Both the position numbers and the translations under genes were made by a program. Shown here in pieces: positions 1-64,000 of a stretch of DNA of 64,000 nt (within the stretch, counting starts at the first letter, position 1; each line of letters starts with the position of its first letter). Source of the DNA: an uncultured Clostridia bacterium (lineage in GTDB: Bacteria > Bacillota > Clostridia > Christensenellales > UBA1242); assembly GCA_944372335.1 (NCBI GenBank), contig CALVYQ010000002.1, positions 1,159-65,158 of the forward strand. Reading direction: 5' to 3'. The notes beneath the pieces were generated by a model that made no database searches, was not told where the DNA came from, and saw only the letters and a list, made by a program, of their open reading frames with translations.

Positions 1-47
1 TGCGATTTTTTATTTATGTTTAATTAAATAATTCATATAATTTTCTA

Positions 48-113
48 TTTATATTTAAACATATAATTTATTATTTTATATTTATATTTAAACATATAAT
101 TTATTATTTTATA
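48..113. repeat. Two identical tandem copies of a 33-bp A/T-rich unit (tttatatttaaacatataatttattattttata), with partial copies on both flanks
   Basis: Read directly: 48-80 and 81-113 are identical. 33-47 and 114-120 resemble unit ends. Confidence 0.9.
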
Positions 114-139
114 TTTAAATTTAATTTCGATTTTAATAA

Positions 140-166
140 AAACTCTATTATGATTTAATAGAGTTT
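140..166 (-). terminator. Hairpin just downstream of the 188-2272 gene
   Basis: 11-bp stem aaactctatta / taatagagttt with a 5-nt loop, 22 nt past the stop codon. Flanks are A/T-rich, but the U-run on the minus strand is imperfect. Confidence 0.5.
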
Positions 167-187
167 ATATTTTGATAATATTTTTAA

Positions 188-2272
188 TTAAAAATGAAGC
201 ACTAATGAACTTAATGTAACTTCTGTTGTGCCAGCAGGTATGCTTCCATAGATAGTGTTTAAGAAGTTATATATTGAATAGTCACCGTTTAAACTGCTTA
301 ATTTAAAGGTTATTCTACGTTCATCACCGCCTTCCAAGATGTAACTGAATGAAACAGGTTCAACTGTAGCTCCAGATGTATCTGTAAAGTTGCTGTTAAG
401 GTCATAAGCAAAGATACCGTCTTCATCAATTATAGAAATGTTGAAGTTTGTGATAGTAAATTCGTTTGGATTGTTGATAAGAGTGTTGCCATTTGCACGT
501 ATATCTGTTGGATAAGTTACGCCATCAATTGTCAACGATGTAACTGATTCGGTAACATCACTTGTCAAAACAATGGAATCGCCTTCGTCATAGTTACCTA
601 AGATGTAATTAAATAGTGCAGATGTACTTCTAAAGTTTTGACTATTTACAGTAACTTCTCCTGACCAAGTTTGAATATTGTCATATTCTGTCCAATTGTT
701 TTCGATGAAGAGTGGGGCAAGTCTTGTAGAGTAGTTAGAAATTGTCACGTTGTCGATTGTGGTTGTTCCTTCATAGTCGCTATCTGAAACTGTAACTGTG
801 AATGAAAGTGCTGTGTAGTTAAGATTGATAGTTTTGGTTGTATTTCCTGCAAATATGCTTGAAGGAAGAATGATTGAACCGCCAGATGTTGTTACCGTAC
901 TATTAGAATATGAGTGGTTATAGTTTAAGTGTCCAACTGTTGTTCCTCCGATATTTGCTGATGTTATCTGATAGCCCAATCTACGAGCTCCACTTGGAAG
1001 AGCTACGGAAGATTGTGTGTCTAGTGCTGTTGCCTGACCAAGATAAGAACTACCGTTGTAAAAGTTAAATGTATAGGTTTCAGCATCTCTTGTGAAGTTA
1101 ACTGTTATATTAATTGTTCCGTTTGCACTGTCTGGATTTCTTGCCATTATCGCATCAACGAGATCTCTTGCATCTCCATAATATGTGCTATTATATGTGA
1201 AGTTTCTAAAATCCCAAGCATATTGACCGAATGTCCAATTTGTAACCACGCTGGCAGAATCAAGAGCGGTTATATTAACATCGCTTACAGTAAATGTTGA
1301 GTTGTTTCTGTATGTTGCGGTTGTGCCAGAAGCAGAGCCGGTAACATGAACAGTATATGAGATTGGAGTTTCTGAAAGTTGAACATCAATATAGTTCACT
1401 CCATCATAACTTGGATTTGCAATCATATCTTCTGTGATTGTTGTAAATTCTTCTCCATTATAGAGCCAAGTTGCTGTGTAGCCATCTCTTTTATAATTAT
1501 TCACACTTTCAATACTGTGAGTTGTATAGTTGTTTCTATTGAATGAATTGCCTGTAAATTCCAAATTTCCGTCATTATAATATCTAACTTGGAAAGATGG
1601 TATATCTTTGTATAATGCTGTTATCTCAATAGGTTCTCCATCTGCAATAGAAGGGAAGATAGCATCAGTATAGATAACATCTTCGTTACCATTGACAATA
1701 TATCCCAAGAAGTCTTGAGTTTCAGTGTCGGTAAGAACAGGTAACTTTCCCTCGCCTGTCAAAGCTTCGCCATATTCAAAGGTATATTCTTGACCTTCAT
1801 ATCGCACTGTGTATTTAATAATATTGAAGATAGCAGTGATATTTTCGTAATCGCCTGTTTGGAAAGAAAGAATATCACTTTCAGAAAGCTTTTTGCCTTC
1901 AAGTTCTAAAGTGAGTTCTTCTTTAATAGTTTCATCTGTTGCTTCATCTATTTCGCCGATAAGTTTAACATATTCCTCATGTGTGCCATCGAACCAATAC
2001 AAGAAGTTAAAGCCTTCGCTGGAATATTCCACGCTTGTTGCTTTTGAGTGGCCATTTATGACACGATATGTGCCACTTTCTGCGTCATATCTAACAGTGG
2101 CACTTGAAGAAGAAATCGTTGGTGCGTCTATATTTTGACTGTCGGTGTATATCTCGAAAGTTGTAGCCGCATTCATAGAATAATATACAGCGATAACAGT
2201 GCCGGCAATAAATAAAGGCAGAACCACCGTAAGTGCACAGATAAGTAACACCTTTGCTAATTTACTGGACAT
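188..2272 (-). CDS. Membrane-anchored surface protein rich in T/N/S/Y, with repeat-like GY-F-GW type segments
   Basis: 694-aa ORF. RBS AGGAGG lies before the ATG. N-terminal hydrophobic anchor (LLICALTVVLPLFIAGTVIAVYY). Recurrent motifs FNFLYWFDG, FLGYIVNG and GYTATWLYNG recall Listeria-Bacteroides (Flg_new) repeats. No sorting signal seen. Confidence 0.7.
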   Translation of the reverse strand: MSSKLAKVLLICALTVVLPLFIAGTVIAVYYSMNAATTFEIYTDSQNIDAPTISSSSATVRYDAESGTYRVINGHSKATSVEYSSEGFNFLYWFDGTHEEYVKLIGEIDEATDETIKEELTLELEGKKLSESDILSFQTGDYENITAIFNIIKYTVRYEGQEYTFEYGEALTGEGKLPVLTDTETQDFLGYIVNGNEDVIYTDAIFPSIADGEPIEITALYKDIPSFQVRYYNDGNLEFTGNSFNRNNYTTHSIESVNNYKRDGYTATWLYNGEEFTTITEDMIANPSYDGVNYIDVQLSETPISYTVHVTGSASGTTATYRNNSTFTVSDVNITALDSASVVTNWTFGQYAWDFRNFTYNSTYYGDARDLVDAIMARNPDSANGTINITVNFTRDAETYTFNFYNGSSYLGQATALDTQSSVALPSGARRLGYQITSANIGGTTVGHLNYNHSYSNSTVTTSGGSIILPSSIFAGNTTKTINLNYTALSFTVTVSDSDYEGTTTIDNVTISNYSTRLAPLFIENNWTEYDNIQTWSGEVTVNSQNFRSTSALFNYILGNYDEGDSIVLTSDVTESVTSLTIDGVTYPTDIRANGNTLINNPNEFTITNFNISIIDEDGIFAYDLNSNFTDTSGATVEPVSFSYILEGGDERRITFKLSSLNGDYSIYNFLNTIYGSIPAGTTEVTLSSLVLHF

Positions 2273-2295
2273 AATAACCTCCTAAGTTTGAGATT

Positions 2296-2324
2296 ATTAT
2301 ACCACATATTTTCATTTATTTCAA
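2296..2324 (-). promoter_or_regulatory. Sigma-A-type promoter for the 188-2272 gene
   Basis: On the minus strand: TTGAAA (2319-2324), 17-nt spacer, TATAAT (2296-2301), preceded by a TGg extended -10. Confidence 0.6.
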
Positions 2325-2364
2325 TACCCTTTTATAAATTTTGCGAAAAACTTGTAAAAATTTA

Positions 2365-3087
2365 TCAACAATCCATCAACATTTTGTCGGCAATAAGTGC
2401 AATTAGCTCACCATTTGTCGGCTTTTCGTTTCGATTATATATTTTAAGGCCGAAAATATTGTTGATATTCTCAATCTTGCCTCTGTTCCAAGCAACTTCA
2501 ATAGCGTGTCGCATTCCCCTTTCCACCTTGCTGGAACTTGTATCAAAACGCTCGGCAATGGTCGGGTAGAGTTTCTTTGTGATGGAGCTGATAATTTCCG
2601 GCTCTTCCACTGCAAGCTTCACCGCCTCTCGAAGAAATTGGTAGCCTTTGATATGTGCAGGAATGCCGATGCTTATAAAAATATTGGAAATCTTTTCATC
2701 AAGTTGCCTATTTTCTTGACTATGGTTATTAGACAAAATCTCGTTTATTCTACTTTCCAAATTTTCAGCATTGATTGGCTTAATCATAAAATAACTTGCT
2801 CCCATCTGTAGTGCCTTGGTCACAAAGCCACTGTGTGAAAGGCTGGAAATAAAGATGACTTTTGGAGTTTTTTCTTTCAAAACCTTTATCTTTTCAAACA
2901 CAGCAAAGCCATCTAACTTTGAAAGCATAACCTCCATCACAAGAATATCTGGTTGAAGTTTGATAACGCTGTTTGTCACCTCTTCGCCGTCACTAGAAGA
3001 ACCCACAACCTCAAAGCCCTCTTTTCCTTTAAAGTAATCTACTAAGTTTTCTCCGTCTATATCAGCAATATAAATTTTTTTACTCAT
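2365..3087 (-). CDS. spo0A: Sporulation master response regulator Spo0A
   Basis: 240 aa. Receiver domain (DILVMEVMLSKLDG) plus the Spo0A-specific C-terminal DNA-binding region (GIPAHIKGYQFLREAV, SSKVERGMRHAIEVAWNRG). RBS AAGGAG. Confidence 0.93.
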   Translation of the reverse strand: MSKKIYIADIDGENLVDYFKGKEGFEVVGSSSDGEEVTNSVIKLQPDILVMEVMLSKLDGFAVFEKIKVLKEKTPKVIFISSLSHSGFVTKALQMGASYFMIKPINAENLESRINEILSNNHSQENRQLDEKISNIFISIGIPAHIKGYQFLREAVKLAVEEPEIISSITKKLYPTIAERFDTSSSKVERGMRHAIEVAWNRGKIENINNIFGLKIYNRNEKPTNGELIALIADKMLMDC

Positions 3088-3197
3088 TTTTAACTCCTTA
3101 TTTTTTGCTCTTTCTGCAAAACATTATTAAGATAGCATAATTATTACCAATACTAAAAGAAGAAAATGCCGATATTATGTCGTGTTTAAAAGATATT

Positions 3198-3204
3198 TGT
3201 CGAA
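3198..3204 (+). promoter_or_regulatory. Consensus 0A box (TGTCGAA) in the spo0A upstream region
   Basis: Exact TGTCGAA about 110 nt upstream of the spo0A ATG. A 7-mer can occur by chance. Confidence 0.35.
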
Positions 3205-3340
3205 TTTTGGCTGAAAGGAAAAATTTAATGTAAAAATTAAAAGAATTGTCCTTTCTTTTAGAGGAAATTAGGAAAAAATTAAAAAAAGAATATTTTTGCA
3301 AAGAATAAAATAGAAAAACCACTTTTAAATAAATCTTCAT

Positions 3341-3366
3341 AAAAAAACGCACCTAAATAGGTGCGT
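3341..3366 (-). terminator. Intrinsic terminator after the lipoprotein gene 3407-4897
   Basis: Stem acgcacct / aggtgcgt, loop aaat, followed on the minus strand by a 7-U run (A-run 3341-3347 on plus). Confidence 0.85.
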
Positions 3367-3406
3367 AAATTTTTATAATTTAATATTAGTGGTTAGATTT
3401 TAAATA

Positions 3407-4897
3407 TTAGCTTCTATAAACATAAGATGAATGCCTTTCTTCATAGCTTGTAACGCCTAAAAGTTGAGTAGCACCTGTTGAAATGCTAACTCTATAAAGA
3501 TATACGCCACTATCAAGTGATGTTATATCCTCTTCTTCGTCACTCACTTCAATTCCAGCCTCTTCTTTCTCTTTGTCTATAAGTTCTTGCTCCTCATCAG
3601 TCAATGCTTCAAGTCCAGCATAGAAGTAGATATAATCTCCATCATAACTATATACTCCTGTGTTTATTGATGTCATTGTTGCAAGCGTCTTAGTCGCTGT
3701 CAAAGATATATCTCCGTTTCCTAGAGCAAGTCTTGCAAAGTCAACCTCATAAATTCCTGTTGAAGTGATGAGATAGGCAAGTCTATCATCAACAACCATG
3801 ATTGTAGCACTTGATAAGTCTGTTCCCTCAGCATCACTAATAGATACCTCTCCGCTTCCGTTCATAGTGTTTTTATAGTAAATACTTTCATTTGCGGTAT
3901 AAATTACCGTTTCTAGTGATGTGCCATATTGAATGACAAAAACATTCGATATTGTTGCTGTGGAAAATTCGTGTGCATTATCAACAAGAATGATGTTGTT
4001 TCTATAGAATTCTCCTGACAAGTCTTTTACATTGTTATAATATGTTCTTGGGATTGAACCAGAGGTGTAGGTGTAGAAGATAAGGTCGTTTTGTCTATAA
4101 ACGAAGGAAACAGTACCATTTTTATCCCCTACAACCATAGCTTCCTCAGCATCGTTTGCTGTGACTGCTATCTCTTTAACTCTTGAGACACTGTTTTCGT
4201 CAGAGTCTGTGAAATATATCATACCATTCCATTCATCTGTGTAGCCATCAAGCTCTGCTCCCTTTGTGCTTGGAATAGCCACACTAGTGACACGTTCACC
4301 TAAAATTTTTGTGCTTCCTCTGCCGTTATTTAATCTTGTAACAAACAAGCTTTCGCCAGCATACGCCACAACATAGTAATTTCCATCATATTTGAGCACT
4401 TCAATCTCATTGACCTCGCCTTGGTATGTGTAAATCTCTCTGTTACCGTCACCATTTAACTTCACAGAGCAAAGCACAGAATAATTAAATTGATAGGACG
4501 CTCCCTCTTCATTTGTGTAGCGGTGAACATCAGGCTTTAAATAATAGATATAATTGCCAATTGCAAACATAAATTGATTTTCATTTGCAATAGCTTCGCT
4601 GTTGACTTTCTCCACTCCATTAGGTGTAAAATTTTGACCCTTAGCATCGACATTTTCAAGATTTATACGTGCAAGATATGAGCTTTTTCTCACATCTCTC
4701 AGGCCTGCTAAATCTGTCAAAGAAGAAACTTCGTTATATGCATTGCCAAAATAGAGATAATCGCCAATCGTAACACCAGCATTGCCGTTGTAGATAAGTT
4801 CGCTATTATCGTTTGTGACCATCGAAACAGTGGAGCAGCCCGCAAGGACAAATCCAAAAGATAGAATGCAACATAGAACCATTAAAAATTTTTTCAT
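3407..4897 (-). CDS. Lipoprotein, probably beta-propeller-like, function unknown
   Basis: 496 aa. Signal peptide with lipobox LAGC (MKKFLMVLCCILSFGFVLAGCS). Repeated YIYF/IYY-type strands. Acidic tail. Confidence 0.75.
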   Translation of the reverse strand: MKKFLMVLCCILSFGFVLAGCSTVSMVTNDNSELIYNGNAGVTIGDYLYFGNAYNEVSSLTDLAGLRDVRKSSYLARINLENVDAKGQNFTPNGVEKVNSEAIANENQFMFAIGNYIYYLKPDVHRYTNEEGASYQFNYSVLCSVKLNGDGNREIYTYQGEVNEIEVLKYDGNYYVVAYAGESLFVTRLNNGRGSTKILGERVTSVAIPSTKGAELDGYTDEWNGMIYFTDSDENSVSRVKEIAVTANDAEEAMVVGDKNGTVSFVYRQNDLIFYTYTSGSIPRTYYNNVKDLSGEFYRNNIILVDNAHEFSTATISNVFVIQYGTSLETVIYTANESIYYKNTMNGSGEVSISDAEGTDLSSATIMVVDDRLAYLITSTGIYEVDFARLALGNGDISLTATKTLATMTSINTGVYSYDGDYIYFYAGLEALTDEEQELIDKEKEEAGIEVSDEEEDITSLDSGVYLYRVSISTGATQLLGVTSYEERHSSYVYRS

Positions 4898-4993
4898 AGT
4901 AACTCCATTTGTCTATTTTACAATATTATAATTAGCATTGTCAATAATATTTGATTAATTTATACCCGCCAAAATCATACAATAATCGACCTT

Positions 4994-5689
4994 TTATACT
5001 TCAATCGGTATGAGAGTATTATTGACAATATCGCAAGAAGTAAGATAATATGTCACCTCATTTTTTTTAAGAATAAGCTTCTGTCGGCAGTATGCGTGAA
5101 TATGTCCATAGACAACGGCATCTACCTTATATTCCTCTAAGAGCTTCGTTATTTCATTATCTTCCTCTTTGAATGAGTATGGAGGATAATGCAACATACA
5201 GATTAACTTATCACCCTCTTCTTGAAGTTTCTTGGCACTATCAAGGGTGAGTTTAAGCCTGATAAGTTCACGGTTATATATTTTTATATCCTCTTCGCTC
5301 GCTTTTTTTAAATCTGGAATATTCCAAAGCCTTGTTCCGCAGATGACAACATTTTCAAACTTTATCGCATCATTTTGTATAGCGTAGAAATTTGGGGGCA
5401 AAATATTTCTTACCGCACTTATGCTCTTCCACCAATAATCGTGGTTGCCTCTTATTATCACCTTCTTGCCCGGCAAGTCTTTCAGCATAGCAAAATCGGC
5501 TCTTACATCGTCTATCTTCATTGCCCAACTGAAATCACCCGCAAGTAACACAACATCTTCCTCGGTCACCTTTGCCCGCCAATCGTCAAAGATTTTTTCG
5601 ATGTAGTTCTCCCAAGTCGGCCCAAAGATATCCATAGGCTTAGGATTATTGACAGAAAGATGCAAATCGCTTATAGCAAAGATTTTCAT
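4994..5689 (-). CDS. Calcineurin-like metallophosphoesterase
   Basis: 231 aa. Motifs ISDLHL, GDFSW, GNHDYWW, HYPP and GHIH. Start overlaps the upstream stop (ATGA). Confidence 0.85.
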   Translation of the reverse strand: MKIFAISDLHLSVNNPKPMDIFGPTWENYIEKIFDDWRAKVTEEDVVLLAGDFSWAMKIDDVRADFAMLKDLPGKKVIIRGNHDYWWKSISAVRNILPPNFYAIQNDAIKFENVVICGTRLWNIPDLKKASEEDIKIYNRELIRLKLTLDSAKKLQEEGDKLICMLHYPPYSFKEEDNEITKLLEEYKVDAVVYGHIHAYCRQKLILKKNEVTYYLTSCDIVNNTLIPIEV

Positions 5690-6111
5690 ACAAATTCCTT
5701 AAAGACTTCTTGCACAAGACGCATATCGCAACGTCCAGCGAAATTTGCCTTAAAGTGTTTCATAACGTTTGGAATAGACTTATCATCAAGTTTAGAAATC
5801 TCCACCTTTATCTCTTCACGAGTCATCTGTTTTGGAAGATAGGTGTTAGCTATTTCAATCTGACGCTCAATATTTTTAACCTCGGCTTCGTTGCCAGCCT
5901 TATGATAGTTCTCTTTTTCATCACCTAATTCTTTAATCATCTTTTGAAGGATAGAAGCTATGTCACTATCTTCAACAAGCTGACCTTTTTCACGCTTATT
6001 TATTCTTTCAAGCAAAATCTTATTCATCAAAACGCTGTAAAATGCACGTGCAACAGTATCCTTGTTTTTAATGGCTTCAATATTTGCTTTTTTAATTTGT
6101 TCTTCAATCAT
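5686..6111 (-). CDS. yqeY: GatB/YqeY-domain protein
   Basis: 141 aa with the typical YqeY layout (KDTVARAFYSVLMNKI ... TYLPKQMTREEI ... MKHFKANFAGRCDMRLV). RBS GGAG. Confidence 0.8.
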   Translation of the reverse strand: MIEEQIKKANIEAIKNKDTVARAFYSVLMNKILLERINKREKGQLVEDSDIASILQKMIKELGDEKENYHKAGNEAEVKNIERQIEIANTYLPKQMTREEIKVEISKLDDKSIPNVMKHFKANFAGRCDMRLVQEVFKEFV

Positions 6112-6229
6112 AATTAACTCCTTAACTATTTAAGTATATCATAAAAATAAAAAAATGCAAAATGTTTATCAAAAAAGAGATGGCTTTAATGTTCATTTTG
6201 CAAATTTTTAGTTCTTGATAGCATAAATC

Positions 6230-6844
6230 TTATTTTTTATCTTTTATAGATGAAAATAGTAATCTATTTTCTATTAGATATTCTCTACATCTATTATCCA
6301 AAATTTGTAAATTATTTGAGCATTTTTTTATCACTCTGACCGTCTTTGGAAAAACATTATATTCCGCATCTCGTGCGTTTTCAACAGCAAGAGCGATACT
6401 TGTTGCACGTGTCTCCTGCCTGCCGGTTATGAAGTCAATCACACTCTCTTTACGCCTACTGTCATTTTTTTGGACAATCTCTTTCACCATATATCTAAGA
6501 GACTTTCCAGCTTTAGCGTAGTTATAGATGTTTTCTGTTATCTCATAAAAATAGCCCGTTCCAAATTTCATACCATAATAGTCACGAATACCGCAGATAT
6601 CACCGATATAGTAGCTGTTGCCACGCTTAAAGAAGCCACCCTCTATGCAGATTGCTCTGTCATATAGACGCAAGCGTCTTGCCTGAAGAATGGAAGAAAT
6701 CTTTTGTAGCACTTCCTTATCAATCAAAGGCTTTACAACGCCGTCCTCATATACAATGCTGACACGCCTACCAAGAAAGCTCTTCATAACAACAGTCTCT
6801 TTCACCACATTTTTGAAATCTTCAATTAAATATAACTTTGCCAT
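6230..6844 (-). CDS. Hypothetical protein
   Basis: 204-aa ORF with RBS GAGGAAAA. No motif recognised. Confidence 0.6.
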   Translation of the reverse strand: MAKLYLIEDFKNVVKETVVMKSFLGRRVSIVYEDGVVKPLIDKEVLQKISSILQARRLRLYDRAICIEGGFFKRGNSYYIGDICGIRDYYGMKFGTGYFYEITENIYNYAKAGKSLRYMVKEIVQKNDSRRKESVIDFITGRQETRATSIALAVENARDAEYNVFPKTVRVIKKCSNNLQILDNRCREYLIENRLLFSSIKDKK

Positions 6845-6897
6845 AGCTTTTCCTCAATCTGAGGATAACACAAAATTAACTGTTTGTCAATATCCAT

Positions 6898-7443
6898 TTA
6901 GCTAACTAAGAATTTGACAACCACCGGCACGGCATTCTCCATAGCAAGCACAAAGAGGCGATTAATTTCAGGCGAATATTTCATTCCACCTTGAATAGCG
7001 ATAAGTTTTTTTGCGTTTATATCCAAAGTATCTACCATACTTTCACAAATAAGATTTGAAATGACATAGTATGCGTTATCCTTGTCGATATTACCTTTGA
7101 TAATTGCCTGCTTAAGCACATCATCAGAATTGAAAATGCTATCTAAGGCAAACTTTATGATATACTCTGATTTTTCCATAGAAAAACAGTTTCCGTTAGC
7201 TGAAGCTAAAATTTGCCAAGAAAGATAGAGGCTATAATGAGGCCTTAAAAATTTCGGCAAGCCCTTATTGTAAAAATATGCCAAAACATCTTGAGCAATA
7301 GCGTCTCCTTCTAGTGCCTTTGTTCCGATATCCGTGAATACCTCATCAAACTTTCCATTTTCGCTGGCGTCCAAAATCATACGACGATATTTTACAAAGC
7401 CTTTATATGCTTTATCTCTGTCAATAAATTTTTTATAGTCCAT
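6898..7443 (-). CDS. Hypothetical protein with one Sel1-like repeat
   Basis: 181-aa ORF, RBS AGGAGAG. GDAIAQDVLAYFYNKG resembles a Sel1/TPR-type repeat. Confidence 0.55.
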   Translation of the reverse strand: MDYKKFIDRDKAYKGFVKYRRMILDASENGKFDEVFTDIGTKALEGDAIAQDVLAYFYNKGLPKFLRPHYSLYLSWQILASANGNCFSMEKSEYIIKFALDSIFNSDDVLKQAIIKGNIDKDNAYYVISNLICESMVDTLDINAKKLIAIQGGMKYSPEINRLFVLAMENAVPVVVKFLVS

Positions 7444-7523
7444 GTTCTCTCCTATGCCATTATTTTAATCAATTTAAGAAATTTCTGCAAACAAATTGCG
7501 TATTTTCCCACTTTTTTGATGAG

Positions 7524-7564
7524 TTATCCACATTTACACACAAGTTATCCACAATTTATCCACA
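7524..7564 (+). promoter_or_regulatory. Cluster of three perfect DnaA boxes (TTATCCACA), all in the same orientation
   Basis: Exact TTATCCACA at 7524-7532, 7545-7553 and 7556-7564. The 17-mer ttatccacatttacaca occurs twice. The cluster lies 80-120 nt upstream of the 6898-7443 gene. Confidence 0.75.
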
Positions 7565-7689
7565 TTTACACATTACTTTCGACTTATATCACAACTTTTG
7601 ACAAATTTATTAGAACATTGTGCAAAACTTAAATTTTAAATAAAAAATTTTTAATATAGGATTCTATATTAAAAATTTTTTTGTAATGA

Positions 7690-9141
7690 TTATAAGATTG
7701 GAGCTCCGAGTCTATAAATTGCCTGCAAGAATTTTGTGTACCATCGTCTATCTTTATAATATTGTTGGTCAACCTTTATAGAGTTTCTAATATCCTCCAT
7801 AACGCTTTTTGTATATTCCAAATTTAGTTCCTTTGAATACATTATGACAGTATCTTCAAAGTTTAGAGCAAAGGAGCGGTTGTCTGTGTTACAAGTTCCG
7901 ATTGAAAGTTTATTGTCATCGACTAATAGCGCCTTGCTATGCAAAAAGCCCCGATAGAGATAAACTTCTGCCCCCAAATCAAGTACCTCTTTGAGATAGG
8001 ATATTGAAACATGAAAGATGGCTTTGTGGTCAGGCTTAAGAGGAATTATTATAACCACCCTAACTCCACTTGCAAGAGCTATCTTTATAGCCGAAAGAAA
8101 ACTATCGTCCGGAACAAAGTATGGCGTTTCAATCACCACATGTTTCTCTGCGTTTGTAATCATCTTTATATAGGTTTCTTTAATCTTTTGAATTGGCAAA
8201 TCTGGCCCAGAATCAACAACCTGCAAATTTATATCTCCCTTTTTCCTTATTTTAGGGAAATAGCCAGCCTTGACGTATTCATCTGGAGACTTTTCCTCTT
8301 TTTGAGTGTAACGCCAATCATTTAAAAAGATGTTTTGAAGGATATACACTCCGCTTCCCTCAATTCTTATATGAGTATCTCGCCAAGGGGAAGTCTTCTT
8401 TTTAGTGCCATAGATATGGTCGTTTCTTATATTCATTCCGCCGGTGTAGCCAATTTTTCCGTCAATAACAACAATCTTTCTGTGATTACGGTAGTTCATC
8501 TTTAAATTTAATAGCCTTATATGAGCAAAAGGTGGGAAAAATTCTGCCACTTGACCGCCTGCCTTTTTGAGCTTACGGAAGAAACGTCTTGGAGCGCCCA
8601 AACAGCCGATTGAGTCGTATATAAATTTGACCTTAACCCCCTCTCTAGCTTTCTTTATAAGAATGTCCATAATCTCTTCGCCTACCTCATCGTCAGCAAA
8701 GATATAGTATTCCATATTTATTGTTTCTTTTGCGGACAAGAGATCTTTTTTTAAATCTGCCATCTTATCCGTGCCCCAACGATAAAATTTTACGCTATTG
8801 CCCGGACAGAGGATACTTCCAAAGGTATAACAGCACTTGACAAGCCCAACATCGTCTTTAAGCTCGCTTCGTAAGTTATCTTGCATGGAAAGTATTCGCT
8901 TGATTTCATCATTATAGTCAAGATAATAGAGCTTGTGCTTTCTTATCATTCGCCTTGTTCTTATCGAAAGCCCGTTGCCCATGACTATATAAAAGACATA
9001 GCCGACAATCGGAAGTATGGTGAGGATTGTTGTCCAGCAGACAATGGTGGTAAATTTCTTTCTCTCCAAAAACACCATGGATAGGAAGAGAAGAAAGTTT
9101 AATGAATAGGTGGCAACAAACACCCAGAACCAAGAATTCAT
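7690..9141 (-). CDS. cls: Cardiolipin synthase (phospholipase D family)
   Basis: 483 aa. Two N-terminal TM helices and two HKD motifs (HRKIVVIDG..GGMN and HSKALLVDD..GTCN). The ATG overlaps the stop of the giant gene. Confidence 0.92.
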   Translation of the reverse strand: MNSWFWVFVATYSLNFLLFLSMVFLERKKFTTIVCWTTILTILPIVGYVFYIVMGNGLSIRTRRMIRKHKLYYLDYNDEIKRILSMQDNLRSELKDDVGLVKCCYTFGSILCPGNSVKFYRWGTDKMADLKKDLLSAKETINMEYYIFADDEVGEEIMDILIKKAREGVKVKFIYDSIGCLGAPRRFFRKLKKAGGQVAEFFPPFAHIRLLNLKMNYRNHRKIVVIDGKIGYTGGMNIRNDHIYGTKKKTSPWRDTHIRIEGSGVYILQNIFLNDWRYTQKEEKSPDEYVKAGYFPKIRKKGDINLQVVDSGPDLPIQKIKETYIKMITNAEKHVVIETPYFVPDDSFLSAIKIALASGVRVVIIIPLKPDHKAIFHVSISYLKEVLDLGAEVYLYRGFLHSKALLVDDNKLSIGTCNTDNRSFALNFEDTVIMYSKELNLEYTKSVMEDIRNSIKVDQQYYKDRRWYTKFLQAIYRLGAPIL

Positions 9142-12100
9142 CAGCCCACCTCAACATTGAAGGCTAAAATTATAACATTTCTCTCCTCTGGTGTACCTGT
9201 CTGAGAATTGACAAGTGCCTTAACCATAAATGCATAGTCGCCGTCACCTGAAATTTCCACTTGATAATTATCATCGACTCTTGTTAAACCTGTCACGCTG
9301 TCAACGGTCGTTCCGATTTTAGCTGATAATCTTGAATGGAGTATATCTTTGTCAAAACTAAGTTTAACTGTTCCGTTCTCATAGACAACGCTGTAATCGA
9401 CATTGACAATGTTCTCTTCTCCAATCACATCAGCCGTTGGATAGCCTACAATGGTTGCAGATATAACCGCTCTTGTGATGATTCCAGCAGAATTTTCCGC
9501 TTCATAGTAAAATTCTTCTCGTATTACAAAAGTTGTGCTAGCTACAGAGAGTCCGGTTAACTCGTCTGTTGCCCTATCATTTTCGATTAGGTATAATTTT
9601 GAGCTAACCACATCGGTCAGGCCTAAGCCAGCATTTATTTTCTCTTTCAAAGTGTCAGCGCTAATAGCCGTTCCACTGAAATTATTGATGATGATATTTA
9701 GATTGTTAGTTCCTAAATTTATTGTGTTTGTAGCAAGTATATAAATCGTTGCTTCAAAATCAGGATTTGAGCTATCTTCTGCAATTAACTTGATAAAGAA
9801 ATAGTCATAGTTGATGATAGGTTCCAAAGGCGTGAAGGAATATGGTGTCACAATATTCTCTCCACCTCCCGTAGATAACACAAGATTTCTTTGCAAGATG
9901 TTTAATTTAGAAGCAATCTCAGCTCTAACGCTACTGAGCAAAAGACTAACTTCGCCATTTTCTCCAGATGTTACAGAGTTTAATCTGAACACGCTGTCTA
10001 AGTCTATTGTATTAACGCTTTTATCTTTTAAAATCGTTATATTAAAGATGTAGTATGAGTTATTCACATTATATAGGAATCTTCCATTCATCGCACTTGT
10101 ATTATCACTTGGTGGAGTGACACTTCCTGAAAGAGCATCACCAATGCTATTATCATCTAAAATCTGATAGATAGCTCCTGTCGATGTTATAGTCACGCCA
10201 TTATTTCCAAGTATCTCATTAAATTTATCCTGCAAATCACTGACGATAACACTGCTTTGTGTTGTTATCGTGTCAGTATATGTTCCAAGTGAGCAGTGGA
10301 AGTTGATGGTTATTTGATAGTAGGTATCGTTTATGTTTACATAGAAATCTTTATTGATTAAACCATTAATTGCCGTACTCGCAGAAAGTTCAATAACAGA
10401 TTGTGAAACTATATCTCCAGCTTCAAAGACATACCAATTTGCAGAGCCTACCATAGACAATCCAAAATGATTGATAATTAATTCGTTGAGGTTAGAGAGA
10501 GCATAGCCTGAAGAGTAGTTTGTTGCCACATCAAAGGTCGCACTATTATTGTAGTAGTAGAATGTGAAGATATAATATCTATAACTTACTTTTTCATCTA
10601 CAGGTGTCTCAAGCAAGAAGTTGATGTTCGCACGATTATCGTCAAGTGTACCCATATCAATCTCGCCCTCTGCTGTTATCATTGTCATGACATTGTTTGA
10701 AGCCAGTTGATAGAGTTTATAGTTAGATTCATCGTAACTTGTACTCTCACTATACTCTTCTTTTAGCATGCTTGCTATAACCTCTTCTCTCGTTACAGCA
10801 TCATGATACCACAAAAGTCTATCTTCATTTTCCGTGCTGTTGTAGATGTAATATTTCACATTGTTTTGTGTTACCTTTCCGCTTGCATCTACCACATAAT
10901 AGGTTCGCTCAGCCATGCTGTATGCCGTTTCAGTGAGCGATTCATTACGCATATTGTTAAGGTTGTTTTCACTATCTATCGAATAGACGGAAGTTGCATC
11001 GGTGAAGAGGCTGAATAAATCATAATTTGTTCTTGTTGTCAATGCCACATCATAATCATAGCTCTCTCCGGCGGTATAGAAGAACAAGGTGATTTCATAA
11101 TAGGTAACTGTTCCATTATCTACACTGATAACATTCACTGTTTCGACTTTTGCTTCGCTAGAGTTAAGCGATGTCTTTGTTACCTCAGCACCATTAGAAA
11201 GAGCTTCATCACCAAACACACCCTTTTCGACGTCTTCTGCTAGATATACCGTTCCTCCTAGAAAGGCTAAAGTCTGATTGTAAGTATCTGTTCCAACAGC
11301 GAGCGCCTTATACTGCACGTTGTTGTCGTTATAAGCAATGACGGTTGTTGGAGTTGCACTATAGCTTATTGTTGTGTCATTTACATAACTTTCAACAATG
11401 ATGCTTTGATATTGTTGAGCAGTCGAATAGGTGTAGCTATCCTCATTGTTCCAATTGCTATATCTATCACTTGTGTTTTCCTTAACAATTCTAAATGAGC
11501 TATTTGAACCGGTTGAAGATAAGTAGTCTGCAAAGTATATCTGCTCTCCCGCAGGAACAACAATTGTTTTTTCGTCATTAGTCTCTATCCCTCTAGCGGT
11601 TACTGTTGCATCACCAAAACCAAAAGCAGTGACAGTTTCACCATCATTCAAGGTCACAAGTGCATTTCCTTCGAGAGTGTATATTCCACTTTCACTATAT
11701 GTTACTAGGCGCCCTTTTTCTTCTGAATAGGCGTTCAAATGGAATCTAACCGTGCCAAGTTCAATGCCAACTTCATCTTCAAACAAGCCATCAGCCCCTG
11801 CAACGTGAAGCGTCACATCAATTTCAATATAGTTTGTGTTGATATTGAAAGTTGTGCCGGTGGTTACCGTTCCCATAGAATCTACACTAGCTCCCCTAGC
11901 CGAACTGCCGTCAGTCGAGATAGAGTAAGAATAGTAATATGGACGATCAGAAATTGGAGCACTGTTATTATTAGCTCCATCGCTACCTACTGAATATTCA
12001 AGATCTCCTGCCCATTCTGATGCTGAGATGACATAGTAGGTATATGCGTCACTACCAGTTCCTCCTGACACACTGTAATAGTTACTTACTCCAAACTCAG

Positions 12101-15100
12101 CGGTGGTTGTTATGCTGTTAGCTAAGGTGTAAAGGCGAACACTGTGGTTGCTGTGATAAAACTGTTTACCTTCTTCTATTAGCGTATAGAATCTTCTTGT
12201 TGTGTAGTTTTGAGAATTAAGCTCGCTTGTACTTTCAACTCTAAGAGTGATTGGCTTTGTAGCTATTGATTGAATGTTACCAAGCGTTGCATAGTTATTC
12301 GTGTTAAATGTTTTACTATTATAATCAGTATTACCATATCTAAAGGTCACACCCTCAGGCAACTCCTCGGAATTTAGATGGATATAATATGTGGCATTTG
12401 GCTCCCATTTAACGCCTACGGTGGAAATTCTGACATATTCAACATGAGTATAGTTTCTGTTATTTGAAATTGTTGTGAACGAGGTTGGCGTAGCTTTGTC
12501 ACTTGTTATTGCATAGCTTACCTCAGCACCCGGCTCAAGCACAATTTCCAAAGTATCATTATAGACTTCATTACCATTATTGGTAAATGATTTTCGGTTT
12601 ATCTCTTGCGTGTCGGTGAAGTTGGTTGTAGTCAAAGTGGTAGCTTGACTTCTTGATATATTAAGATTGATTCTAAGTTCGGCACTGCCAGAATCTGATG
12701 TAAGAGTAATCACCATTGTGACTCCATCAATCACCATATCTGTGCCATATAGATAACCCGGCAAAGTTGGAATTTTGAATTGAGAACCACTATTATCTTC
12801 ACTATCTATTGCACTGTAGCCTGTGACCAAATCATCTTCATTATTAATCATATATCTTTCTGCTGTGATTAACTTATTTGAAGGACTGTTGCTTGTAAAT
12901 GTAGAATCATATTGCTCGGAGTTATAACCATCTGCCTCTTTCTCCACGCCGTTATATTCAAAGGTTATTGAAGAAATTTCTACATCGTTGACATTGGAGA
13001 TGTGGTCACCAAAGATGCTATGGCCTTCAATATATGGTATCGCATCAATCTCTTCCGTCTTGTTATACATATAAGCTTCAAAGCCGGAAAGTGTTATGTT
13101 TAATCCACCGACATTTGTGTTAAAGGTAGGATTAATATACTCTGAGTCGCTGTGAAGTGGAGAAAGCACTTGCTCGTTATATCGCACGGTGAATGTGCCA
13201 TCTTTGGTGAATGTGCCATCTTCAGAGATTGTAGGTTCACCAATGTAAAGTATTGCAGAGTTATTTGTCGCTTCCCAATTTGCTACAACATCTTGATAAC
13301 TATCTGTCAAATAACTTTCTCCGTTAACATCAATATAATAATATCTAATCGCTCCAACCTTTGGTGATATTGTTGGTGCATTTTCACCGCTAACATTCTG
13401 TAAATCATAGGCATAATAGTAATTGAATTCAATTCCTGACTCACCACCACCCTCATCAGCCACTGCTCTGCCCTGTTGCAAGGTTATTAATCTATATTGA
13501 GCACCTATCTGTATGATATCTCCCTCATTGACATCATAGGTGTTGACTTCTTGCACTGTCGGATTGATTGCTGCTCTTATTGCTATATAGAAGCGAATAT
13601 TGAAGCCGAAACTATCCACAGCATCGATATAATAATATCTTGCACCAAGATCTATGCTGTATGCAGTAAAGGAAATGGTTGATGCAGTCAGATCAGCGTT
13701 TGCAGTATATACTTTATTGTCTGTGCTTTTCCAATTATTTAATCTAAGACCCTCTGTGCTAGTGGTATCATAGGTGTTATAGCCACTTTCAGCATTGACA
13801 TTGAAGGTGTAGGTAAATCTATTTGAAAGGTTAGTCGAATTTGTCACTGTTCCGCTTCCATTTGTTCTATATACTCTAAGAACCGGCGTAACATTGGTAG
13901 CGGTTGAATATAGGTAATATTGTCCATTTCCTGTTCCACCATCATTAGTATCGGCATTGATTATATTGAATGGATTGTTGCTGGAGTTTGTGGAATAGTT
14001 CTTATCACCAATCGTCATATCATTGCCATATATCGTTCCACCTGATGCACTTTCTGCGGTGAACTCAACTTGATATGCTGGAAGCACTTTGAACAGTAAA
14101 TCGGCACTCTTGCTGTAAGGATTTTCGCCTATAACTGTTGTGTATGTGAGTTTCATGGCGACAAAGTTTCCAATATTTCCTGCCCCTTGTGCATAAATTG
14201 TATAGTTATTTGGCCTTTGAGCTGTTCCTTGCGATGTAAGTGTGAGGAAGTTAGAGGTTATGCTTCCTGAATTTTCATTAAGTTCCATACCATATCTAGG
14301 AATAAGCCCCGTATCAAAGCGTTGCCCTTGAGCAACAGTTGCCGTTCCATTTTTTAAGCCTTCATGAAGGTTAAGTAAATCTTCTTCTTCAATTTTATTA
14401 TCACTAAATCCATAGATTTGAAGTGTTAAGTATGCATTGTTTGCCTGTATCTCACTTGCAGTGTAGGTCTCTCCCGTTTCAGCATTCAAAATGCCAAAGC
14501 CTGAGAGCGAAAGGAGAGATACTTGTTGCCCTGTTATGATTTCTTCATAGTGATTTTGAACGCTACTTGTCACCTCAAACTTAACAGTAAGAAGAGTTGT
14601 GAAGGTAGCATTTGTTTCATATAGTCCACTTTCATAAGAGTACTTATATAAGATGTTTTGTGTCTGTTTGGTCTCTATTTTATTTGTTATTGTCACTGTT
14701 TCCATCTCTTCGGTAGCATCATCCTCCTGCAAGTAGATAGAAGCCACTTCTTTTGCTACTTCATAGCCGGCATATCTAAGCACAATTCTATTTGTTAGAT
14801 ATGGCACTTGCAAGAAGATTGTTGAGGTGTTTGTTATGGCATTTGTCATGTTTAAGGCATCATTTTCGCTATTATATACGCCTTGCAAGCTGTAACCACT
14901 ATAGGAAGCTCCCATATCCTCAACAACGACGATGCCGGAATCTTCCACTGTTATACTGTGGATAAAGTTCTCTGTTCCGTTTTCAAATCTTAGATAATAA
15001 CTGCCAGAAGCACCTGTGTTAAATTCATATTTCAACATTCTGTCTAGAGAATATAGATAGCTGTCAGTAGCTCCTGCAATATCCTCGACATATATCCTTT

Positions 15101-18100
15101 CGTAATTATTTTCAACTAGATTTGTGGCGTTTGTTTCCACAGTCACAACGTTATTGTTGTTGATTGTGACATAGTAGTAATCTGTCACTTCATTTACAAC
15201 AATTGAAAAGGCAATGGTTCCAACTTGGCTGAGATTATTCAATCTAAACGTGAAGCTATAGTTCGGCATATCACCCGTCCTATTTGTCACACTTCCAACA
15301 AGTCCTGCTGAGGATATTGTGGTGTTGTCAACCGTCAAAACTGCGTTGTTAATTTCATCAACATAGATAGCAATATCGTAGTAATACTCACCTTGTCCAA
15401 TTTTTTCTATGCTTACACGATTATCTACTTCACCATCACCATTAGGCTTTGAGAATTTTGGAGCTGAATTAAAGTAGTTATCAATTGTTTCGTTATTGTC
15501 AACATATTCACTTGTGAAGTTTGTGGTAGTTAAATTCTGTGGATTTGGATAATTAAAGTGAAGTGCAACATTTGGTTGAACCTCATAGTTATACATGATC
15601 GTAAATGTAAACATCGTCTTATCATTAAAGATGTAATTTAAAGTTAAGTCTAAAACAAAACTTTCTGCTTCAGCAACATTTTCGGCGGTAAACTCGTATT
15701 GCGTATCGTTGTTTGAGAAGGTAAATTCATCAATTTCGGCAAGCCCCACTACTCCCTCTACACCGTCATTTACATATTGACGTGGATCAAATATGCTAAG
15801 AGCATCTGAGATATCTGCGCCACCTATCTCTAAAATATTGCTGTCTTGAGCGTAAATAGTTAGGCTACTATCCTGTCTTATAACTGTGTTATCATAGCTT
15901 CTAGTAAAGTTGATGTTGAATGTAAAGCTGTAAATTCCATTTATAGTTGCCTTAATATTTGCTGTGAAGTCTTCATTAAAGCCTGTCACACGGAAGACTT
16001 TATCATCTGTAATCACAATAAAGTCTGAAGCCACAAACGTTTTGCTGGCATTATCATAAACAACATTAGAAGCTGTTGTTATTGAGGTTACTTCATATTC
16101 TATATCAGATAAATTGACAACTGTTGGCTGTTCGCCTTTTTGCGTTATGCTTGTGATAAAGGAAGAGATGCTATAGTCGTTTCCACTTTCGAAGCTTCCA
16201 CTTAATTCGTCTCTAAATTCTATATCGTATCCGCCGTCTAAATTGAAGAAGATATCAAAGACATTGGTGTATTCTGTGTAAATTCCTATAGAGAAAACTG
16301 CATCTTCTTCAATCTCGCTGACTGTAGTAAAGGATAGTTCGTATTGCGAACCAGTTTGAGTAAATGTAAAATATCGAATATCGTCATTTCTTATATAATA
16401 GGTAGCACCCTCTTCTGTTGTCACTTCCTTATATTCGCTTGCAGAAAGTGTTACCTCTCCAATTACCACATCTTCCGCTAAGTCTTGCACTGTAATATTG
16501 GCAAAATCGATGGTATTGTCGGCAGTATTAAAGATAGTTGTTGGTCCGGCAGATGTGTAGGCATTGATTGGATTGTCGTCAGAAATTTCACGCAAGAATG
16601 GCTTTAAGTATTTCTCGCCGTCTTCTGAGGTTATGTGAGCGTTAACTCCTGAGATAACAGGCGTTTGAATTTCTCCCTCATTTTGAAGAAGAGTGATAGA
16701 GTAACTATAATATGTGCCAATCGTTACATTATCTTCAAAATTGCCGTCTTCGTTTTGTGTCAAACTATCACGGTCACCGCCATCAAGATTTTTAACTGTT
16801 GGGTCATAAGATGGAGCATTATTGATTATCAAGGTGTAAGTTTTTGCTGAATTTGCCACATCTTCTATTGTCCTTGTCACTTTAATTTGAATGATAGCAT
16901 CTCTTCCAAGTTCTGTGAGAGTGCCCTTTAGTTTTCCGTCTGGAATTTCATTATTTTCTAAATTGAAAGTGAGATAGTTAGAGTAATCGAAAAGTTCCTC
17001 GTCATTCACCGTGACACTCTCTATTGTGTAAATGTAATTTAAGCCTTCTACAACACTTTCGTCTTCAATATTGATTACACTTGGGAAACGTGTCTTTCCA
17101 ACAACACTTAATGAGGCATTTTGGCTGGTAAATTCTTCTTTGAAATTAATATTGAACTTTCCGTCAACTATATCTGTGACATATTCTGCCGTGCCGTTAT
17201 ACGGATATGTGACATCGCTTTCAAAACTATAATTTGGCACAATCCTTATCCTATAATATATATCATTGCTAAGTTGTTGCCCACCACTTACAGTCATTGT
17301 CAGAGTAAGTTTTAAAACAGCGAACACATCAACATCTAAATCTATCATCGAATTAAGTTTGATAGCATCATTTATATCAGAAATATCACTTGTTTTGATT
17401 ATTGTGATCAAATCTTCATAGCCCTCTGTCACTGCTTCCACTTGCAAGTTATATCCTGTTGTTGTTATTTCATTTCCTGTGTTTTGTAGTAAATGGAAGC
17501 CCGGCTCTGTTAAGTCCTCATCGCTAGCATCACTAGTATTAAAATATATAATTTTTAATACGTTTTGGCCGGCACTTATATCCTCTTTTATATTATTTTC
17601 AACAAGGTCATTCATATTGCCGGTTATGATATCATAAGGATAATTTTCGCTATATACAACATATTCAAGCCCAATTCTTGTCAATCTTGTGTCAACTATG
17701 ATTTTATCTGTTTTTTCAGTTATGGTATTATTTGTGAAAGTCAGAACTCCGTTTATATTGAAGCTTGATAAGTTTTGTACTCTGATTGTTTCATTGTTTG
17801 TAGTGCTTTGAATGCCTGAGCCTTGGTATTCATACGTCCACCCGTCAAGCTCATATTGAGTATTCTCAAGCAAAACAAGCTCATATCCATCACTTGTGGC
17901 AAGCACGCTATAGTTTCTTGTCTCTCCGACAGCATAACCAAGGATAGTGTCAATGAGCTCTGATGCTCCAGCACTTCCAGATTTTCCATAGCCCACTCTA
18001 AATGGCAATGAGCTGACATATCCATTGTTAACATATCCGTTCTCTCCTTCGCTGAACATCAAAGCAAAGGCATCTTCTTCGCTTACTGCATCATTTTCTT

Positions 18101-21100
18101 TAAGAACAAGCGAAATATTGTTTTCTATTGTTGCACCAAGTTGAGCAGAAAAACTTTCTTTTGTACGTGATAATGTGTTATCTGAAAGAGAGATAAGAGA
18201 ACCGTCTTCAGAATGATAGGTAAAGGCTAGCTCTGTCTCTGTCTCTAAAACAGGCAGGCCATCACCGTCCGCACCGCTTCTTATATAGTCAATTAAGTCA
18301 GTTGCCCTGCAAAGCACATAATACGAACTTAGGTCTGTATCTGTAAGCGAGTCTGTATCTGTAAGTGAGTAAAGGTTAACATAGTCATTCCTTTGAACAT
18401 AGGCATAATTTGGACTCAAAACAAAATCCACCATGATAGATAGGCCATAAGGATTATAGCCTTTATAATAGAAAGTAACAGAACCGATCTCTTTGCTTGT
18501 AACATCTTTGAAGGTAATTCCGCTTCCGCCAAGCAAAGTAGGAGTGGTTCCTACTGGCTTTTTTTCTTTTACAATGATTCCTGTTGGAGAGGAAACATAT
18601 AGATTGCCATTCCATCGAGTCGAGCTCTCTCCTGTGTTGCCGTTTCTTATATTGGATATTGGTAGATAAGTGTCTAGGCTAAATGGATCGTCACTGCCTT
18701 CATCACCAAAAACTCTCACCTCATCGTTATCTCCGTATAGAAGATAGTCAGAATATCCTTTTTCATTTGCATAGGTTTCAAGAAGTGGAGAATAGTCGAT
18801 ATTTTTCTTTAAAACAAGCTCAAGTTTAAGGTTTACAAGTCCACTTTCGTCTGTGATATCAAATACAAGTCTCACATCTCTAGCTAAAGCGGAAATCATA
18901 GCGAAACTATATATTGGGTCAGTGTAACTTTCAACAAGATTAGCGTTGATAGTATTTTCTGTAGCGTTAGCATTGCCAAGCCCGATAATTCCATTGGTTA
19001 TTCCGTTCTCCGTTTCCTCACCATGTACCAAGAACAAACTCTCGAGGTCGCTAGTGTCAAAACCTGTCATATCCGCTCTATTTAGAGTGAAAGTAACATC
19101 AACCGGCTCTTCAACCGGCTTTTCTCCGTCTTCACCGTCTCTATTAACTTTTCTATTAACTTTCACAAGGTTGTCCATCAAAATGAAATCGTTGTCTATA
19201 AGATACTTTTCAATGGTAATTGTTCCGCCATCTTTTATATCCCATTCTTCATATATTGTTTCCTGCGATGGAACTCCGTCTGTCGGGTCATACCAAATTG
19301 ACGATACTCCTTCACTTTGAACGGTGAAATATATTGGAGCTAGAGAGGCACTTTCCGTCATACCGGCATTTCTATAGGTCGCTTGAACCGTGGTGGTAAT
19401 TACCCTCCCATCGGTGGATAAAAACTGGGTGATTGCGTTGTTTGTTATTGTTATAACTCTATCTCCGGTTATTGGAACTTCGCTTAAATTATAGGAAGCC
19501 ACATTTGTGCGAATAATCTTACCCTTCGTGTCATAGAGAATAACGGAAAGACGATTGTTTAATTCCTCAATTGCGATACTATCAGTTTGGTCCGGCCAAG
19601 TTATCGTCTGCCCCTCTAGATTAAATATCACATTTATAGGGCTAAGCTCGTCTGTTGGATAGGTCATTGCTTGTTCTTCGTTTGCCATAAAAGCATATTC
19701 TGCACTTGCCACGCTCTGTTTATAGAGAGTGAAAGATTGTCTTGCTCCGCCATATTCAACATTCACTGCACTTTCCTGCACACGCTTGCCGTTGTTATAG
19801 ATGAGATATGGCGTCAAATTAACTCCTTCAACATTATTGAAAGACTCGTAAACAACGATATCTCCTGAAAATCCAGTATCTGAGATGGTTATATCTGAAG
19901 AAGTAACAATATAGTCTGCAACCTCGCCGGTTGAAGTTTCTCTAAATTCAATTCTAAGGTTGCCAGCATTATATAAGTTTAGAAGTTGGTCTCTGCGTGT
20001 TTCATCAATTGTGATATTAAATCTGAAAGAGTCCTCACTTGTTAAAACTGAAGGCAACAATATTTGGTTATTGTCAAGATATGCCTCATTCACGCTTGAA
20101 GTTAAAACTAAAGTTTTGTTTATTTCATTAAGAGGAATTGTCGCTTCAATTTCCAAACTCTTGATGTCACTTATCATCATAATAGAATATTTCCAAGTTC
20201 CATCATCTTCTTGAAGAACAAGTTCTCCATCGGCATTTGTTCTGACTGTGGCAAAAACAAGATAAAGTGTATTATCATAGCCAGAGAGCGCTGTTAGGTT
20301 AGAGCTTGGAAGTTCGTAAAGATAGATATCACCGCTTGGCAATCCACTGATATTAAAATCTGTGCCGTTTTGATAAGTATATCCATTCCCTAGTGAAATT
20401 GCGTTAAATTCAGCAGGCATTTGGCCTCCACCTTCAAACATCAAGAAATATCGTGTTGTCTGATAGACATTCTCGCTTGGAAGATTGATAAGTTCGCTTA
20501 GTTCTACGCTGTCAGAGAGCTTGCTGTCGCTATCATAGATAATTCTTAAAATATCCGTGCCTTCCTGCCAAGATATATCACTCTCCACACTGTTTTCAAA
20601 GGTAACAGTGATATGGGAAAGGGTTTCAAACTCTTGTTCTTCCGCAAGGAAAAGTTCATATTCTCCCTCTCTTTCAAGGAAGAGTGCAACGATAAAATCT
20701 GCGGTGGTCTGACTGTCAGAGGAAAGGCTATAGTTATAGTTTCCAGCAGTGCCTCCAACATTCCTTGACGGTAAGAAGAAATAATAGACAATTTGCACTA
20801 CCTCTCCTTCGCTTGTCACATTAGGTAAAGTTGGCATAAAGCCGGTTGATGATGCTGCGATTGATTCAATTTGACCAGAAGTCAATCTCTCTATTGTGCC
20901 GCTTAAATTTCCTTCTTCGTCATAAGAAAACTCATAGGAATAATTGTTAATTGAGTCAGTATGCCCAGTTGCGTTAATTGTCACCTTTAAGACTTCCCCA
21001 CCTGAGAGTATAATTCTGTTATTATTTGTGTTGTTGGAGCTAAGAGCTATTCCAACACCTCCTGCATAGACGGAATTTAGGATATTATCCTCTTCATCAC

Positions 21101-22142
21101 GAATAACCACGCCCAAATTGCCATCAAACTCTGGAAGAGTGGAGTTGATTGCAAGGTTGAATTTTTTATCTACTTTTGCGTTAAAATTCTCGTTAGAAAC
21201 AACAAAACTGCTAACTGAAACTTCCTTAACCGTAATATTGCTAATTGTGGCAGTTCTATATGAGCCAGAATTTGCAAGCATATAATTAATAGCCTCAGTA
21301 TTGAACTCGCTATATTCTGCTTCGGTGACAAACTCTTCAGGATTGCCATCAAATTGATTTAAAAAGTCTTTTTCATATTGAGAATTGGAGAAGACAAAAA
21401 GGGTTATTTCATCGGTTGAACCTTCGCTAACCCTTGTTGCATGAAAGGTCTTTGTTATGTAGTCAAATTCAATATTATCTCTTGTAAAATAATAGAAGAC
21501 ATATTTCGATTCCTCTCTGCCAAAGACATTCTCGCTTCGCTCAGGACTATAATTTAAGCCCACTTTAAAATATGAGCCGACAAAGATATCGTTTAGTTCC
21601 GCCTCGCTAGCGTCTTCTGCATCATAACAATAAGCAGTTATCTCTTCCACAGGAACATCAACATTCACGCTAATTGTCACAGGATTAATGGTTGGATAGG
21701 TAGAAGTAGCTGTAATTGAAGTTAAACCTCCTGCTATGTGATTGTCGGTAGGAGAAACGGAAAGTTCGACATTAAAAGCTCTATCAAGTTGAACTGTCTC
21801 TGGCACTCTTATTATGCCATTATCTAAATATCCGTTTTCTCTCACCGTGGCATGAGTGCCGGTTGGAAGAGAAAGATTGACCGTTCTTCTATTAACATCT
21901 TCTGTGGAGGTCGAAAGAGTAAGAGAAAAACTCTCAGAGGTCTCTATAACATTAAGTTCAGAGTTATACTTTTCGTTTCCGTCCAAAACAAAAAAGATAC
22001 CGCTTTCTGGATAGACAGGATTGTCGTTAAAGTCGCCTCTTATATAGAGGGCAAGCACGGTAACCCCAATAAGTCCGATAATTGAAGATATTGTGATTAA
22101 GATGACTTTCCATAGTGCCATCGCCTTTCTCTTCTTTTTCAT
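9141..22142 (-). CDS. Giant (about 4333 aa) N-terminally membrane-anchored surface protein, putative adhesin
   Basis: Uninterrupted 13 kb ORF. I place the start at the ATG at 22142 (MKKKRKAMALWKVILITISSIIGLIGVTVLALYI), preceded by the RBS AAGGGGAG, rather than the track start at 22190. Composition is T/N/S/Y/E-rich and beta-like. No LPXTG-type C-terminus (ends ILAFNVEVG). Confidence 0.9.
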   Translation of the reverse strand: MKKKRKAMALWKVILITISSIIGLIGVTVLALYIRGDFNDNPVYPESGIFFVLDGNEKYNSELNVIETSESFSLTLSTSTEDVNRRTVNLSLPTGTHATVRENGYLDNGIIRVPETVQLDRAFNVELSVSPTDNHIAGGLTSITATSTYPTINPVTISVNVDVPVEEITAYCYDAEDASEAELNDIFVGSYFKVGLNYSPERSENVFGREESKYVFYYFTRDNIEFDYITKTFHATRVSEGSTDEITLFVFSNSQYEKDFLNQFDGNPEEFVTEAEYSEFNTEAINYMLANSGSYRTATISNITVKEVSVSSFVVSNENFNAKVDKKFNLAINSTLPEFDGNLGVVIRDEEDNILNSVYAGGVGIALSSNNTNNNRIILSGGEVLKVTINATGHTDSINNYSYEFSYDEEGNLSGTIERLTSGQIESIAASSTGFMPTLPNVTSEGEVVQIVYYFFLPSRNVGGTAGNYNYSLSSDSQTTADFIVALFLEREGEYELFLAEEQEFETLSHITVTFENSVESDISWQEGTDILRIIYDSDSKLSDSVELSELINLPSENVYQTTRYFLMFEGGGQMPAEFNAISLGNGYTYQNGTDFNISGLPSGDIYLYELPSSNLTALSGYDNTLYLVFATVRTNADGELVLQEDDGTWKYSIMMISDIKSLEIEATIPLNEINKTLVLTSSVNEAYLDNNQILLPSVLTSEDSFRFNITIDETRRDQLLNLYNAGNLRIEFRETSTGEVADYIVTSSDITISDTGFSGDIVVYESFNNVEGVNLTPYLIYNNGKRVQESAVNVEYGGARQSFTLYKQSVASAEYAFMANEEQAMTYPTDELSPINVIFNLEGQTITWPDQTDSIAIEELNNRLSVILYDTKGKIIRTNVASYNLSEVPITGDRVITITNNAITQFLSTDGRVITTTVQATYRNAGMTESASLAPIYFTVQSEGVSSIWYDPTDGVPSQETIYEEWDIKDGGTITIEKYLIDNDFILMDNLVKVNRKVNRDGEDGEKPVEEPVDVTFTLNRADMTGFDTSDLESLFLVHGEETENGITNGIIGLGNANATENTINANLVESYTDPIYSFAMISALARDVRLVFDITDESGLVNLKLELVLKKNIDYSPLLETYANEKGYSDYLLYGDNDEVRVFGDEGSDDPFSLDTYLPISNIRNGNTGESSTRWNGNLYVSSPTGIIVKEKKPVGTTPTLLGGSGITFKDVTSKEIGSVTFYYKGYNPYGLSIMVDFVLSPNYAYVQRNDYVNLYSLTDTDSLTDTDLSSYYVLCRATDLIDYIRSGADGDGLPVLETETELAFTYHSEDGSLISLSDNTLSRTKESFSAQLGATIENNISLVLKENDAVSEEDAFALMFSEGENGYVNNGYVSSLPFRVGYGKSGSAGASELIDTILGYAVGETRNYSVLATSDGYELVLLENTQYELDGWTYEYQGSGIQSTTNNETIRVQNLSSFNINGVLTFTNNTITEKTDKIIVDTRLTRIGLEYVVYSENYPYDIITGNMNDLVENNIKEDISAGQNVLKIIYFNTSDASDEDLTEPGFHLLQNTGNEITTTGYNLQVEAVTEGYEDLITIIKTSDISDINDAIKLNSMIDLDVDVFAVLKLTLTMTVSGGQQLSNDIYYRIRIVPNYSFESDVTYPYNGTAEYVTDIVDGKFNINFKEEFTSQNASLSVVGKTRFPSVINIEDESVVEGLNYIYTIESVTVNDEELFDYSNYLTFNLENNEIPDGKLKGTLTELGRDAIIQIKVTRTIEDVANSAKTYTLIINNAPSYDPTVKNLDGGDRDSLTQNEDGNFEDNVTIGTYYSYSITLLQNEGEIQTPVISGVNAHITSEDGEKYLKPFLREISDDNPINAYTSAGPTTIFNTADNTIDFANITVQDLAEDVVIGEVTLSASEYKEVTTEEGATYYIRNDDIRYFTFTQTGSQYELSFTTVSEIEEDAVFSIGIYTEYTNVFDIFFNLDGGYDIEFRDELSGSFESGNDYSISSFITSITQKGEQPTVVNLSDIEYEVTSITTASNVVYDNASKTFVASDFIVITDDKVFRVTGFNEDFTANIKATINGIYSFTFNINFTRSYDNTVIRQDSSLTIYAQDSNILEIGGADISDALSIFDPRQYVNDGVEGVVGLAEIDEFTFSNNDTQYEFTAENVAEAESFVLDLTLNYIFNDKTMFTFTIMYNYEVQPNVALHFNYPNPQNLTTTNFTSEYVDNNETIDNYFNSAPKFSKPNGDGEVDNRVSIEKIGQGEYYYDIAIYVDEINNAVLTVDNTTISSAGLVGSVTNRTGDMPNYSFTFRLNNLSQVGTIAFSIVVNEVTDYYYVTINNNNVVTVETNATNLVENNYERIYVEDIAGATDSYLYSLDRMLKYEFNTGASGSYYLRFENGTENFIHSITVEDSGIVVVEDMGASYSGYSLQGVYNSENDALNMTNAITNTSTIFLQVPYLTNRIVLRYAGYEVAKEVASIYLQEDDATEEMETVTITNKIETKQTQNILYKYSYESGLYETNATFTTLLTVKFEVTSSVQNHYEEIITGQQVSLLSLSGFGILNAETGETYTASEIQANNAYLTLQIYGFSDNKIEEEDLLNLHEGLKNGTATVAQGQRFDTGLIPRYGMELNENSGSITSNFLTLTSQGTAQRPNNYTIYAQGAGNIGNFVAMKLTYTTVIGENPYSKSADLLFKVLPAYQVEFTAESASGGTIYGNDMTIGDKNYSTNSSNNPFNIINADTNDGGTGNGQYYLYSTATNVTPVLRVYRTNGSGTVTNSTNLSNRFTYTFNVNAESGYNTYDTTSTEGLRLNNWKSTDNKVYTANADLTASTISFTAYSIDLGARYYYIDAVDSFGFNIRFYIAIRAAINPTVQEVNTYDVNEGDIIQIGAQYRLITLQQGRAVADEGGGESGIEFNYYYAYDLQNVSGENAPTISPKVGAIRYYYIDVNGESYLTDSYQDVVANWEATNNSAILYIGEPTISEDGTFTKDGTFTVRYNEQVLSPLHSDSEYINPTFNTNVGGLNITLSGFEAYMYNKTEEIDAIPYIEGHSIFGDHISNVNDVEISSITFEYNGVEKEADGYNSEQYDSTFTSNSPSNKLITAERYMINNEDDLVTGYSAIDSEDNSGSQFKIPTLPGYLYGTDMVIDGVTMVITLTSDSGSAELRINLNISRSQATTLTTTNFTDTQEINRKSFTNNGNEVYNDTLEIVLEPGAEVSYAITSDKATPTSFTTISNNRNYTHVEYVRISTVGVKWEPNATYYIHLNSEELPEGVTFRYGNTDYNSKTFNTNNYATLGNIQSIATKPITLRVESTSELNSQNYTTRRFYTLIEEGKQFYHSNHSVRLYTLANSITTTAEFGVSNYYSVSGGTGSDAYTYYVISASEWAGDLEYSVGSDGANNNSAPISDRPYYYSYSISTDGSSARGASVDSMGTVTTGTTFNINTNYIEIDVTLHVAGADGLFEDEVGIELGTVRFHLNAYSEEKGRLVTYSESGIYTLEGNALVTLNDGETVTAFGFGDATVTARGIETNDEKTIVVPAGEQIYFADYLSSTGSNSSFRIVKENTSDRYSNWNNEDSYTYSTAQQYQSIIVESYVNDTTISYSATPTTVIAYNDNNVQYKALAVGTDTYNQTLAFLGGTVYLAEDVEKGVFGDEALSNGAEVTKTSLNSSEAKVETVNVISVDNGTVTYYEITLFFYTAGESYDYDVALTTRTNYDLFSLFTDATSVYSIDSENNLNNMRNESLTETAYSMAERTYYVVDASGKVTQNNVKYYIYNSTENEDRLLWYHDAVTREEVIASMLKEEYSESTSYDESNYKLYQLASNNVMTMITAEGEIDMGTLDDNRANINFLLETPVDEKVSYRYYIFTFYYYNNSATFDVATNYSSGYALSNLNELIINHFGLSMVGSANWYVFEAGDIVSQSVIELSASTAINGLINKDFYVNINDTYYQITINFHCSLGTYTDTITTQSSVIVSDLQDKFNEILGNNGVTITSTGAIYQILDDNSIGDALSGSVTPPSDNTSAMNGRFLYNVNNSYYIFNITILKDKSVNTIDLDSVFRLNSVTSGENGEVSLLLSSVRAEIASKLNILQRNLVLSTGGGENIVTPYSFTPLEPIINYDYFFIKLIAEDSSNPDFEATIYILATNTINLGTNNLNIIINNFSGTAISADTLKEKINAGLGLTDVVSSKLYLIENDRATDELTGLSVASTTFVIREEFYYEAENSAGIITRAVISATIVGYPTADVIGEENIVNVDYSVVYENGTVKLSFDKDILHSRLSAKIGTTVDSVTGLTRVDDNYQVEISGDGDYAFMVKALVNSQTGTPEERNVIILAFNVEVG

Positions 22143-22306
22143 AGCCACTCCCCTTAAATTATATTTTATAATATCAAGATAATTATACAATTATTTTTCG
22201 TAATTCGCAAACAAATAAATAAAGATTTAAAAAAATAAAAAAATATTTTTTGCAAGAAAATAAAATTAAATAAATTCTTATAAAAATCAACAACCTCATA
22301 TTTTCC

Positions 22307-22335
22307 TTGACAAAAATTATTTAAGCGGTTATAAT
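22307..22335 (+). promoter_or_regulatory. Consensus sigma-A promoter upstream of the ABC-F gene
   Basis: TTGACA (22307-22312), exactly 17 nt, TATAAT (22330-22335). About 115 nt of A/T-rich leader precede the ATG. Confidence 0.75.
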
Positions 22336-22449
22336 TATTAAAAATCTTAAAATTTACAAAAAATATAATTAAAATATCGTTTTTTTTAATAAAAAATTGA
22401 TTTTTTCGTAAATTTTATTGATTTAAAAATAATTTTTGGAGAGTGCTAT

Positions 22450-24030
22450 ATGATACAAACAGTCAACGTGTCACTTGCTTTCGGAGGCAGAACCCTCTAT
22501 AAGGAAGTAAACTTAAAATTTACAAAAGGGAATTGTTACGGTATAATAGGTGCAAACGGAGCTGGAAAATCTACCTTTTTAAAAATTCTCACAGGAGAAA
22601 TCGAACCAAACACCGGAGAAGTGATAATTACGCCAGGCGAAAGAATGTCTGTGTTAGAGCAAAATCAAAATAAATATGACAACGAAACCGTGCTTGACAC
22701 CGTACTTCTTGGACACAAACGCCTTATGGAGATACAAAAAGAGAAAGACGCCATCTACGCAAAGCCTGATTTTAGCGAAGAGGACGGCATTCGTGCAGGA
22801 GAGCTCGAAACAGAATTTGCCGAACTTGGTGGCTGGGAGGCTGAAAGTGATGCCAAAAGTCTTTTGCAATCTCTTGGCATAAAAGAAGAGGATTTCTATA
22901 AATTAATGGGTGAGCTTGACGCAAAAATCAAGGTTAAGATTCTGCTTGCACAGGCTCTTTTTGGCAATCCTGACATCTTAATTTTAGATGAGCCAACAAA
23001 CAACCTAGACTTTAAGACAATCAAATGGCTAGAAAATTTCCTTTTAGACTTTGAAAACATCGTCATCATTGTCTCTCACAATCGTCACTTTTTAAATAAA
23101 GTGTGCACACATATTTGTGATGTCGATTTTGGGCAAATTAATATGTATCTAGGAAATTATGACTTTTGGTATGAAACAAGCCAACTACTTTTAAGACAAC
23201 AAAAAGACCAAAACAAAAAAGCAGAACAGAGAGCAAAGGAACTTAAAGAGTTTATTGCACGATTCTCTGCAAACGCTTCTAAAAGTAAGCAGGCAACAAG
23301 CAGAAAGAGAGAACTTGAAAAGTTGACAATAGAAGACTTAAAGCCATCTTCACGAAAGTATCCTTATGTCGATTTTAAGTTTGAACAAGCCATCGGCAAG
23401 GAGATTTTAAAAGTGGAAAATTTAACAAAAAAAGGTATGTTCAAAAATCTCTCCTTTAATGTTGAACCCGACCAAAAGATTGTCTTTCTCTCTTCAAACT
23501 CCCTAGTTTTAACCACACTTTTTAACATCTTAATGGGAAAAGAAGAAGCTGATAGCGGAACGGTGTTCTTTGGCAAAACAATAAAACCGTCATATCTACC
23601 TCAAAACAATAGCGAGTATTTTGATAACTGCCATCTATCTATCGTAGATTGGCTTAGACAATATTCTAAGGATAAATCAGAAAGTTATGTCAGAGGCTGG
23701 CTGGGAAGAATGCTCTTCTCTGGCGAGGAGAGTTTAAAGGAAGTATCCGTGCTGTCTGGTGGCGAAAGAGTTAGATGTATGCTGGCAAAATTGATGCTTG
23801 AAGGAGGAAATCTCTTAATTTTAGATGAGCCTGTGAACCATTTAGACCTTGAAAGTATCACCTCTTTAAACAAAGGAATGATAAACTTCAAAGGGCCTAT
23901 TCTCTTTGCTACCGGCGACCAAGAGATAATTGACACGGTTGCGAATAGAATAATTGATATCGTAGATGAAAACACCATCATCGACAAACAGGTGTCCTAC
24001 GAAGAATATATGGAAAAATTTAAAAATTAA
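22450..24030 (+). CDS. ABC-F family ATPase (no transmembrane domain) with a degenerate second Walker A
   Basis: 526 aa. NBD1 has GANGAGKST, LSGELDAK-type signature region and ILILDEPTNNLD. Charged inter-domain linker (QQKDQNKKAEQRAKELKEFIARF). NBD2 has LSGGERVR and LLILDEPVNHLD, but FLSSNSLVLTT sits where GxxGxGKS/T is expected. Confidence 0.88.
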   Translation: MIQTVNVSLAFGGRTLYKEVNLKFTKGNCYGIIGANGAGKSTFLKILTGEIEPNTGEVIITPGERMSVLEQNQNKYDNETVLDTVLLGHKRLMEIQKEKDAIYAKPDFSEEDGIRAGELETEFAELGGWEAESDAKSLLQSLGIKEEDFYKLMGELDAKIKVKILLAQALFGNPDILILDEPTNNLDFKTIKWLENFLLDFENIVIIVSHNRHFLNKVCTHICDVDFGQINMYLGNYDFWYETSQLLLRQQKDQNKKAEQRAKELKEFIARFSANASKSKQATSRKRELEKLTIEDLKPSSRKYPYVDFKFEQAIGKEILKVENLTKKGMFKNLSFNVEPDQKIVFLSSNSLVLTTLFNILMGKEEADSGTVFFGKTIKPSYLPQNNSEYFDNCHLSIVDWLRQYSKDKSESYVRGWLGRMLFSGEESLKEVSVLSGGERVRCMLAKLMLEGGNLLILDEPVNHLDLESITSLNKGMINFKGPILFATGDQEIIDTVANRIIDIVDENTIIDKQVSYEEYMEKFKN

Positions 24031-24240
24031 ATTTAAAAAATAGTTATAAATAGCGAAAATTTATATAAAAACGCAAAAATATATAAAAATTTAATGTAAT
24101 TTTAATTAAAAATGCAAAAAAATTGATTTTTTCGATAAAATCATAGGAAAAAGTAGATGAAAAAATATTTTATAAATATTTTCTAATTAAAAAATATTAT
24201 TAATAGCAAGTTTTTGAGTAATTAAAAAATAGGAGGTAAA

Positions 24241-25044
24241 ATGAAAATTTCTGGCAAAGTAGCGGTGATTACAGGTGCTAGTGGAGGAATTGGTTATTCT
24301 ATGGCGAAGTACCTTTATAAAGAAGGTGTTAAAGTGTATGATATTTCGCTCTCAACAGAAAAGCATGAGGAAATTGCAAAAAGCTATTCCGCCGATGTCA
24401 ATGACACGCAAAAAATTAACGAGATACTTGAAGAAATATATAACGAAAACGGTCACCTTGACATCTTTATAAACAATGCCGGCTTTGGTATTGCTGGTGC
24501 AATCGAAGATGCTAGCCCTGAAAAAATTTACGCTCTTGTCAATACAAATCTTTCAGCTGTTATCGCTCTTAGCGGAGTTGCCATTAAATTCTTAAAACGT
24601 TCTAAGGGCGGAAGAATAATAAACACCTGCTCGGTCGGAGGTATCATTCCTCTTCCGTTTCAAGCTACATACAGTGCAACCAAGGCTGGCGTGGAAATAT
24701 TTGGACGAGCCTTAGCAAATGAGGTTAAACCTTTCAATATAAAAGTGACCTCTGTTCTTCCCGGTGACACAAAGACCGGCTTTACTCAAAATCGAATAGT
24801 TGAAAACAACAATCAAAACGATTCATACCGAAAGGACGTCGAAAAGTCTATTAAGAAAATGGAAAAAGATGAGATAACCGGCAAAAGTCCAGACACTGTT
24901 GGCAAAATGGTGGTTAAACTTTTAAAAAAGAGAAATCCTCCTCTCAGAAAAACGATAGGCTTTTGGTATAAATGCGTGGTATTTTTGCCAAGAATATTGC
25001 CTACTAAATTAATAAATTTTCTTGTAGATAAAATTTACTGTTAA
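24241..25044 (+). CDS. Short-chain dehydrogenase/reductase (SDR)
   Basis: 267 aa. TGASGGIG cofactor motif, NNAG, and the catalytic YSATK. RBS AGGAGG. Confidence 0.88.
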   Translation: MKISGKVAVITGASGGIGYSMAKYLYKEGVKVYDISLSTEKHEEIAKSYSADVNDTQKINEILEEIYNENGHLDIFINNAGFGIAGAIEDASPEKIYALVNTNLSAVIALSGVAIKFLKRSKGGRIINTCSVGGIIPLPFQATYSATKAGVEIFGRALANEVKPFNIKVTSVLPGDTKTGFTQNRIVENNNQNDSYRKDVEKSIKKMEKDEITGKSPDTVGKMVVKLLKKRNPPLRKTIGFWYKCVVFLPRILPTKLINFLVDKIYC

Positions 25045-25119
25045 AATAAAAATATGTTTTAAAATGAAAATAAAAAAGAAAATATTTAAAATATTATATT
25101 TCCTAAACAAAAAATATAT

Positions 25120-25167
25120 AAAAAACACATTAAAAATTGCTTTTTTTGCAAAAATAATGTGTTTTTT
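25120..25167. terminator. Imperfect bidirectional hairpin between convergent genes
   Basis: acacatt ... aatgtgt outer stem with an inner ttgc/gcaa stem, flanked by an A-run and a T-run. Confidence 0.45.
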
Positions 25168-25194
25168 ATTATTTTTATATTTATTTTTATTTTA

Positions 25195-26568
25195 TTAAAA
25201 TTCTATTGCTTTTTGAATATAATCGGAAAGTTCATCAATCTTCAAGCGAATTTGTTTCATAGTATCTCTATCACGAATGGTAACTGTGTCATCTTCCAAA
25301 GTGTCAAAGTCAACTGTCACACAGAAAGGCGTGCCAATCTCATCTTGTCTTCTATATCTCTTGCCGATTGAGCCAGCTTCATCATAGTCACACATAAAGC
25401 TTTTTGACAGTTTGTTATATACTTCTTTTGCCATATCTCCTAAATTTTTTTGAAGCGGAAGAATTGCCACTTTGTATGGAGCAATTGCTGGAAGAAAATG
25501 CATAACAACACGGGTCTCTCCATTTTCTAGCACTTCCTCTTCATAAGCTTCACACATTATTGCAAGCATAAGTCTGTCAGCACCAATGGAGTATTCAATG
25601 ACATTTGGCGTAAATCTTTCATTTGTGAATGGGTCGAGATAGTCCATATTCTTTCCACTAAATTCACTGTGGCGAGATAAGTCCCAAGTTCCCCTGTGAT
25701 GCACACCGTTAAGCTCTTGCCAACCGATTGGAAAATTATATTGTATGTCACACGCTGCCTTTGCGTAGTGAGCGAGTTTATCGTGGTCGTGATAACGTAA
25801 ATTCTCAGCTTTCAAGCCTAAACTCTCCACAAATTTCAACGCTCTCTCTTTATAGGCATTATAAAAACTCATGCTATCCTTTTCATGACAAAACATTTGA
25901 AGCTCCATTTGCTCAAACTCCACCGTTCTGAAAAGAAAGTTGCCCGGAGTTATCTCATTTCTAAAAGATTTACCAATCTGAGCAATCGCAAACGGCACCT
26001 TTGCACGCATTGTACGTTGAACATTTAAAAAGTTGATGTATTCGCCCTGACAAGTCTCTGGCCTTAGATAGACAACGTCCTTTTCATCGCCAACCATATT
26101 GCGTGAAGTTGTGAACATTGGATTAAACTTTCGTATAGGTGTCCATGCACGCTTGCCACAATTAGGACACTTGATATCGTGCTCTTCAATGTATTTCTCC
26201 ATCTCCTCGTTACTCATTCCCTCAGCACTTATCGTTCCTTTGGAATAATTTTCGATGATTGTGTCAGCACGATGTCTTGTCTTGCAGTTTTTGCAGTCCA
26301 TCTTAGGGTCGCCAAAGCTTTGTACGTGCCCGCTCGCCTCCCAAACACGTGGATTCATAAGAATAGCAGCATCTACGCCGTAACAAGAGGGATCCTCTTG
26401 AACAAACTTCTTCCACCAAGCACGCTTAATGTTGTTTTTTAATTCCACGCCGACCGGCCCAAAGTCCCATGTATTAGCAAATCCGCCGTAGATTTCGCTT
26501 CCCTGAAAGACAAAGCCTCTGTTTTTACAGAGATTGACAAGTTTTTCCATTGTAAGTTTCTTTTCCAT
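25195..26568 (-). CDS. glyQS: Glycine--tRNA ligase (dimeric GlyQS type)
   Basis: N-terminus MEKKLTMEKLVNLCKNRGFVFQGSEIYGG..WDFGP is typical of GlyQS. Start moved to the ATG at 26568, behind the RBS GGAGAG. A T-box leader lies upstream. Confidence 0.92.
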   Translation of the reverse strand: MEKKLTMEKLVNLCKNRGFVFQGSEIYGGFANTWDFGPVGVELKNNIKRAWWKKFVQEDPSCYGVDAAILMNPRVWEASGHVQSFGDPKMDCKNCKTRHRADTIIENYSKGTISAEGMSNEEMEKYIEEHDIKCPNCGKRAWTPIRKFNPMFTTSRNMVGDEKDVVYLRPETCQGEYINFLNVQRTMRAKVPFAIAQIGKSFRNEITPGNFLFRTVEFEQMELQMFCHEKDSMSFYNAYKERALKFVESLGLKAENLRYHDHDKLAHYAKAACDIQYNFPIGWQELNGVHHRGTWDLSRHSEFSGKNMDYLDPFTNERFTPNVIEYSIGADRLMLAIMCEAYEEEVLENGETRVVMHFLPAIAPYKVAILPLQKNLGDMAKEVYNKLSKSFMCDYDEAGSIGKRYRRQDEIGTPFCVTVDFDTLEDDTVTIRDRDTMKQIRLKIDELSDYIQKAIEF

Positions 26569-26598
26569 AATTCTCTCCTTTTTTATGCACATAAGACT

Positions 26599-26735
26599 AA
26601 AAAAGCCCTATGCATTTTTTGCATAGGGGCGATTTATACCGCTGTTCCACCCTACTTCGCAGGCAAGCCTGCCTCAATTATTGCCTTTACGCCGGCATAG
26701 CGTTCAGCTCCGGAGTTGCCAATTCCATCTTTGCT
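26599..26735 (-). promoter_or_regulatory. T-box leader (tRNA-sensing riboswitch) with terminator/antiterminator
   Basis: Minus strand reads ...GGCAGGCttGCCTGC (stem III-like hairpin) GAAGTAGGGTGGAACAGCGGTATAAATC, then the terminator GCCCCTATGCA-aaaaa-TGCATAGGGC-TTTTTT. AGGGTGGAACAGCGG resembles the T-box consensus GGGTGGTACCGCG. GGC triplets are present in the stem I region. Confidence 0.8.
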
Positions 26736-26741
26736 ATCTTA

Positions 26742-26770
26742 ATTATAGAGATTTGAATAGATTTTGTCAA
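26742..26770 (-). promoter_or_regulatory. Consensus sigma-A promoter of the glyQS leader
   Basis: Minus strand: TTGACA (26765-26770), 17-nt spacer, TATAAT (26742-26747). Confidence 0.75.
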
Positions 26771-26931
26771 TAAAATTTTTATTATTTTCATATAACAGTT
26801 ACTATTTTGGCATAACTTATCTTTCTATCATACAGATAGATGTGCAAATTTTTTACAAGAATATTAAAAATTCCTCTTGAAATTTAAAAAGTTATGGTGT
26901 ATAATGTATATTGCAAAAATAAGGAGAGAAA

Positions 26932-27354
26932 ATGAAAAACAAAAAATATATTGATAGACTTAGAGCAATTTATTTCAAATTAAATAAAGAAAGAGAGTCT
27001 TATGATGACCAAAATGTTATGAATTATCCTAACAATGATATCTTGAACTTGCTGGACGGCCTTTTAACCAACGAGTTTAATTCTTCATGGAAAAGAGGCA
27101 ATAATTCTTACTCGTCAACTATAACTGTGGAAGAAAATGGTGTTAAACAGACAATTACCAGAAGAAAGGGTGGACTTAAAAGAAAAACCATCTACAAAGA
27201 ATTGGCTTTTAATGATGACTCAACCTTGACTTTCACTCAATACACCGGAAAGCAAATGTCTGATTTAGTAATTAAAGAGATATCAAAATCTAACGGAATT
27301 AAAGTTATTAAACAAACAAATAATTTTATAGAATCATCTATCAAGAAAAATTAA
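26932..27354 (+). CDS. Hypothetical small basic protein
   Basis: 140-aa ORF with RBS AAGGAGAG. No motif recognised. Confidence 0.6.
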   Translation: MKNKKYIDRLRAIYFKLNKERESYDDQNVMNYPNNDILNLLDGLLTNEFNSSWKRGNNSYSSTITVEENGVKQTITRRKGGLKRKTIYKELAFNDDSTLTFTQYTGKQMSDLVIKEISKSNGIKVIKQTNNFIESSIKKN

Positions 27355-27358
27355 TAAT

Positions 27359-27394
27359 AAAAAACTTTTTGTGAATATCGCAAAAAGTTTTTTT
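27359..27394. terminator. Bidirectional intrinsic terminator
   Basis: aaaaaactttttg ... caaaaagttttttt: stem CTTTTTG/CAAAAAG flanked by A- and T-runs. Confidence 0.7.
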
Positions 27395-27464
27395 ATTTAA
27401 AATTATTAAATTAATATAAGAAAATTCATAAATTATATTTATTTTAATCTATTTAAAAAAGCTA

Positions 27465-28187
27465 TTAATAAAACATCTTGTCCTTTTTAGTCAACATCGT
27501 CCAGCCAAGCATCGTTCTAAACAAACTTCCCCAATAAGTTAACCTTGCAGAATTTAAAAATTCGGCACAGATTTTCACCTCCTCTTTTGTCATACATTCC
27601 CTTAGAAAAGATATGCCATAGTTTGACGCACCTTTTTCAATTTTTATCTCCCGATATTTAGTGTAACAAGCTATTAAAAATATGAGAAAAGCAAGAGAAA
27701 AAAAGCCAATTCCAATATAGAGCACAAAAGACGGCACAACATTGACAAGACTTAAAACAGCAAGCACTATACCTATGATAATCAACGGAAGGAAGAATTT
27801 ACCAAGTACCCTATTTTTATTTTTTCTCTGCCAATGCTTGTTAAGTTCGCCTTTTTTATATTGCAATCCGTGTCCTAGTTCGTGTGCAATTGTGGAAAAA
27901 GAAGCAAGACTGTTAGAGCTTAGAGTTGACGGACTAAGTGCGATATATCCCGGCGAAAAATGATCCATATACTCTTCACATCTAGTGACCTTTAACGCCC
28001 CATCCAAATATTGTTCGTTTATAATAGCTACAAAATCTTGAATATTCATGCCGTTAGACGCACGATAGCTCATCGCCTCTTTTCGCTTTTCCTTGAAATT
28101 ATCAAAGGAAAAATTAGCAACCGCCAAACAAAAACAAATAATTAAAAAGAATAGGACTCCGATTCCAATAACAATATATAACCACAT
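27465..28187 (-). CDS. Membrane zinc metallopeptidase (YugP / Zn_peptidase_2-like)
   Basis: HELGH motif (STIAHELGHGLQ) plus N- and C-terminal TM helices. Start is ambiguous: ATG at 28187 (MWLYIVIG) or GTG at 28205. Neither has an RBS. Confidence 0.75.
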   Translation of the reverse strand: MWLYIVIGIGVLFFLIICFCLAVANFSFDNFKEKRKEAMSYRASNGMNIQDFVAIINEQYLDGALKVTRCEEYMDHFSPGYIALSPSTLSSNSLASFSTIAHELGHGLQYKKGELNKHWQRKNKNRVLGKFFLPLIIIGIVLAVLSLVNVVPSFVLYIGIGFFSLAFLIFLIACYTKYREIKIEKGASNYGISFLRECMTKEEVKICAEFLNSARLTYWGSLFRTMLGWTMLTKKDKMFY

Positions 28188-28226
28188 ATTTAGATTATAG
28201 CACACAAGATAATTTTTTTACAAACA

Positions 28227-30125
28227 CTATGCAGTGGAAATTAAAATTGTTTCTCCTTCATAGCACACTGTGCCGGCAGGGGGAAGTTGAGAAGTGACAA
28301 TTGTGCCTTCGCCTTCAACCTCTATATATAAATTAAGCAACTTTAACTCGGCAAGAGCATTTGAAATGCCCATACCAACAACATTTGGCATAATAACCTC
28401 TTTACGCATGGCACTAGGGTCGTCCTTTGGAATGTTGTAATAAGAAAAAATCTTCTCATAAAACTCTCTTCCATAAGGAGATGCCACAATGGAGCCATAA
28501 TACGCACCAGCACTTGGCTCGTCAACCATAATCATGATGATATACTCTGGCTCATCAGCTGGATATGTTCCTATGAAGCTTGAAATATACTTTCCCTGTG
28601 CTATTTGTCCGTTTTCGTTGTATTTTTGTGCTGTGCCTGTCTTTCCGCCAATGTTGTATCCCTCAACAAAGACATACTCTCCAGTCTTGTTGGTAGTCAA
28701 TTTTAAAAAGGAGTTTATCGTGTCGCTTGTTGTTTTTGACACCAATCGCTTTTCAGTAACAACCGGCGTATAGGTGATGTTGCCATAGACATCAACCGCC
28801 TTTTGAACAATAGTTGGAGTGTGATAGATGCCACCATTGACAATTCCTGAGACAATGGATAAAAGTTGTAATGGCGTAACAGCTATCGCATGACCAAAGC
28901 CCATACGTGCCAAATCTACCGTCTTGACATTTTCTTTCTTCATCAATATTCCAGCACTCTCGCCAGATATTGTGATGCCCGTCTTTTGCCCAAGCCCAAA
29001 TTTTTCAGCATAGGAATAAAACTTGTCAACCCCTAATCGAAGAGCTAAATCCATAAAGCAACAGTTACAAGAATTGGAAAAAGCCTCTGCTAACGTTTGA
29101 TTACCGTGACCTGTTGTCTTCCAGCATTTAATTCTCTGCCCGTCTATTATTCGATAGCCCGGACAGTAGAAGGCGTCATCTAAACTTGTCAGCCCCTCTT
29201 CAAGAGCCATTGCCACTGTTAAAATCTTGAAGGTAGAGCCCGGCTCATAGGTGTCAGTGACTGCCGACATTCTTGACATAGAAAACAGTGAAGCCAAATC
29301 ATCTCGTGGCACTTCGTTAAGGTCAAAACTTGGCTTTGTGCTTATAGCTAAAATCTCACCCGTCTTTGGCTTCATAACAATCCCTGTGACAGACTTCGCT
29401 TTTTGTTCTTCAAAGGCTTTTTCTAGGACTTCCTCTAATATAATTTGTAGTTTGCTGTCAACCGTCATAATTATATCATCGCCAGCAACCCCTGAAACAT
29501 AATACCTTAAATTCCCGCCTATCTCCTTACCCTGCAAGTCGCTCTGCACGAAACTATAACCGTCCTCTCCTTTAAGATAGGAATTGAAATACGCCTCTAC
29601 CCCACTCTGCCCGTCATTATCAAGACTAGTAAAGCCTAAAAGTTGCGTCATCAGGTCGCCATAGATATAATAGCGTCCCACATTTTCAGAGAGATAGACT
29701 CCGCTAAGAGAAAGCTTATATATCTGCTCTGCAACATCGCCCTCCACCTGCATTTTTAACAAACTTTCGCTGACATTTTTATTTTTGACCTTTGTGAGTG
29801 TGTTTTCGTAGTTTAAGTCCAAAATATCCGCTAATGCTTTTGCCGTCTCTTCCGCATTTACAACTTCCCGCCCACGAACATAGACATTGTAGGTTGTATA
29901 GGACACCGCAAGCGTGTCACCGGTTGAATCATAGAGCGTTCCACGTGGAGCTACAAGTGATAAATCTCTCGTCCACTGGTCTAAAGCACGTATCTGCATA
30001 TCTTTGCCGTTTATTATCTGCACAATAAAAAGCCTCACACCTAATGTGCACGCAAGGAGAATTAGAACTAATCCCACAGTGATAATCCTCTTTTGCAATG
30101 AATATAAGGTGTAAGGCTTTCGCAA
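28227..30125 (-). CDS. Class B penicillin-binding protein (PBP2B/SpoVD/FtsI type) with a C-terminal PASTA domain
   Basis: Motifs STFK (EPGSTFKIL), SNS (FSNSCN) and KTGT (GGKTGTAQ). PASTA-like tail. Likely start is the TTG at 30125, 6 nt after GGAGG and 2 nt after the upstream TAA. The track ATG at 30176 would overlap the upstream gene by 49 nt. Confidence 0.88.
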   Translation of the reverse strand: MRKPYTLYSLQKRIITVGLVLILLACTLGVRLFIVQIINGKDMQIRALDQWTRDLSLVAPRGTLYDSTGDTLAVSYTTYNVYVRGREVVNAEETAKALADILDLNYENTLTKVKNKNVSESLLKMQVEGDVAEQIYKLSLSGVYLSENVGRYYIYGDLMTQLLGFTSLDNDGQSGVEAYFNSYLKGEDGYSFVQSDLQGKEIGGNLRYYVSGVAGDDIIMTVDSKLQIILEEVLEKAFEEQKAKSVTGIVMKPKTGEILAISTKPSFDLNEVPRDDLASLFSMSRMSAVTDTYEPGSTFKILTVAMALEEGLTSLDDAFYCPGYRIIDGQRIKCWKTTGHGNQTLAEAFSNSCNCCFMDLALRLGVDKFYSYAEKFGLGQKTGITISGESAGILMKKENVKTVDLARMGFGHAIAVTPLQLLSIVSGIVNGGIYHTPTIVQKAVDVYGNITYTPVVTEKRLVSKTTSDTINSFLKLTTNKTGEYVFVEGYNIGGKTGTAQKYNENGQIAQGKYISSFIGTYPADEPEYIIMIMVDEPSAGAYYGSIVASPYGREFYEKIFSYYNIPKDDPSAMRKEVIMPNVVGMGISNALAELKLLNLYIEVEGEGTIVTSQLPPAGTVCYEGETILISTA

Positions 30126-30127
30126 TT

Positions 30128-30832
30128 TTAACCTCCAAATAGCCCCGTTATGAAGTTCGTTAGATTGTCGAACCAATTTGTGCTTTCGCCTATGGAGGAG
30201 ATTTCGTTGATTTCCTCTGGATATGTCTCAATAAATTCAAATCCTTTATTTGTGGCGTTGAGATTGTTTATCTTGTTTAAATAATCTAAGAGATTTAGAT
30301 TATAGCTATCTTCAAGTTGCATATAGTGAGCATTCATATTGTCACAGACTACCGCTCCCGCCACACAACCAATCGAACATACAGCAAGTGCACAGGCAAG
30401 AAGTGCGGTTTTAAATTTCCGCTTTTTCTTTACTGCTCCTTTCTTTTTCGACATCAGGTCATAGTTGGGCTTTTCTATGATAAGGGTGGTCTTTTTCTCC
30501 TTTGTTGTTGGCATAATCTCAGGCTCTGTCTCAGACACTTTCTCTTCTAACTCATCTTCAACAATTTTTTGAGTTTCTTCCTCTTTAACTTCTTCTTGTT
30601 TAACATCTTTAAGTGTCAAATTTTTAAAAGAGGCTAGATATTCAGACAAAGATTCCTTTTTTTCTTCCTTCTTTGCTTCTTGCTTTACTTTCTCTTTTTC
30701 TTCCTTAACAACAGCCTTTTCTTCTTTTTCGGTTGCAAGATTAGTTTCGGAAGACTTCTCTTCTGCCTTTACTGCAAGTTCTATTTCTTTCTCTTTTGCA
30801 ACTTCTACTTTTTCTAAGACTTCCTTATCCAT
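30128..30832 (-). CDS. K/E-rich bitopic membrane protein at the ftsL position of the dcw cluster
   Basis: Start moved to the ATG at 30832 (MDKEVLEKVEV), behind the RBS AGGAGG. Long charged N-terminal region, one TM helix (ALLACALAVCSIGCVAGAVVC), and a short L/N-rich ectodomain. The FtsL assignment is positional only. Confidence 0.55.
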   Translation of the reverse strand: MDKEVLEKVEVAKEKEIELAVKAEEKSSETNLATEKEEKAVVKEEKEKVKQEAKKEEKKESLSEYLASFKNLTLKDVKQEEVKEEETQKIVEDELEEKVSETEPEIMPTTKEKKTTLIIEKPNYDLMSKKKGAVKKKRKFKTALLACALAVCSIGCVAGAVVCDNMNAHYMQLEDSYNLNLLDYLNKINNLNATNKGFEFIETYPEEINEISSIGESTNWFDNLTNFITGLFGG

Positions 30833-30893
30833 ATAATTATATTTACCTCCTTTTAAAAAGATAACTTTCAAAGAAATTTTACATAATATAATT

Positions 30894-31817
30894 TTAAACT
30901 CTTTCCACCGCTCTAAGTTTAGCACTTGAACTTCGACTGTTATCTTCTAATTCTTTTTCGCCTGCTATTATCGGCTTTCTGCTCAGCAGGATAATCTTTT
31001 TTTTGTGACCACAGATGCAAACAGGAGTCTCTGGCGGACAAAGGCAATCGGTTGATTCTCTTTTAAAGACGTTTTTGACGATTCTATCCTCTAAACTATG
31101 AAAGGAGAGAACCACCAATCTTCCGCCAACATTTAACATATCAATAAAGGAATAAAGAGCCTCTTCCAAGCCGTCTAGTTCGCCATTTACAGCTATTCTA
31201 AGTGCCTGAAAGACTTTTTTAGATGCACCTCCTCTAGAATACACCACCTTTTTTGGCATACTGTTTTCAATGATATCTCTTAATTCAAAGGTTGTTTCAA
31301 GCTTCTTCTTTTCTCGTGCTTTGACAATGTTTCTTGCAATCGACTTTGAAAATTCTTCTTCACCATACTTGTAGAACAGCTCTCGCAATTCTTCTTCGGT
31401 GTAAAAATTTACAATATCATAGGCGGTTCTTATCTCCTCGTCCTGCCCCATACGCATATCCAGCCTGCCGTTATGTAAAAAGCTGAAGCCTCTTTCGCCC
31501 TCATCAATTTGGTGAGAGCTTACGCCAAGATCTATCAAAATTCCGTCAACTTTGTCGCTGATAACCTTAGGTGCATCTTTGAAATTCGCCTTAAAAAACT
31601 CCACTTTTTCGCCAAATTCTTTAAGGCGAGCTTTACTTGTTGAAAGAGCCTCACTGTCTCTATCAAAGCAATATAGTTTGCCATTTTTAAGTCGTTTTGC
31701 AATCTCGTAAGAGTGTCCGCCACCACCGACGGTGCAGTCGATATATCTTCCGTCAGGCTTTATATTTAATGCGTCAATTACCTCGTTTAGCATAACCGGA
31801 ATATGTTTAAATTCCAT
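30894..31817 (-). CDS. rsmH: 16S rRNA (cytosine1402-N4)-methyltransferase RsmH/MraW
   Basis: MEFKHIPVMLNEVIDAL, TVGGGGHS and DLGVSSHQID motifs. Start placed at the ATG at 31817, which overlaps the upstream ORF by 11 nt. Confidence 0.92.
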   Translation of the reverse strand: MEFKHIPVMLNEVIDALNIKPDGRYIDCTVGGGGHSYEIAKRLKNGKLYCFDRDSEALSTSKARLKEFGEKVEFFKANFKDAPKVISDKVDGILIDLGVSSHQIDEGERGFSFLHNGRLDMRMGQDEEIRTAYDIVNFYTEEELRELFYKYGEEEFSKSIARNIVKAREKKKLETTFELRDIIENSMPKKVVYSRGGASKKVFQALRIAVNGELDGLEEALYSFIDMLNVGGRLVVLSFHSLEDRIVKNVFKRESTDCLCPPETPVCICGHKKKIILLSRKPIIAGEKELEDNSRSSSAKLRAVERV

Positions 31818-34743
31818 TTTCTGCCCCGCTTGCATCACTTGAAACTCCAAACAAAAGAACTTTGATAGCATTAATAAGGTCACTTGAAGTATCTACGAAG
31901 ACGCCATCTATTGCCGTCTCAATTTGCGTGCGATTGGTTGTTTTATCTTCCTCTGATAAAATATCATTTGGAATTTTTGTGGCGTTATTTATAACTGTTG
32001 TTGCCTTTTCATAATCTTCACCATAAAGTTCGGTTATTGTTGCTCTTATTCTTCCCGCAAAATCAACTAAGCCTTCATAATCATCTGTTGACACACCCTC
32101 TAAATTAGCACTTAATCTATCAGCAAATTGTAAAACTTCAACAAGTTCATTCATTATAGCTTCATAAGATGGCACATCATAATAGCCATTTTGAACATCG
32201 CTAACTCCAATATATGTCTTGATGTCTTGGTAATTACTGTTTGGATTTGGCATTCCTTCACTGTCAGGATTTAGATTGTCATAAATTGTGTTGCCGTCTA
32301 TAACATCGTCAGTCAAATACCAAATCAAGTTGACAAACACATCATTAAACACATTGTTTTTTGCACTGACTTTCAAAGTGTCAAGAAGTTTTCCAAGAAT
32401 TGGAAGTTGTAAAGACAAATCGTCACCGCTCATAGCCTCATCATTTACCACATCAAGAAGCTCTTTAATAATGCTGATATATTGTTCGCTATTTTCGCTA
32501 AGATTGGAGTAGTCTGTTTCTGGAGTAACGCCTGTGATTCCGCCTAACTGACTGTCAATCTGTGGGAATATATTTGCATAGAGTGGGCTATACATATTGT
32601 TTTCAAAGAGAATTCCAAGCACCCTATCCATAACCGTTTCATTCTCAACCTCGGTGGACTTTTTGGCCATATCGTTGATAAGTGTGATATAGTCAGCATT
32701 ATCTGTCATCAAATATTCAAAATAGTCATAGGTAGCATCTCCAGCATCTTCTGATACTGTTATTGTGTTAGAAGAGAGCACATCTAAAAGTTCTCCAATT
32801 GAAGAGAGTTTTGCGTAGTAATTTTCGTAAGTGTCTTCGCCCTCATCAAGCTTAACAAAGCCAGATAGATTGTTTGAAAGTTGTTCTATAACCGTGTCAA
32901 ATACCATAGCTTTTAAAGATTGACCATTAAAGGAAGTCTTATCTAAATCATAGAAAGGCATAAGCACTTTTGCCAAAAATTCGTTGTCCTTTTGTACTTC
33001 AGTTTTAATTGTGTCAAGCACGGCATCAAAATCAACGCTTTCATCTAAGATAGTTGTAAGTCCTGCCTCTTTTATACTCAGAATTGGCGTTTTAATATAA
33101 CCAAAGAATTCAGTGTAAGAATCAAGAGTTTCAGTGCCTGTCGCTTGATGAACGTCATCACCTAATAACTCAAAGCCCATTGTTTCCAATAATATATCTA
33201 GTGAGTTATAAGAAACGCTTTCACGCTCAAAATTAAGTATCTTCAAAGAGCGAGCCTCATCAAGCATACCGCCAAGTCCGTCGAGCACGCCACCGATATC
33301 ATTTAAGTTCAAAATGCTGTTGACAATATCTTCGCTTTCAAGAATACCAAAGATATCGTTAGCATCATTTAAAGTCTTAAGTTCGGTCGCTATACTCATA
33401 AGGCTGTCAACCATGCTTTCCATATCTTCTCTTGTCATGCTGGTGTTAAGCCCAAGATTATTGTTTTCAAACGCCTGTTGAAGTTCTGAGGATAGAAGTT
33501 CAAGAAGGCGTGGCATTGTGTCGGATACAAGATTTAACGTGAGAGCGTTTTTTAATGAAGTCGAAACTGTTTCATCATTGTTGACTACAAGGTTCAATAT
33601 CTCTTCCGCTCCAACATTTTCAAGTGCCATATATTCTTCAAGGACTCCATTTGTTATGACGCTGTCAGCTATGTCCAAGACATCAAGAATATCAGAAGAT
33701 AGATATGTGTAAAAATCAAAATCTTCAGTCAGCTTTGCTTGTAGGTCATGAATGATATTCACCACTTCCTCTGGAATATCGGTAAGTCCAAGTTCGTCTC
33801 TAAGCGTATCAAAATTCACGATAAAATCTTCAATAGTGTCGGTCAAAACAGTTTTAAAAAGGTTGTTATTGACAACTTCAGTTATGCTTGCCTTTAAAGG
33901 AGTAAAGTCGAGCTCTGAAAAATTGTTTGCCGAAACTTCATTTACGAAAATTGCTACTTCATCGTAAGCTCCCGCAAGTGTAACGATTTCCTTTCTGACA
34001 TTTATCTTTTCTCCGTCTATCTTAACATCGGAAAGTCCGTCAAAGAGAGCATCGTCAAAGCCACCGGCAGAACAGATAACTCCAAAAGCACTGTCATTAA
34101 AAGAAAGAATTGCCTCATTTACTTCTGGTGGAAGCATGGAAGAAAGTTGCTCTCCTAAAGTTGGCATAGCATTTTCGCTGGTGGAAGTCGATGTTGAGGC
34201 TGTGGTCACAATTTCTTCATAAGTGTGAGTTAAAGAGGTGATTGGAGCAAACAGCACAAGCAAGAACATAAAAGTTTCTGCCATGGCAATAAAGGCACCC
34301 GGCACTCTGCGAGGCTTGTTTGTCGAGAAATCCTTTTTCTTTGAGCCAAAACTTATTCTTGCTGTAATTAAATAGATAATTTCAAAGATAAAGAACATCA
34401 AAATCATCACAACGATAAAGACAATAGGACTAGTCACCGCACCCGGCAGTTGCCTAATAAAATCAGAAGCACTGTCAAAATTCGACAAATCAATGATGTT
34501 TTCTGAAATCATACGAACAATGAAGTCACTTATTGTTATCAGTGAGCCTTCATAGTTGATGTTGACTTCAAGAATAGCGTTTGTGATTGGCTGTGTCACA
34601 AAAAAAGCTATAACAACACTGACAACAACAAACAAAACGTGTGTTGCAGAGCGTTTTAAGCCACGATATAGTCCGACCAAAAAGCCAATTACGAGTGCTA
34701 AAACGATAAGTGCAATACTTCCCCATAAAAAATAAGTTGCCAT
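31807..34743 (-). CDS. Large acidic membrane protein with a CvpA-like N-terminal domain
   Basis: 978 aa. The N-terminal TM bundle with a GLYRGLKRS motif resembles the colicin V production (CvpA) family. About 800 aa of D/E/L/N-rich region follow. RBS GAGAGGGAAG. Confidence 0.6.
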   Translation of the reverse strand: MATYFLWGSIALIVLALVIGFLVGLYRGLKRSATHVLFVVVSVVIAFFVTQPITNAILEVNINYEGSLITISDFIVRMISENIIDLSNFDSASDFIRQLPGAVTSPIVFIVVMILMFFIFEIIYLITARISFGSKKKDFSTNKPRRVPGAFIAMAETFMFLLVLFAPITSLTHTYEEIVTTASTSTSTSENAMPTLGEQLSSMLPPEVNEAILSFNDSAFGVICSAGGFDDALFDGLSDVKIDGEKINVRKEIVTLAGAYDEVAIFVNEVSANNFSELDFTPLKASITEVVNNNLFKTVLTDTIEDFIVNFDTLRDELGLTDIPEEVVNIIHDLQAKLTEDFDFYTYLSSDILDVLDIADSVITNGVLEEYMALENVGAEEILNLVVNNDETVSTSLKNALTLNLVSDTMPRLLELLSSELQQAFENNNLGLNTSMTREDMESMVDSLMSIATELKTLNDANDIFGILESEDIVNSILNLNDIGGVLDGLGGMLDEARSLKILNFERESVSYNSLDILLETMGFELLGDDVHQATGTETLDSYTEFFGYIKTPILSIKEAGLTTILDESVDFDAVLDTIKTEVQKDNEFLAKVLMPFYDLDKTSFNGQSLKAMVFDTVIEQLSNNLSGFVKLDEGEDTYENYYAKLSSIGELLDVLSSNTITVSEDAGDATYDYFEYLMTDNADYITLINDMAKKSTEVENETVMDRVLGILFENNMYSPLYANIFPQIDSQLGGITGVTPETDYSNLSENSEQYISIIKELLDVVNDEAMSGDDLSLQLPILGKLLDTLKVSAKNNVFNDVFVNLIWYLTDDVIDGNTIYDNLNPDSEGMPNPNSNYQDIKTYIGVSDVQNGYYDVPSYEAIMNELVEVLQFADRLSANLEGVSTDDYEGLVDFAGRIRATITELYGEDYEKATTVINNATKIPNDILSEEDKTTNRTQIETAIDGVFVDTSSDLINAIKVLLFGVSSDASGAENGI

Positions 34744-34901
34744 ACTTCCCTCTCTTTTAGTTTAACTAATCTAGTTTAATTATATCCTACTTTAATTAAA
34801 ATTCAAAATAAAAATAGTTATTTTATGTGAAGAACAAAAGTTTTATAGATATTTAGACAAATACTTTGGAAAAATAATAAATACATCATAGCAAAAAAAT
34901 A

Positions 34902-34925
34902 AAAGCCTCTAAATTTTGAGGCTTT
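34902..34925 (-). terminator. Intrinsic terminator after the 34930-35430 gene
   Basis: Stem aaagcctc / gaggcttt with an 8-nt loop. The minus strand continues with a U-rich tract. Confidence 0.8.
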
Positions 34926-34929
34926 AAAT

Positions 34930-35430
34930 TTATTTGTTTTCTTTGTTTTCTTCATTTTGTGGCTTGTCGCTTTCAACATTTGTTGGTTCTTTAACAACTT
35001 TTGCTGATTTTTCTTTCTTCATATCTAAAATGTAAAGCACATTTGCAGCAACATATACAGCAATTGCGATTACTGCTACGACTATCGTTCCTGCAGTTAC
35101 TCCACCGCCAAAGAAAGTAAGCAAGAAGAAAAACGCTGAAATAAAGTTGAAAACAATTGCAGTTACATTAAACTTCTTTTTCTTTTCAAAAACTTCGGCA
35201 CTTGAATTAAAATATACAAGGCTTAGAATGGAAAAGATAAGTCCTAGAAGTGCCGACAAAAAGATTATAGCATTTGTAAAGATGACAATTCCTCCTGCCA
35301 TTCCGGTCGCACCGGTTGCACCTCCAAGAAACGCAATTAGCACAATTAGAGTGTAGCCATACATAATCGTCCAAGCGAGATTTGCCACAGTGCCTAAAAT
35401 TCCAGCAATTAGTGTTTTTATTCTTTTCAT
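34930..35430 (-). CDS. Small polytopic membrane protein
   Basis: 166 aa, four hydrophobic helices and a K/E-rich tail. RBS AGGAGG. Confidence 0.65.
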   Translation of the reverse strand: MKRIKTLIAGILGTVANLAWTIMYGYTLIVLIAFLGGATGATGMAGGIVIFTNAIIFLSALLGLIFSILSLVYFNSSAEVFEKKKKFNVTAIVFNFISAFFFLLTFFGGGVTAGTIVVAVIAIAVYVAANVLYILDMKKEKSAKVVKEPTNVESDKPQNEENKENK

Positions 35431-35571
35431 TTATCCTCCTTTAAATAACAAAAAATTTTTAAATTTTTTAAATAAAATCTCAAACGGGTGGCTATTTTTT
35501 AACATATATATGAAAAAAACGATAGATAGCGACAACAAAATTCTAAACGAAAAAAGTTTTTTACAATAAAA

Positions 35572-35694
35572 TGTGGATAAAAATATCGTTTTGTTGAGAA
35601 TTTTAGCCAACTCAAAAATATATCAACTTATTAAATAAAAAAACTTATTGTCATTAATAAAAAAATATCCACAAAAATGTGGATATGTGGATAT
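35572..35694. promoter_or_regulatory. Second DnaA-box cluster (one perfect and three one-mismatch boxes)
   Basis: TGTGGATAA at 35572-35580 (perfect, reverse orientation). ATATCCACA at 35665-35673 faces TGTGGATAT at 35678-35686 and 35686-35694, so the first two form the inverted repeat ATATCCACAaaaaTGTGGATAT. Confidence 0.6.
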
Positions 35695-35795
35695 TTTTTG
35701 TGTTTAAAATCTAGTTTTACTAAACTATCAATTTTAAATTGTGATTATATAATCTAAAATAAAGCAAAAACTACAAAAGTTTTTTTGTATTTTTC

Positions 35796-36257
35796 CTATT
35801 TCTTCCCTGTCGAGCCGAAGCCACCTTTTCTGACAACTGTAGATTGAACATCATCATCTACTGTCAAAAATTTGAAAAAGAAGATTTGCCCAATTTTATC
35901 GCCCGCCTTAACTTCGTAAGGTGTTTTGTTTAAGTTATGTAACAAAAAGCCAATATTGCCGTCATTAGTTTCATTGTCGGCATAATCGCTTTCAATGATA
36001 CCTATTCCATTTGCAAGAATTATCCCTTTCTTGCCAAGTCCGCTTGTAGATGCCAAGATAAAGCCTTCATCTTCGTTGCAATACGCTTTAAAATTGATGA
36101 AAACAAGTTCGGTTGACTCTGGTGCAATCGTTATATCTATTGGTGAAAAACAATCATAGCACACAGCGTGCTTGGTTGCTCTATATGGCTTTTTTAAAGT
36201 TTTTGGGTCAACTCCATATTTCATAAACTCTTTCTTAACTAACTCAAATTTTCTCAT
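35796..36257 (-). CDS. dut: dUTP diphosphatase (trimeric dUTPase fold)
   Basis: C-terminal RKGGFGSTGK motif and GIIESDY motif. Start moved to the ATG at 36257 (MRKFELVKK), behind AAGGAAAA. Confidence 0.8.
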   Translation of the reverse strand: MRKFELVKKEFMKYGVDPKTLKKPYRATKHAVCYDCFSPIDITIAPESTELVFINFKAYCNEDEGFILASTSGLGKKGIILANGIGIIESDYADNETNDGNIGFLLHNLNKTPYEVKAGDKIGQIFFFKFLTVDDDVQSTVVRKGGFGSTGKK

Positions 36258-36291
36258 AATTTTTCCTTTTTTATAAAAAGTCGCATAAAAA

Positions 36292-36783
36292 CTAAACAAT
36301 CTCTATAACTTTGCCTTCTTTTATCGACCTTTGCACATCAATAACACGCTGATTTGATGAGCCACGCCATTCAAAAGTGAAGTTGTGAAGCTCATCAACA
36401 TACTGTCCGTCAACCACAACATCTAAGTATTTTACAATCTCTTTATCTTTCAGATATTTATCAAATAGGTAGCCTGTCCATGCCCATAAATTCTTTTCAG
36501 GAAATCGCTCTTTAAATTTTTTAGCAAGCTTTGTGACAGCTTCAATATTCTTTGGATGCATAGGTTCTCCGCCAAGTATTGAAAGTCCTTCCACATTAGG
36601 ATTGTCACAAAGGTCGAGTATATGCTCCAAAACCTCATCGGTAAACTCTTTGCCACCATTAAAATCGTGCGTTTCAGGATTAAAGCAATTTTTACAGTTA
36701 AAAGTGCAACCTTGAACAAATATTGAGACTCTTACGCCCGACCCATTTGATATATCCATCTTTCTTATCTTATTATATCTCAT
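36292..36783 (-). CDS. nrdG: Anaerobic ribonucleoside-triphosphate reductase activating protein (radical SAM)
   Basis: 163 aa. CTFNCKNC cluster motif. The ATG overlaps the nrdD stop (ATGA). Confidence 0.9.
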   Translation of the reverse strand: MRYNKIRKMDISNGSGVRVSIFVQGCTFNCKNCFNPETHDFNGGKEFTDEVLEHILDLCDNPNVEGLSILGGEPMHPKNIEAVTKLAKKFKERFPEKNLWAWTGYLFDKYLKDKEIVKYLDVVVDGQYVDELHNFTFEWRGSSNQRVIDVQRSIKEGKVIEIV

Positions 36784-38942
36784 TCTTCATCGTCCTTATT
36801 GTCTATATGAAGCACTCTCTCTTTAATCTCCTGCGTTCTTCCTTTGTTCCAGAAGTTTGTGCCGATATAGCCACAGGTTCTTCTTGCGACATTAAGAGTG
36901 TTATGGTCACGGTTACCACAGTTTGGACAATACCATTCCAAATTATCATCAATTAAGATTTCGCCGGTATAACCACACTTCTGGCAATAATCGCTCTTTG
37001 TGTTAAGCTCGGCATACATGATGTTGTCATAGATAAACTTGATAACTTGCATTACAACTTCTAGGTTGTTTTGAAGATTTGGTGTTTCCACATAGGAAAC
37101 TGCTCCACCCGGACTTAATCTTTGGAACTCGCTTTCAAGTTTAAGTTTTGAGAAAGCGTCAATCTCTTCAAATACAGGAACGTGATAGGAGTTTGTGATG
37201 TAGTCCTTATCTGTAACGCCCTTTACAACGCCAAAACGCTTTTTAAGACACTTTGCAAACTTGTAGGTTGTCGATTCAATAGGAGTGCCATAGACGCTAT
37301 AATCCATATTCTCAGCCTCTTTCCACTCTTTGCACTTATCATTCATCTTTTGCATAACTTTAAGAGCAAACGCCTTGCCCTCGCCGTTATCGGTATGGCT
37401 ATGACCAGTCATATACTTCACGCACTCATAGAGCCCTGCATAGCCAAGAGAAATTGTAGAATACCCGCCGTGAAGAAGTGGATGTACGCTTTCGCCCTTT
37501 TCAAGTCTTGCAAGTGCGCCATATTGCCAAAGGATTGGCGCAACATCGCTTGTGATTTTTGCAAGACGCTCATGCCTAATTTTGAGAGCTTTGTGGCATA
37601 GTTCCAGTCTATCTTCGTAAATCTTCCAAAACTCGTCAAAATCTTTATTAGATGAGAGTGCCACATCTACAAGATTGATGGTTACAACGCCTTGATTAAA
37701 TCTTCCATAATATTTTGGCTTGTTTGTCTTAGGGTCAACATAAGGAGTGAGGAAGGAACGACAACCCATGCAAGGATAGCAGTTTCCATTGCCATTTTTG
37801 TCGATTTTAAGTTGTTTCATTATCTTCTCAGAGATATAGTCGGGCACCATACGCTTAGCGGTACACTGAGCGGCAAGTTTGGTAAGATAATAGTATTTGC
37901 TGTTCTCATAAATGTTGTCCTCTTCAAGCACATACAAAAGTTTTGGAAAGGCAGGAGTTATGTAAACACCTTTCTCGTTCTTCATGCCTTGAATTCTCTG
38001 CTTCAAAATCTCTTCAATAATCATGGCAAGCTCTTCTTTGTATTCCTCAGTTTCGCCAAGATATAGGCAGACACTCAAAAATGGAGCTTGTCCGTTTGTA
38101 GTTGTCATGGAGTTCACTTGATATTGGAAAGTCTGCACGCCGTCACGAATCTCTCTTGCCACGTCCTCTTTAGCAAACTTAACGCATTCCTCTTCGCTTA
38201 AATTACGTTTGCGATACATATCAAGATATTTTTTGTAACTATCTCTTACAAAAGGAGCAAGATGTGTCATGGTGACAGTAGCTCCACCATATTGGCTGGA
38301 AGTAACAGCCGTAATAATCTGTGTTGCAATTGTCATAGCCGTCAAAAACTTATGAGGCTTTTCAATCATAACCCCGTTGATATTTGTGCCATTTTGAAGC
38401 ATATCTTCAAGATTGATAAGGTCGCAGTTATGAAGAGCATTCTGTGCAAAATAGTCGGCATCATGGAAGTGAATAATACCCTCATCGTGTGCCTTAACAA
38501 CATCTTCTGGAAGCAAAAATCTTCTTGTGATATCAGTGCTTGTGATACCTGCAAGGTAGTCTCTTTGCGTAGTGACAATTCTAGCGTTTTTGTTAGAGTT
38601 TTCGGTGTTCCAATACTCACTCTCGCCGTCTATAAGTTCCTTGATAGATTGGTCGGTGGTGTTGGCTTTTCTAACTAATGCACGTGTGTATCTATATATG
38701 ATATACTTCTTGGCAAGTTCATAGTGCCCATACGCCATGAGCTTCTCTTCGATAAAGTCTTGAATATCCTCCACCAAAATTCGTGATTTTTTAAGCGATA
38801 AAACACCTTTAATAATGTCATTTATCTCTTTTTCTGTCGCTCTTTCGCCCTCTGGAACTTCATTATTAGCCTTTCCAATAGCATTTGCAATCTTAGTCTG
38901 GTCAAAGTCAACAATCGTTCCATTTCTTTTAACTACTTGCAT
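36780..38942 (-). CDS. nrdD: Anaerobic ribonucleoside-triphosphate reductase
   Basis: 720 aa. N-terminal ATP-cone (MQVVKRNGTIVDFDQTKI), C-terminal Zn-ribbon CxxC..CxxC, and the glycyl-radical motif RRTCGYIG. Confidence 0.95.
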   Translation of the reverse strand: MQVVKRNGTIVDFDQTKIANAIGKANNEVPEGERATEKEINDIIKGVLSLKKSRILVEDIQDFIEEKLMAYGHYELAKKYIIYRYTRALVRKANTTDQSIKELIDGESEYWNTENSNKNARIVTTQRDYLAGITSTDITRRFLLPEDVVKAHDEGIIHFHDADYFAQNALHNCDLINLEDMLQNGTNINGVMIEKPHKFLTAMTIATQIITAVTSSQYGGATVTMTHLAPFVRDSYKKYLDMYRKRNLSEEECVKFAKEDVAREIRDGVQTFQYQVNSMTTTNGQAPFLSVCLYLGETEEYKEELAMIIEEILKQRIQGMKNEKGVYITPAFPKLLYVLEEDNIYENSKYYYLTKLAAQCTAKRMVPDYISEKIMKQLKIDKNGNGNCYPCMGCRSFLTPYVDPKTNKPKYYGRFNQGVVTINLVDVALSSNKDFDEFWKIYEDRLELCHKALKIRHERLAKITSDVAPILWQYGALARLEKGESVHPLLHGGYSTISLGYAGLYECVKYMTGHSHTDNGEGKAFALKVMQKMNDKCKEWKEAENMDYSVYGTPIESTTYKFAKCLKKRFGVVKGVTDKDYITNSYHVPVFEEIDAFSKLKLESEFQRLSPGGAVSYVETPNLQNNLEVVMQVIKFIYDNIMYAELNTKSDYCQKCGYTGEILIDDNLEWYCPNCGNRDHNTLNVARRTCGYIGTNFWNKGRTQEIKERVLHIDNKDDEE

Positions 38943-38980
38943 TTTTCTTTCCCTCCTGCTACAAGTTCTAGCCCTATTTT

Positions 38981-39028
38981 AAAACATATATAGTGTTTTT
39001 GTCAAACAAAAATAACTAGATATTGTGT
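38981..39028. promoter_or_regulatory. Two tandem NrdR-box-like sites upstream of nrdD
   Basis: aaaacatatatagtgt (38981-38996) and taactagatattgtgt (39013-39028). Each matches about 13/16 of the published consensus acaCwAtATaTwGtgt (right halves perfect). They are offset by 32 bp. Confidence 0.55.
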
Positions 39029-39220
39029 TTTTTGCAAATTTTTTATAAAATTCATAATTCAATAAATTTTAAAATATTTTTTAAAATCTTTCTTAAGCGA
39101 AAAGGTCTTAAAGTAGGTTATATCTTTATAACAAAATTCGCATTTAAAATTTTTTTATAAGAATTCTATATCTATTCGCAAAAACAAAAAGTCCTTTTAA
39201 TTTAGTAAAAGGATTTTGTT

Positions 39221-40066
39221 TTAAAATTTTTTTGTGGTCAGTTTATCATATTCTTGTTGCTCTTTTAAAAGCACCACACTCTTTGAGACATCGTAGGTCA
39301 TCTCTTTGTAGGTAAATGATAATACATAGTTTTTCTGCCATACCTGTTCTTTGATGTTTAGGTCATTTTCGTCCTCGCTCTTTGGAAATTCGTGTTTTGT
39401 TTCGTTTAAATCGTAAGTGCCGTCAAAGTCCGTCCAGCCCTCATCACTAAGCCACACCTTTACGCCGATGTTCTTGTAGTCCACCATCTCCACAGCAAAT
39501 ATATTGTCAAGGTCGATTTTTAAGGCACACTTGCCAAGAAACATAAAGATATAGTTGAATTTATAGCAAGGCGTGGCGGACAACACCTTTTTATAGTCGC
39601 TTTCAAGTGGCACCTTTCGTAGCTTTTCTTCAAACTTTTTAAGCGCCTGGCATTTTGCATTGTGCGGTTTAGCCTCAAACTCCGATAGGTCGAAAATTTT
39701 GATATGTTTCTTCAAAAGGTTTAGCGTGTCTTTCGACTGTCCGATATGGTTTGTGTCCACTTTCTTTAAAAGTTCAAAGTTGTCTTCCACAGCGTCTATT
39801 GAGCGAATATTCTCAAAGATTAAACTCTCGCTTGGCTTGTCTTTTTCCTCAATTTGGAGTTTGCTTTCATTTAAGATTTTTTCAAGCTCCTCGCTTCCAA
39901 CCGCCTTGATAATCTTATCAACCTTGGCATTATACTTATCAAAGATAAGCTTTGAGATATATTTTGAAACGCCCTTATTCTTTCTATCACGATAATAAAA
40001 CACAGCAATCACCGCCACAAAGAAAAGGACAATAATAATGGTAAGTATCGTCACCCAGGTTTCCAT
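39221..40066 (-). CDS. Hypothetical N-terminally anchored protein
   Basis: 281 aa. RBS GGAGGGG. One N-terminal TM helix. No motif recognised. Confidence 0.6.
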   Translation of the reverse strand: METWVTILTIIIVLFFVAVIAVFYYRDRKNKGVSKYISKLIFDKYNAKVDKIIKAVGSEELEKILNESKLQIEEKDKPSESLIFENIRSIDAVEDNFELLKKVDTNHIGQSKDTLNLLKKHIKIFDLSEFEAKPHNAKCQALKKFEEKLRKVPLESDYKKVLSATPCYKFNYIFMFLGKCALKIDLDNIFAVEMVDYKNIGVKVWLSDEGWTDFDGTYDLNETKHEFPKSEDENDLNIKEQVWQKNYVLSFTYKEMTYDVSKSVVLLKEQQEYDKLTTKKF

Positions 40067-40227
40067 AACCCCTCCATGCTAAAAGTATATCAAACTTATT
40101 CCCCGTTTTCAAAAGGAATACGCAAAGTTTAATATATTTTTCTCTAACGCCAAAAAATAATGTGCAATTTTTACCCTTTACAACCTTTTTGTTTTTTAAT
40201 ATTTTAAAATACTTTCGGAGGTTGAAA

Positions 40228-40440
40228 ATGAAAACAAAAATAAAAACAAATGGAAGGTATTTTACAAAATTAAGAAAAAAGCAAAATCTAACAATAAAAG
40301 AACTATCATTAAAAACAGGCATTTCGGAGTCAACGCTGACAAACATAGAAAACAACAAAGTCATTCCACGACTACGAACATTACTAAAATTAGTTAAGTT
40401 TTACAACATTACTTTCAAAGAATTGTTTGAGAATTATTAG
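40228..40440 (+). CDS. XRE-family helix-turn-helix regulator
   Basis: 70 aa starting at the ATG at 40228 (RBS GGAGG). LRKKQNLTIKELSLKTGISESTLTNIENNK is a classic Cro/C1 HTH. Confidence 0.8.
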   Translation: MKTKIKTNGRYFTKLRKKQNLTIKELSLKTGISESTLTNIENNKVIPRLRTLLKLVKFYNITFKELFENY

Positions 40441-40468
40441 GCTTTATTTTATTCATCTCTTAAATATA

Positions 40469-41758
40469 TTATAAAAACATAGCCATATATAGTGGCAGTG
40501 TTAGCATATTTCCAACCTGTCCAACATTGCCATAAATTAATTTAATTCCTTGTAAATTAGGATTTATTTTTAATATCGTTGACAATGATTTTGCCTTGCT
40601 ATTATTTGATTTTACTTCAATTGGGATTACTTTTGCATTTTTTGATAAAACAAAATCTATTTCCAGTGTGTTATTTCTATTATAAAAGTATAGTTTATTT
40701 CCATTTGAGTGCAAGATTTGAGCTATGATATTTTCAAAAATTGCACCTTTATAAATTCCAAGATTTCCTTCCATAATTTGAGCATTTGTTCCATCATCTA
40801 GCATAGATATAAGAAGTCCGGTATCTGCCATATAGAGTTTGAAGTAATCTTCTTCTTTATATGCAACCAGTGGAAGGTCAAGGGTTGATACATTATTGCA
40901 AATATTAACTATTCCAGCATCAATTAACCAATTTACACTTCCTAAATATTTTTGACTTTTGCCGTTTTTATCAAAAGTGCTATACATAAACTTTTTATTC
41001 TCTTTTGCAAGTTGTGCTGGTATGCTTTCAAAACAAGCTTTGGCTTTAACTTTTTCTGTTGAAACAGCATACTTTGCAATATCGTTCTTATAATCAATTA
41101 ATATATTTTTTTGTAGATTCAAGACTTCTTCATAGTTGTGATTATTTATAAAAGTATTAACAACATTAGGCATACCACCAACAACAATATATTGTTTAAA
41201 ATATTCTAATAGTTTAAAATTCATTGCTTCATTTACACCACTTTTAGTTTCATAACATTCTTTTATAATTGAGATAACTCTTTCTTCAACACCATTTGCC
41301 CAAAGGAATTCTGTAAACGAAAGAGGATTCATCTCTAAAAATTCAACATAACCAGTCGGATAAGAAGAAACTTGTTCATAATTTATCCCCAAAAGAGAAC
41401 CTGAAGCAATTACATCAAACCTTTTATCAATTGCAAAAAACTTTAATGCCGTTCTTGCATTAGGACAAACTTGAATTTCATCAAAAAAGATGAGAGTTTT
41501 ATTTGGAACTAAATGCGATTGAACATACAAAGACATATTGGCAAGAATAGAATTAATGTCCAAATCGCCCTCAAATATTTTTTTTGCGGTTGGATTTTCC
41601 ACAAAATTAATCTCAATAAAGTTTTCATAATTCTCTTTCGCAAATTTTTCAACAATATATGTTTTACCTACCTGTCTTGCACCACTTATTATTAAACACT
41701 TTTTGTCACTGTTTCTCTTCCATTCTTTTAATTTTTCTTCTATCTCTCTTTTTAGCAT
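40469..41758 (-). CDS. AAA_14 / DUF4143-type ATPase
   Basis: Walker A GARQVGKT, Walker B-like LIFFDEIQ, and a C-terminal region typical of DUF4143 proteins. The ATG at 41758 follows AAGGAG. The gene is visibly more AT-rich than its neighbours. Confidence 0.75.
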   Translation of the reverse strand: MLKREIEEKLKEWKRNSDKKCLIISGARQVGKTYIVEKFAKENYENFIEINFVENPTAKKIFEGDLDINSILANMSLYVQSHLVPNKTLIFFDEIQVCPNARTALKFFAIDKRFDVIASGSLLGINYEQVSSYPTGYVEFLEMNPLSFTEFLWANGVEERVISIIKECYETKSGVNEAMNFKLLEYFKQYIVVGGMPNVVNTFINNHNYEEVLNLQKNILIDYKNDIAKYAVSTEKVKAKACFESIPAQLAKENKKFMYSTFDKNGKSQKYLGSVNWLIDAGIVNICNNVSTLDLPLVAYKEEDYFKLYMADTGLLISMLDDGTNAQIMEGNLGIYKGAIFENIIAQILHSNGNKLYFYNRNNTLEIDFVLSKNAKVIPIEVKSNNSKAKSLSTILKINPNLQGIKLIYGNVGQVGNMLTLPLYMAMFL

Positions 41759-41813
41759 AAACACTCCTTTTATACGAATACTTTATCATAAAACAACAAT
41801 AAAGTCAACCATT

Positions 41814-41943
41814 ATGGAGATTTTCCGGGGGAATAATTTGGAAATTTGGAGATTTTTCCACCGAATATTTTTAAAAAATGGAGATTTTCCGGGGGAATAA
41901 TTTTTGAAAATGGAGATTTTTTTAAAATTATAAAATAATAAGA
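41814..41943 (+). repeat. Four tandem 32-bp units sharing the core (A/T)TGGAGATTTT
   Basis: GGAGATTTT begins at 41816, 41848, 41880 and 41912, an exact 32-bp period. Units 1 and 3 share an identical 26 nt (atggagattttccgggggaataattt, 41814-41839 and 41878-41903). Confidence 0.85.
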
Positions 41944-41969
41944 ATAATATTTTCTCCTATTTCCTTGAC

Positions 41970-42004
41970 TAATCTCCTATTTTTTGGCTTAAAATAGGAG
42001 ATTA
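41970..42004 (-). terminator. 14-bp perfect hairpin overlapping the stop of the 42002-42556 gene
   Basis: taatctcctatttt / aaaataggagatta with a 7-nt loop. There is no clean U-run on the minus strand, and the arms share the GGAGATT core of the adjacent repeats. Confidence 0.4.
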
Positions 42005-42556
42005 TTTAATCTTAAAATGCTTTTTGTAGGCGTTATATATGATGTCTGCAAGTTCCTCTGGCGTCTTATTTTTGCTTGACTGGACAAAGTCATAGTTTTT
42101 TAAGTTGGAGCAATCGATTCCATAGGTCTTTTTATAGACTTTGAGTTCGTTTTCCCAACGTGATATAACAACACGCTTTGCTTCCTCAAAATTGGTATAT
42201 TTTTCTAGCCCTTCACGGTCGGAGTTTACTAGACGTTTTGCAATTTCCTCTTTATCTAAGTCGATAAAAACATTAAAAGCTTCAGGCAGAAAATGCCATG
42301 CTACCCTGCTTTCTAGCACCACATTCTGTCCTTCATACTTTTTTATAAAGGTTGGAATTTGCTTGTCCATATAAACATCAAAGGAGGAATCTTTCACTCT
42401 AAATTTTGTAAACTCTTCCGTGCTCATTCCTCGCCTCTTAGCTTCTTCTTTAAATAGATCGCCCATGCTTATTCGTTTAAAATTATATTTTTGTTCTAAC
42501 ACCTTTGCAATTGTAGATTTTCCACTGCAAGGCTTACCTGTTATCGTGATTACCAT
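42002..42556 (-). CDS. Cytidylate-kinase-like P-loop NTPase
   Basis: 184 aa. Walker A GKPCSGKST at the N-terminus. Overall layout of small nucleotide/nucleoside kinases. RBS AGGAGG. Confidence 0.65.
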   Translation of the reverse strand: MVITITGKPCSGKSTIAKVLEQKYNFKRISMGDLFKEEAKRRGMSTEEFTKFRVKDSSFDVYMDKQIPTFIKKYEGQNVVLESRVAWHFLPEAFNVFIDLDKEEIAKRLVNSDREGLEKYTNFEEAKRVVISRWENELKVYKKTYGIDCSNLKNYDFVQSSKNKTPEELADIIYNAYKKHFKIK

Positions 42557-42653
42557 AATTCCTCCTTTTTAACACAAATCGTATCCTTATTAAACTATTG
42601 TAAGAAAAATTATAGCCTCTAAAAAAGAAAAAAGCAATTTTATTTAAAAAAAA

Positions 42654-42683
42654 TTGTAAAAAGATAGATTTCTGTGCTATAAT
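42654..42683 (+). promoter_or_regulatory. Probable deoD promoter
   Basis: TTGTAA, 18 nt, then TGcTATAAT (extended -10), about 20 nt before the RBS GGGAGGAGG. Confidence 0.5.
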
Positions 42684-42704
42684 CTAACTGTTAAGGGAGG
42701 AGGT

Positions 42705-43412
42705 ATGGCAACGCCACATATAAATGCAAAGAAAAGCGATATAGCAAAAGTGGTGATTATGGCTGGTGACCCTGTCCGCATTAAGAATATGGCGGAAAAA
42801 TTTCTTGATAATGCAAAATGCGTCAACGACACAAGAGGCATGCTTGCATACACTGGCCTATATAAAGGAAAAAAAGTGACCTTTATGGCTCATGGCATGG
42901 GCTGTCCGTCTATGGGGATTTACTCCTATGAGCTTTTTGCATTTTACGGCGTAGAAACAATCATTCGGGTTGGAACTATCGGTGCATTAAGAGAGGAAAT
43001 CGATTTAAAAGATATCATAATTGCTCATCAAGCCTATACTAAGACTAACTTTGACGATTTCTACATCAAAAATGGTGCATCTTTTGTGGAAGCTTCTTCT
43101 AGGCTTGCCCAAAAAGCGGTAGAAATTTGTGAGAAGGATAATGTTAAATACCATTATGGAAATATTTACTGCTCTGATAACTTCTACACCGACTTTGACC
43201 AAATTAAACTCGCTAAGGAGAAAAAGCTTTTAGGTGTGGAAATGGAAAGTGCAAGTCTATATTTAAATGCCAAGAAGTTTAAAAAGGACGCTCTCACTAT
43301 GTGTGTTGTGTCAGATAGTTTGGTGACGAAAAAGGCACTACCTGCAAATGAAAGAGCGAATTCTTTTGATGAGATTGTTAAAGTTGCCCTATCTATTGCC
43401 TTGAAAAAATAA
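42705..43412 (+). CDS. deoD: Purine nucleoside phosphorylase, DeoD type
   Basis: 235 aa. MATPHINAKKSDIAKVVIMAGDPVRIK ... GMGCPSMGIYSYEL ... VEMESASL is typical of hexameric PNP. Confidence 0.92.
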   Translation: MATPHINAKKSDIAKVVIMAGDPVRIKNMAEKFLDNAKCVNDTRGMLAYTGLYKGKKVTFMAHGMGCPSMGIYSYELFAFYGVETIIRVGTIGALREEIDLKDIIIAHQAYTKTNFDDFYIKNGASFVEASSRLAQKAVEICEKDNVKYHYGNIYCSDNFYTDFDQIKLAKEKKLLGVEMESASLYLNAKKFKKDALTMCVVSDSLVTKKALPANERANSFDEIVKVALSIALKK

Positions 43413-43426
43413 AAGGAGAGGAAAAA

Positions 43427-44254
43427 ATGCTATCATGTGAAGGAACAGGAAAGAATATCGAACAGGCTGTGGAGAACGCCCTCTTTGAACTTAAAGTGTC
43501 AAGAGAAGATGTCGATATCAAAATTTTAAATCCAGGTGGATTTTTGAAAAAGGCCAAAGTGCTTGTAACCATCTCTGAAGATGCCAGAGAGAAATATGAG
43601 AAAAAGGAACAGCTAAAAAAGCAAGAAAAAGAAGAAGAAACAAAGATTGAAATAAATGTACATGAGCCTAAGGTTAATGTAGAACAAGCAAAAGTCAAGG
43701 TAGATGTTGAACAACCTAAGATTTCAGTTGAAAAGCCAAAAGTGCAAATCATCACTGACGAAGAATATGTTTCGGTACAGAAAGAAGATAAAGATGAAAA
43801 AAATGTTAAAACAGTTGAACCAGAAAAACTTATTAAAGATATTTTGGAAGCACTTGACCTAACCGCAGAAATTTCAGTCAGTGAAGACGAAAAATTTATT
43901 CGCTATAGCGTAACAGGAGAAAATCTCAACGATTTAATCGGTCATCACGGTGAATGTCTATACGCACTTTCATCTTTCATTAGCTCGGTATGCAAGAATG
44001 ATAAACGCAAGAAGGTGGTGCTTGATGTTGAAAATTATCGTTCAAAGCGTGAAGAGACTTTGAGAGCACTCGCTGAGCGTATTGCAAACAAAGTGGCAAA
44101 AAGCGGAAGATATTATAAGTTTGAACCTATGGACGCCAGCGAACGCAAAGTTATCCACACTGCACTTCAAAATGATGACAGAGTGACCACAATGAGTAAA
44201 GGCGAAGAACCAAGAAGATATTTAATTGTCTTTCCAAGAGAATACAAAGAATAA
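43427..44254 (+). CDS. khpB: RNA-binding protein KhpB/Jag (Jag_N, KH, R3H)
   Basis: 275 aa. N-terminal Jag_N-like segment, K/E-rich linker, KH-like region (IGHHGECLYAL), and a C-terminal R3H (ERKVIHTALQNDDRVTTMSKGEEPRRYLIVFP). Confidence 0.88.
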   Translation: MLSCEGTGKNIEQAVENALFELKVSREDVDIKILNPGGFLKKAKVLVTISEDAREKYEKKEQLKKQEKEEETKIEINVHEPKVNVEQAKVKVDVEQPKISVEKPKVQIITDEEYVSVQKEDKDEKNVKTVEPEKLIKDILEALDLTAEISVSEDEKFIRYSVTGENLNDLIGHHGECLYALSSFISSVCKNDKRKKVVLDVENYRSKREETLRALAERIANKVAKSGRYYKFEPMDASERKVIHTALQNDDRVTTMSKGEEPRRYLIVFPREYKE

Positions 44255-44295
44255 TTTTAAATAAATATTTAATTAATATTAAAATTAACAAAAAA

Positions 44296-44323
44296 ATAGC
44301 AAAAAATCAAAATCTTTTGCTAT
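44296..44323. terminator. Bidirectional terminator between convergent genes
   Basis: Stem atagcaaaa / ttttgctat flanked by an A-run and a T-run. Confidence 0.65.
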
Positions 44324-44479
44324 TTTTTATTGTTTTTTATAAAAAATTATAATAAATTAATTAAAATTGCTTTTCATAATGCCGAAAAATATTTCAAATT
44401 TATTTATAAATATAAGTTTTATTTTAAAGTATTTGTTTTTATTTAATATTTGTATTTTCTTATTATTTTTATGGATTTT

Positions 44480-45610
44480 TTATTCAATAGTTTCTCCTGT
44501 TTCTTCCTCTTGAAGTAAGGTGAAGGTCATATAGGCGGGATTATGGTCAGAATATTCAAAATCTGTGTCGATGTTTTCTATGCTATTAATTTGAATATTG
44601 TCTGAAACCAAAAAGCCATCTAAAACAACAGTATAGTTGACGCCCTTCTCATAAGGCATATCGGTGGAACGACAAGTTGCCACACTCGTATCTTGTGCAA
44701 AGGAAAAATGCTCTGGAATTTCCTCTTCGCTAATTGCCTTTACCCATTCAGGAACTTTTTGCTGTGTTTCAAAGGAATTGGAACTATTAGCTATATCATG
44801 ATTCCAATCACCTCCTGCAATCACGTAGTTACCTTTGTTATACTCTCCCTGCATAAAAGTTAAAAGCATCTCTAGTTGCTGTGCTCTTATTCTTCCTCCT
44901 TCATCATACGCACTCATGTGTAGATTGATAAGCACAAGTTGTTTGTCGGAATTTTGAATTGGAAGATAGTTTACTTCAAAGCATCTATCTAAATCAAAAA
45001 ACTTCTGAACGAAACTTTCATCAATTGGAAAGGAACGGCGGACGCTTTCTGAAATTTGATATTTTGACAAGGTCACCTGTCCACTCTTTACAGCCCCTAT
45101 TGGATTGGTAGGAGGATAGATTAGATAACCCGTGTGCATATTTTCAACATAGCTATTTGAGTATTCTGAAAAATTTTCGCAAATCTCTTCATATTGGTTG
45201 ACAAAGTGGCTTCTGTCCGCCTTTATGTCCACCTCTTGAAAAAAGGAAAAATCGGTGTTGAGAGTTCTTATTGCGTTTATCGCACCATTGGTATTGTAAA
45301 GCACCACGTCTTTACTGCTTGCACGTGACTTTGTGCCCTGTACTTTCTTGCCGTCTAGCATCTCGCCACTGTCCATAAAGAAGGAAAAATCATGCGAATA
45401 TGCCCCAAAACCGATATTATAGGTGGAGATGGAATATGACCTATCAAGCTCCACCACCGCTTCGGTGTTATTATTGACCGTGACAGCAAGATTATCTCGT
45501 ATCCTATAATAGTTGACAGAAAGATAGGCCACATAGCTAAGAAATATCGCCACGATAAGTAAAACAACCATTAGTAAGCTTACTCCTGCAATCTTCCAAC
45601 CTTTTTTCAT
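44480..45610 (-). CDS. Membrane-anchored endonuclease/exonuclease/phosphatase (EEP) family protein
   Basis: 376 aa. N-terminal TM helix. GGDWNHD and SDHNP motifs are characteristic of the EEP fold. RBS AGGAGG. Confidence 0.78.
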   Translation of the reverse strand: MKKGWKIAGVSLLMVVLLIVAIFLSYVAYLSVNYYRIRDNLAVTVNNNTEAVVELDRSYSISTYNIGFGAYSHDFSFFMDSGEMLDGKKVQGTKSRASSKDVVLYNTNGAINAIRTLNTDFSFFQEVDIKADRSHFVNQYEEICENFSEYSNSYVENMHTGYLIYPPTNPIGAVKSGQVTLSKYQISESVRRSFPIDESFVQKFFDLDRCFEVNYLPIQNSDKQLVLINLHMSAYDEGGRIRAQQLEMLLTFMQGEYNKGNYVIAGGDWNHDIANSSNSFETQQKVPEWVKAISEEEIPEHFSFAQDTSVATCRSTDMPYEKGVNYTVVLDGFLVSDNIQINSIENIDTDFEYSDHNPAYMTFTLLQEEETGETIE

Positions 45611-45636
45611 TTGTCCTCCTTTATTTATAACAAACT

Positions 45637-47685
45637 TTAAAATGTGCCGACTCCGCCACCGCCAGCACCGCCACCAGAGAAGCCTCCTCCGCCATCGCCA
45701 CCGATGTTAGATATTGTTATTGTTGTGGCAATCTTTGCGACCTCTTTAACTAATGCACTTACCATTGTCTGACCTACAAGCACACCAAGAGTTGCCATAC
45801 TCCTATTCATCAAGTAAATAGTCATATATAGCGACAAGATATTATCAGTGACAAGCCAAGTTGGACTTTGAAGAGGGATGCTCTCAAATTTCTTCATATA
45901 CACATCACTAACACCAAGCACATAGGCATAAGGAAGCACATCATAGAAGAGCGTTGGATTTTCTTTAACCATTGCCTCCATCATATCCTTTTCTGCTACC
46001 TCTATATATTGCTTAAGCCCTCTAAGCCTACCAAGATATTCCAGGCCTTTCTTTGTGTATTGCTCAAAAAATGGATAAATGAAGAAGAGTGCTATCGGCA
46101 CGATCGGAATAAATATTCTCATGAAGAACGGATCACAATAAGCTTCGCTCATAAGTATGATACCGATAAAGCAGGCAATGGAGAAGATTAGCAAAATTAT
46201 CTTTTTCGCCCAAAACTTTTTGGCTTTTTGTTTGTGTTTGTATTTTTCAATATTAGGCAGTCGCCATAGTAGTGCCACACCAACCACAGCAAGCAAAATC
46301 TTTAAAAACATGAAGAGGTAGTTTAAACTTTGAAGGTCAATTCTGACAATTGTTAGCACCAAAGCCACAAGCACGGCAATGAGCGTCATGCGATAATATC
46401 TGTCAACCGCAGGATTGAAATATTTTTTGCCTTCTCTCTTAACAGAATTCGATATCTTTTGTCCAATAAAAGGACTCATTGATTTAAGTGTTGAAGTATC
46501 TATCGGCTGATCGCTTGTAAAAATTGAATTAAAGAAGAGGCGCTCATGTTCCTTAGCGTTTTCTAAATCTTTTAGTTTTTTAATATAGATTTTCTTTTCC
46601 TTTTCCTGAATTTCTACATAGCCTTTCGATGCCCAATAGACAATCAGTGAGGTTATATCATCGCCCGATACCGTTCTATCAATGATATATCCCGCCTCAG
46701 TTGGAGTCAAACCGTCTGGCGCTTTAAATTCAACAACATCAATTAAGTCATGTTTGCGTCTGTGCATAACATAAAAGACGATTAAAACGATGATAAGCAC
46801 AAGTAAGATGACAAGCAAAACGATATCAAAGGTATAACTTCTTGAAACATCAAAATAGCCCTCATTAAGTGGCTGATACACCGTAAGTGCCTCGCCGTAA
46901 TATAACGCAACAGGTGCCTTGTACTCGCCATAGCTGTAAAAATCGTAAATATATTCAGAGTGAGCAGAGTAAGAACCCGAAAGCGTGTAAGTTTCTTCGT
47001 CATAGGTATATTCAACTTCTGTTCCGTCAGTGTTTACGCCATAACGCCCTGCATAGAAGATAAGCTTATTGCGATATTCTTCCGTTACTTCCTTAGGGAA
47101 GGTGATAGAAAAATCGACATTGCCAATATGCGTATCCACACTTGAACCGATGATATTAAAATAGACAAAGTCCTTGCTTGTGTCCCTGTCAAGTCCTAAA
47201 TCATAGGTATAAGAAAAATCAAAGGTATAACTATCAAACTCTTCGCCTTCCGCCGGCACTCCGCCCATGCTATATGGAAGGTGGAGATAATACGCCCTCA
47301 TGGAATAGTCGCCTGAGTACCCCTCTTCCACATATGCCCCGTCATCGTTATTCATGTGAAAATTGGAAATTTCAAATTCGTAATTTTTAATTGACCTTTT
47401 GCCGTTTTCGTTCGGCACGCCGATAGTCTGTTCGATAGGCAAAGTGCGTATAATGCCGTTTACATTATTAAAGAAAGTTGCTGTTATTTTCTCGTTTATC
47501 TCATACTTATTATCTTCACCAATAACGATATTCACTTCGTAGTTGTTGATATAATATCGACTGTTAAACTCTGGCACATAGTCGTCTATCGTTGTGCCAC
47601 AGCCAGACAGCGCAAAAACAAGAAGCATGAACATGCATAATAAAAGTGCAATTTTAGTTTTCCTTTTTATTAAACTACTTTCCAT
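45637..47685 (-). CDS. DUF2207-type membrane (lipo)protein with a glycine-rich C-terminus
   Basis: Lipobox LSGC after a signal peptide, a large ectodomain, several TM helices, and the tail GGDGGGGFSGGGAGGGGVGTF typical of DUF2207. Start is uncertain (ATG 47685 or GTG 47703; neither has an RBS). Confidence 0.75.
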   Translation of the reverse strand: MESSLIKRKTKIALLLCMFMLLVFALSGCGTTIDDYVPEFNSRYYINNYEVNIVIGEDNKYEINEKITATFFNNVNGIIRTLPIEQTIGVPNENGKRSIKNYEFEISNFHMNNDDGAYVEEGYSGDYSMRAYYLHLPYSMGGVPAEGEEFDSYTFDFSYTYDLGLDRDTSKDFVYFNIIGSSVDTHIGNVDFSITFPKEVTEEYRNKLIFYAGRYGVNTDGTEVEYTYDEETYTLSGSYSAHSEYIYDFYSYGEYKAPVALYYGEALTVYQPLNEGYFDVSRSYTFDIVLLVILLVLIIVLIVFYVMHRRKHDLIDVVEFKAPDGLTPTEAGYIIDRTVSGDDITSLIVYWASKGYVEIQEKEKKIYIKKLKDLENAKEHERLFFNSIFTSDQPIDTSTLKSMSPFIGQKISNSVKREGKKYFNPAVDRYYRMTLIAVLVALVLTIVRIDLQSLNYLFMFLKILLAVVGVALLWRLPNIEKYKHKQKAKKFWAKKIILLIFSIACFIGIILMSEAYCDPFFMRIFIPIVPIALFFIYPFFEQYTKKGLEYLGRLRGLKQYIEVAEKDMMEAMVKENPTLFYDVLPYAYVLGVSDVYMKKFESIPLQSPTWLVTDNILSLYMTIYLMNRSMATLGVLVGQTMVSALVKEVAKIATTITISNIGGDGGGGFSGGGAGGGGVGTF

Positions 47686-47812
47686 ATAGATATATAATAT
47701 CACAAAGCTATCAAAAATTAAAACTAGTTTTTATAAATTCCTTAAAATTATAATATGATTTTGTGTCAATAAGTAAACAAATCTCATAGAAAAAATATGA
47801 AAAGGAGTTTTT

Positions 47813-48847
47813 ATGGCTAATTCAGATTATTACATAGGTGCGAACGATGAGCATGGCGTCAATCCTCCAACTCTCGGGAAGCGAACACCCATTGCTCCGG
47901 GATTAAATAGGCAAATATATGAAAATGAATTTAATAGGGCAGCAAAAAATAAGTTTATTGAGGCCTGTATGCGTCAAGATTTTTCGGTATATGATGTGAA
48001 GCCGGAGCTTCAAGATATTTCGATAAATGAACGCATTAATAGGATAAACTCTCAGAACTTAACCTTGCTTGTCACCTTTGCCTATAACGCTTTTGGCGAA
48101 ACTTTCTCCAGTGCATCAGGCTTAGAGGTGTATTATTCTCCTCTCAATCCAAAATCAAGTCAAAGTCGAAATCTCTCCGAAAATCTGTATGCCGAACTTA
48201 TCGGAGGAACGAATCAAAATGGACGTGGCGTTAAAACGCTTGATGTTGGCGTTCTAAGTAATGTAAACTGCGTTTCAAGCTTAATTGAGGCAGGCTTTAT
48301 GACAAATTTAAGAGAGGCACGCCTCATGATTAATCCACTTTTCCAAACTGAGGTTGGAGAAGAAGCTTGCCACGGCGTGTGTAACTATTTAGGCGTTCCA
48401 TACTTGCCACGTGACAACTTAAACAACTATCCTCTTTTAAGAAGTGGAAGCAATAATAACTTTGTCTATCTTCTGCAATTCATATTAAATCAATATGGCT
48501 ACAATCTTTCGGTTGATGGCATCTTTGGTTCAAACACACTGAATGCTGTCAGAGATTTTCAACGAAATAACTCGCTTTCTGTCGATGGCTTGGTCGGCAC
48601 TAACACTTGGCGAACACTTTTAAATCTTCCACCATATCCACTGCTTCGTGAGGGAAATCGTGGAGCGTATGTGACTTTTCTACAACAACTTCTAGAGAGT
48701 AACCTCTATCCTGTCGGCGGAATTGACGGCATATTCGGCAGTCGAACACTGAGTGCAGTTCGCTCCTTTCAAAGTGCAAATAATCTCACGGTTGACGGCT
48801 TAGTTGGAAATAACACTTGGAACGCTCTCACTAACCTCAATTTTTAA
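47813..48847 (+). CDS. N-acetylmuramoyl-L-alanine amidase with two PG_binding_1 repeats
   Basis: 344 aa. Amidase_3-like N-terminal half (LLVTFAYNAF ... SLIEAGFMTN). Two copies of DGIFGS-T--AVR-FQ--N-L-VDGLVG-NTW. Confidence 0.85.
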   Translation: MANSDYYIGANDEHGVNPPTLGKRTPIAPGLNRQIYENEFNRAAKNKFIEACMRQDFSVYDVKPELQDISINERINRINSQNLTLLVTFAYNAFGETFSSASGLEVYYSPLNPKSSQSRNLSENLYAELIGGTNQNGRGVKTLDVGVLSNVNCVSSLIEAGFMTNLREARLMINPLFQTEVGEEACHGVCNYLGVPYLPRDNLNNYPLLRSGSNNNFVYLLQFILNQYGYNLSVDGIFGSNTLNAVRDFQRNNSLSVDGLVGTNTWRTLLNLPPYPLLREGNRGAYVTFLQQLLESNLYPVGGIDGIFGSRTLSAVRSFQSANNLTVDGLVGNNTWNALTNLNF

Positions 48848-48860
48848 AATAAAAAAAATA

Positions 48861-48884
48861 AAAGGAAGATAATTCTTCCTTTTT
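48861..48884 (+). terminator. Intrinsic terminator after the amidase gene
   Basis: Stem aaaggaag / cttccttt, 6-nt loop, then a T-run. Confidence 0.8.
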
Positions 48885-48942
48885 ATAATTTAAATGTTTT
48901 TCGACTTTATTCGTTTAAAATATCAATTAAACTTAATAAAGC

Positions 48943-50337
48943 TTAAATTTTATCTATGATATCACGTGCAGCAATAAGCCCTGTCGCAGCTGCCACAACG
49001 ATATTGCCAGCCTTCCCTGCTCCATCGCCAATAAAGTATAGATTTTTATCTTTGACTTTGAATTTATTATCCGTTTCAATCTCATTTGAAAAGAACTTTA
49101 TCTCTGGTCCATACAATAGTGTTTCATCGTTGTTTACACCAGGAATAATTTTGTCTAACTCTTCCAAGCCCTCCAATATATTGGTGATTATTCTATATGG
49201 CATAACAAGAGCAAGGTCGCCCGCCACACAATCCTTTAAAGTAGGCTCAATAAAGCCCTTGTTAATTCTATGCCATTCACTGCGCCTTCCCTGTTTCAAG
49301 TCTTTTAGCGTTTGAATGATTGGCTTGTTATCTCCAAGTACGTTGGCAATACGTGCAATAGATTCGCCATAAAGACGGGTGTTTGTAACCGGCTGTGTCA
49401 AGGTCACTTTGGAGATAAAGGCGAAATTCGAATTGTTAGACTTTGTATTTTTGAGTGCATGACCGTTTACGCAGATATAGCCATAATAATTTTCTTTGGT
49501 CACATAGCCACCTGGATTGGTGCAAAAGGTTCGTATCTCATCGCCATAAGTCTTAGTCTTAATAAATATTGTCGGGTCATAGATAACATCGGTTATGTCT
49601 TTCAAAATTTCCTTTCTGACCTCCACACGAACACCGATTTCTATACTTTGAGAGTTATATGGAATATTATGTTTATCTAGTAGTTTTTGTACCCACTCTG
49701 CACCCGTTCGTCCTGGCGCAATCACAACATATTTGGAGGTCATCTCTTTCATTTCGCCATGCAAAGTGTAGGTTATATGATTGAGATTGTTTGCATCTTG
49801 CTCCACATCTAAAACATTACCACTTTCAATGATTTCAACTCCCTCATCTTCAAGATAAGTGGTAAATTTTTCTATATGCTTTGGCAGTGTGTCCGAACCA
49901 AGATGCTTTTGCTTGATTAGAAGAAGCCTTGCGCCTTTTAAGGTCACTTGGCGTTTAATTTCTTCACTCTTTTCTGTGCTTTTTGGATATACCTCAGCGT
50001 CCATACCAAACTTGTTGAAGATTTCCTCAGTGTCATCGATGATTTTATAAGCTTCGCTTTCACTCATATATTTAAATAGGTCGCTCTTGCCAAGTTTTGG
50101 AATGAAGTTAAGTTTGCCATCACTGAATGTGCCAGCACCACCAAAACCTGATAGGATTTGACAAGGTTGACAATTTACACAGCTATGCCCCTGCTTCATA
50201 GGACAAACACGATTTTTTGCACGCTTGCCTTGGTCAATCAAACAAACTTTCAAAGCTTTATTTAGTCTTTTAAGCTCGTAAGCAGTGAAAAGTCCAGCAG
50301 GCCCTGCACCAACAATCACAACATCATAATTATTCAC
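48943..50337 (-). CDS. FAD-dependent oxidoreductase (COG2509-like)
   Basis: 464 aa. GTG start behind GGAGG. Dinucleotide-binding motif DVVIVGAGPAGL. C-terminal GDGAGKAGNIVVAAATG. Confidence 0.8.
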   Translation of the reverse strand: MNNYDVVIVGAGPAGLFTAYELKRLNKALKVCLIDQGKRAKNRVCPMKQGHSCVNCQPCQILSGFGGAGTFSDGKLNFIPKLGKSDLFKYMSESEAYKIIDDTEEIFNKFGMDAEVYPKSTEKSEEIKRQVTLKGARLLLIKQKHLGSDTLPKHIEKFTTYLEDEGVEIIESGNVLDVEQDANNLNHITYTLHGEMKEMTSKYVVIAPGRTGAEWVQKLLDKHNIPYNSQSIEIGVRVEVRKEILKDITDVIYDPTIFIKTKTYGDEIRTFCTNPGGYVTKENYYGYICVNGHALKNTKSNNSNFAFISKVTLTQPVTNTRLYGESIARIANVLGDNKPIIQTLKDLKQGRRSEWHRINKGFIEPTLKDCVAGDLALVMPYRIITNILEGLEELDKIIPGVNNDETLLYGPEIKFFSNEIETDNKFKVKDKNLYFIGDGAGKAGNIVVAAATGLIAARDIIDKI

Positions 50338-50516
50338 CTATACCTCCACTTTAACAAGTCTATTATATCATATTCGCTAATAAATTTGATAATTTTTATA
50401 TGACAAACAGAAAAATTCTTATTTTTATTTTTTTCGCAAGCTCACTTTTCCACATTTCCACATTAAAAAACCATACTTCTAATTGAAATATGGCTTCTTT
50501 GGGATTTTTAAATTGA

Positions 50517-50735
50517 TTATTTTTTATATTCGTCCGATAGGCCAGCTAAGTAGTCAAGAGAAACATCAAAAAATTTAGCTAGCATTATGGCATAACTTAA
50601 TTTTATGTCCCGTTCCCCTTTTTCCCAAGATGATATTGCTTGACGAGAAAGAGATTTTATTGATTTTGCTAAATCTTCCTGCGATAAGCCTTTTTCCAGC
50701 CTTAATTCTTTTAATCTATTTGAAAATGTGTCCAT
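50517..50735 (-). CDS. XRE-family HTH repressor (left arm of a divergent pair)
   Basis: 72 aa from the ATG at 50735 (MDTFSNRLKELRLEKGLSQEDLAKSI...). Short leader carries AGGGAAAAG. Confidence 0.8.
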   Translation of the reverse strand: MDTFSNRLKELRLEKGLSQEDLAKSIKSLSRQAISSWEKGERDIKLSYAIMLAKFFDVSLDYLAGLSDEYKK

Positions 50736-50754
50736 ATTCTTTTCCCTTTTTAAA

Positions 50755-50834
50755 ATTATATCCACAATCGTGGCAAAATTGCTTGACATTCCACAATCGT
50801 GGCGGTATTATATTATTAATTCCACAATCGTGGC
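50755..50834. promoter_or_regulatory. Divergent promoter region with three copies of the operator TCCACAATCGTGGC
   Basis: Identical 14-mers at 50761-50774, 50790-50803 and 50821-50834. Plus-strand promoter: TTGACA (50783-50788), 17 nt, TATTAT (50806-50811), with copy 2 filling the spacer. Minus-strand TATAAT (50755-50760) abuts copy 1. Confidence 0.75.
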
Positions 50835-50853
50835 AATTAAAAGGAGCGAAAAA

Positions 50854-51099
50854 ATGGATAAAGAAAGAATAGAAGAAAGAAAAATAGTTATGAAACAAAT
50901 TGGAAACAATTTAAGAACACTTAGAAAAAAAAGAAACCTCACACAGAGTGAGGTTGCAAAGATGAATGGTATAAGTTTGAGAAGTTACTCAAAATATGAG
51001 TGCGGACATGCCATGATGTATATTAGAACCTTATTCAAACTAGCTAGATTTTATAGTGTGAAAATCACTTATCTTGTGGACGAAAAACCTAATTCTTAA
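50854..51099 (+). CDS. XRE-family HTH regulator (right arm of the divergent pair)
   Basis: 81 aa from the ATG at 50854 (RBS AAGGAG). LRKKRNLTQSEVAKMNGISLRSYSKYE is a Cro/C1 HTH. Confidence 0.8.
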   Translation: MDKERIEERKIVMKQIGNNLRTLRKKRNLTQSEVAKMNGISLRSYSKYECGHAMMYIRTLFKLARFYSVKITYLVDEKPNS

Positions 51100-52339
51100 C
51101 CCTGCCGACTTCGGTGTTGTCAGTGGTTCTATCTTGAAGAGGCTTGATAGGATTTGGCTTATCTTCCACACGGTAGTCCTTACCGTATCTGTCGATATGC
51201 TCTTCTACCACTTTATGCGAGGCAACGGCTTTTTCATTTTTAATCACCTTTCTTTGATACTTAAAGAAATCAGCGTCATCGGATAAATCATTGATGTTGA
51301 TATAGCCCTCACGATGTGCGGTGTTATTGACGGTGTCCTTTAAGATATTCCTGATATAGTTCTTGTTTGATTTAAAGGAAATGAGTTCTGGAAATTCGCC
51401 GTTTGGAATGACCTCTTGCCACTCTTTCTTTTCATACTTCCTTAAATTCTTTACGGCACTATGAAGGTGAGCTATCTCCTGCTCTAACAGCATTTCCCAA
51501 ACTTTTTTCACGCCCTCATCGCTTTCGTCACAGAGCATGGAGTAGTAGAGATAGCACTCGATATATTCATGCATCAAACACATCTCAAACCAAGATGCCG
51601 AAGGGTCGATGAGTGAGCCATAGTGAGTGACGTGTTGTTCTTCCACCATGGCAATTTCAGTATAGACTTCCCTGCCCTTTTGATTTTTATAGAACGCACC
51701 TAGGTTCATGTAGTAGTTCATCGTTTGTTGCTCGGCAGCGGTGATGATGTTCACGGCGCACTTGTCGAACGGGTCGGCAGTCTTGTTGCATATATGATTT
51801 TTCACACTGTCATAAGGGTGCCTGTGATGAGCAATTGTTGGACGTGCCGGCATGATTTCGGTGTAGTCGCCAACATAGTCCTCAGCATGACAACCCATAT
51901 CACTTTCAAGCATATTTGCATAACGATAAAGGTGGTCGAAGTCCTCTAAGAGTGCAAAATCAAGGGCACTTTTTACATTTTTATCTTTCACGTGCTGAGC
52001 CAAAAATGCCGTCAAATCGACTGCAAGTTGCTCATAGCCGATTGTCGTTTCAAGTTGATTTTCGTCGATTGGCTTTAAGGACGAAATCAATTTTTGTTGT
52101 TGCTGTTCACTGCGTCTGACAAGTGCAAGCGAGCGCTTTAAGTCATTGTCATCTATGTGCCTATGAAAATGATGGCTAAACCACACCGCTTCATACTCGG
52201 TGCCATTCATAAGTATGCAACGAACTCGGGTGTAGGGACTGCTTTCAAGTTTATTATAAGGCTTTCCTGCCAACTTTTTAAAGTCCATCAACGTGCTCTC
52301 TAAACTCTTTGGCTTTTCCAAAAACGGATTAAATTTCAT
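51089..52339 (-). CDS. Ferritin-like (di-iron carboxylate type) protein, function unknown
   Basis: 416 aa from the ATG at 52339 (RBS GGAGG). Paired E-x-x-H motifs (MVEEQHVTHY, LEQEIAHLH) and further helix-borne E/H residues suggest a ferritin-like fold. The 3' end overlaps the convergent XRE gene by 11 nt. Confidence 0.5.
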   Translation of the reverse strand: MKFNPFLEKPKSLESTLMDFKKLAGKPYNKLESSPYTRVRCILMNGTEYEAVWFSHHFHRHIDDNDLKRSLALVRRSEQQQQKLISSLKPIDENQLETTIGYEQLAVDLTAFLAQHVKDKNVKSALDFALLEDFDHLYRYANMLESDMGCHAEDYVGDYTEIMPARPTIAHHRHPYDSVKNHICNKTADPFDKCAVNIITAAEQQTMNYYMNLGAFYKNQKGREVYTEIAMVEEQHVTHYGSLIDPSASWFEMCLMHEYIECYLYYSMLCDESDEGVKKVWEMLLEQEIAHLHSAVKNLRKYEKKEWQEVIPNGEFPELISFKSNKNYIRNILKDTVNNTAHREGYININDLSDDADFFKYQRKVIKNEKAVASHKVVEEHIDRYGKDYRVEDKPNPIKPLQDRTTDNTEVGRVKN

Positions 52340-52397
52340 ATATACCTCCAACTTTTAGTTTTGCCAAATTCACGCCTAAATATTCGCATAAAATCTT

Positions 52398-52527
52398 TGT
52401 GTTACAATCTCAATAAACAAAATCTTTGTTACAACATTAATAGATAAAATTCTGTGTTACAATCTCTTTAAAAAATTTTGTGTTACAATCGTTTTCTAAT
52501 TTATTACCTTTAATTTGTGTTACAAAA
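52398..52527. repeat. Five direct copies of TGTGTTACAA(TC) in the ferritin-like gene's upstream region
   Basis: TGTGTTACAATC at 52398, 52453 and 52479. TGTGTTACAAAA at 52516. Degenerate TTGTTACAAC at 52427. Four copies are preceded by aaaWtyT. Confidence 0.8.
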
Positions 52528-52548
52528 TATATTTCATAATTTATCAAT

Positions 52549-52572
52549 AAAAAATCTCGACCTAAGTCGAGA
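52549..52572 (-). terminator. Intrinsic terminator after the 52608-53909 gene
   Basis: Stem tctcgac / gtcgaga, loop ctaa, then a 6-U run on the minus strand. Confidence 0.85.
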
Positions 52573-52607
52573 AATTTTAATTAAATATCTTCTTTTGCAA
52601 GGAAAGA

Positions 52608-53909
52608 TTAAATTCTGATGTAACGATTTTTCTTTCTAAGATACCAATTCATCAAGGTAAATAATCCTAAAATTGCAAGCACGATAACCACAGCTGCGGC
52701 TGGATGTAGTGATGCTATCTGCGTCTCTAAAAGTCCGCCGAAAAGCATACTAACAACCAACGTCAATATGTAAGTTAAAATGGCGTTGCTTCCCCAAATT
52801 GCGAAGAAGCTGAACTTAGGCTTCCAATTGTTTAAGAAGTTGAGTCCTCCCCAAATCATGGAAGAAATGCTTGCACAGAAGAGTGCATAAACCGGTGTAC
52901 AACCTCTTTTTGCTGCGGTAAAGCCGAAGGCAACAATTAAAACTATGGAGATTAAAAGCATAAGTGAGGACATTATCCAATAACGCTTATCGTCTTTAAG
53001 TTCGGCAAAAACTGAACCTAAAAGAAGTATTCCAGCCCAGCTGAAACCACCAAATATACCTCCTTCCAAAATCTTATTTGCAAGAGGGAAAAGTCCATTT
53101 TGCATCAATACTGTCATAACAACAAAGGTAATTGAAACAATAATCAATCTGCCCCATTTGTCAAACTTAACAAATGGAAGAGCCATGAGTCCAGCAAGGC
53201 CGATGTTTTGGAGAGTGTCCCATTCCCAACCACCGAAACGCTCACCGTCTGCTGGCACTGTGATTTTTTCTGCGGTATTTACTAAGATAAAATATAAAGC
53301 TAAAACGCCTGCTATTGCAAGAAAATAACGGAGCATTGCAGATGATACCTGCTTAAACTTTTCGTTTTTAACTGCAAGACTGATTAAAAAGACAATTAAA
53401 AGGGCTAATGCAATCCAAAACATAACCGCAAAGATTTGAATTTTTATGGAAAGGTCAGCAAATGTCTTTGAACCTGTGAAGATATCTGCCCAACCATTTT
53501 CAAAACCATTGAATAAGATTCCAATTCCAATTAGAGCTAGAAATCTTATGGCAAGTTGCCAATATGCCCTGCGTGTGCCATATTTCCTTTCACGAGATTT
53601 AAAACTTTTGCAGATTGTCAGCCCTATAACAAAGATGAACATAGCCGCAAATAGGTCCGCGAACGAAACTCCCGGCAAAACTTGGAAGCCATCAGCACCA
53701 TGTTCAATGATCGGTGCTAAAAAGTTGAAACATGAGAAGATTGGAAGAATGAAAGAGCATACCATTAAGAACATACAAAGTCCTCTAAATCGGTCGATGG
53801 ATAGCAATCTTTCGCCTTTCTCTGATGTTTCGTCTGCTTTTGCACGATATTCCATTTTATTGTCTTTTAAAACTTCTTCAATTATCACATCACTTTTTTC
53901 TTTTTTCAC
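52608..53909 (-). CDS. Polytopic membrane protein, HGSNAT/DUF1624-DUF5009-like acyltransferase family (paralog 2)
   Basis: N-terminal SIDRFRGLCMFLMV motif followed by about 10 TM helices. Likely GTG start at 53909, 6 nt after AGGAGGG and 13 nt after the upstream stop (the track start at 53966 would overlap the upstream gene). Confidence 0.7.
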   Translation of the reverse strand: MKKEKSDVIIEEVLKDNKMEYRAKADETSEKGERLLSIDRFRGLCMFLMVCSFILPIFSCFNFLAPIIEHGADGFQVLPGVSFADLFAAMFIFVIGLTICKSFKSRERKYGTRRAYWQLAIRFLALIGIGILFNGFENGWADIFTGSKTFADLSIKIQIFAVMFWIALALLIVFLISLAVKNEKFKQVSSAMLRYFLAIAGVLALYFILVNTAEKITVPADGERFGGWEWDTLQNIGLAGLMALPFVKFDKWGRLIIVSITFVVMTVLMQNGLFPLANKILEGGIFGGFSWAGILLLGSVFAELKDDKRYWIMSSLMLLISIVLIVAFGFTAAKRGCTPVYALFCASISSMIWGGLNFLNNWKPKFSFFAIWGSNAILTYILTLVVSMLFGGLLETQIASLHPAAAVVIVLAILGLFTLMNWYLRKKNRYIRI

Positions 53910-53922
53910 TTTTTTCCCTCCT

Positions 53923-55191
53923 TTATAAACTAATTGATTTTTTCTTCCTTGCGAGAAGATATGCAAATGCCGTCAAAAGCACTATTGCCAAAATTCCTTG
54001 AATTCCCGCAAGCCACCAACTAGCGCCCGACAAGGCACTTGCTGGCATAACCGTGGTGTAAACACCGATGACGAAGAATTCCGCTAAGAACATGATGATA
54101 GGATTTTTACCCCACCAAACGAGAAATTCAAATTTCCAAGTTATGTATTTATCAAGATAATCGAATATGAAGAAGATTAATCCGCTTAGCCCAACGCTCA
54201 CCAAGATGAAAGTCGGCGAGCAACTGCCAAGATTAATTACGCCAAGCCACTGTGTCAAGAAAACGCCAAGTGCGCAGAATATGGCGGAAAGCGTGAGAGC
54301 TATATGCTTTTTCTTCATGAAATAGAAATCGGCGATCATCATATCAAATATCAGCATTGCGCCCCAGCCAAAGCCACCTATCGTGCCACCATGCACAATC
54401 ACATCAAGCCACGCCTTGTTGTCGCCTATCTGGTGGAAAACTGAGTATGCGACAAGGATGACAGATGCTCCGATAAGTTTCACCCACCATTTAGATTTAA
54501 CAAACGGAAAGGCAACAAGAATGGCAAAGCCGATTCCTTGCAAGGTCACCCAATAGTTGTATCTAAACGCACTAAAATCATTTTGAATGGCAAAGAAATC
54601 GATTGTTGTGATTATGATGTTCATAATGCCCATGCAAGAAAGTGCCACATAGAAGATGTGTTCTGCTGGCACGGACAATTTTTTCTTCCACGCAGGGATG
54701 AGTGCAAGCAGTCTTAAAACCAAGCCGATAATTGCCACGATGGAGAAAGCAAGCACTGTATAATCAAACGCATTTAAGGTGTAACCGTCCATACTATCCA
54801 AAACTTTGTTGCATAAATCAAGAAAAGTTCCAAGCCCAACAATGGAAAGAGCACGCTCTAAGTAGTGGATAATTGCGTGCTTTGTGCCATACAATCTTTG
54901 CCACTTGGTGAAAGACAGTGTAAAGGTTAAGCCGATTGCAAAGATAAATGCTGGAGCAATAATGTCTGCAAGCGTCATACCCGGCAAGATGATTATGCCT
55001 TTTGACAGCGAATGGTCAGCAAGCCTAGACAAAATTCCAAGACTAGGAAAGTTTTTTAAAAATTGAAAGATTAGCATACAAAAGACGCAAAATCCGCGAA
55101 ATCTGTCTATGCTTTTTATACGCTTACTTTCTTTTGCATCAATAGGAAGCATTGTATCTTTTTTAATAATCGCTTCTTCAACTTTTTCCAT
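53923..55191 (-). CDS. Polytopic membrane protein, HGSNAT/DUF1624-DUF5009-like acyltransferase family (paralog 1)
   Basis: 422 aa. SIDRFRGFCVFCML motif and a TM architecture parallel to the downstream paralog. The ATG lies 2 nt after the ligase stop. Confidence 0.7.
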   Translation of the reverse strand: MEKVEEAIIKKDTMLPIDAKESKRIKSIDRFRGFCVFCMLIFQFLKNFPSLGILSRLADHSLSKGIIILPGMTLADIIAPAFIFAIGLTFTLSFTKWQRLYGTKHAIIHYLERALSIVGLGTFLDLCNKVLDSMDGYTLNAFDYTVLAFSIVAIIGLVLRLLALIPAWKKKLSVPAEHIFYVALSCMGIMNIIITTIDFFAIQNDFSAFRYNYWVTLQGIGFAILVAFPFVKSKWWVKLIGASVILVAYSVFHQIGDNKAWLDVIVHGGTIGGFGWGAMLIFDMMIADFYFMKKKHIALTLSAIFCALGVFLTQWLGVINLGSCSPTFILVSVGLSGLIFFIFDYLDKYITWKFEFLVWWGKNPIIMFLAEFFVIGVYTTVMPASALSGASWWLAGIQGILAIVLLTAFAYLLARKKKSISL

Positions 55192-55193
55192 AT

Positions 55194-56789
55194 TTACCTC
55201 TGTTCTAACTCAAATTTTTTAAAATCAATCTTTCCAAAGTTCGTTCTCGGCATAGCATCAATTATTTCAATAAGACGAGGAACCGAATATTTAATCAAAT
55301 TCTTTTTGCAAAGAGAAAGAATCTCTTTTTTCGCTCTTTCTTCCGCAACTTCCTTATCTTTTAAAGTTATGTAAAGTTTGATGTAAGTCTTTTCATTGTA
55401 GTGATATGGCACTGCACACGCTTCATCAATATATTCAAGTTTTTTAACCAAGTTTTCTATCTCAGAAGGAAAGACATTTATGGCATTTATCTTAATGGAA
55501 CGCTTGCGTCTATCAAGTATGTAAAGATAGCCATCTTCGTCCATATAGCCCATATCACCTGTCTTGACCCACTTTATCCCCTCTTTATGCACAAAGCCGT
55601 TTACTTCGTTTAGATAGCCCTTCATAACAGACGGCGAACCCACCGCAATCTCTCCAATTGTATTTGGCGAAAGTGGATTGTTTTCCTCGTCCCAAATCTC
55701 AATCTTGGTGTAAGGAATAGCTTTGCCACAACTATACGGCCTATAATGTTCAAAGGTATTTGCTGCACACACGCTGGAAACTTCCGTAAGCCCATAGCCT
55801 CTAAACAAGCGTGCTGAACTTTTGTATTTTTTTAGTATTGTGTCGAAGTGTTCCACAAAGGACTCAGTTAAAACGTCGCCACCGCACCATAAGTCTTTCA
55901 GTTTTGCAAGATGTTTGCCGTAGAAATTTTTGTATTCAATCATCTTCTTGAACATGACAGGCACGCCAGCAAAAAAGGTGACATTATACATTTTAATGAT
56001 AGCGTTAAACTTTTTCGGCTTAAAGTTTGGCACAAGAATTAAACTATATTGATTGGTCAAACAGGTATGTACAGACACGCCCAAGCCATAAGCATGAAAT
56101 ATCGGCAAAGCAACGAGCGAATACTCACTGCCACCACCACGGATTTTACGTGTGTACATCTTCTCAAGAGACACACTTAAATCGTTGAGAGCGTTATTTT
56201 GAAGTTCAATAATCTTTGGCTGTCCGCTTGTTCCACCGCTGTGCATGGTGCAGACAACGTCACTGCCTTTCCCCTCCACCTCTGTCAGAGTGGCATTTTT
56301 ATTGTGCTTAATAAGCTTAGAATATTTTATCGCCTTTTTATAGGTTCGACATTTATATATTACAAACAACAAAAAAAGAACCTTCCTCAATATCACATAG
56401 TTTGATATCGAACAATTAATCAAAATTTGATTTAGAGAAGCAAGATCCTTATGATTTCTTATCAAGATATCATAATACATCAAGCCTTTCGATTTTGTCT
56501 GTTTTAAATTTTCTCTCAGTTGGTCGAGTGGCAAAAGAGGGTGAACAATATTTGCCACAACACCAAGTTTCGAGCAAGCATAAAAAGCCACAAGTGCTTG
56601 TGGACAGGTTGGAAGATAGATTGTTAGCACGTCACCCTTTTTAAAGCCCAATTTTTTTAAAGATATAGCAAAATCTTCAATATTTTTCAAAAAAGTTTTC
56701 ATGGATATTTTGTGGTCGTTGAAAATGATATTACCTTTCTTCATATCAACACCCTCTTTTAGCACTTCATAACAGGTTTTATTTTCCAC
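55194..56789 (-). CDS. AMP-dependent synthetase/ligase (acyl-CoA/acyl-AMP forming, ANL superfamily)
   Basis: 531 aa. GTG start behind AAGGAG. Motifs TMHSGGTSGQPK, GYGLTE, TGDMGYMDEDGYLYILDRRKRSIK and a C-terminal GKID. Confidence 0.88.
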   Translation of the reverse strand: MENKTCYEVLKEGVDMKKGNIIFNDHKISMKTFLKNIEDFAISLKKLGFKKGDVLTIYLPTCPQALVAFYACSKLGVVANIVHPLLPLDQLRENLKQTKSKGLMYYDILIRNHKDLASLNQILINCSISNYVILRKVLFLLFVIYKCRTYKKAIKYSKLIKHNKNATLTEVEGKGSDVVCTMHSGGTSGQPKIIELQNNALNDLSVSLEKMYTRKIRGGGSEYSLVALPIFHAYGLGVSVHTCLTNQYSLILVPNFKPKKFNAIIKMYNVTFFAGVPVMFKKMIEYKNFYGKHLAKLKDLWCGGDVLTESFVEHFDTILKKYKSSARLFRGYGLTEVSSVCAANTFEHYRPYSCGKAIPYTKIEIWDEENNPLSPNTIGEIAVGSPSVMKGYLNEVNGFVHKEGIKWVKTGDMGYMDEDGYLYILDRRKRSIKINAINVFPSEIENLVKKLEYIDEACAVPYHYNEKTYIKLYITLKDKEVAEERAKKEILSLCKKNLIKYSVPRLIEIIDAMPRTNFGKIDFKKFELEQR

Positions 56790-57008
56790 AAAAACTCCTT
56801 TGTAACTCTCAATAACATGACTAGTTTAACACATTTTATATAAAATACAAAATGATATTAAAAATTTTTTAAATAATTTTTTAAAATGTATTTTTGCACA
56901 AATTTTTAAAATAAATTTTTTTTGAAATTAAAGAATAAACTTTTTTTCTTTATTTTGTTTTTATGGAGAATTTTGCTATAATTATTTTGAGTTTAAAAGG
57001 AGGTTAAA

Positions 57009-58280
57009 ATGAAACTTACTAAGGAAGAACAGGCTATTCTTTCTGGAAGTGAAGGGCAAACAAAAGCTAAAATTATGCAAACTCTTGTTGAATTTGGCGA
57101 GCTCTTTGGTGCGACTGAATTTGTGCCTGTTTCTACATGCGGACACTTGGTCACTTCGTTTGGTATCGGACTTTTAAAGCCGGTATATCGCATTATGGAC
57201 GAAATAATAGAAGCTGGACTTAAAACGCCGTATCCATTCACAGTTGATCCACGCCCGATTGACTATAAAAATGTTAAATGCAATATCTTGGACAAGCTTA
57301 TCTTTTCAAAAATTATGTATTCAAAACAAAAGCACTATGAGGAGCAACTTTCAAAGATTGGGCTAAAAAACAAAAACGCCTTCACTTGCACCTGCTATCT
57401 TGAAGAAGTTGGCAACACTCCAAAGTATGGAGATATCCTCTCTTGGGCTGAAAGTTCAGCCGTTGTCTTTGCTAATTCTGTGCTTGGGGCAAGATGTAAT
57501 CGTAACAGCGGAATGTTGGATATCTTTGGAGCAATCTTAGGCAAAGTGCCAAAGTTTGGCTTACTTACCGATGACGGAAGAAAGGCTGATTACATAGTGG
57601 AGATAAAAACATCTCATCTACCTGAGGCACAAATACTTGGTTCGGCTATCGGCATGAGAGTTATGGAAAAAGTGCCTTACGTTGTCGGCTTAGACAAATT
57701 TTTAGGTACAGAGCTTAATGATGACACCATATCATATTTAAAAGATTTTGGAGCAGCCACCGCCTCTAATGGTGCAGTAGGGCTATACCATATCGACAAT
57801 CTAACTCCAGAAGCTAAAAAGTATGGCAAAAAGCTATGGCGTGAAAATGCAGAAAAGTATGTGATTGATGATGCGGAGCTTGAAAGAGTATATAAGAGCT
57901 ATCCAATCATGTGGAAGAAAGAAGATGCAAAACCTTCGCTATGCTTCATCGGCTGTCCTCACCTTTCTTTCAGCCAGCTTAAAAATTGGACTGATAAGAT
58001 AGGAGAAAACCTTAAAAAGAGTGGAAGGAAAAAGGTTAAAGTGCGTACAATCATGACTTGTGCCCCAGATGTAGCTGATAAGTTTAAAAAGACGCCTGAT
58101 TACAAAAAGCTTACAAGCTACGGTGTGAAACTATCGTCTATCTGCCCTCTTATGTACACCAACAATCCTATTGCTGGCAGTAAGCCGATAATCACAAACA
58201 GTAATAAACTTAGAACCTACTCAAAGGCAAGATACTATAAAGATGATGATATCGTAAAAATTATTTGCGAGGTGAAATAG
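57009..58280 (+). CDS. Aconitase X catalytic (large) subunit, DUF521
   Basis: 423 aa. MKLTKEEQAILSGSEGQTKAKIMQTLVEFGELFGA is the typical DUF521 N-terminus. RBS AGGAGG. Confidence 0.8.
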   Translation: MKLTKEEQAILSGSEGQTKAKIMQTLVEFGELFGATEFVPVSTCGHLVTSFGIGLLKPVYRIMDEIIEAGLKTPYPFTVDPRPIDYKNVKCNILDKLIFSKIMYSKQKHYEEQLSKIGLKNKNAFTCTCYLEEVGNTPKYGDILSWAESSAVVFANSVLGARCNRNSGMLDIFGAILGKVPKFGLLTDDGRKADYIVEIKTSHLPEAQILGSAIGMRVMEKVPYVVGLDKFLGTELNDDTISYLKDFGAATASNGAVGLYHIDNLTPEAKKYGKKLWRENAEKYVIDDAELERVYKSYPIMWKKEDAKPSLCFIGCPHLSFSQLKNWTDKIGENLKKSGRKKVKVRTIMTCAPDVADKFKKTPDYKKLTSYGVKLSSICPLMYTNNPIAGSKPIITNSNKLRTYSKARYYKDDDIVKIICEVK

Positions 58281-58281
58281 T

Positions 58282-58731
58282 ATGGAAAAGAAAATATTTA
58301 AAGGCAGAGTTATCTGCAAAGGAAACTATGAAGGAGAATGCGTGGTATCCCGACAGGGACTTAACACCCTTGCTACCTTTCAAAAATCCGCCCTTATGAA
58401 CAAGAAAAAAGTTATCGGCTCTGACCAAAATAATCCTGATGTATTTGGAAAAAATTTGACAGGCGTGGCACTTATTCTTCCTCAGACTATTGGCTCGACA
58501 ACTGGCGGACTTGTCATTCAAACAATTTGTCAGATGAAGATAAATCCGTCCGCCCTCTTGTTTAGCGAAGAGATTGACAGCCTTGCAGCAAGCGGTGTAA
58601 TCTTGGCAAAAAACTGGGAAAACTCCGATATAATCGCCATTGATAAACTTGGAAACGACATTCTTTCAGAGATTAAAACGGGAGATAAAATAAAAATAAG
58701 CGAAGACGGAACTGTCGAAGTTATCAAGTAA
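58282..58731 (+). CDS. Aconitase X swivel (small) subunit, DUF126
   Basis: 149 aa immediately after the large subunit (1-nt gap). GRVICKGNYEGECVVS ... LILPQTIGSTTGG resembles DUF126. Confidence 0.75.
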   Translation: MEKKIFKGRVICKGNYEGECVVSRQGLNTLATFQKSALMNKKKVIGSDQNNPDVFGKNLTGVALILPQTIGSTTGGLVIQTICQMKINPSALLFSEEIDSLAASGVILAKNWENSDIIAIDKLGNDILSEIKTGDKIKISEDGTVEVIK

Positions 58732-58799
58732 TTAATTTTTTAAATATCATAAGTTTTGCAATAATATATTAAAATAGAAGCGTTTTATTAGGAGAAATT

Positions 58800-59354
58800 A
58801 TGAAGAAGAATATAAAAACAACAGAAGCAATCTTTCCAATGCCAGTGCTTATGATTGCCACATACAACGAGGACGGCACGGTTGATGTTATGAACGCCGC
58901 TTGGGGAATGATGTATGACAGAAATCAAGTTGTATTAAGTTTAACCGAATCTCATAAGACGGTTAAAAACATTAAAAAGAGAAAAGCGTTTACGGTCAGC
59001 ATAGCAGACACAAAGCATGTTGCTGAGGCGGACTACTTTGGCATAGTTTCAGCCAACACCACAAAAGATAAATTTGAGAAGAGCGGACTTACTGCCACAA
59101 AATCTAAAAATGTCGATGCGCCAATCATAAACGAATTTCCAATTTGCATGGAGTGCGAATTTGTAGAAATAAACGATGCAGGAGTTATTGGAGAAGTCGT
59201 CAATGTTTCTGCCGAGGAAAGTGTGCTTGCTGGTGACAATGTGGATATCTCGAAAGTCAACGCCGTTGCCTTTGACCCATACACGCATGGCTACTACAAA
59301 GTCACCGAAAGAGTTGGCGACGCATGGAAATCAGGCTTGAAGTTTAAGAAATAA
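58800..59354 (+). CDS. Flavin reductase-like (FMN-binding split-barrel) protein
   Basis: 184 aa. PMPVLMIATYNEDGTVDVMNAAWG is typical of the flavin reductase domain family. Confidence 0.78.
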   Translation: MKKNIKTTEAIFPMPVLMIATYNEDGTVDVMNAAWGMMYDRNQVVLSLTESHKTVKNIKKRKAFTVSIADTKHVAEADYFGIVSANTTKDKFEKSGLTATKSKNVDAPIINEFPICMECEFVEINDAGVIGEVVNVSAEESVLAGDNVDISKVNAVAFDPYTHGYYKVTERVGDAWKSGLKFKK

Positions 59355-59381
59355 TATAATTTTAATTTTTATACAAATAAA

Positions 59382-59410
59382 AAAGAACTCTAAGTTTAAG
59401 GGTTCTTTTT
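59382..59410 (+). terminator. Probable terminator after the flavin reductase gene
   Basis: Stem aaagaac / gttcttt with a 13-nt loop, then a T-run. Confidence 0.5.
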
Positions 59411-59433
59411 TATAGATTTAAATTATTTGAAAA

Positions 59434-60015
59434 TTAATTACTTTTACAAATTCTAAGTTCTCTTTTTATATCATAGTTATTTTCAATATATCTTTTCTTT
59501 CTTGTTCCGGGCTGAATATTGTAGGCAAAAAGGGCAATCAAATACAAAACAATGCTACATAAATCACACGCCATATTGACGTAACCTTGGATAGTGAAAT
59601 TATAAGCACACCAAAGAAGAGAGTTTGCGATCAGCGATATTCTAATAAACACCATATTTTTAAATATCAAGCAAAAGGTCAGTATGAACATAGCAACAAC
59701 AAGAAGAATCGTTGTGGCATCTTCCCAAAAAAATATAACAGAGACGGCAAATATTACATTTATCAAACAAAACGGCAAAAAATAGTGCGTGAGCTTTGCT
59801 TTCCTTTCATCTAAAAACATATACCATACCGCCCGTATTAAAAGAAGAATTTGCATGATGGCAGGAAGATAGCTTCCGAGAAAGAAGTATGATAAAGAAT
59901 AAAAGGCTGAACTTATTGCCATAAAAGTTAGAAGTAAATTCTTGTACTTCATCACCTTTCCGACAAGGTCAATTATCATACCAACGCCGACTGAGATTTG
60001 AGATAAAATATACAT
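59434..60015 (-). CDS. Polytopic membrane protein (possibly YgjV-like)
   Basis: 193 aa, 5-6 hydrophobic helices. No obvious RBS. Family assignment is tentative. Confidence 0.5.
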   Translation of the reverse strand: MYILSQISVGVGMIIDLVGKVMKYKNLLLTFMAISSAFYSLSYFFLGSYLPAIMQILLLIRAVWYMFLDERKAKLTHYFLPFCLINVIFAVSVIFFWEDATTILLVVAMFILTFCLIFKNMVFIRISLIANSLLWCAYNFTIQGYVNMACDLCSIVLYLIALFAYNIQPGTRKKRYIENNYDIKRELRICKSN

Positions 60016-60030
60016 AAACTAATTATATAT

Positions 60031-60054
60031 AAAAAATCACACTTTGGCAAGTGT
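60031..60054 (-). terminator. Intrinsic terminator downstream of the interrupted lipoprotein gene
   Basis: Stem acactt / aagtgt, loop tggc, then a 6-U run on the minus strand. Confidence 0.65.
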
Positions 60055-60174
60055 AATTTATTTATATTTTAATATATTATTTTGTCCTAATCACGAAGTA
60101 TCATAAAAAATCTATGTTTAACTAAATTATGCCGACACAATTTACTATTTTTTGAGTCAAAAGAATTTTACATC

Positions 60175-60492
60175 TCATAGTTTAATTATTTTTATACAAA
60201 ATGCACATATTTTATTACCCTCTTCATAATAACCACTAACACATAAATTATATGATATATCGGTAATTGTAAAAGCTTCAATATTTGAAAAATCACAGTC
60301 AAAAAAATAAAGATCATTTGTTTGCAAGAGAGATTTTGCCTTAGAAATAGCTTCTTACTTACTACATATTGTTTTCTGATAACTAATTCTAGATGATGCA
60401 GAATCACATCCAGCAAGAAAAATTAATGGGATAGCCAAAATCACCAATAAAAAGCAAAGTGAAAATATCAATTTCTTTTTAATCTTCCCCAT
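60175..60492 (-). pseudogene. Small lipoprotein gene interrupted by one in-frame TAA
   Basis: Not in the ORF track. RBS AGGAGA, then ATG at 60492: MGKIKKKLIFSLCFLLVILAIPLIFLAGCDSASSRISYQKTICSK. TAA at 60355-60357. The same frame then stays open for 59 more codons (EAISKAKSLLQTNDLYFFDCDF...CAFCIKIIKL) to the TGA at 60175-60177. Confidence 0.55.
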
Positions 60493-60697
60493 TTTAATTC
60501 TCCTTATATTTTAAAATAAAGCCCAAATCAAACCATGCTGTCGATTTAGGCTTAAATTGGCGGCACCAACACTATCCAGATTGAACTAAAAGTTGATGGA
60601 TTTAAAATATTTTTATTTATAAGAAACAAAGATTAAAAATGTTTTGGTAATAAAATGCAAATATAGTATACTGAAATAAATAGTTAGAAAACGGAGA

Positions 60698-61267
60698 TTG
60701 AAAAGATATATGGTTATTAATATTATTAATATTATAGCAATAATTGTTATACCAATAGTTTCAGTTATAATAGGACAATATTTACAAAACAGAAGTGAGA
60801 AGAGAAAAGATAAAATGAGAGTTTTTACTCATTTAATGTCATATAGGTATTTTGGTTATACTGACCAAGTTTCTGTTAATGTATTAAATTCGGTCCCATT
60901 TGTTTTTAATGATAATGAAGATGTAATAGAAAAATATAATATTTACATAAAGTCGTTAAATTGTCGACCAGAAGAAATTGAAATAAAAAGTAAAGAAATT
61001 AATGATAATAAAACGAAAATGTTGGAAGAAATGGCAAAGGCTTTAAAATACAAAAATATTAATTGGGAGATAATACAAAACCCATATCTTCCTGAAGGAC
61101 TGATAAATCAAATACATCAAGAAAATATTTTTAGGCAAGGGCAAGTAGAAATTGCGAAGGCATTAACGCAAAGAACAAATTCATCTGAAGAAAAAATTAG
61201 TATATTAAAAAAAATAGGAGAAGAAATAGAAAATAAAATAAAAAAACAAAAAAGTAATAAAAGGTAA
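60698..61267 (+). CDS. Hypothetical N-terminally anchored protein
   Basis: 189-aa ORF (TTG at 60698 or ATG at 60710). One N-terminal TM helix and a K/E-rich C-terminus. It has its own terminator. Confidence 0.55.
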   Translation: MKRYMVINIINIIAIIVIPIVSVIIGQYLQNRSEKRKDKMRVFTHLMSYRYFGYTDQVSVNVLNSVPFVFNDNEDVIEKYNIYIKSLNCRPEEIEIKSKEINDNKTKMLEEMAKALKYKNINWEIIQNPYLPEGLINQIHQENIFRQGQVEIAKALTQRTNSSEEKISILKKIGEEIENKIKKQKSNKR

Positions 61268-61290
61268 GTTGTTTTCTGACTTACTTTTTT
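61264..61290 (+). terminator. Intrinsic terminator separating the 189-aa gene from hamAB
   Basis: Stem gtaagt / acttac, 9-nt loop, then TTTTTT. Confidence 0.75.
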
Positions 61291-61412
61291 GTTTACAAAA
61301 TTATTAGTTTAAGTGTAAACAATAATATTTTTTATCAAATAAATAGCTTTTATTTATAAAAATATAGAATTTTAATAATTGTGTGGTATAATGATGTAAA
61401 AAAGGAGAAAGA

Positions 61413-62315
61413 ATGATTAATACATCAATAGATAAAGAATTTACTCAATGTTTTGATGAATTATATAATGATACTATAGAAAAAAATAATATAAAGTTTT
61501 TTTGCCCACTTATAGATTCAAATGAATTTGAATATGAATTTATGATTAAAAAGTTATTGCTGTATGCTCCATATTATTGTTTATCACGTGCAACACTTGA
61601 AGAAAATCTCAATCAACATTTGCTTTTGTCTCAATTAACAAGAGATAAATTTAGAGAATTTGACAAAAATGAAGGAGAATTGGCTGAATTTATAGGATAT
61701 AGTTTTTTAGAAAGTGATTTAGGTGCCCCAAAAATAATATCCAAAATGGAACTTAAAACTGATAATAATATGTATTTTAATGGGGCGGATGGTGTTCATT
61801 TTTTAAAAAAAGATTGTGGGTATCAATTAATATTTGTAGAAGCGAAAACGTATGATGATTTATATAACGGTATATGGAACGCTATTGATAGTATTGATAA
61901 ATTTAAAAACAACTCAATAAAAGATGAGAAAGATGGTAAACTAAAAGGAATAAAGTTTGAAAAATCTTTAATTTCAGCTAATATAACAAAAGAGGTGTTT
62001 TCAAAAGAAGATGAACAATTCATAAAGGACATACTATATCCTAAAAGAAATGGAATAGGACCTGTTGATACAGCGTTTTCAGTTATTATACTTTATGAAC
62101 CTCAATTAGATAAAAGTCTAAAAAATTTACCTAATCTTGAGTATAGAGAAAAAGTCCATGAAATTTTAAAGAATCAAATAATTGACCAAACAGAAAATAT
62201 AAAATCTTTAATAAAAAAGCACAATCTTAATGGTCATAATTTTTATTTTTATATAGTGCCTATGGATAACTTATATAATACAAAACATGCTGTTCTTAAA
62301 GAGGTTTTAAGATGA
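61413..62315 (+). CDS. hamA: HamA-like protein (DUF1837-type, D...ExK nuclease-fold motifs) of a Hachiman-type defence system
   Basis: 300 aa. RBS AAGGAGA. GELAEF (aa 88-93), GADGVH (aa 124-129) and FVEAK (aa 141-145). The stop overlaps the helicase start (ATGA). An extended -10 TGgTATAAT lies at 61384-61392. Confidence 0.7.
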   Translation: MINTSIDKEFTQCFDELYNDTIEKNNIKFFCPLIDSNEFEYEFMIKKLLLYAPYYCLSRATLEENLNQHLLLSQLTRDKFREFDKNEGELAEFIGYSFLESDLGAPKIISKMELKTDNNMYFNGADGVHFLKKDCGYQLIFVEAKTYDDLYNGIWNAIDSIDKFKNNSIKDEKDGKLKGIKFEKSLISANITKEVFSKEDEQFIKDILYPKRNGIGPVDTAFSVIILYEPQLDKSLKNLPNLEYREKVHEILKNQIIDQTENIKSLIKKHNLNGHNFYFYIVPMDNLYNTKHAVLKEVLR

Positions 62316-64000
62316 GTTATAATATTATTGAAGATATGGCAAGAGAAGCTCTTAACGACGAGTATTTTATTGAATTATTTACTAAATTGGAAAACAATTT
62401 TTTTAATAAAATTGTTTACAAAAAAAATGAGTGTAAATTGAATGATTTGGAATGTTATGACCTGCTGTCCTTTGCAGATATATTATCATTGTCGATAATA
62501 GATGAAAATAAAAATATTTCCATAAAAATAATTAGCTTACTAAATGTATTTTTCAAAAATAATGCTCTTTATAATTATTATGCTAAGGGGATTATGCTGA
62601 GATTAGGCAATTTCCCAAGTTATGAATTAATATCTAAAAATACAAACATTGTTTGGGGAAAAGAACCTATGGATATTGTTGTCGAAAAGATGTTGAAACA
62701 ATCAAGAAACAAAGACCCAAACAATAGTGAAAAAATATTTACAGATTCTCAACTTGAAGTATACAACAATTTAATAAACAAGAATCATTTCAGTTTTTCT
62801 GGCCCAACTTCTTTTGGAAAATCATTTATATTAAATTCTTTTATAAGTCATATTATCAATTCCAATAATAATGGAATTAATATGGCATATATTGTTCCTA
62901 CTAGAGCTTTGATTTCTCAAAACATTAAGGTTTTAAAGGAAATTATAAAGGATAAACATAATTATATTTTGTTAGAAAGTCCAGATATTCCATCATGTTT
63001 TTTAAACAAAAATAAAAATTTTATTTTTGTTTTTACACCTGAACGTTTGGTTTCATATTTATCAAGCGAAAATAATCCGACTTTAGGTTACATTTTTGTT
63101 GACGAAGCTCAAAAAATGTTGGCTATAGATTCGCGTTCTGCTATATATTATCATGCGTTAAGTATGGCAGAAAGAAAAAGTTGTAAATTATTTTTTTCAT
63201 CACCAAACATTAATAATGCTAATATTTTTTTAAGTATATTTGATAAGTCTGAAGATGAAAGTTTACGTATAACAGAATCTCCAGTTTGTCAAAATAGATG
63301 TTTTATAGATATTGAAAATAGAAAATTGCAATATTTTTCCAATGTGACTGAGCCAAAGGAGTTAGAGTATAATTTGCCAAATAATATAGAAGATATTATA
63401 TTACAAATATCAAATGAAGGAACTTCAGTTAATAAAAGTATTGTTTATTGTAATACAATTGAAGATACTATTAATTTGGCATTAAGTTTTTCTAAGAAAT
63501 GCAAGAGTAAAGATAATGAAAAAATCAATAGTGCTATAAAAGTAATCAAAGAACACATTCATGAAGATTATTTTTTAATAGATTGTATCAAAAACGGAGT
63601 AGCATTTCATTTCGGCAAATTACCACAGAGAATAAGAAATCTTATAGAAACTATGTATATTGAAGGTGATATTGATTATTTATTTTGTACTTCAACATTA
63701 TTAGAAGGAGTAAACTTACCTGCTCAAAATATTTACATATTGAGTAGTAAAATTGGCAATACGCGGTTAACATCTGTTGATTTTTGGAATTTGGCTGGTA
63801 GAGCTGGTCGTTTAGCAAAGGATTTGTATGGAAATGTTTTTTGTATTAGATGGGGGAATATAGATGGTCATTGGAATAAGGAAAAAGATATAGAATTGTT
63901 AAAAAATAAAAAAGTTGAAGATGTTAAATCTCCGTTATTAACAGGTGAATCTAACTTTTATAAAAATGTCAGAGCATCCTTATTGAATAGACCGTTTACT
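62312..64000 (+). CDS. hamB: HamB-like SF2 (DExD/H-type) helicase, 5' partial (runs off the window)
   Basis: My own translation. The frame from the ATG at 62312 stays open for all 563 codons to position 64000. Motif I GPTSFGKS (aa 164-171), motif II VDEAQ (aa 263-267), then TSTLLEGVNLPA and AGRAGR near the window end. Confidence 0.75.
   Translation, partial: MSYNIIEDMAREALNDEYFIELFTKLENNFFNKIVYKKNECKLNDLECYDLLSFADILSLSIIDENKNISIKIISLLNVFFKNNALYNYYAKGIMLRLGNFPSYELISKNTNIVWGKEPMDIVVEKMLKQSRNKDPNNSEKIFTDSQLEVYNNLINKNHFSFSGPTSFGKSFILNSFISHIINSNNNGINMAYIVPTRALISQNIKVLKEIIKDKHNYILLESPDIPSCFLNKNKNFIFVFTPERLVSYLSSENNPTLGYIFVDEAQKMLAIDSRSAIYYHALSMAERKSCKLFFSSPNINNANIFLSIFDKSEDESLRITESPVCQNRCFIDIENRKLQYFSNVTEPKELEYNLPNNIEDIILQISNEGTSVNKSIVYCNTIEDTINLALSFSKKCKSKDNEKINSAIKVIKEHIHEDYFLIDCIKNGVAFHFGKLPQRIRNLIETMYIEGDIDYLFCTSTLLEGVNLPAQNIYILSSKIGNTRLTSVDFWNLAGRAGRLAKDLYGNVFCIRWGNIDGHWNKEKDIELLKNKKVEDVKSPLLTGESNFYKNVRASLLNRPFT

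Follow-up and report, generated by a model that had tools for sequence, protein, structure and literature searches.

Hachiman systems described to date

The founding member of the Hachiman family is the system of Bacillus cereus B4087 (Doron et al. 2018, as cited in PMC11914072). In the type I-A HamAB pair of E. coli ECOR31 (PDB 8VX9/8VXY; Tuck et al. 2024, PMC12278908), defence is abolished by the substitutions E138A/K140A and also by D431A, and both ATPase activity and the clearance of DNA are triggered by 3' single-stranded DNA (ssDNA). In the type I-A pair of E. coli DEC14B (Cui et al. 2025, PMC11914072), E150A/K152A abolish nuclease activity as well as defence. The type I-B pair AbpAB of E. 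coli K-12 (PDB 8ZUE; PMC11914072, PMC10732053) is activated by DNA damage. A further set of structures, PDB 9wh1, 9whk and 9whu, holds a 528-aa chain A, named "HamA C-terminal domain-containing protein", and an 853-aa helicase, chain B, deposited as "Pol theta helicase domain"; a literature search for PDB 9WH1 returned unrelated papers only. Because chain A carries an N-terminal extension of about 240 aa and, when aligned, shows neither the D nor the ExK residues in its DUF1837 domain, we consider this complex to represent a fused-effector subtype and not type I-A.

A Hachiman pair in an uncultured gut Clostridia bacterium

Our analyses show that the window, that is, the whole stretch of 64,000 nucleotides that was analysed, ends in two adjacent genes encoding members of the HamA and HamB families:

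61413..62315, + strand: hamA, 300 aa, a DUF1837-only PD-(D/E)xK nuclease with the predicted catalytic residues D126, E143 and K145 intact
62312..64000, + strand (in-window part): hamB, first 563 of 857 codons, a Ski2/Hel308-like SF2 helicase with its window-equivalent end at 64885

The 300-aa protein matches the Pfam family PF08878 (HamA/DUF1837) over profile positions 5-230 of 230 (E=7e-42) and the PADLOC model HamA1 (PDLC00156) from end to end (residues 2-299, E=1.2e-80), in agreement with the DUF1837/HamA assignment of an earlier, sequence-only reading of this DNA. That reading had named the lack of a significant DUF1837 match as fatal to its proposal, and the score of 144 bits stands far above the Pfam cut-off of 25 bits. 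Pfam detects no other domain in the protein. The three segments singled out in that reading are all present, GELAEF at residues 88-93, GADGVH at 124-129 and FVEAK at 141-145, and the nuclease triad read from them, D126...E143-x-K145, is invariant across 26 homologues down to 29% identity, as are E89, E92, E100, K107, K111, E113, K115 and H129. In an AF2 model of HamA (pLDDT 90.2), D126 sits at the head of strand 127-133 and E143 and K145 lie on strand 136-147, the two beta strands being adjacent. A Foldseek search of the PDB with this model returned HamA chains as its top three matches, each with probability 1.00: the two ECOR31 chains 8vx9_A (the best match) and 8vxy_A, followed by 8zue_A of AbpAB. 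At the sequence level, HamA shares about 14% identity with ECOR31 HamA in the structural alignment; a single-sequence search of the PDB found no match, and a profile search found 9wh1_A alone, even at E<=10, through its DUF1837 domain (E=6e-25). Since these PDB sequence searches gave no usable HamA alignment, equivalence with the mutated ECOR31 residues had to be judged from motif, secondary structure and fold, which together suggest that E143 and K145 are the counterparts of E138 and K140.

The hamB frame stays open through base 64000, and the gene is absent from the list of open reading frames because the tool that made the list omits frames running off the source; the claim that a real helicase gene was hidden there thus proved correct. 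Its in-window part (563 codons) covers the N-terminal HamB-specific region and both RecA domains, RecA1 and RecA2. The product matches the PADLOC model HamB1 (PDLC00176) with 670 bits (E=1.3e-201, model positions 2-556 of 845), and Pfam detects DEAD, ResIII and Helicase_C domains. The alignment to HamB1 begins at residue 4, so that the roughly 160 N-terminal residues previously regarded as unassigned belong to the HamB family models. Motifs I (GPTSFGKS, residues 164-171), II (VDEAQ, 263-267) and VI (AGRAGR, 495-500), all reported in the sequence-only reading, were found and are conserved, together with motifs Q, Ia and V, in 65 homologues, 59 of which share the Q of the DEAQ motif II; Walker A, motif II and motif VI, on which ATPase activity would depend, are therefore intact. 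The closest solved relative is 9wh1_B (E=9e-72 over residues 12-523), while 8vx9_B, the ECOR31 HamB, matches over RecA2 only (E=9e-9) and 8zue_B was also matched. Extending the locus through contigs 100% identical to the window tail, as had been proposed for the helicase C-terminus, yielded a full-length HamB of 857 aa; the window holds two thirds of hamB, and the C-terminal 294 aa come from these identical-context contigs only. The exact 857-aa HamB occurs on 10 contigs and the exact HamA sequence on 31; in one assembly (L006) hamB is split into products of 667 and 161 aa, and inactive copies therefore exist.

The two genes, on the same strand, overlap by 4 bp: the ATGA at 62312-62315, already noticed in the sequence-only reading, joins the TGA of hamA (62313-62315) to the ATG of hamB (62312-62314). 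A DUF1837 HamA, an SF2 helicase of the HamB family including its N-terminal region, their adjacency on one strand and the lack of HamC correspond to type I Hachiman, the type to which the best PADLOC models for both proteins belong, and the short, DUF1837-only HamA with conserved ExK residues corresponds to what Cui et al. (2025) define as subtype I-A. The reading of DUF1837 plus helicase as the Hachiman architecture is thereby upheld by matches to both PADLOC family models, HamA1 and HamB1. Its suggestion that further partner genes might follow downstream was not borne out: on a contig that matches the window tail at 100% identity, hamB is followed by an independent type II restriction-modification (R-M) system and no HamC (DUF3223), the C5 methyltransferase, restriction endonuclease, 96-aa ORF and second C5 methyltransferase found there having no match to any HamC model. 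Type II Hachiman was rejected on this absence of HamC, and type I-B on the lack of an N-terminal fusion together with the intact catalytic site. We therefore regard hamAB, with high confidence, as a type I, subtype I-A Hachiman system carried as cargo at the left end of a tRNA-Ser cassette predicted to be moved by a large serine recombinase.

With the ECOR31 and DEC14B systems it shares the two-gene operon, the short DUF1837-only HamA with an intact ExK site and the Ski2/Hel308-like HamB, whose N-terminal region binds HamA in those systems and would do so here. It differs from ECOR31 in being very distant in sequence (HamA without a PDB sequence match, HamB matching over RecA2 only), in the length of HamB (857 aa, against 1174 aa for the 8vx9_B chain) and in its motif II, which reads DEAQ, neither DEAH nor the DEGH of ECOR31; its host, an uncultured gut Clostridia bacterium of about 36% GC, also sets it apart from the E. 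coli type I-A systems. To the B. cereus B4087 system it can be likened by architecture alone, both being Firmicutes two-gene loci with the family-defining DUF1837 protein and helicase. AbpAB is likewise a HamA-like and HamB-like pair, but AbpA bears an N-terminal Cap4 nuclease and a dead DUF1837 domain, whereas the HamA studied here is unfused and its site is intact. The 9wh1 complex provides the closest solved HamB relative, with a partner that also contains a DUF1837 domain; as that partner is a long HamA whose DUF1837 is non-catalytic, similarity in HamB alone does not fix the type of effector.

Proposed mode of action

Based on its characterised orthologues, the system would work as follows. 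HamA and HamB would form a heterodimer in which the N-terminal helical region of HamB clamps HamA, so that HamA stays inactive as long as the complex travels along intact double-stranded DNA. Phage replication or DNA damage would produce free 3' ssDNA ends, one of which would enter the helicase channel of HamB, where ATP hydrolysis would ratchet the protein; HamA would then be released or activated and would degrade phage and host DNA indiscriminately, thereby aborting the infection. Complex formation, trigger and defence phenotype are thus predicted by analogy, and the trigger and other details could differ from those of ECOR31 because sequence identity between the two systems is very low.

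Expression signals and composition

Three elements lie upstream of hamA:

61259..61290, + strand: A/U-rich hairpin followed by T6, after the stop of the upstream DUF6680 gene, which might act as a weak terminator separating DUF6680 from hamA
61384..61392, + strand: TGGTATAAT, resembling an extended -10 promoter and placed 21 nt ahead of the start codon of hamA, without a good -35; read from the sequence
61403..61407, + strand: Shine-Dalgarno AGGAG, 5 nt ahead of that start codon, likewise read from the sequence

The pair is probably transcribed from its own extended -10 promoter, and translation of hamB is coupled to that of hamA through the ATGA overlap. A two-hexamer promoter scan did not report the TGGTATAAT element upstream of hamA; it is nonetheless a plausible hamA promoter, because TGNTATAAT occurs in the window more often than expected (12 copies against 5.0±2.2) and two other copies are similarly placed, 22-27 nt upstream of start codons. 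The terminator said to insulate hamA from the upstream gene fared less well. The hairpin does exist, with a core GGUAAGU/ACUUAC at 61263-61284 followed by T6, but its predicted folding energy is -9.7 kcal/mol (z=-2.1), much of it due to pairing of an A-run with the T-run, and a scan for consensus terminators found no site anywhere in 60000-64000. In view of that blank scan we downgrade it to a weak hairpin, at best a weak terminator. By contrast, the AT-richness ascribed to the locus was confirmed by direct measurement: GC content is 25.1% over 60557-64000 against 36.4% over 1-59400; viewed locally, it stays at 24-26% between 60 and 64 kb, while most of the window lies at 33-41%.

An integrative cassette at tRNA-Ser

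The suspicion that hamAB sits in a horizontally acquired islet was right, although understated, since the pair lies inside a delimited integrative element of 12.4 kb. Contig L101, which is 100% identical to window positions 52312-64000, shows its right junction and the target tRNA; the parts in and beside the window are:

60557..64000, + strand (in-window part): integrative defence cassette, 12,435 bp as a whole, running to window-equivalent ~72991, about 9 kb past the window
60557..60586, strand not assigned: attL, the left end of the element, in which the conserved arm CACCAACACTATCCAGATTGAAC follows the core TTGGCGG
60520..60556, - strand: inverted repeat AAGCCCAAATC...GATTTAGGCTT in the host flank, a hairpin with a T-rich tail that follows immediately on the core of the tRNA 3' end, read from the sequence
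60698..61267, + strand: DUF6680 gene, as an ORF from TTG 60698 (gene callers start it at ATG 60710, giving 185 aa)

It begins with DUF6680 and hamAB, continues with the type II R-M system (two C5 methyltransferases and a restriction endonuclease), small ORFs and a gene of the AbiZ-like DUF6161 kind, and closes with a pair of HTH genes and the large serine recombinase; its GC content is 27% over the 12.4 kb. The Abi-like gene is variable. A recombinase at one end, conserved ends around variable cargo and occurrence in unrelated flanks, the features of elements moved by large serine recombinases, are all seen here. Homology among five unrelated left-flank contexts begins exactly at the left end (60557), where the motif is the same in all carriers. 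The core TTGGCGG, complementary to the CCGCCAA with which the tRNA-Ser ends at its 3' side, is repeated at the right end, and in L101 the right junction abuts the CCA end of a tRNA-Ser(UGA) gene; a tRNA scan of the window itself found none, this target lying beyond it. In at least 13 loci the right boundary falls at a tRNA-Ser gene. Elements that share these ends measure 3.8 to 12.4 kb and occupy other tRNA-Ser genes with other defence cargo, and sibling elements can be stacked in tandem arrays at one tRNA-Ser site. The inverted repeat at 60520-60556 looks like a displaced tRNA-Ser terminator. A search for the empty integration site by way of the flanking Imp-YgjV protein matched only island-bearing or truncated contigs, and the left junction, sought as an exact pattern in JGI metagenomes, gave no match. 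We also considered a prophage, as suggested by the cI/Cro-like HTH pair and the integrase, and rejected it on the lack of structural and replication genes in what is 12.4 kb of defence genes.

The recombinase contains Resolvase, Recombinase and Zn-ribbon domains (Pfam) and matches the integrase family phrog_95 (E=3e-120); its best NCBIfam match is CcrB (E=4e-44). This CcrB-like large serine recombinase would move the cassette, directing its insertion to the CCA end of tRNA-Ser genes. The SCC cassettes with their Ccr recombinases (PMC11470126) resemble it in this best match, in being small and non-conjugative, in targeting a conserved gene at its 3' end, and in their tandem arrays and defence cargo. 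They differ in that the recombinase here is a single gene scoring far below the CcrB cut-off (151 against 900 bits), in the target, the CCA end of tRNA-Ser instead of rlmH, and in the hosts, which are gut Clostridia.

Alternative explanations

Four explanations could compete with a two-gene type I-A system carried as cargo. The DUF6680 protein (PF20385, E=5e-35), which has an N-terminal hydrophobic helix and is encoded by the first cargo gene, might be a membrane-bound regulator, sensor or second effector of HamAB in a three-gene "extended" Hachiman. Its gene lies directly upstream of hamA in every copy of the element, on the same strand, 145 bp away and parted from it by the weak hairpin only, and Hachiman operons extended upstream by accessory genes have been documented, the PezAT- and AbiJ-extended systems of Streptococcus offering a parallel (PMC13064477). 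Yet all co-occurrences of DUF6680 with hamAB are near-identical copies of one element and amount to a single observation; in a sibling element whose HamA is 83% identical, the DUF6680 slot holds a Shedu-type SduA_C gene on the opposite strand; and next to HamAB pairs of 61% and 47% identity DUF6680 is missing. Moreover, hamA possesses its own promoter-like element and ribosome-binding site, and DUF6680 found no match in PADLOC, PHROGs, NCBIfam, phage or plasmid records, nor any mention in our literature search. DUF6680 is thus probably not part of Hachiman, and we hold the three-gene system to be quite improbable. An unlikely reading, though one compatible with ours and differing from it mainly in emphasis, is that hamAB chiefly serves the cassette, through addiction or the exclusion of competing mobile DNA as the R-M module may do, with phage defence as a by-product. 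The constant company of a type II R-M system within an element bounded by a recombinase, the tandem sibling arrays at one tRNA-Ser site, which suggest competition or accretion, and the response of Hachiman to DNA damage in general, beyond phage (PMC12278908), all agree with it; characterised Hachiman systems nevertheless protect against phages when moved alone on a plasmid (PMC12278908, PMC11914072).

That this copy of hamAB might have decayed is suggested by the split hamB of assembly L006 and by the location of the 3' third of hamB outside the window, but it is very hard to reconcile with the intact catalytic motifs of both proteins, the 100% identity of the window tail to a contig with intact hamB and the recurrence of the exact HamA and HamB sequences on 31 and 10 contigs. 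Finally, the RecA domains of HamB resemble those of Hel308, Brr2, Ski2 and Pol theta helicase, and clustering of the helicase with a housekeeping family whose partner lacks the D...ExK residues had been named as an outcome that would overturn the Hachiman assignment. The family scores already refute a Ski2-, Hel308- or RecQ-type repair helicase with an unrelated neighbour and no defence system: Hel308 equivalogs reach 44-60 bits against cut-offs of 887-1216 (NF040935, 59.9 bits, cut-off 1200; NF002654, 60.3 bits, cut-off 887), compared with 670 bits for HamB1. The helicase is, in addition, partnered by a full-length HamA with an intact triad, and R-M and Abi-like genes accompany the pair on a cassette that is mobile and AT-rich.

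Value of the pair and of its carrier

As a type I-A Hachiman, the pair is conventional. It is an ordinary new member of a well-studied family, its subtype is already widespread and understood mechanistically and structurally, the locus is one that PADLOC or Pfam would call outright, and it adds little; its sole value lies in representing, for an uncultured human-gut lineage, a divergent Clostridial form with a DEAQ motif II and a HamB of 857 aa. The carrier is more useful, being a cleanly delimited example of defence systems moving between gut Clostridia, and its exchangeable cargo slots could be mined for new defence genes, candidates being DUF6680 and the ORFs of 96, 160 and 64 aa. More tentatively, and with real doubt, it may represent a family of small non-conjugative cassettes (3.8-12.4 kb) of uncultured gut Clostridia, with conserved ends, a CcrB-like recombinase ORF running across the att site, precise insertion where several tRNA-Ser isoacceptor genes encode their CCA end, tandem stacking, and defence cargo (Hachiman, Shedu, R-M, AbiZ-, AbiT- and AbiL-like) swapped in at least two slots, which would amount to an SCC-like defence shuttle aimed at tRNA-Ser. 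Within that proposal DUF6680, whose slot holds Shedu in the sibling element, would be an undescribed defence or counter-defence gene. The short and well-defined att sites might also interest recombinase engineers, and the joints that excision would leave can be written down as follows:

predicted circular junction of the excised element: ...CAATTGTTTGGCGG|CACCAACACTATCC...
predicted empty site: ...GGCTTAAATTGGCGG|AGAGTTAGGGATTCG...

A Hachiman system at the window edge

Our analyses show that the two genes at the right-hand end of the window form a coupled operon coding for the nuclease HamA and the helicase HamB of a Hachiman defence system. The sequence-only reading, which had proposed this pair, was essentially correct in both observation and interpretation, as judged from HamA/HamB profile matches and intact motifs. 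The locus belongs to a well-understood kind that standard annotation tools would call. Its layout in the window is:

60698-61267, +, DUF6680 gene, first cargo gene of the carrier element (PF20385, E=5e-35)
61384-61392, +, extended -10-like element TGGTATAAT, read from the sequence
61403-61407, +, AGGAG, read from the sequence
61413-62315, +, hamA, 300 aa, from the ORF list
62312, +, hamB start ATG, overlapping the hamA stop TGA (62313-62315) as ATGA

The motifs quoted for HamA (GELAEF, GADGVH, FVEAK) and for the helicase (GPTSFGKS, VDEAQ, AGRAGR) are all found in the respective proteins, and the ATGA overlap and the unterminated helicase ORF are both seen, the hamB frame being open in translation across 563 codons from 62312 up to the final window base. 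The helicase had appeared "invisible" in the ORF track because ORFs extending past the end of the source are not reported by the ORF lister.

HMM searches bore out the DUF1837/HamA identity of the 300-aa protein, with significant matches to Pfam HamA (PF08878, formerly DUF1837; E=7e-42) and, end to end, to the PADLOC HamA1 model PDLC00156 (E=1.2e-80). The proposed D...ExK triad is present as D126, E143 and K145, invariant across 26 aligned HamA homologues with identity down to 29%, as are E89, E92, E100, K107, K111, E113, K115 and H129. In an AlphaFold2 model (pLDDT 90.2), D126 heads strand 127-133 and E143/K145 lie on strand 136-147, a predicted placement that is the PD-(D/E)xK arrangement. 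The three best PDB matches of this model are the HamA chains 8vx9_A, 8vxy_A and 8zue_A (probability 1.00 each, TM 0.5-0.6).

The partial helicase carries DEAD, ResIII and Helicase_C domains (Pfam) and matches PADLOC HamB1 PDLC00176 (E=1.3e-201, model positions 2-556 of 845). Since this alignment begins at residue 4, the N-terminal 160 aa, previously regarded as unassigned, are family-specific; the corresponding region of ECOR31 HamB is a helical bundle that binds HamA (PMC12278908). Housekeeping Hel308 equivalog models have cut-offs near 1000 bits and reach about 60 bits with this protein, in agreement with a non-housekeeping helicase. Motifs Q, I, Ia, II, V and VI are kept in 65 HamB homologues, motif II reading DEAQ in 59 and DEAH in 6. 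The closest solved relative (PDB 9wh1/9whk/9whu), deposited as "DNA polymerase theta (helicase domain only)", is complexed with a HamA C-terminal domain protein, in whose DUF1837 domain the catalytic residues are missing, and is evidently a Hachiman variant under a misleading molecule name.

The locus is AT-rich, as had been noted, with 24-26% GC over 60-64 kb versus 33-41% elsewhere (measured directly, 25.1% for 60557-64000 versus 36.4% for the first 59.4 kb). The expression signals proposed upstream of hamA held in part. The motif TGGTATAAT is present, and its reading as an extended -10 promoter with a short leader is plausible for this organism given that TGNTATAAT is over-represented window-wide (12 copies versus 5.0±2.2 expected) and that two more copies are start-proximal, those at 42675, 56974 and 61384 (+) each preceding a start codon by 21-27 nt. 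This pattern suggests that extended -10 promoters with short leaders are common in this organism. The hairpin taken for an upstream terminator exists at 61259-61290, but it is weak (-9.7 kcal/mol, z=-2.1, mostly through A-run/T-run pairing), and a terminator scan of 60-64 kb returned no site.

Continuation of the locus and system type

The exact HamA sequence is present on many public contigs. One of them, L101 (ENA ERZ24773321, BRZ_ET NODE_51, 237 kb), served as the continuation of the window because its 11,689-bp match to window 52312-64000 shows 100% identity. There, full-length HamB has 857 aa and would end at window-equivalent 64885, followed by:

C5 DNA methyltransferase
type II restriction enzyme, 263 aa (PADLOC REase_II, E=5e-57)
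96-aa ORF
second C5 methyltransferase, opposite strand
ORFs of 160 and 64 aa
DUF6161/AbiZ-like gene, 409 aa
two small HTH genes
large serine recombinase

HamC is absent among these genes, which, together with the short and catalytically intact HamA, makes this a type I, subtype I-A Hachiman in the scheme of Cui et al. (PMC11914072).

Complex formation, trigger and phenotype would, by homology, follow the characterised type I-A systems (PMC12278908; PMC11914072). HamB would keep HamA inactive while scanning intact dsDNA. Phage replication or DNA damage would generate a free 3' ssDNA end, whose entry into the helicase would set off ATP hydrolysis. HamA would then be released or activated and degrade both phage and host DNA, aborting the infection.

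Two further observations concern these genes. In the type II R-M module (L101 12675-15702, window-equivalent ~64986-68013), the restriction enzyme and the 96-aa ORF lie between the two C5 cytosine methyltransferases, which are encoded on opposite strands; this layout suggests that the recognition site is asymmetric and that each of its strands has its own methylase. In the related contig L006 (10900-13473), hamB is broken into two ORFs (667 and 161 aa) but is identical in other respects, which reflects either true inactivation of this copy or a fault in the assembly.

A tRNA-Ser-targeted carrier element

The hamAB pair is cargo of a delimited integrative defence cassette with exchangeable slots, which targets tRNA-Ser genes and is probably mobilised by a serine recombinase; this cassette adds to the sequence-only reading. 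When five unrelated left-flank contexts are aligned, homology starts exactly at window 60557, with TTGGCGG|CACCAACACTATCCAGATTGAAC. It ends at TTCAAACGACAATTGTTTGGCGG, within the last recombinase codons, where a reverse-complemented tRNA gene directly adjoins, identified by ARAGORN as tRNA-Ser (GCT, TGA, GGA or CGA) in at least 13 genome loci. In the window's continuation, the right junction falls between TTTGGCGG and AGAGTTAGGGATTCGAACC, the CCA end of tRNA-Ser(TGA) (L101 20674-20761). The element thus delimited measures 12,435 bp with 27.3% GC (window 60557 to about 72991; L101 8246-20680). Its insertion point is the encoded CCA end of tRNA-Ser(UGA), and the 7-bp core TTGGCGG is the complement of the tRNA CC-G-CCA-A terminus.

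The recombinase is closest to CcrB, yet far under the cut-off, and also matches the phrog_95 integrases (PHROGs). Its ORF crosses the right attachment site, attR, antisense into the tRNA gene (L101 19082-20875; L001, a related contig, 19216-20820), so that its C-terminal tail is site-dependent (534 aa versus 597 aa). Many metagenome contigs break inside the recombinase gene, the behaviour to be expected of a repeat present in multiple copies.

Elements sharing these ends and recombinase occur at tRNA-Ser GCT, TGA, GGA and CGA genes in many MAGs, also as tandem arrays. The same ends bound elements of 3.8, 5.6, 11.0 and 11.65 kb with other cargo. One sibling bears a C5 MTase and a helicase-type restriction module. 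A different locus has a second element in tandem, placed ahead of tRNA-Ser(GCT) and encoding its own recombinase together with a type II R-M system and an AbiL/AriA-like ATPase. The elements reside in uncultured Clostridia and Christensenella-like MAGs, most of which have no finer label than uncultured Clostridia or Christensenella sp.; a few sample names (e.g. sheep colon, faecal) suggest a gut origin. Our non-exhaustive literature search met no description of a tRNA-Ser-targeted defence cassette.

In otherwise near-identical cassettes, a hypervariable one-gene slot adjoins a cI-like HTH gene (L003 18226-19455; L001 18101-18688; L002 18096-19052; L004 18022-19023; L098 10012-10809, all on related public contigs). 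It holds a DUF6161/AbiZ-like gene, a metallophosphatase gene, a 318-aa gene of no assigned family, an AbiTi-like gene or a Ymh-family gene.

The DUF6680 protein has an N-terminal hydrophobic helix. Its co-occurrences with hamAB count as one observation because all are near-identical copies of one element. A sibling element whose HamA is 83% identical has a Shedu-type SduA_C gene in this slot, on the opposite strand, and DUF6680 does not neighbour the HamAB pairs at 61% and 47% identity; we therefore treat it as independent cargo. Searches of PADLOC, PHROGs and NCBIfam, of phage and plasmid records and of the accessible literature gave no match to DUF6680, which is a candidate undescribed defence-associated gene.

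Other features of the window

An inverted repeat, AAGCCCAAATC...GATTTAGGCTT (60520-60556), borders the element immediately to its left. Read from the minus strand, it would form a hairpin right behind the tRNA 3' end and is therefore probably the displaced tRNA-Ser terminator; in another context (contig L007), the element has a similar sequence beside it. A lipoprotein-like signal peptide ORF (MGKIKKKLIFSLCFLLVILAIPLIFLAGC...; 60170-60500, -), apparently broken by a stop or frameshift, sits in AT-rich host DNA that separates the Imp-YgjV gene from the cassette. A second low-GC patch (39221-41764, -; 28-31% GC) encodes a 431-aa AAA_14/DUF4143 ATPase and has two ORFs (281 and 125 aa) that match nothing in Pfam; this patch may likewise be a small acquired island.
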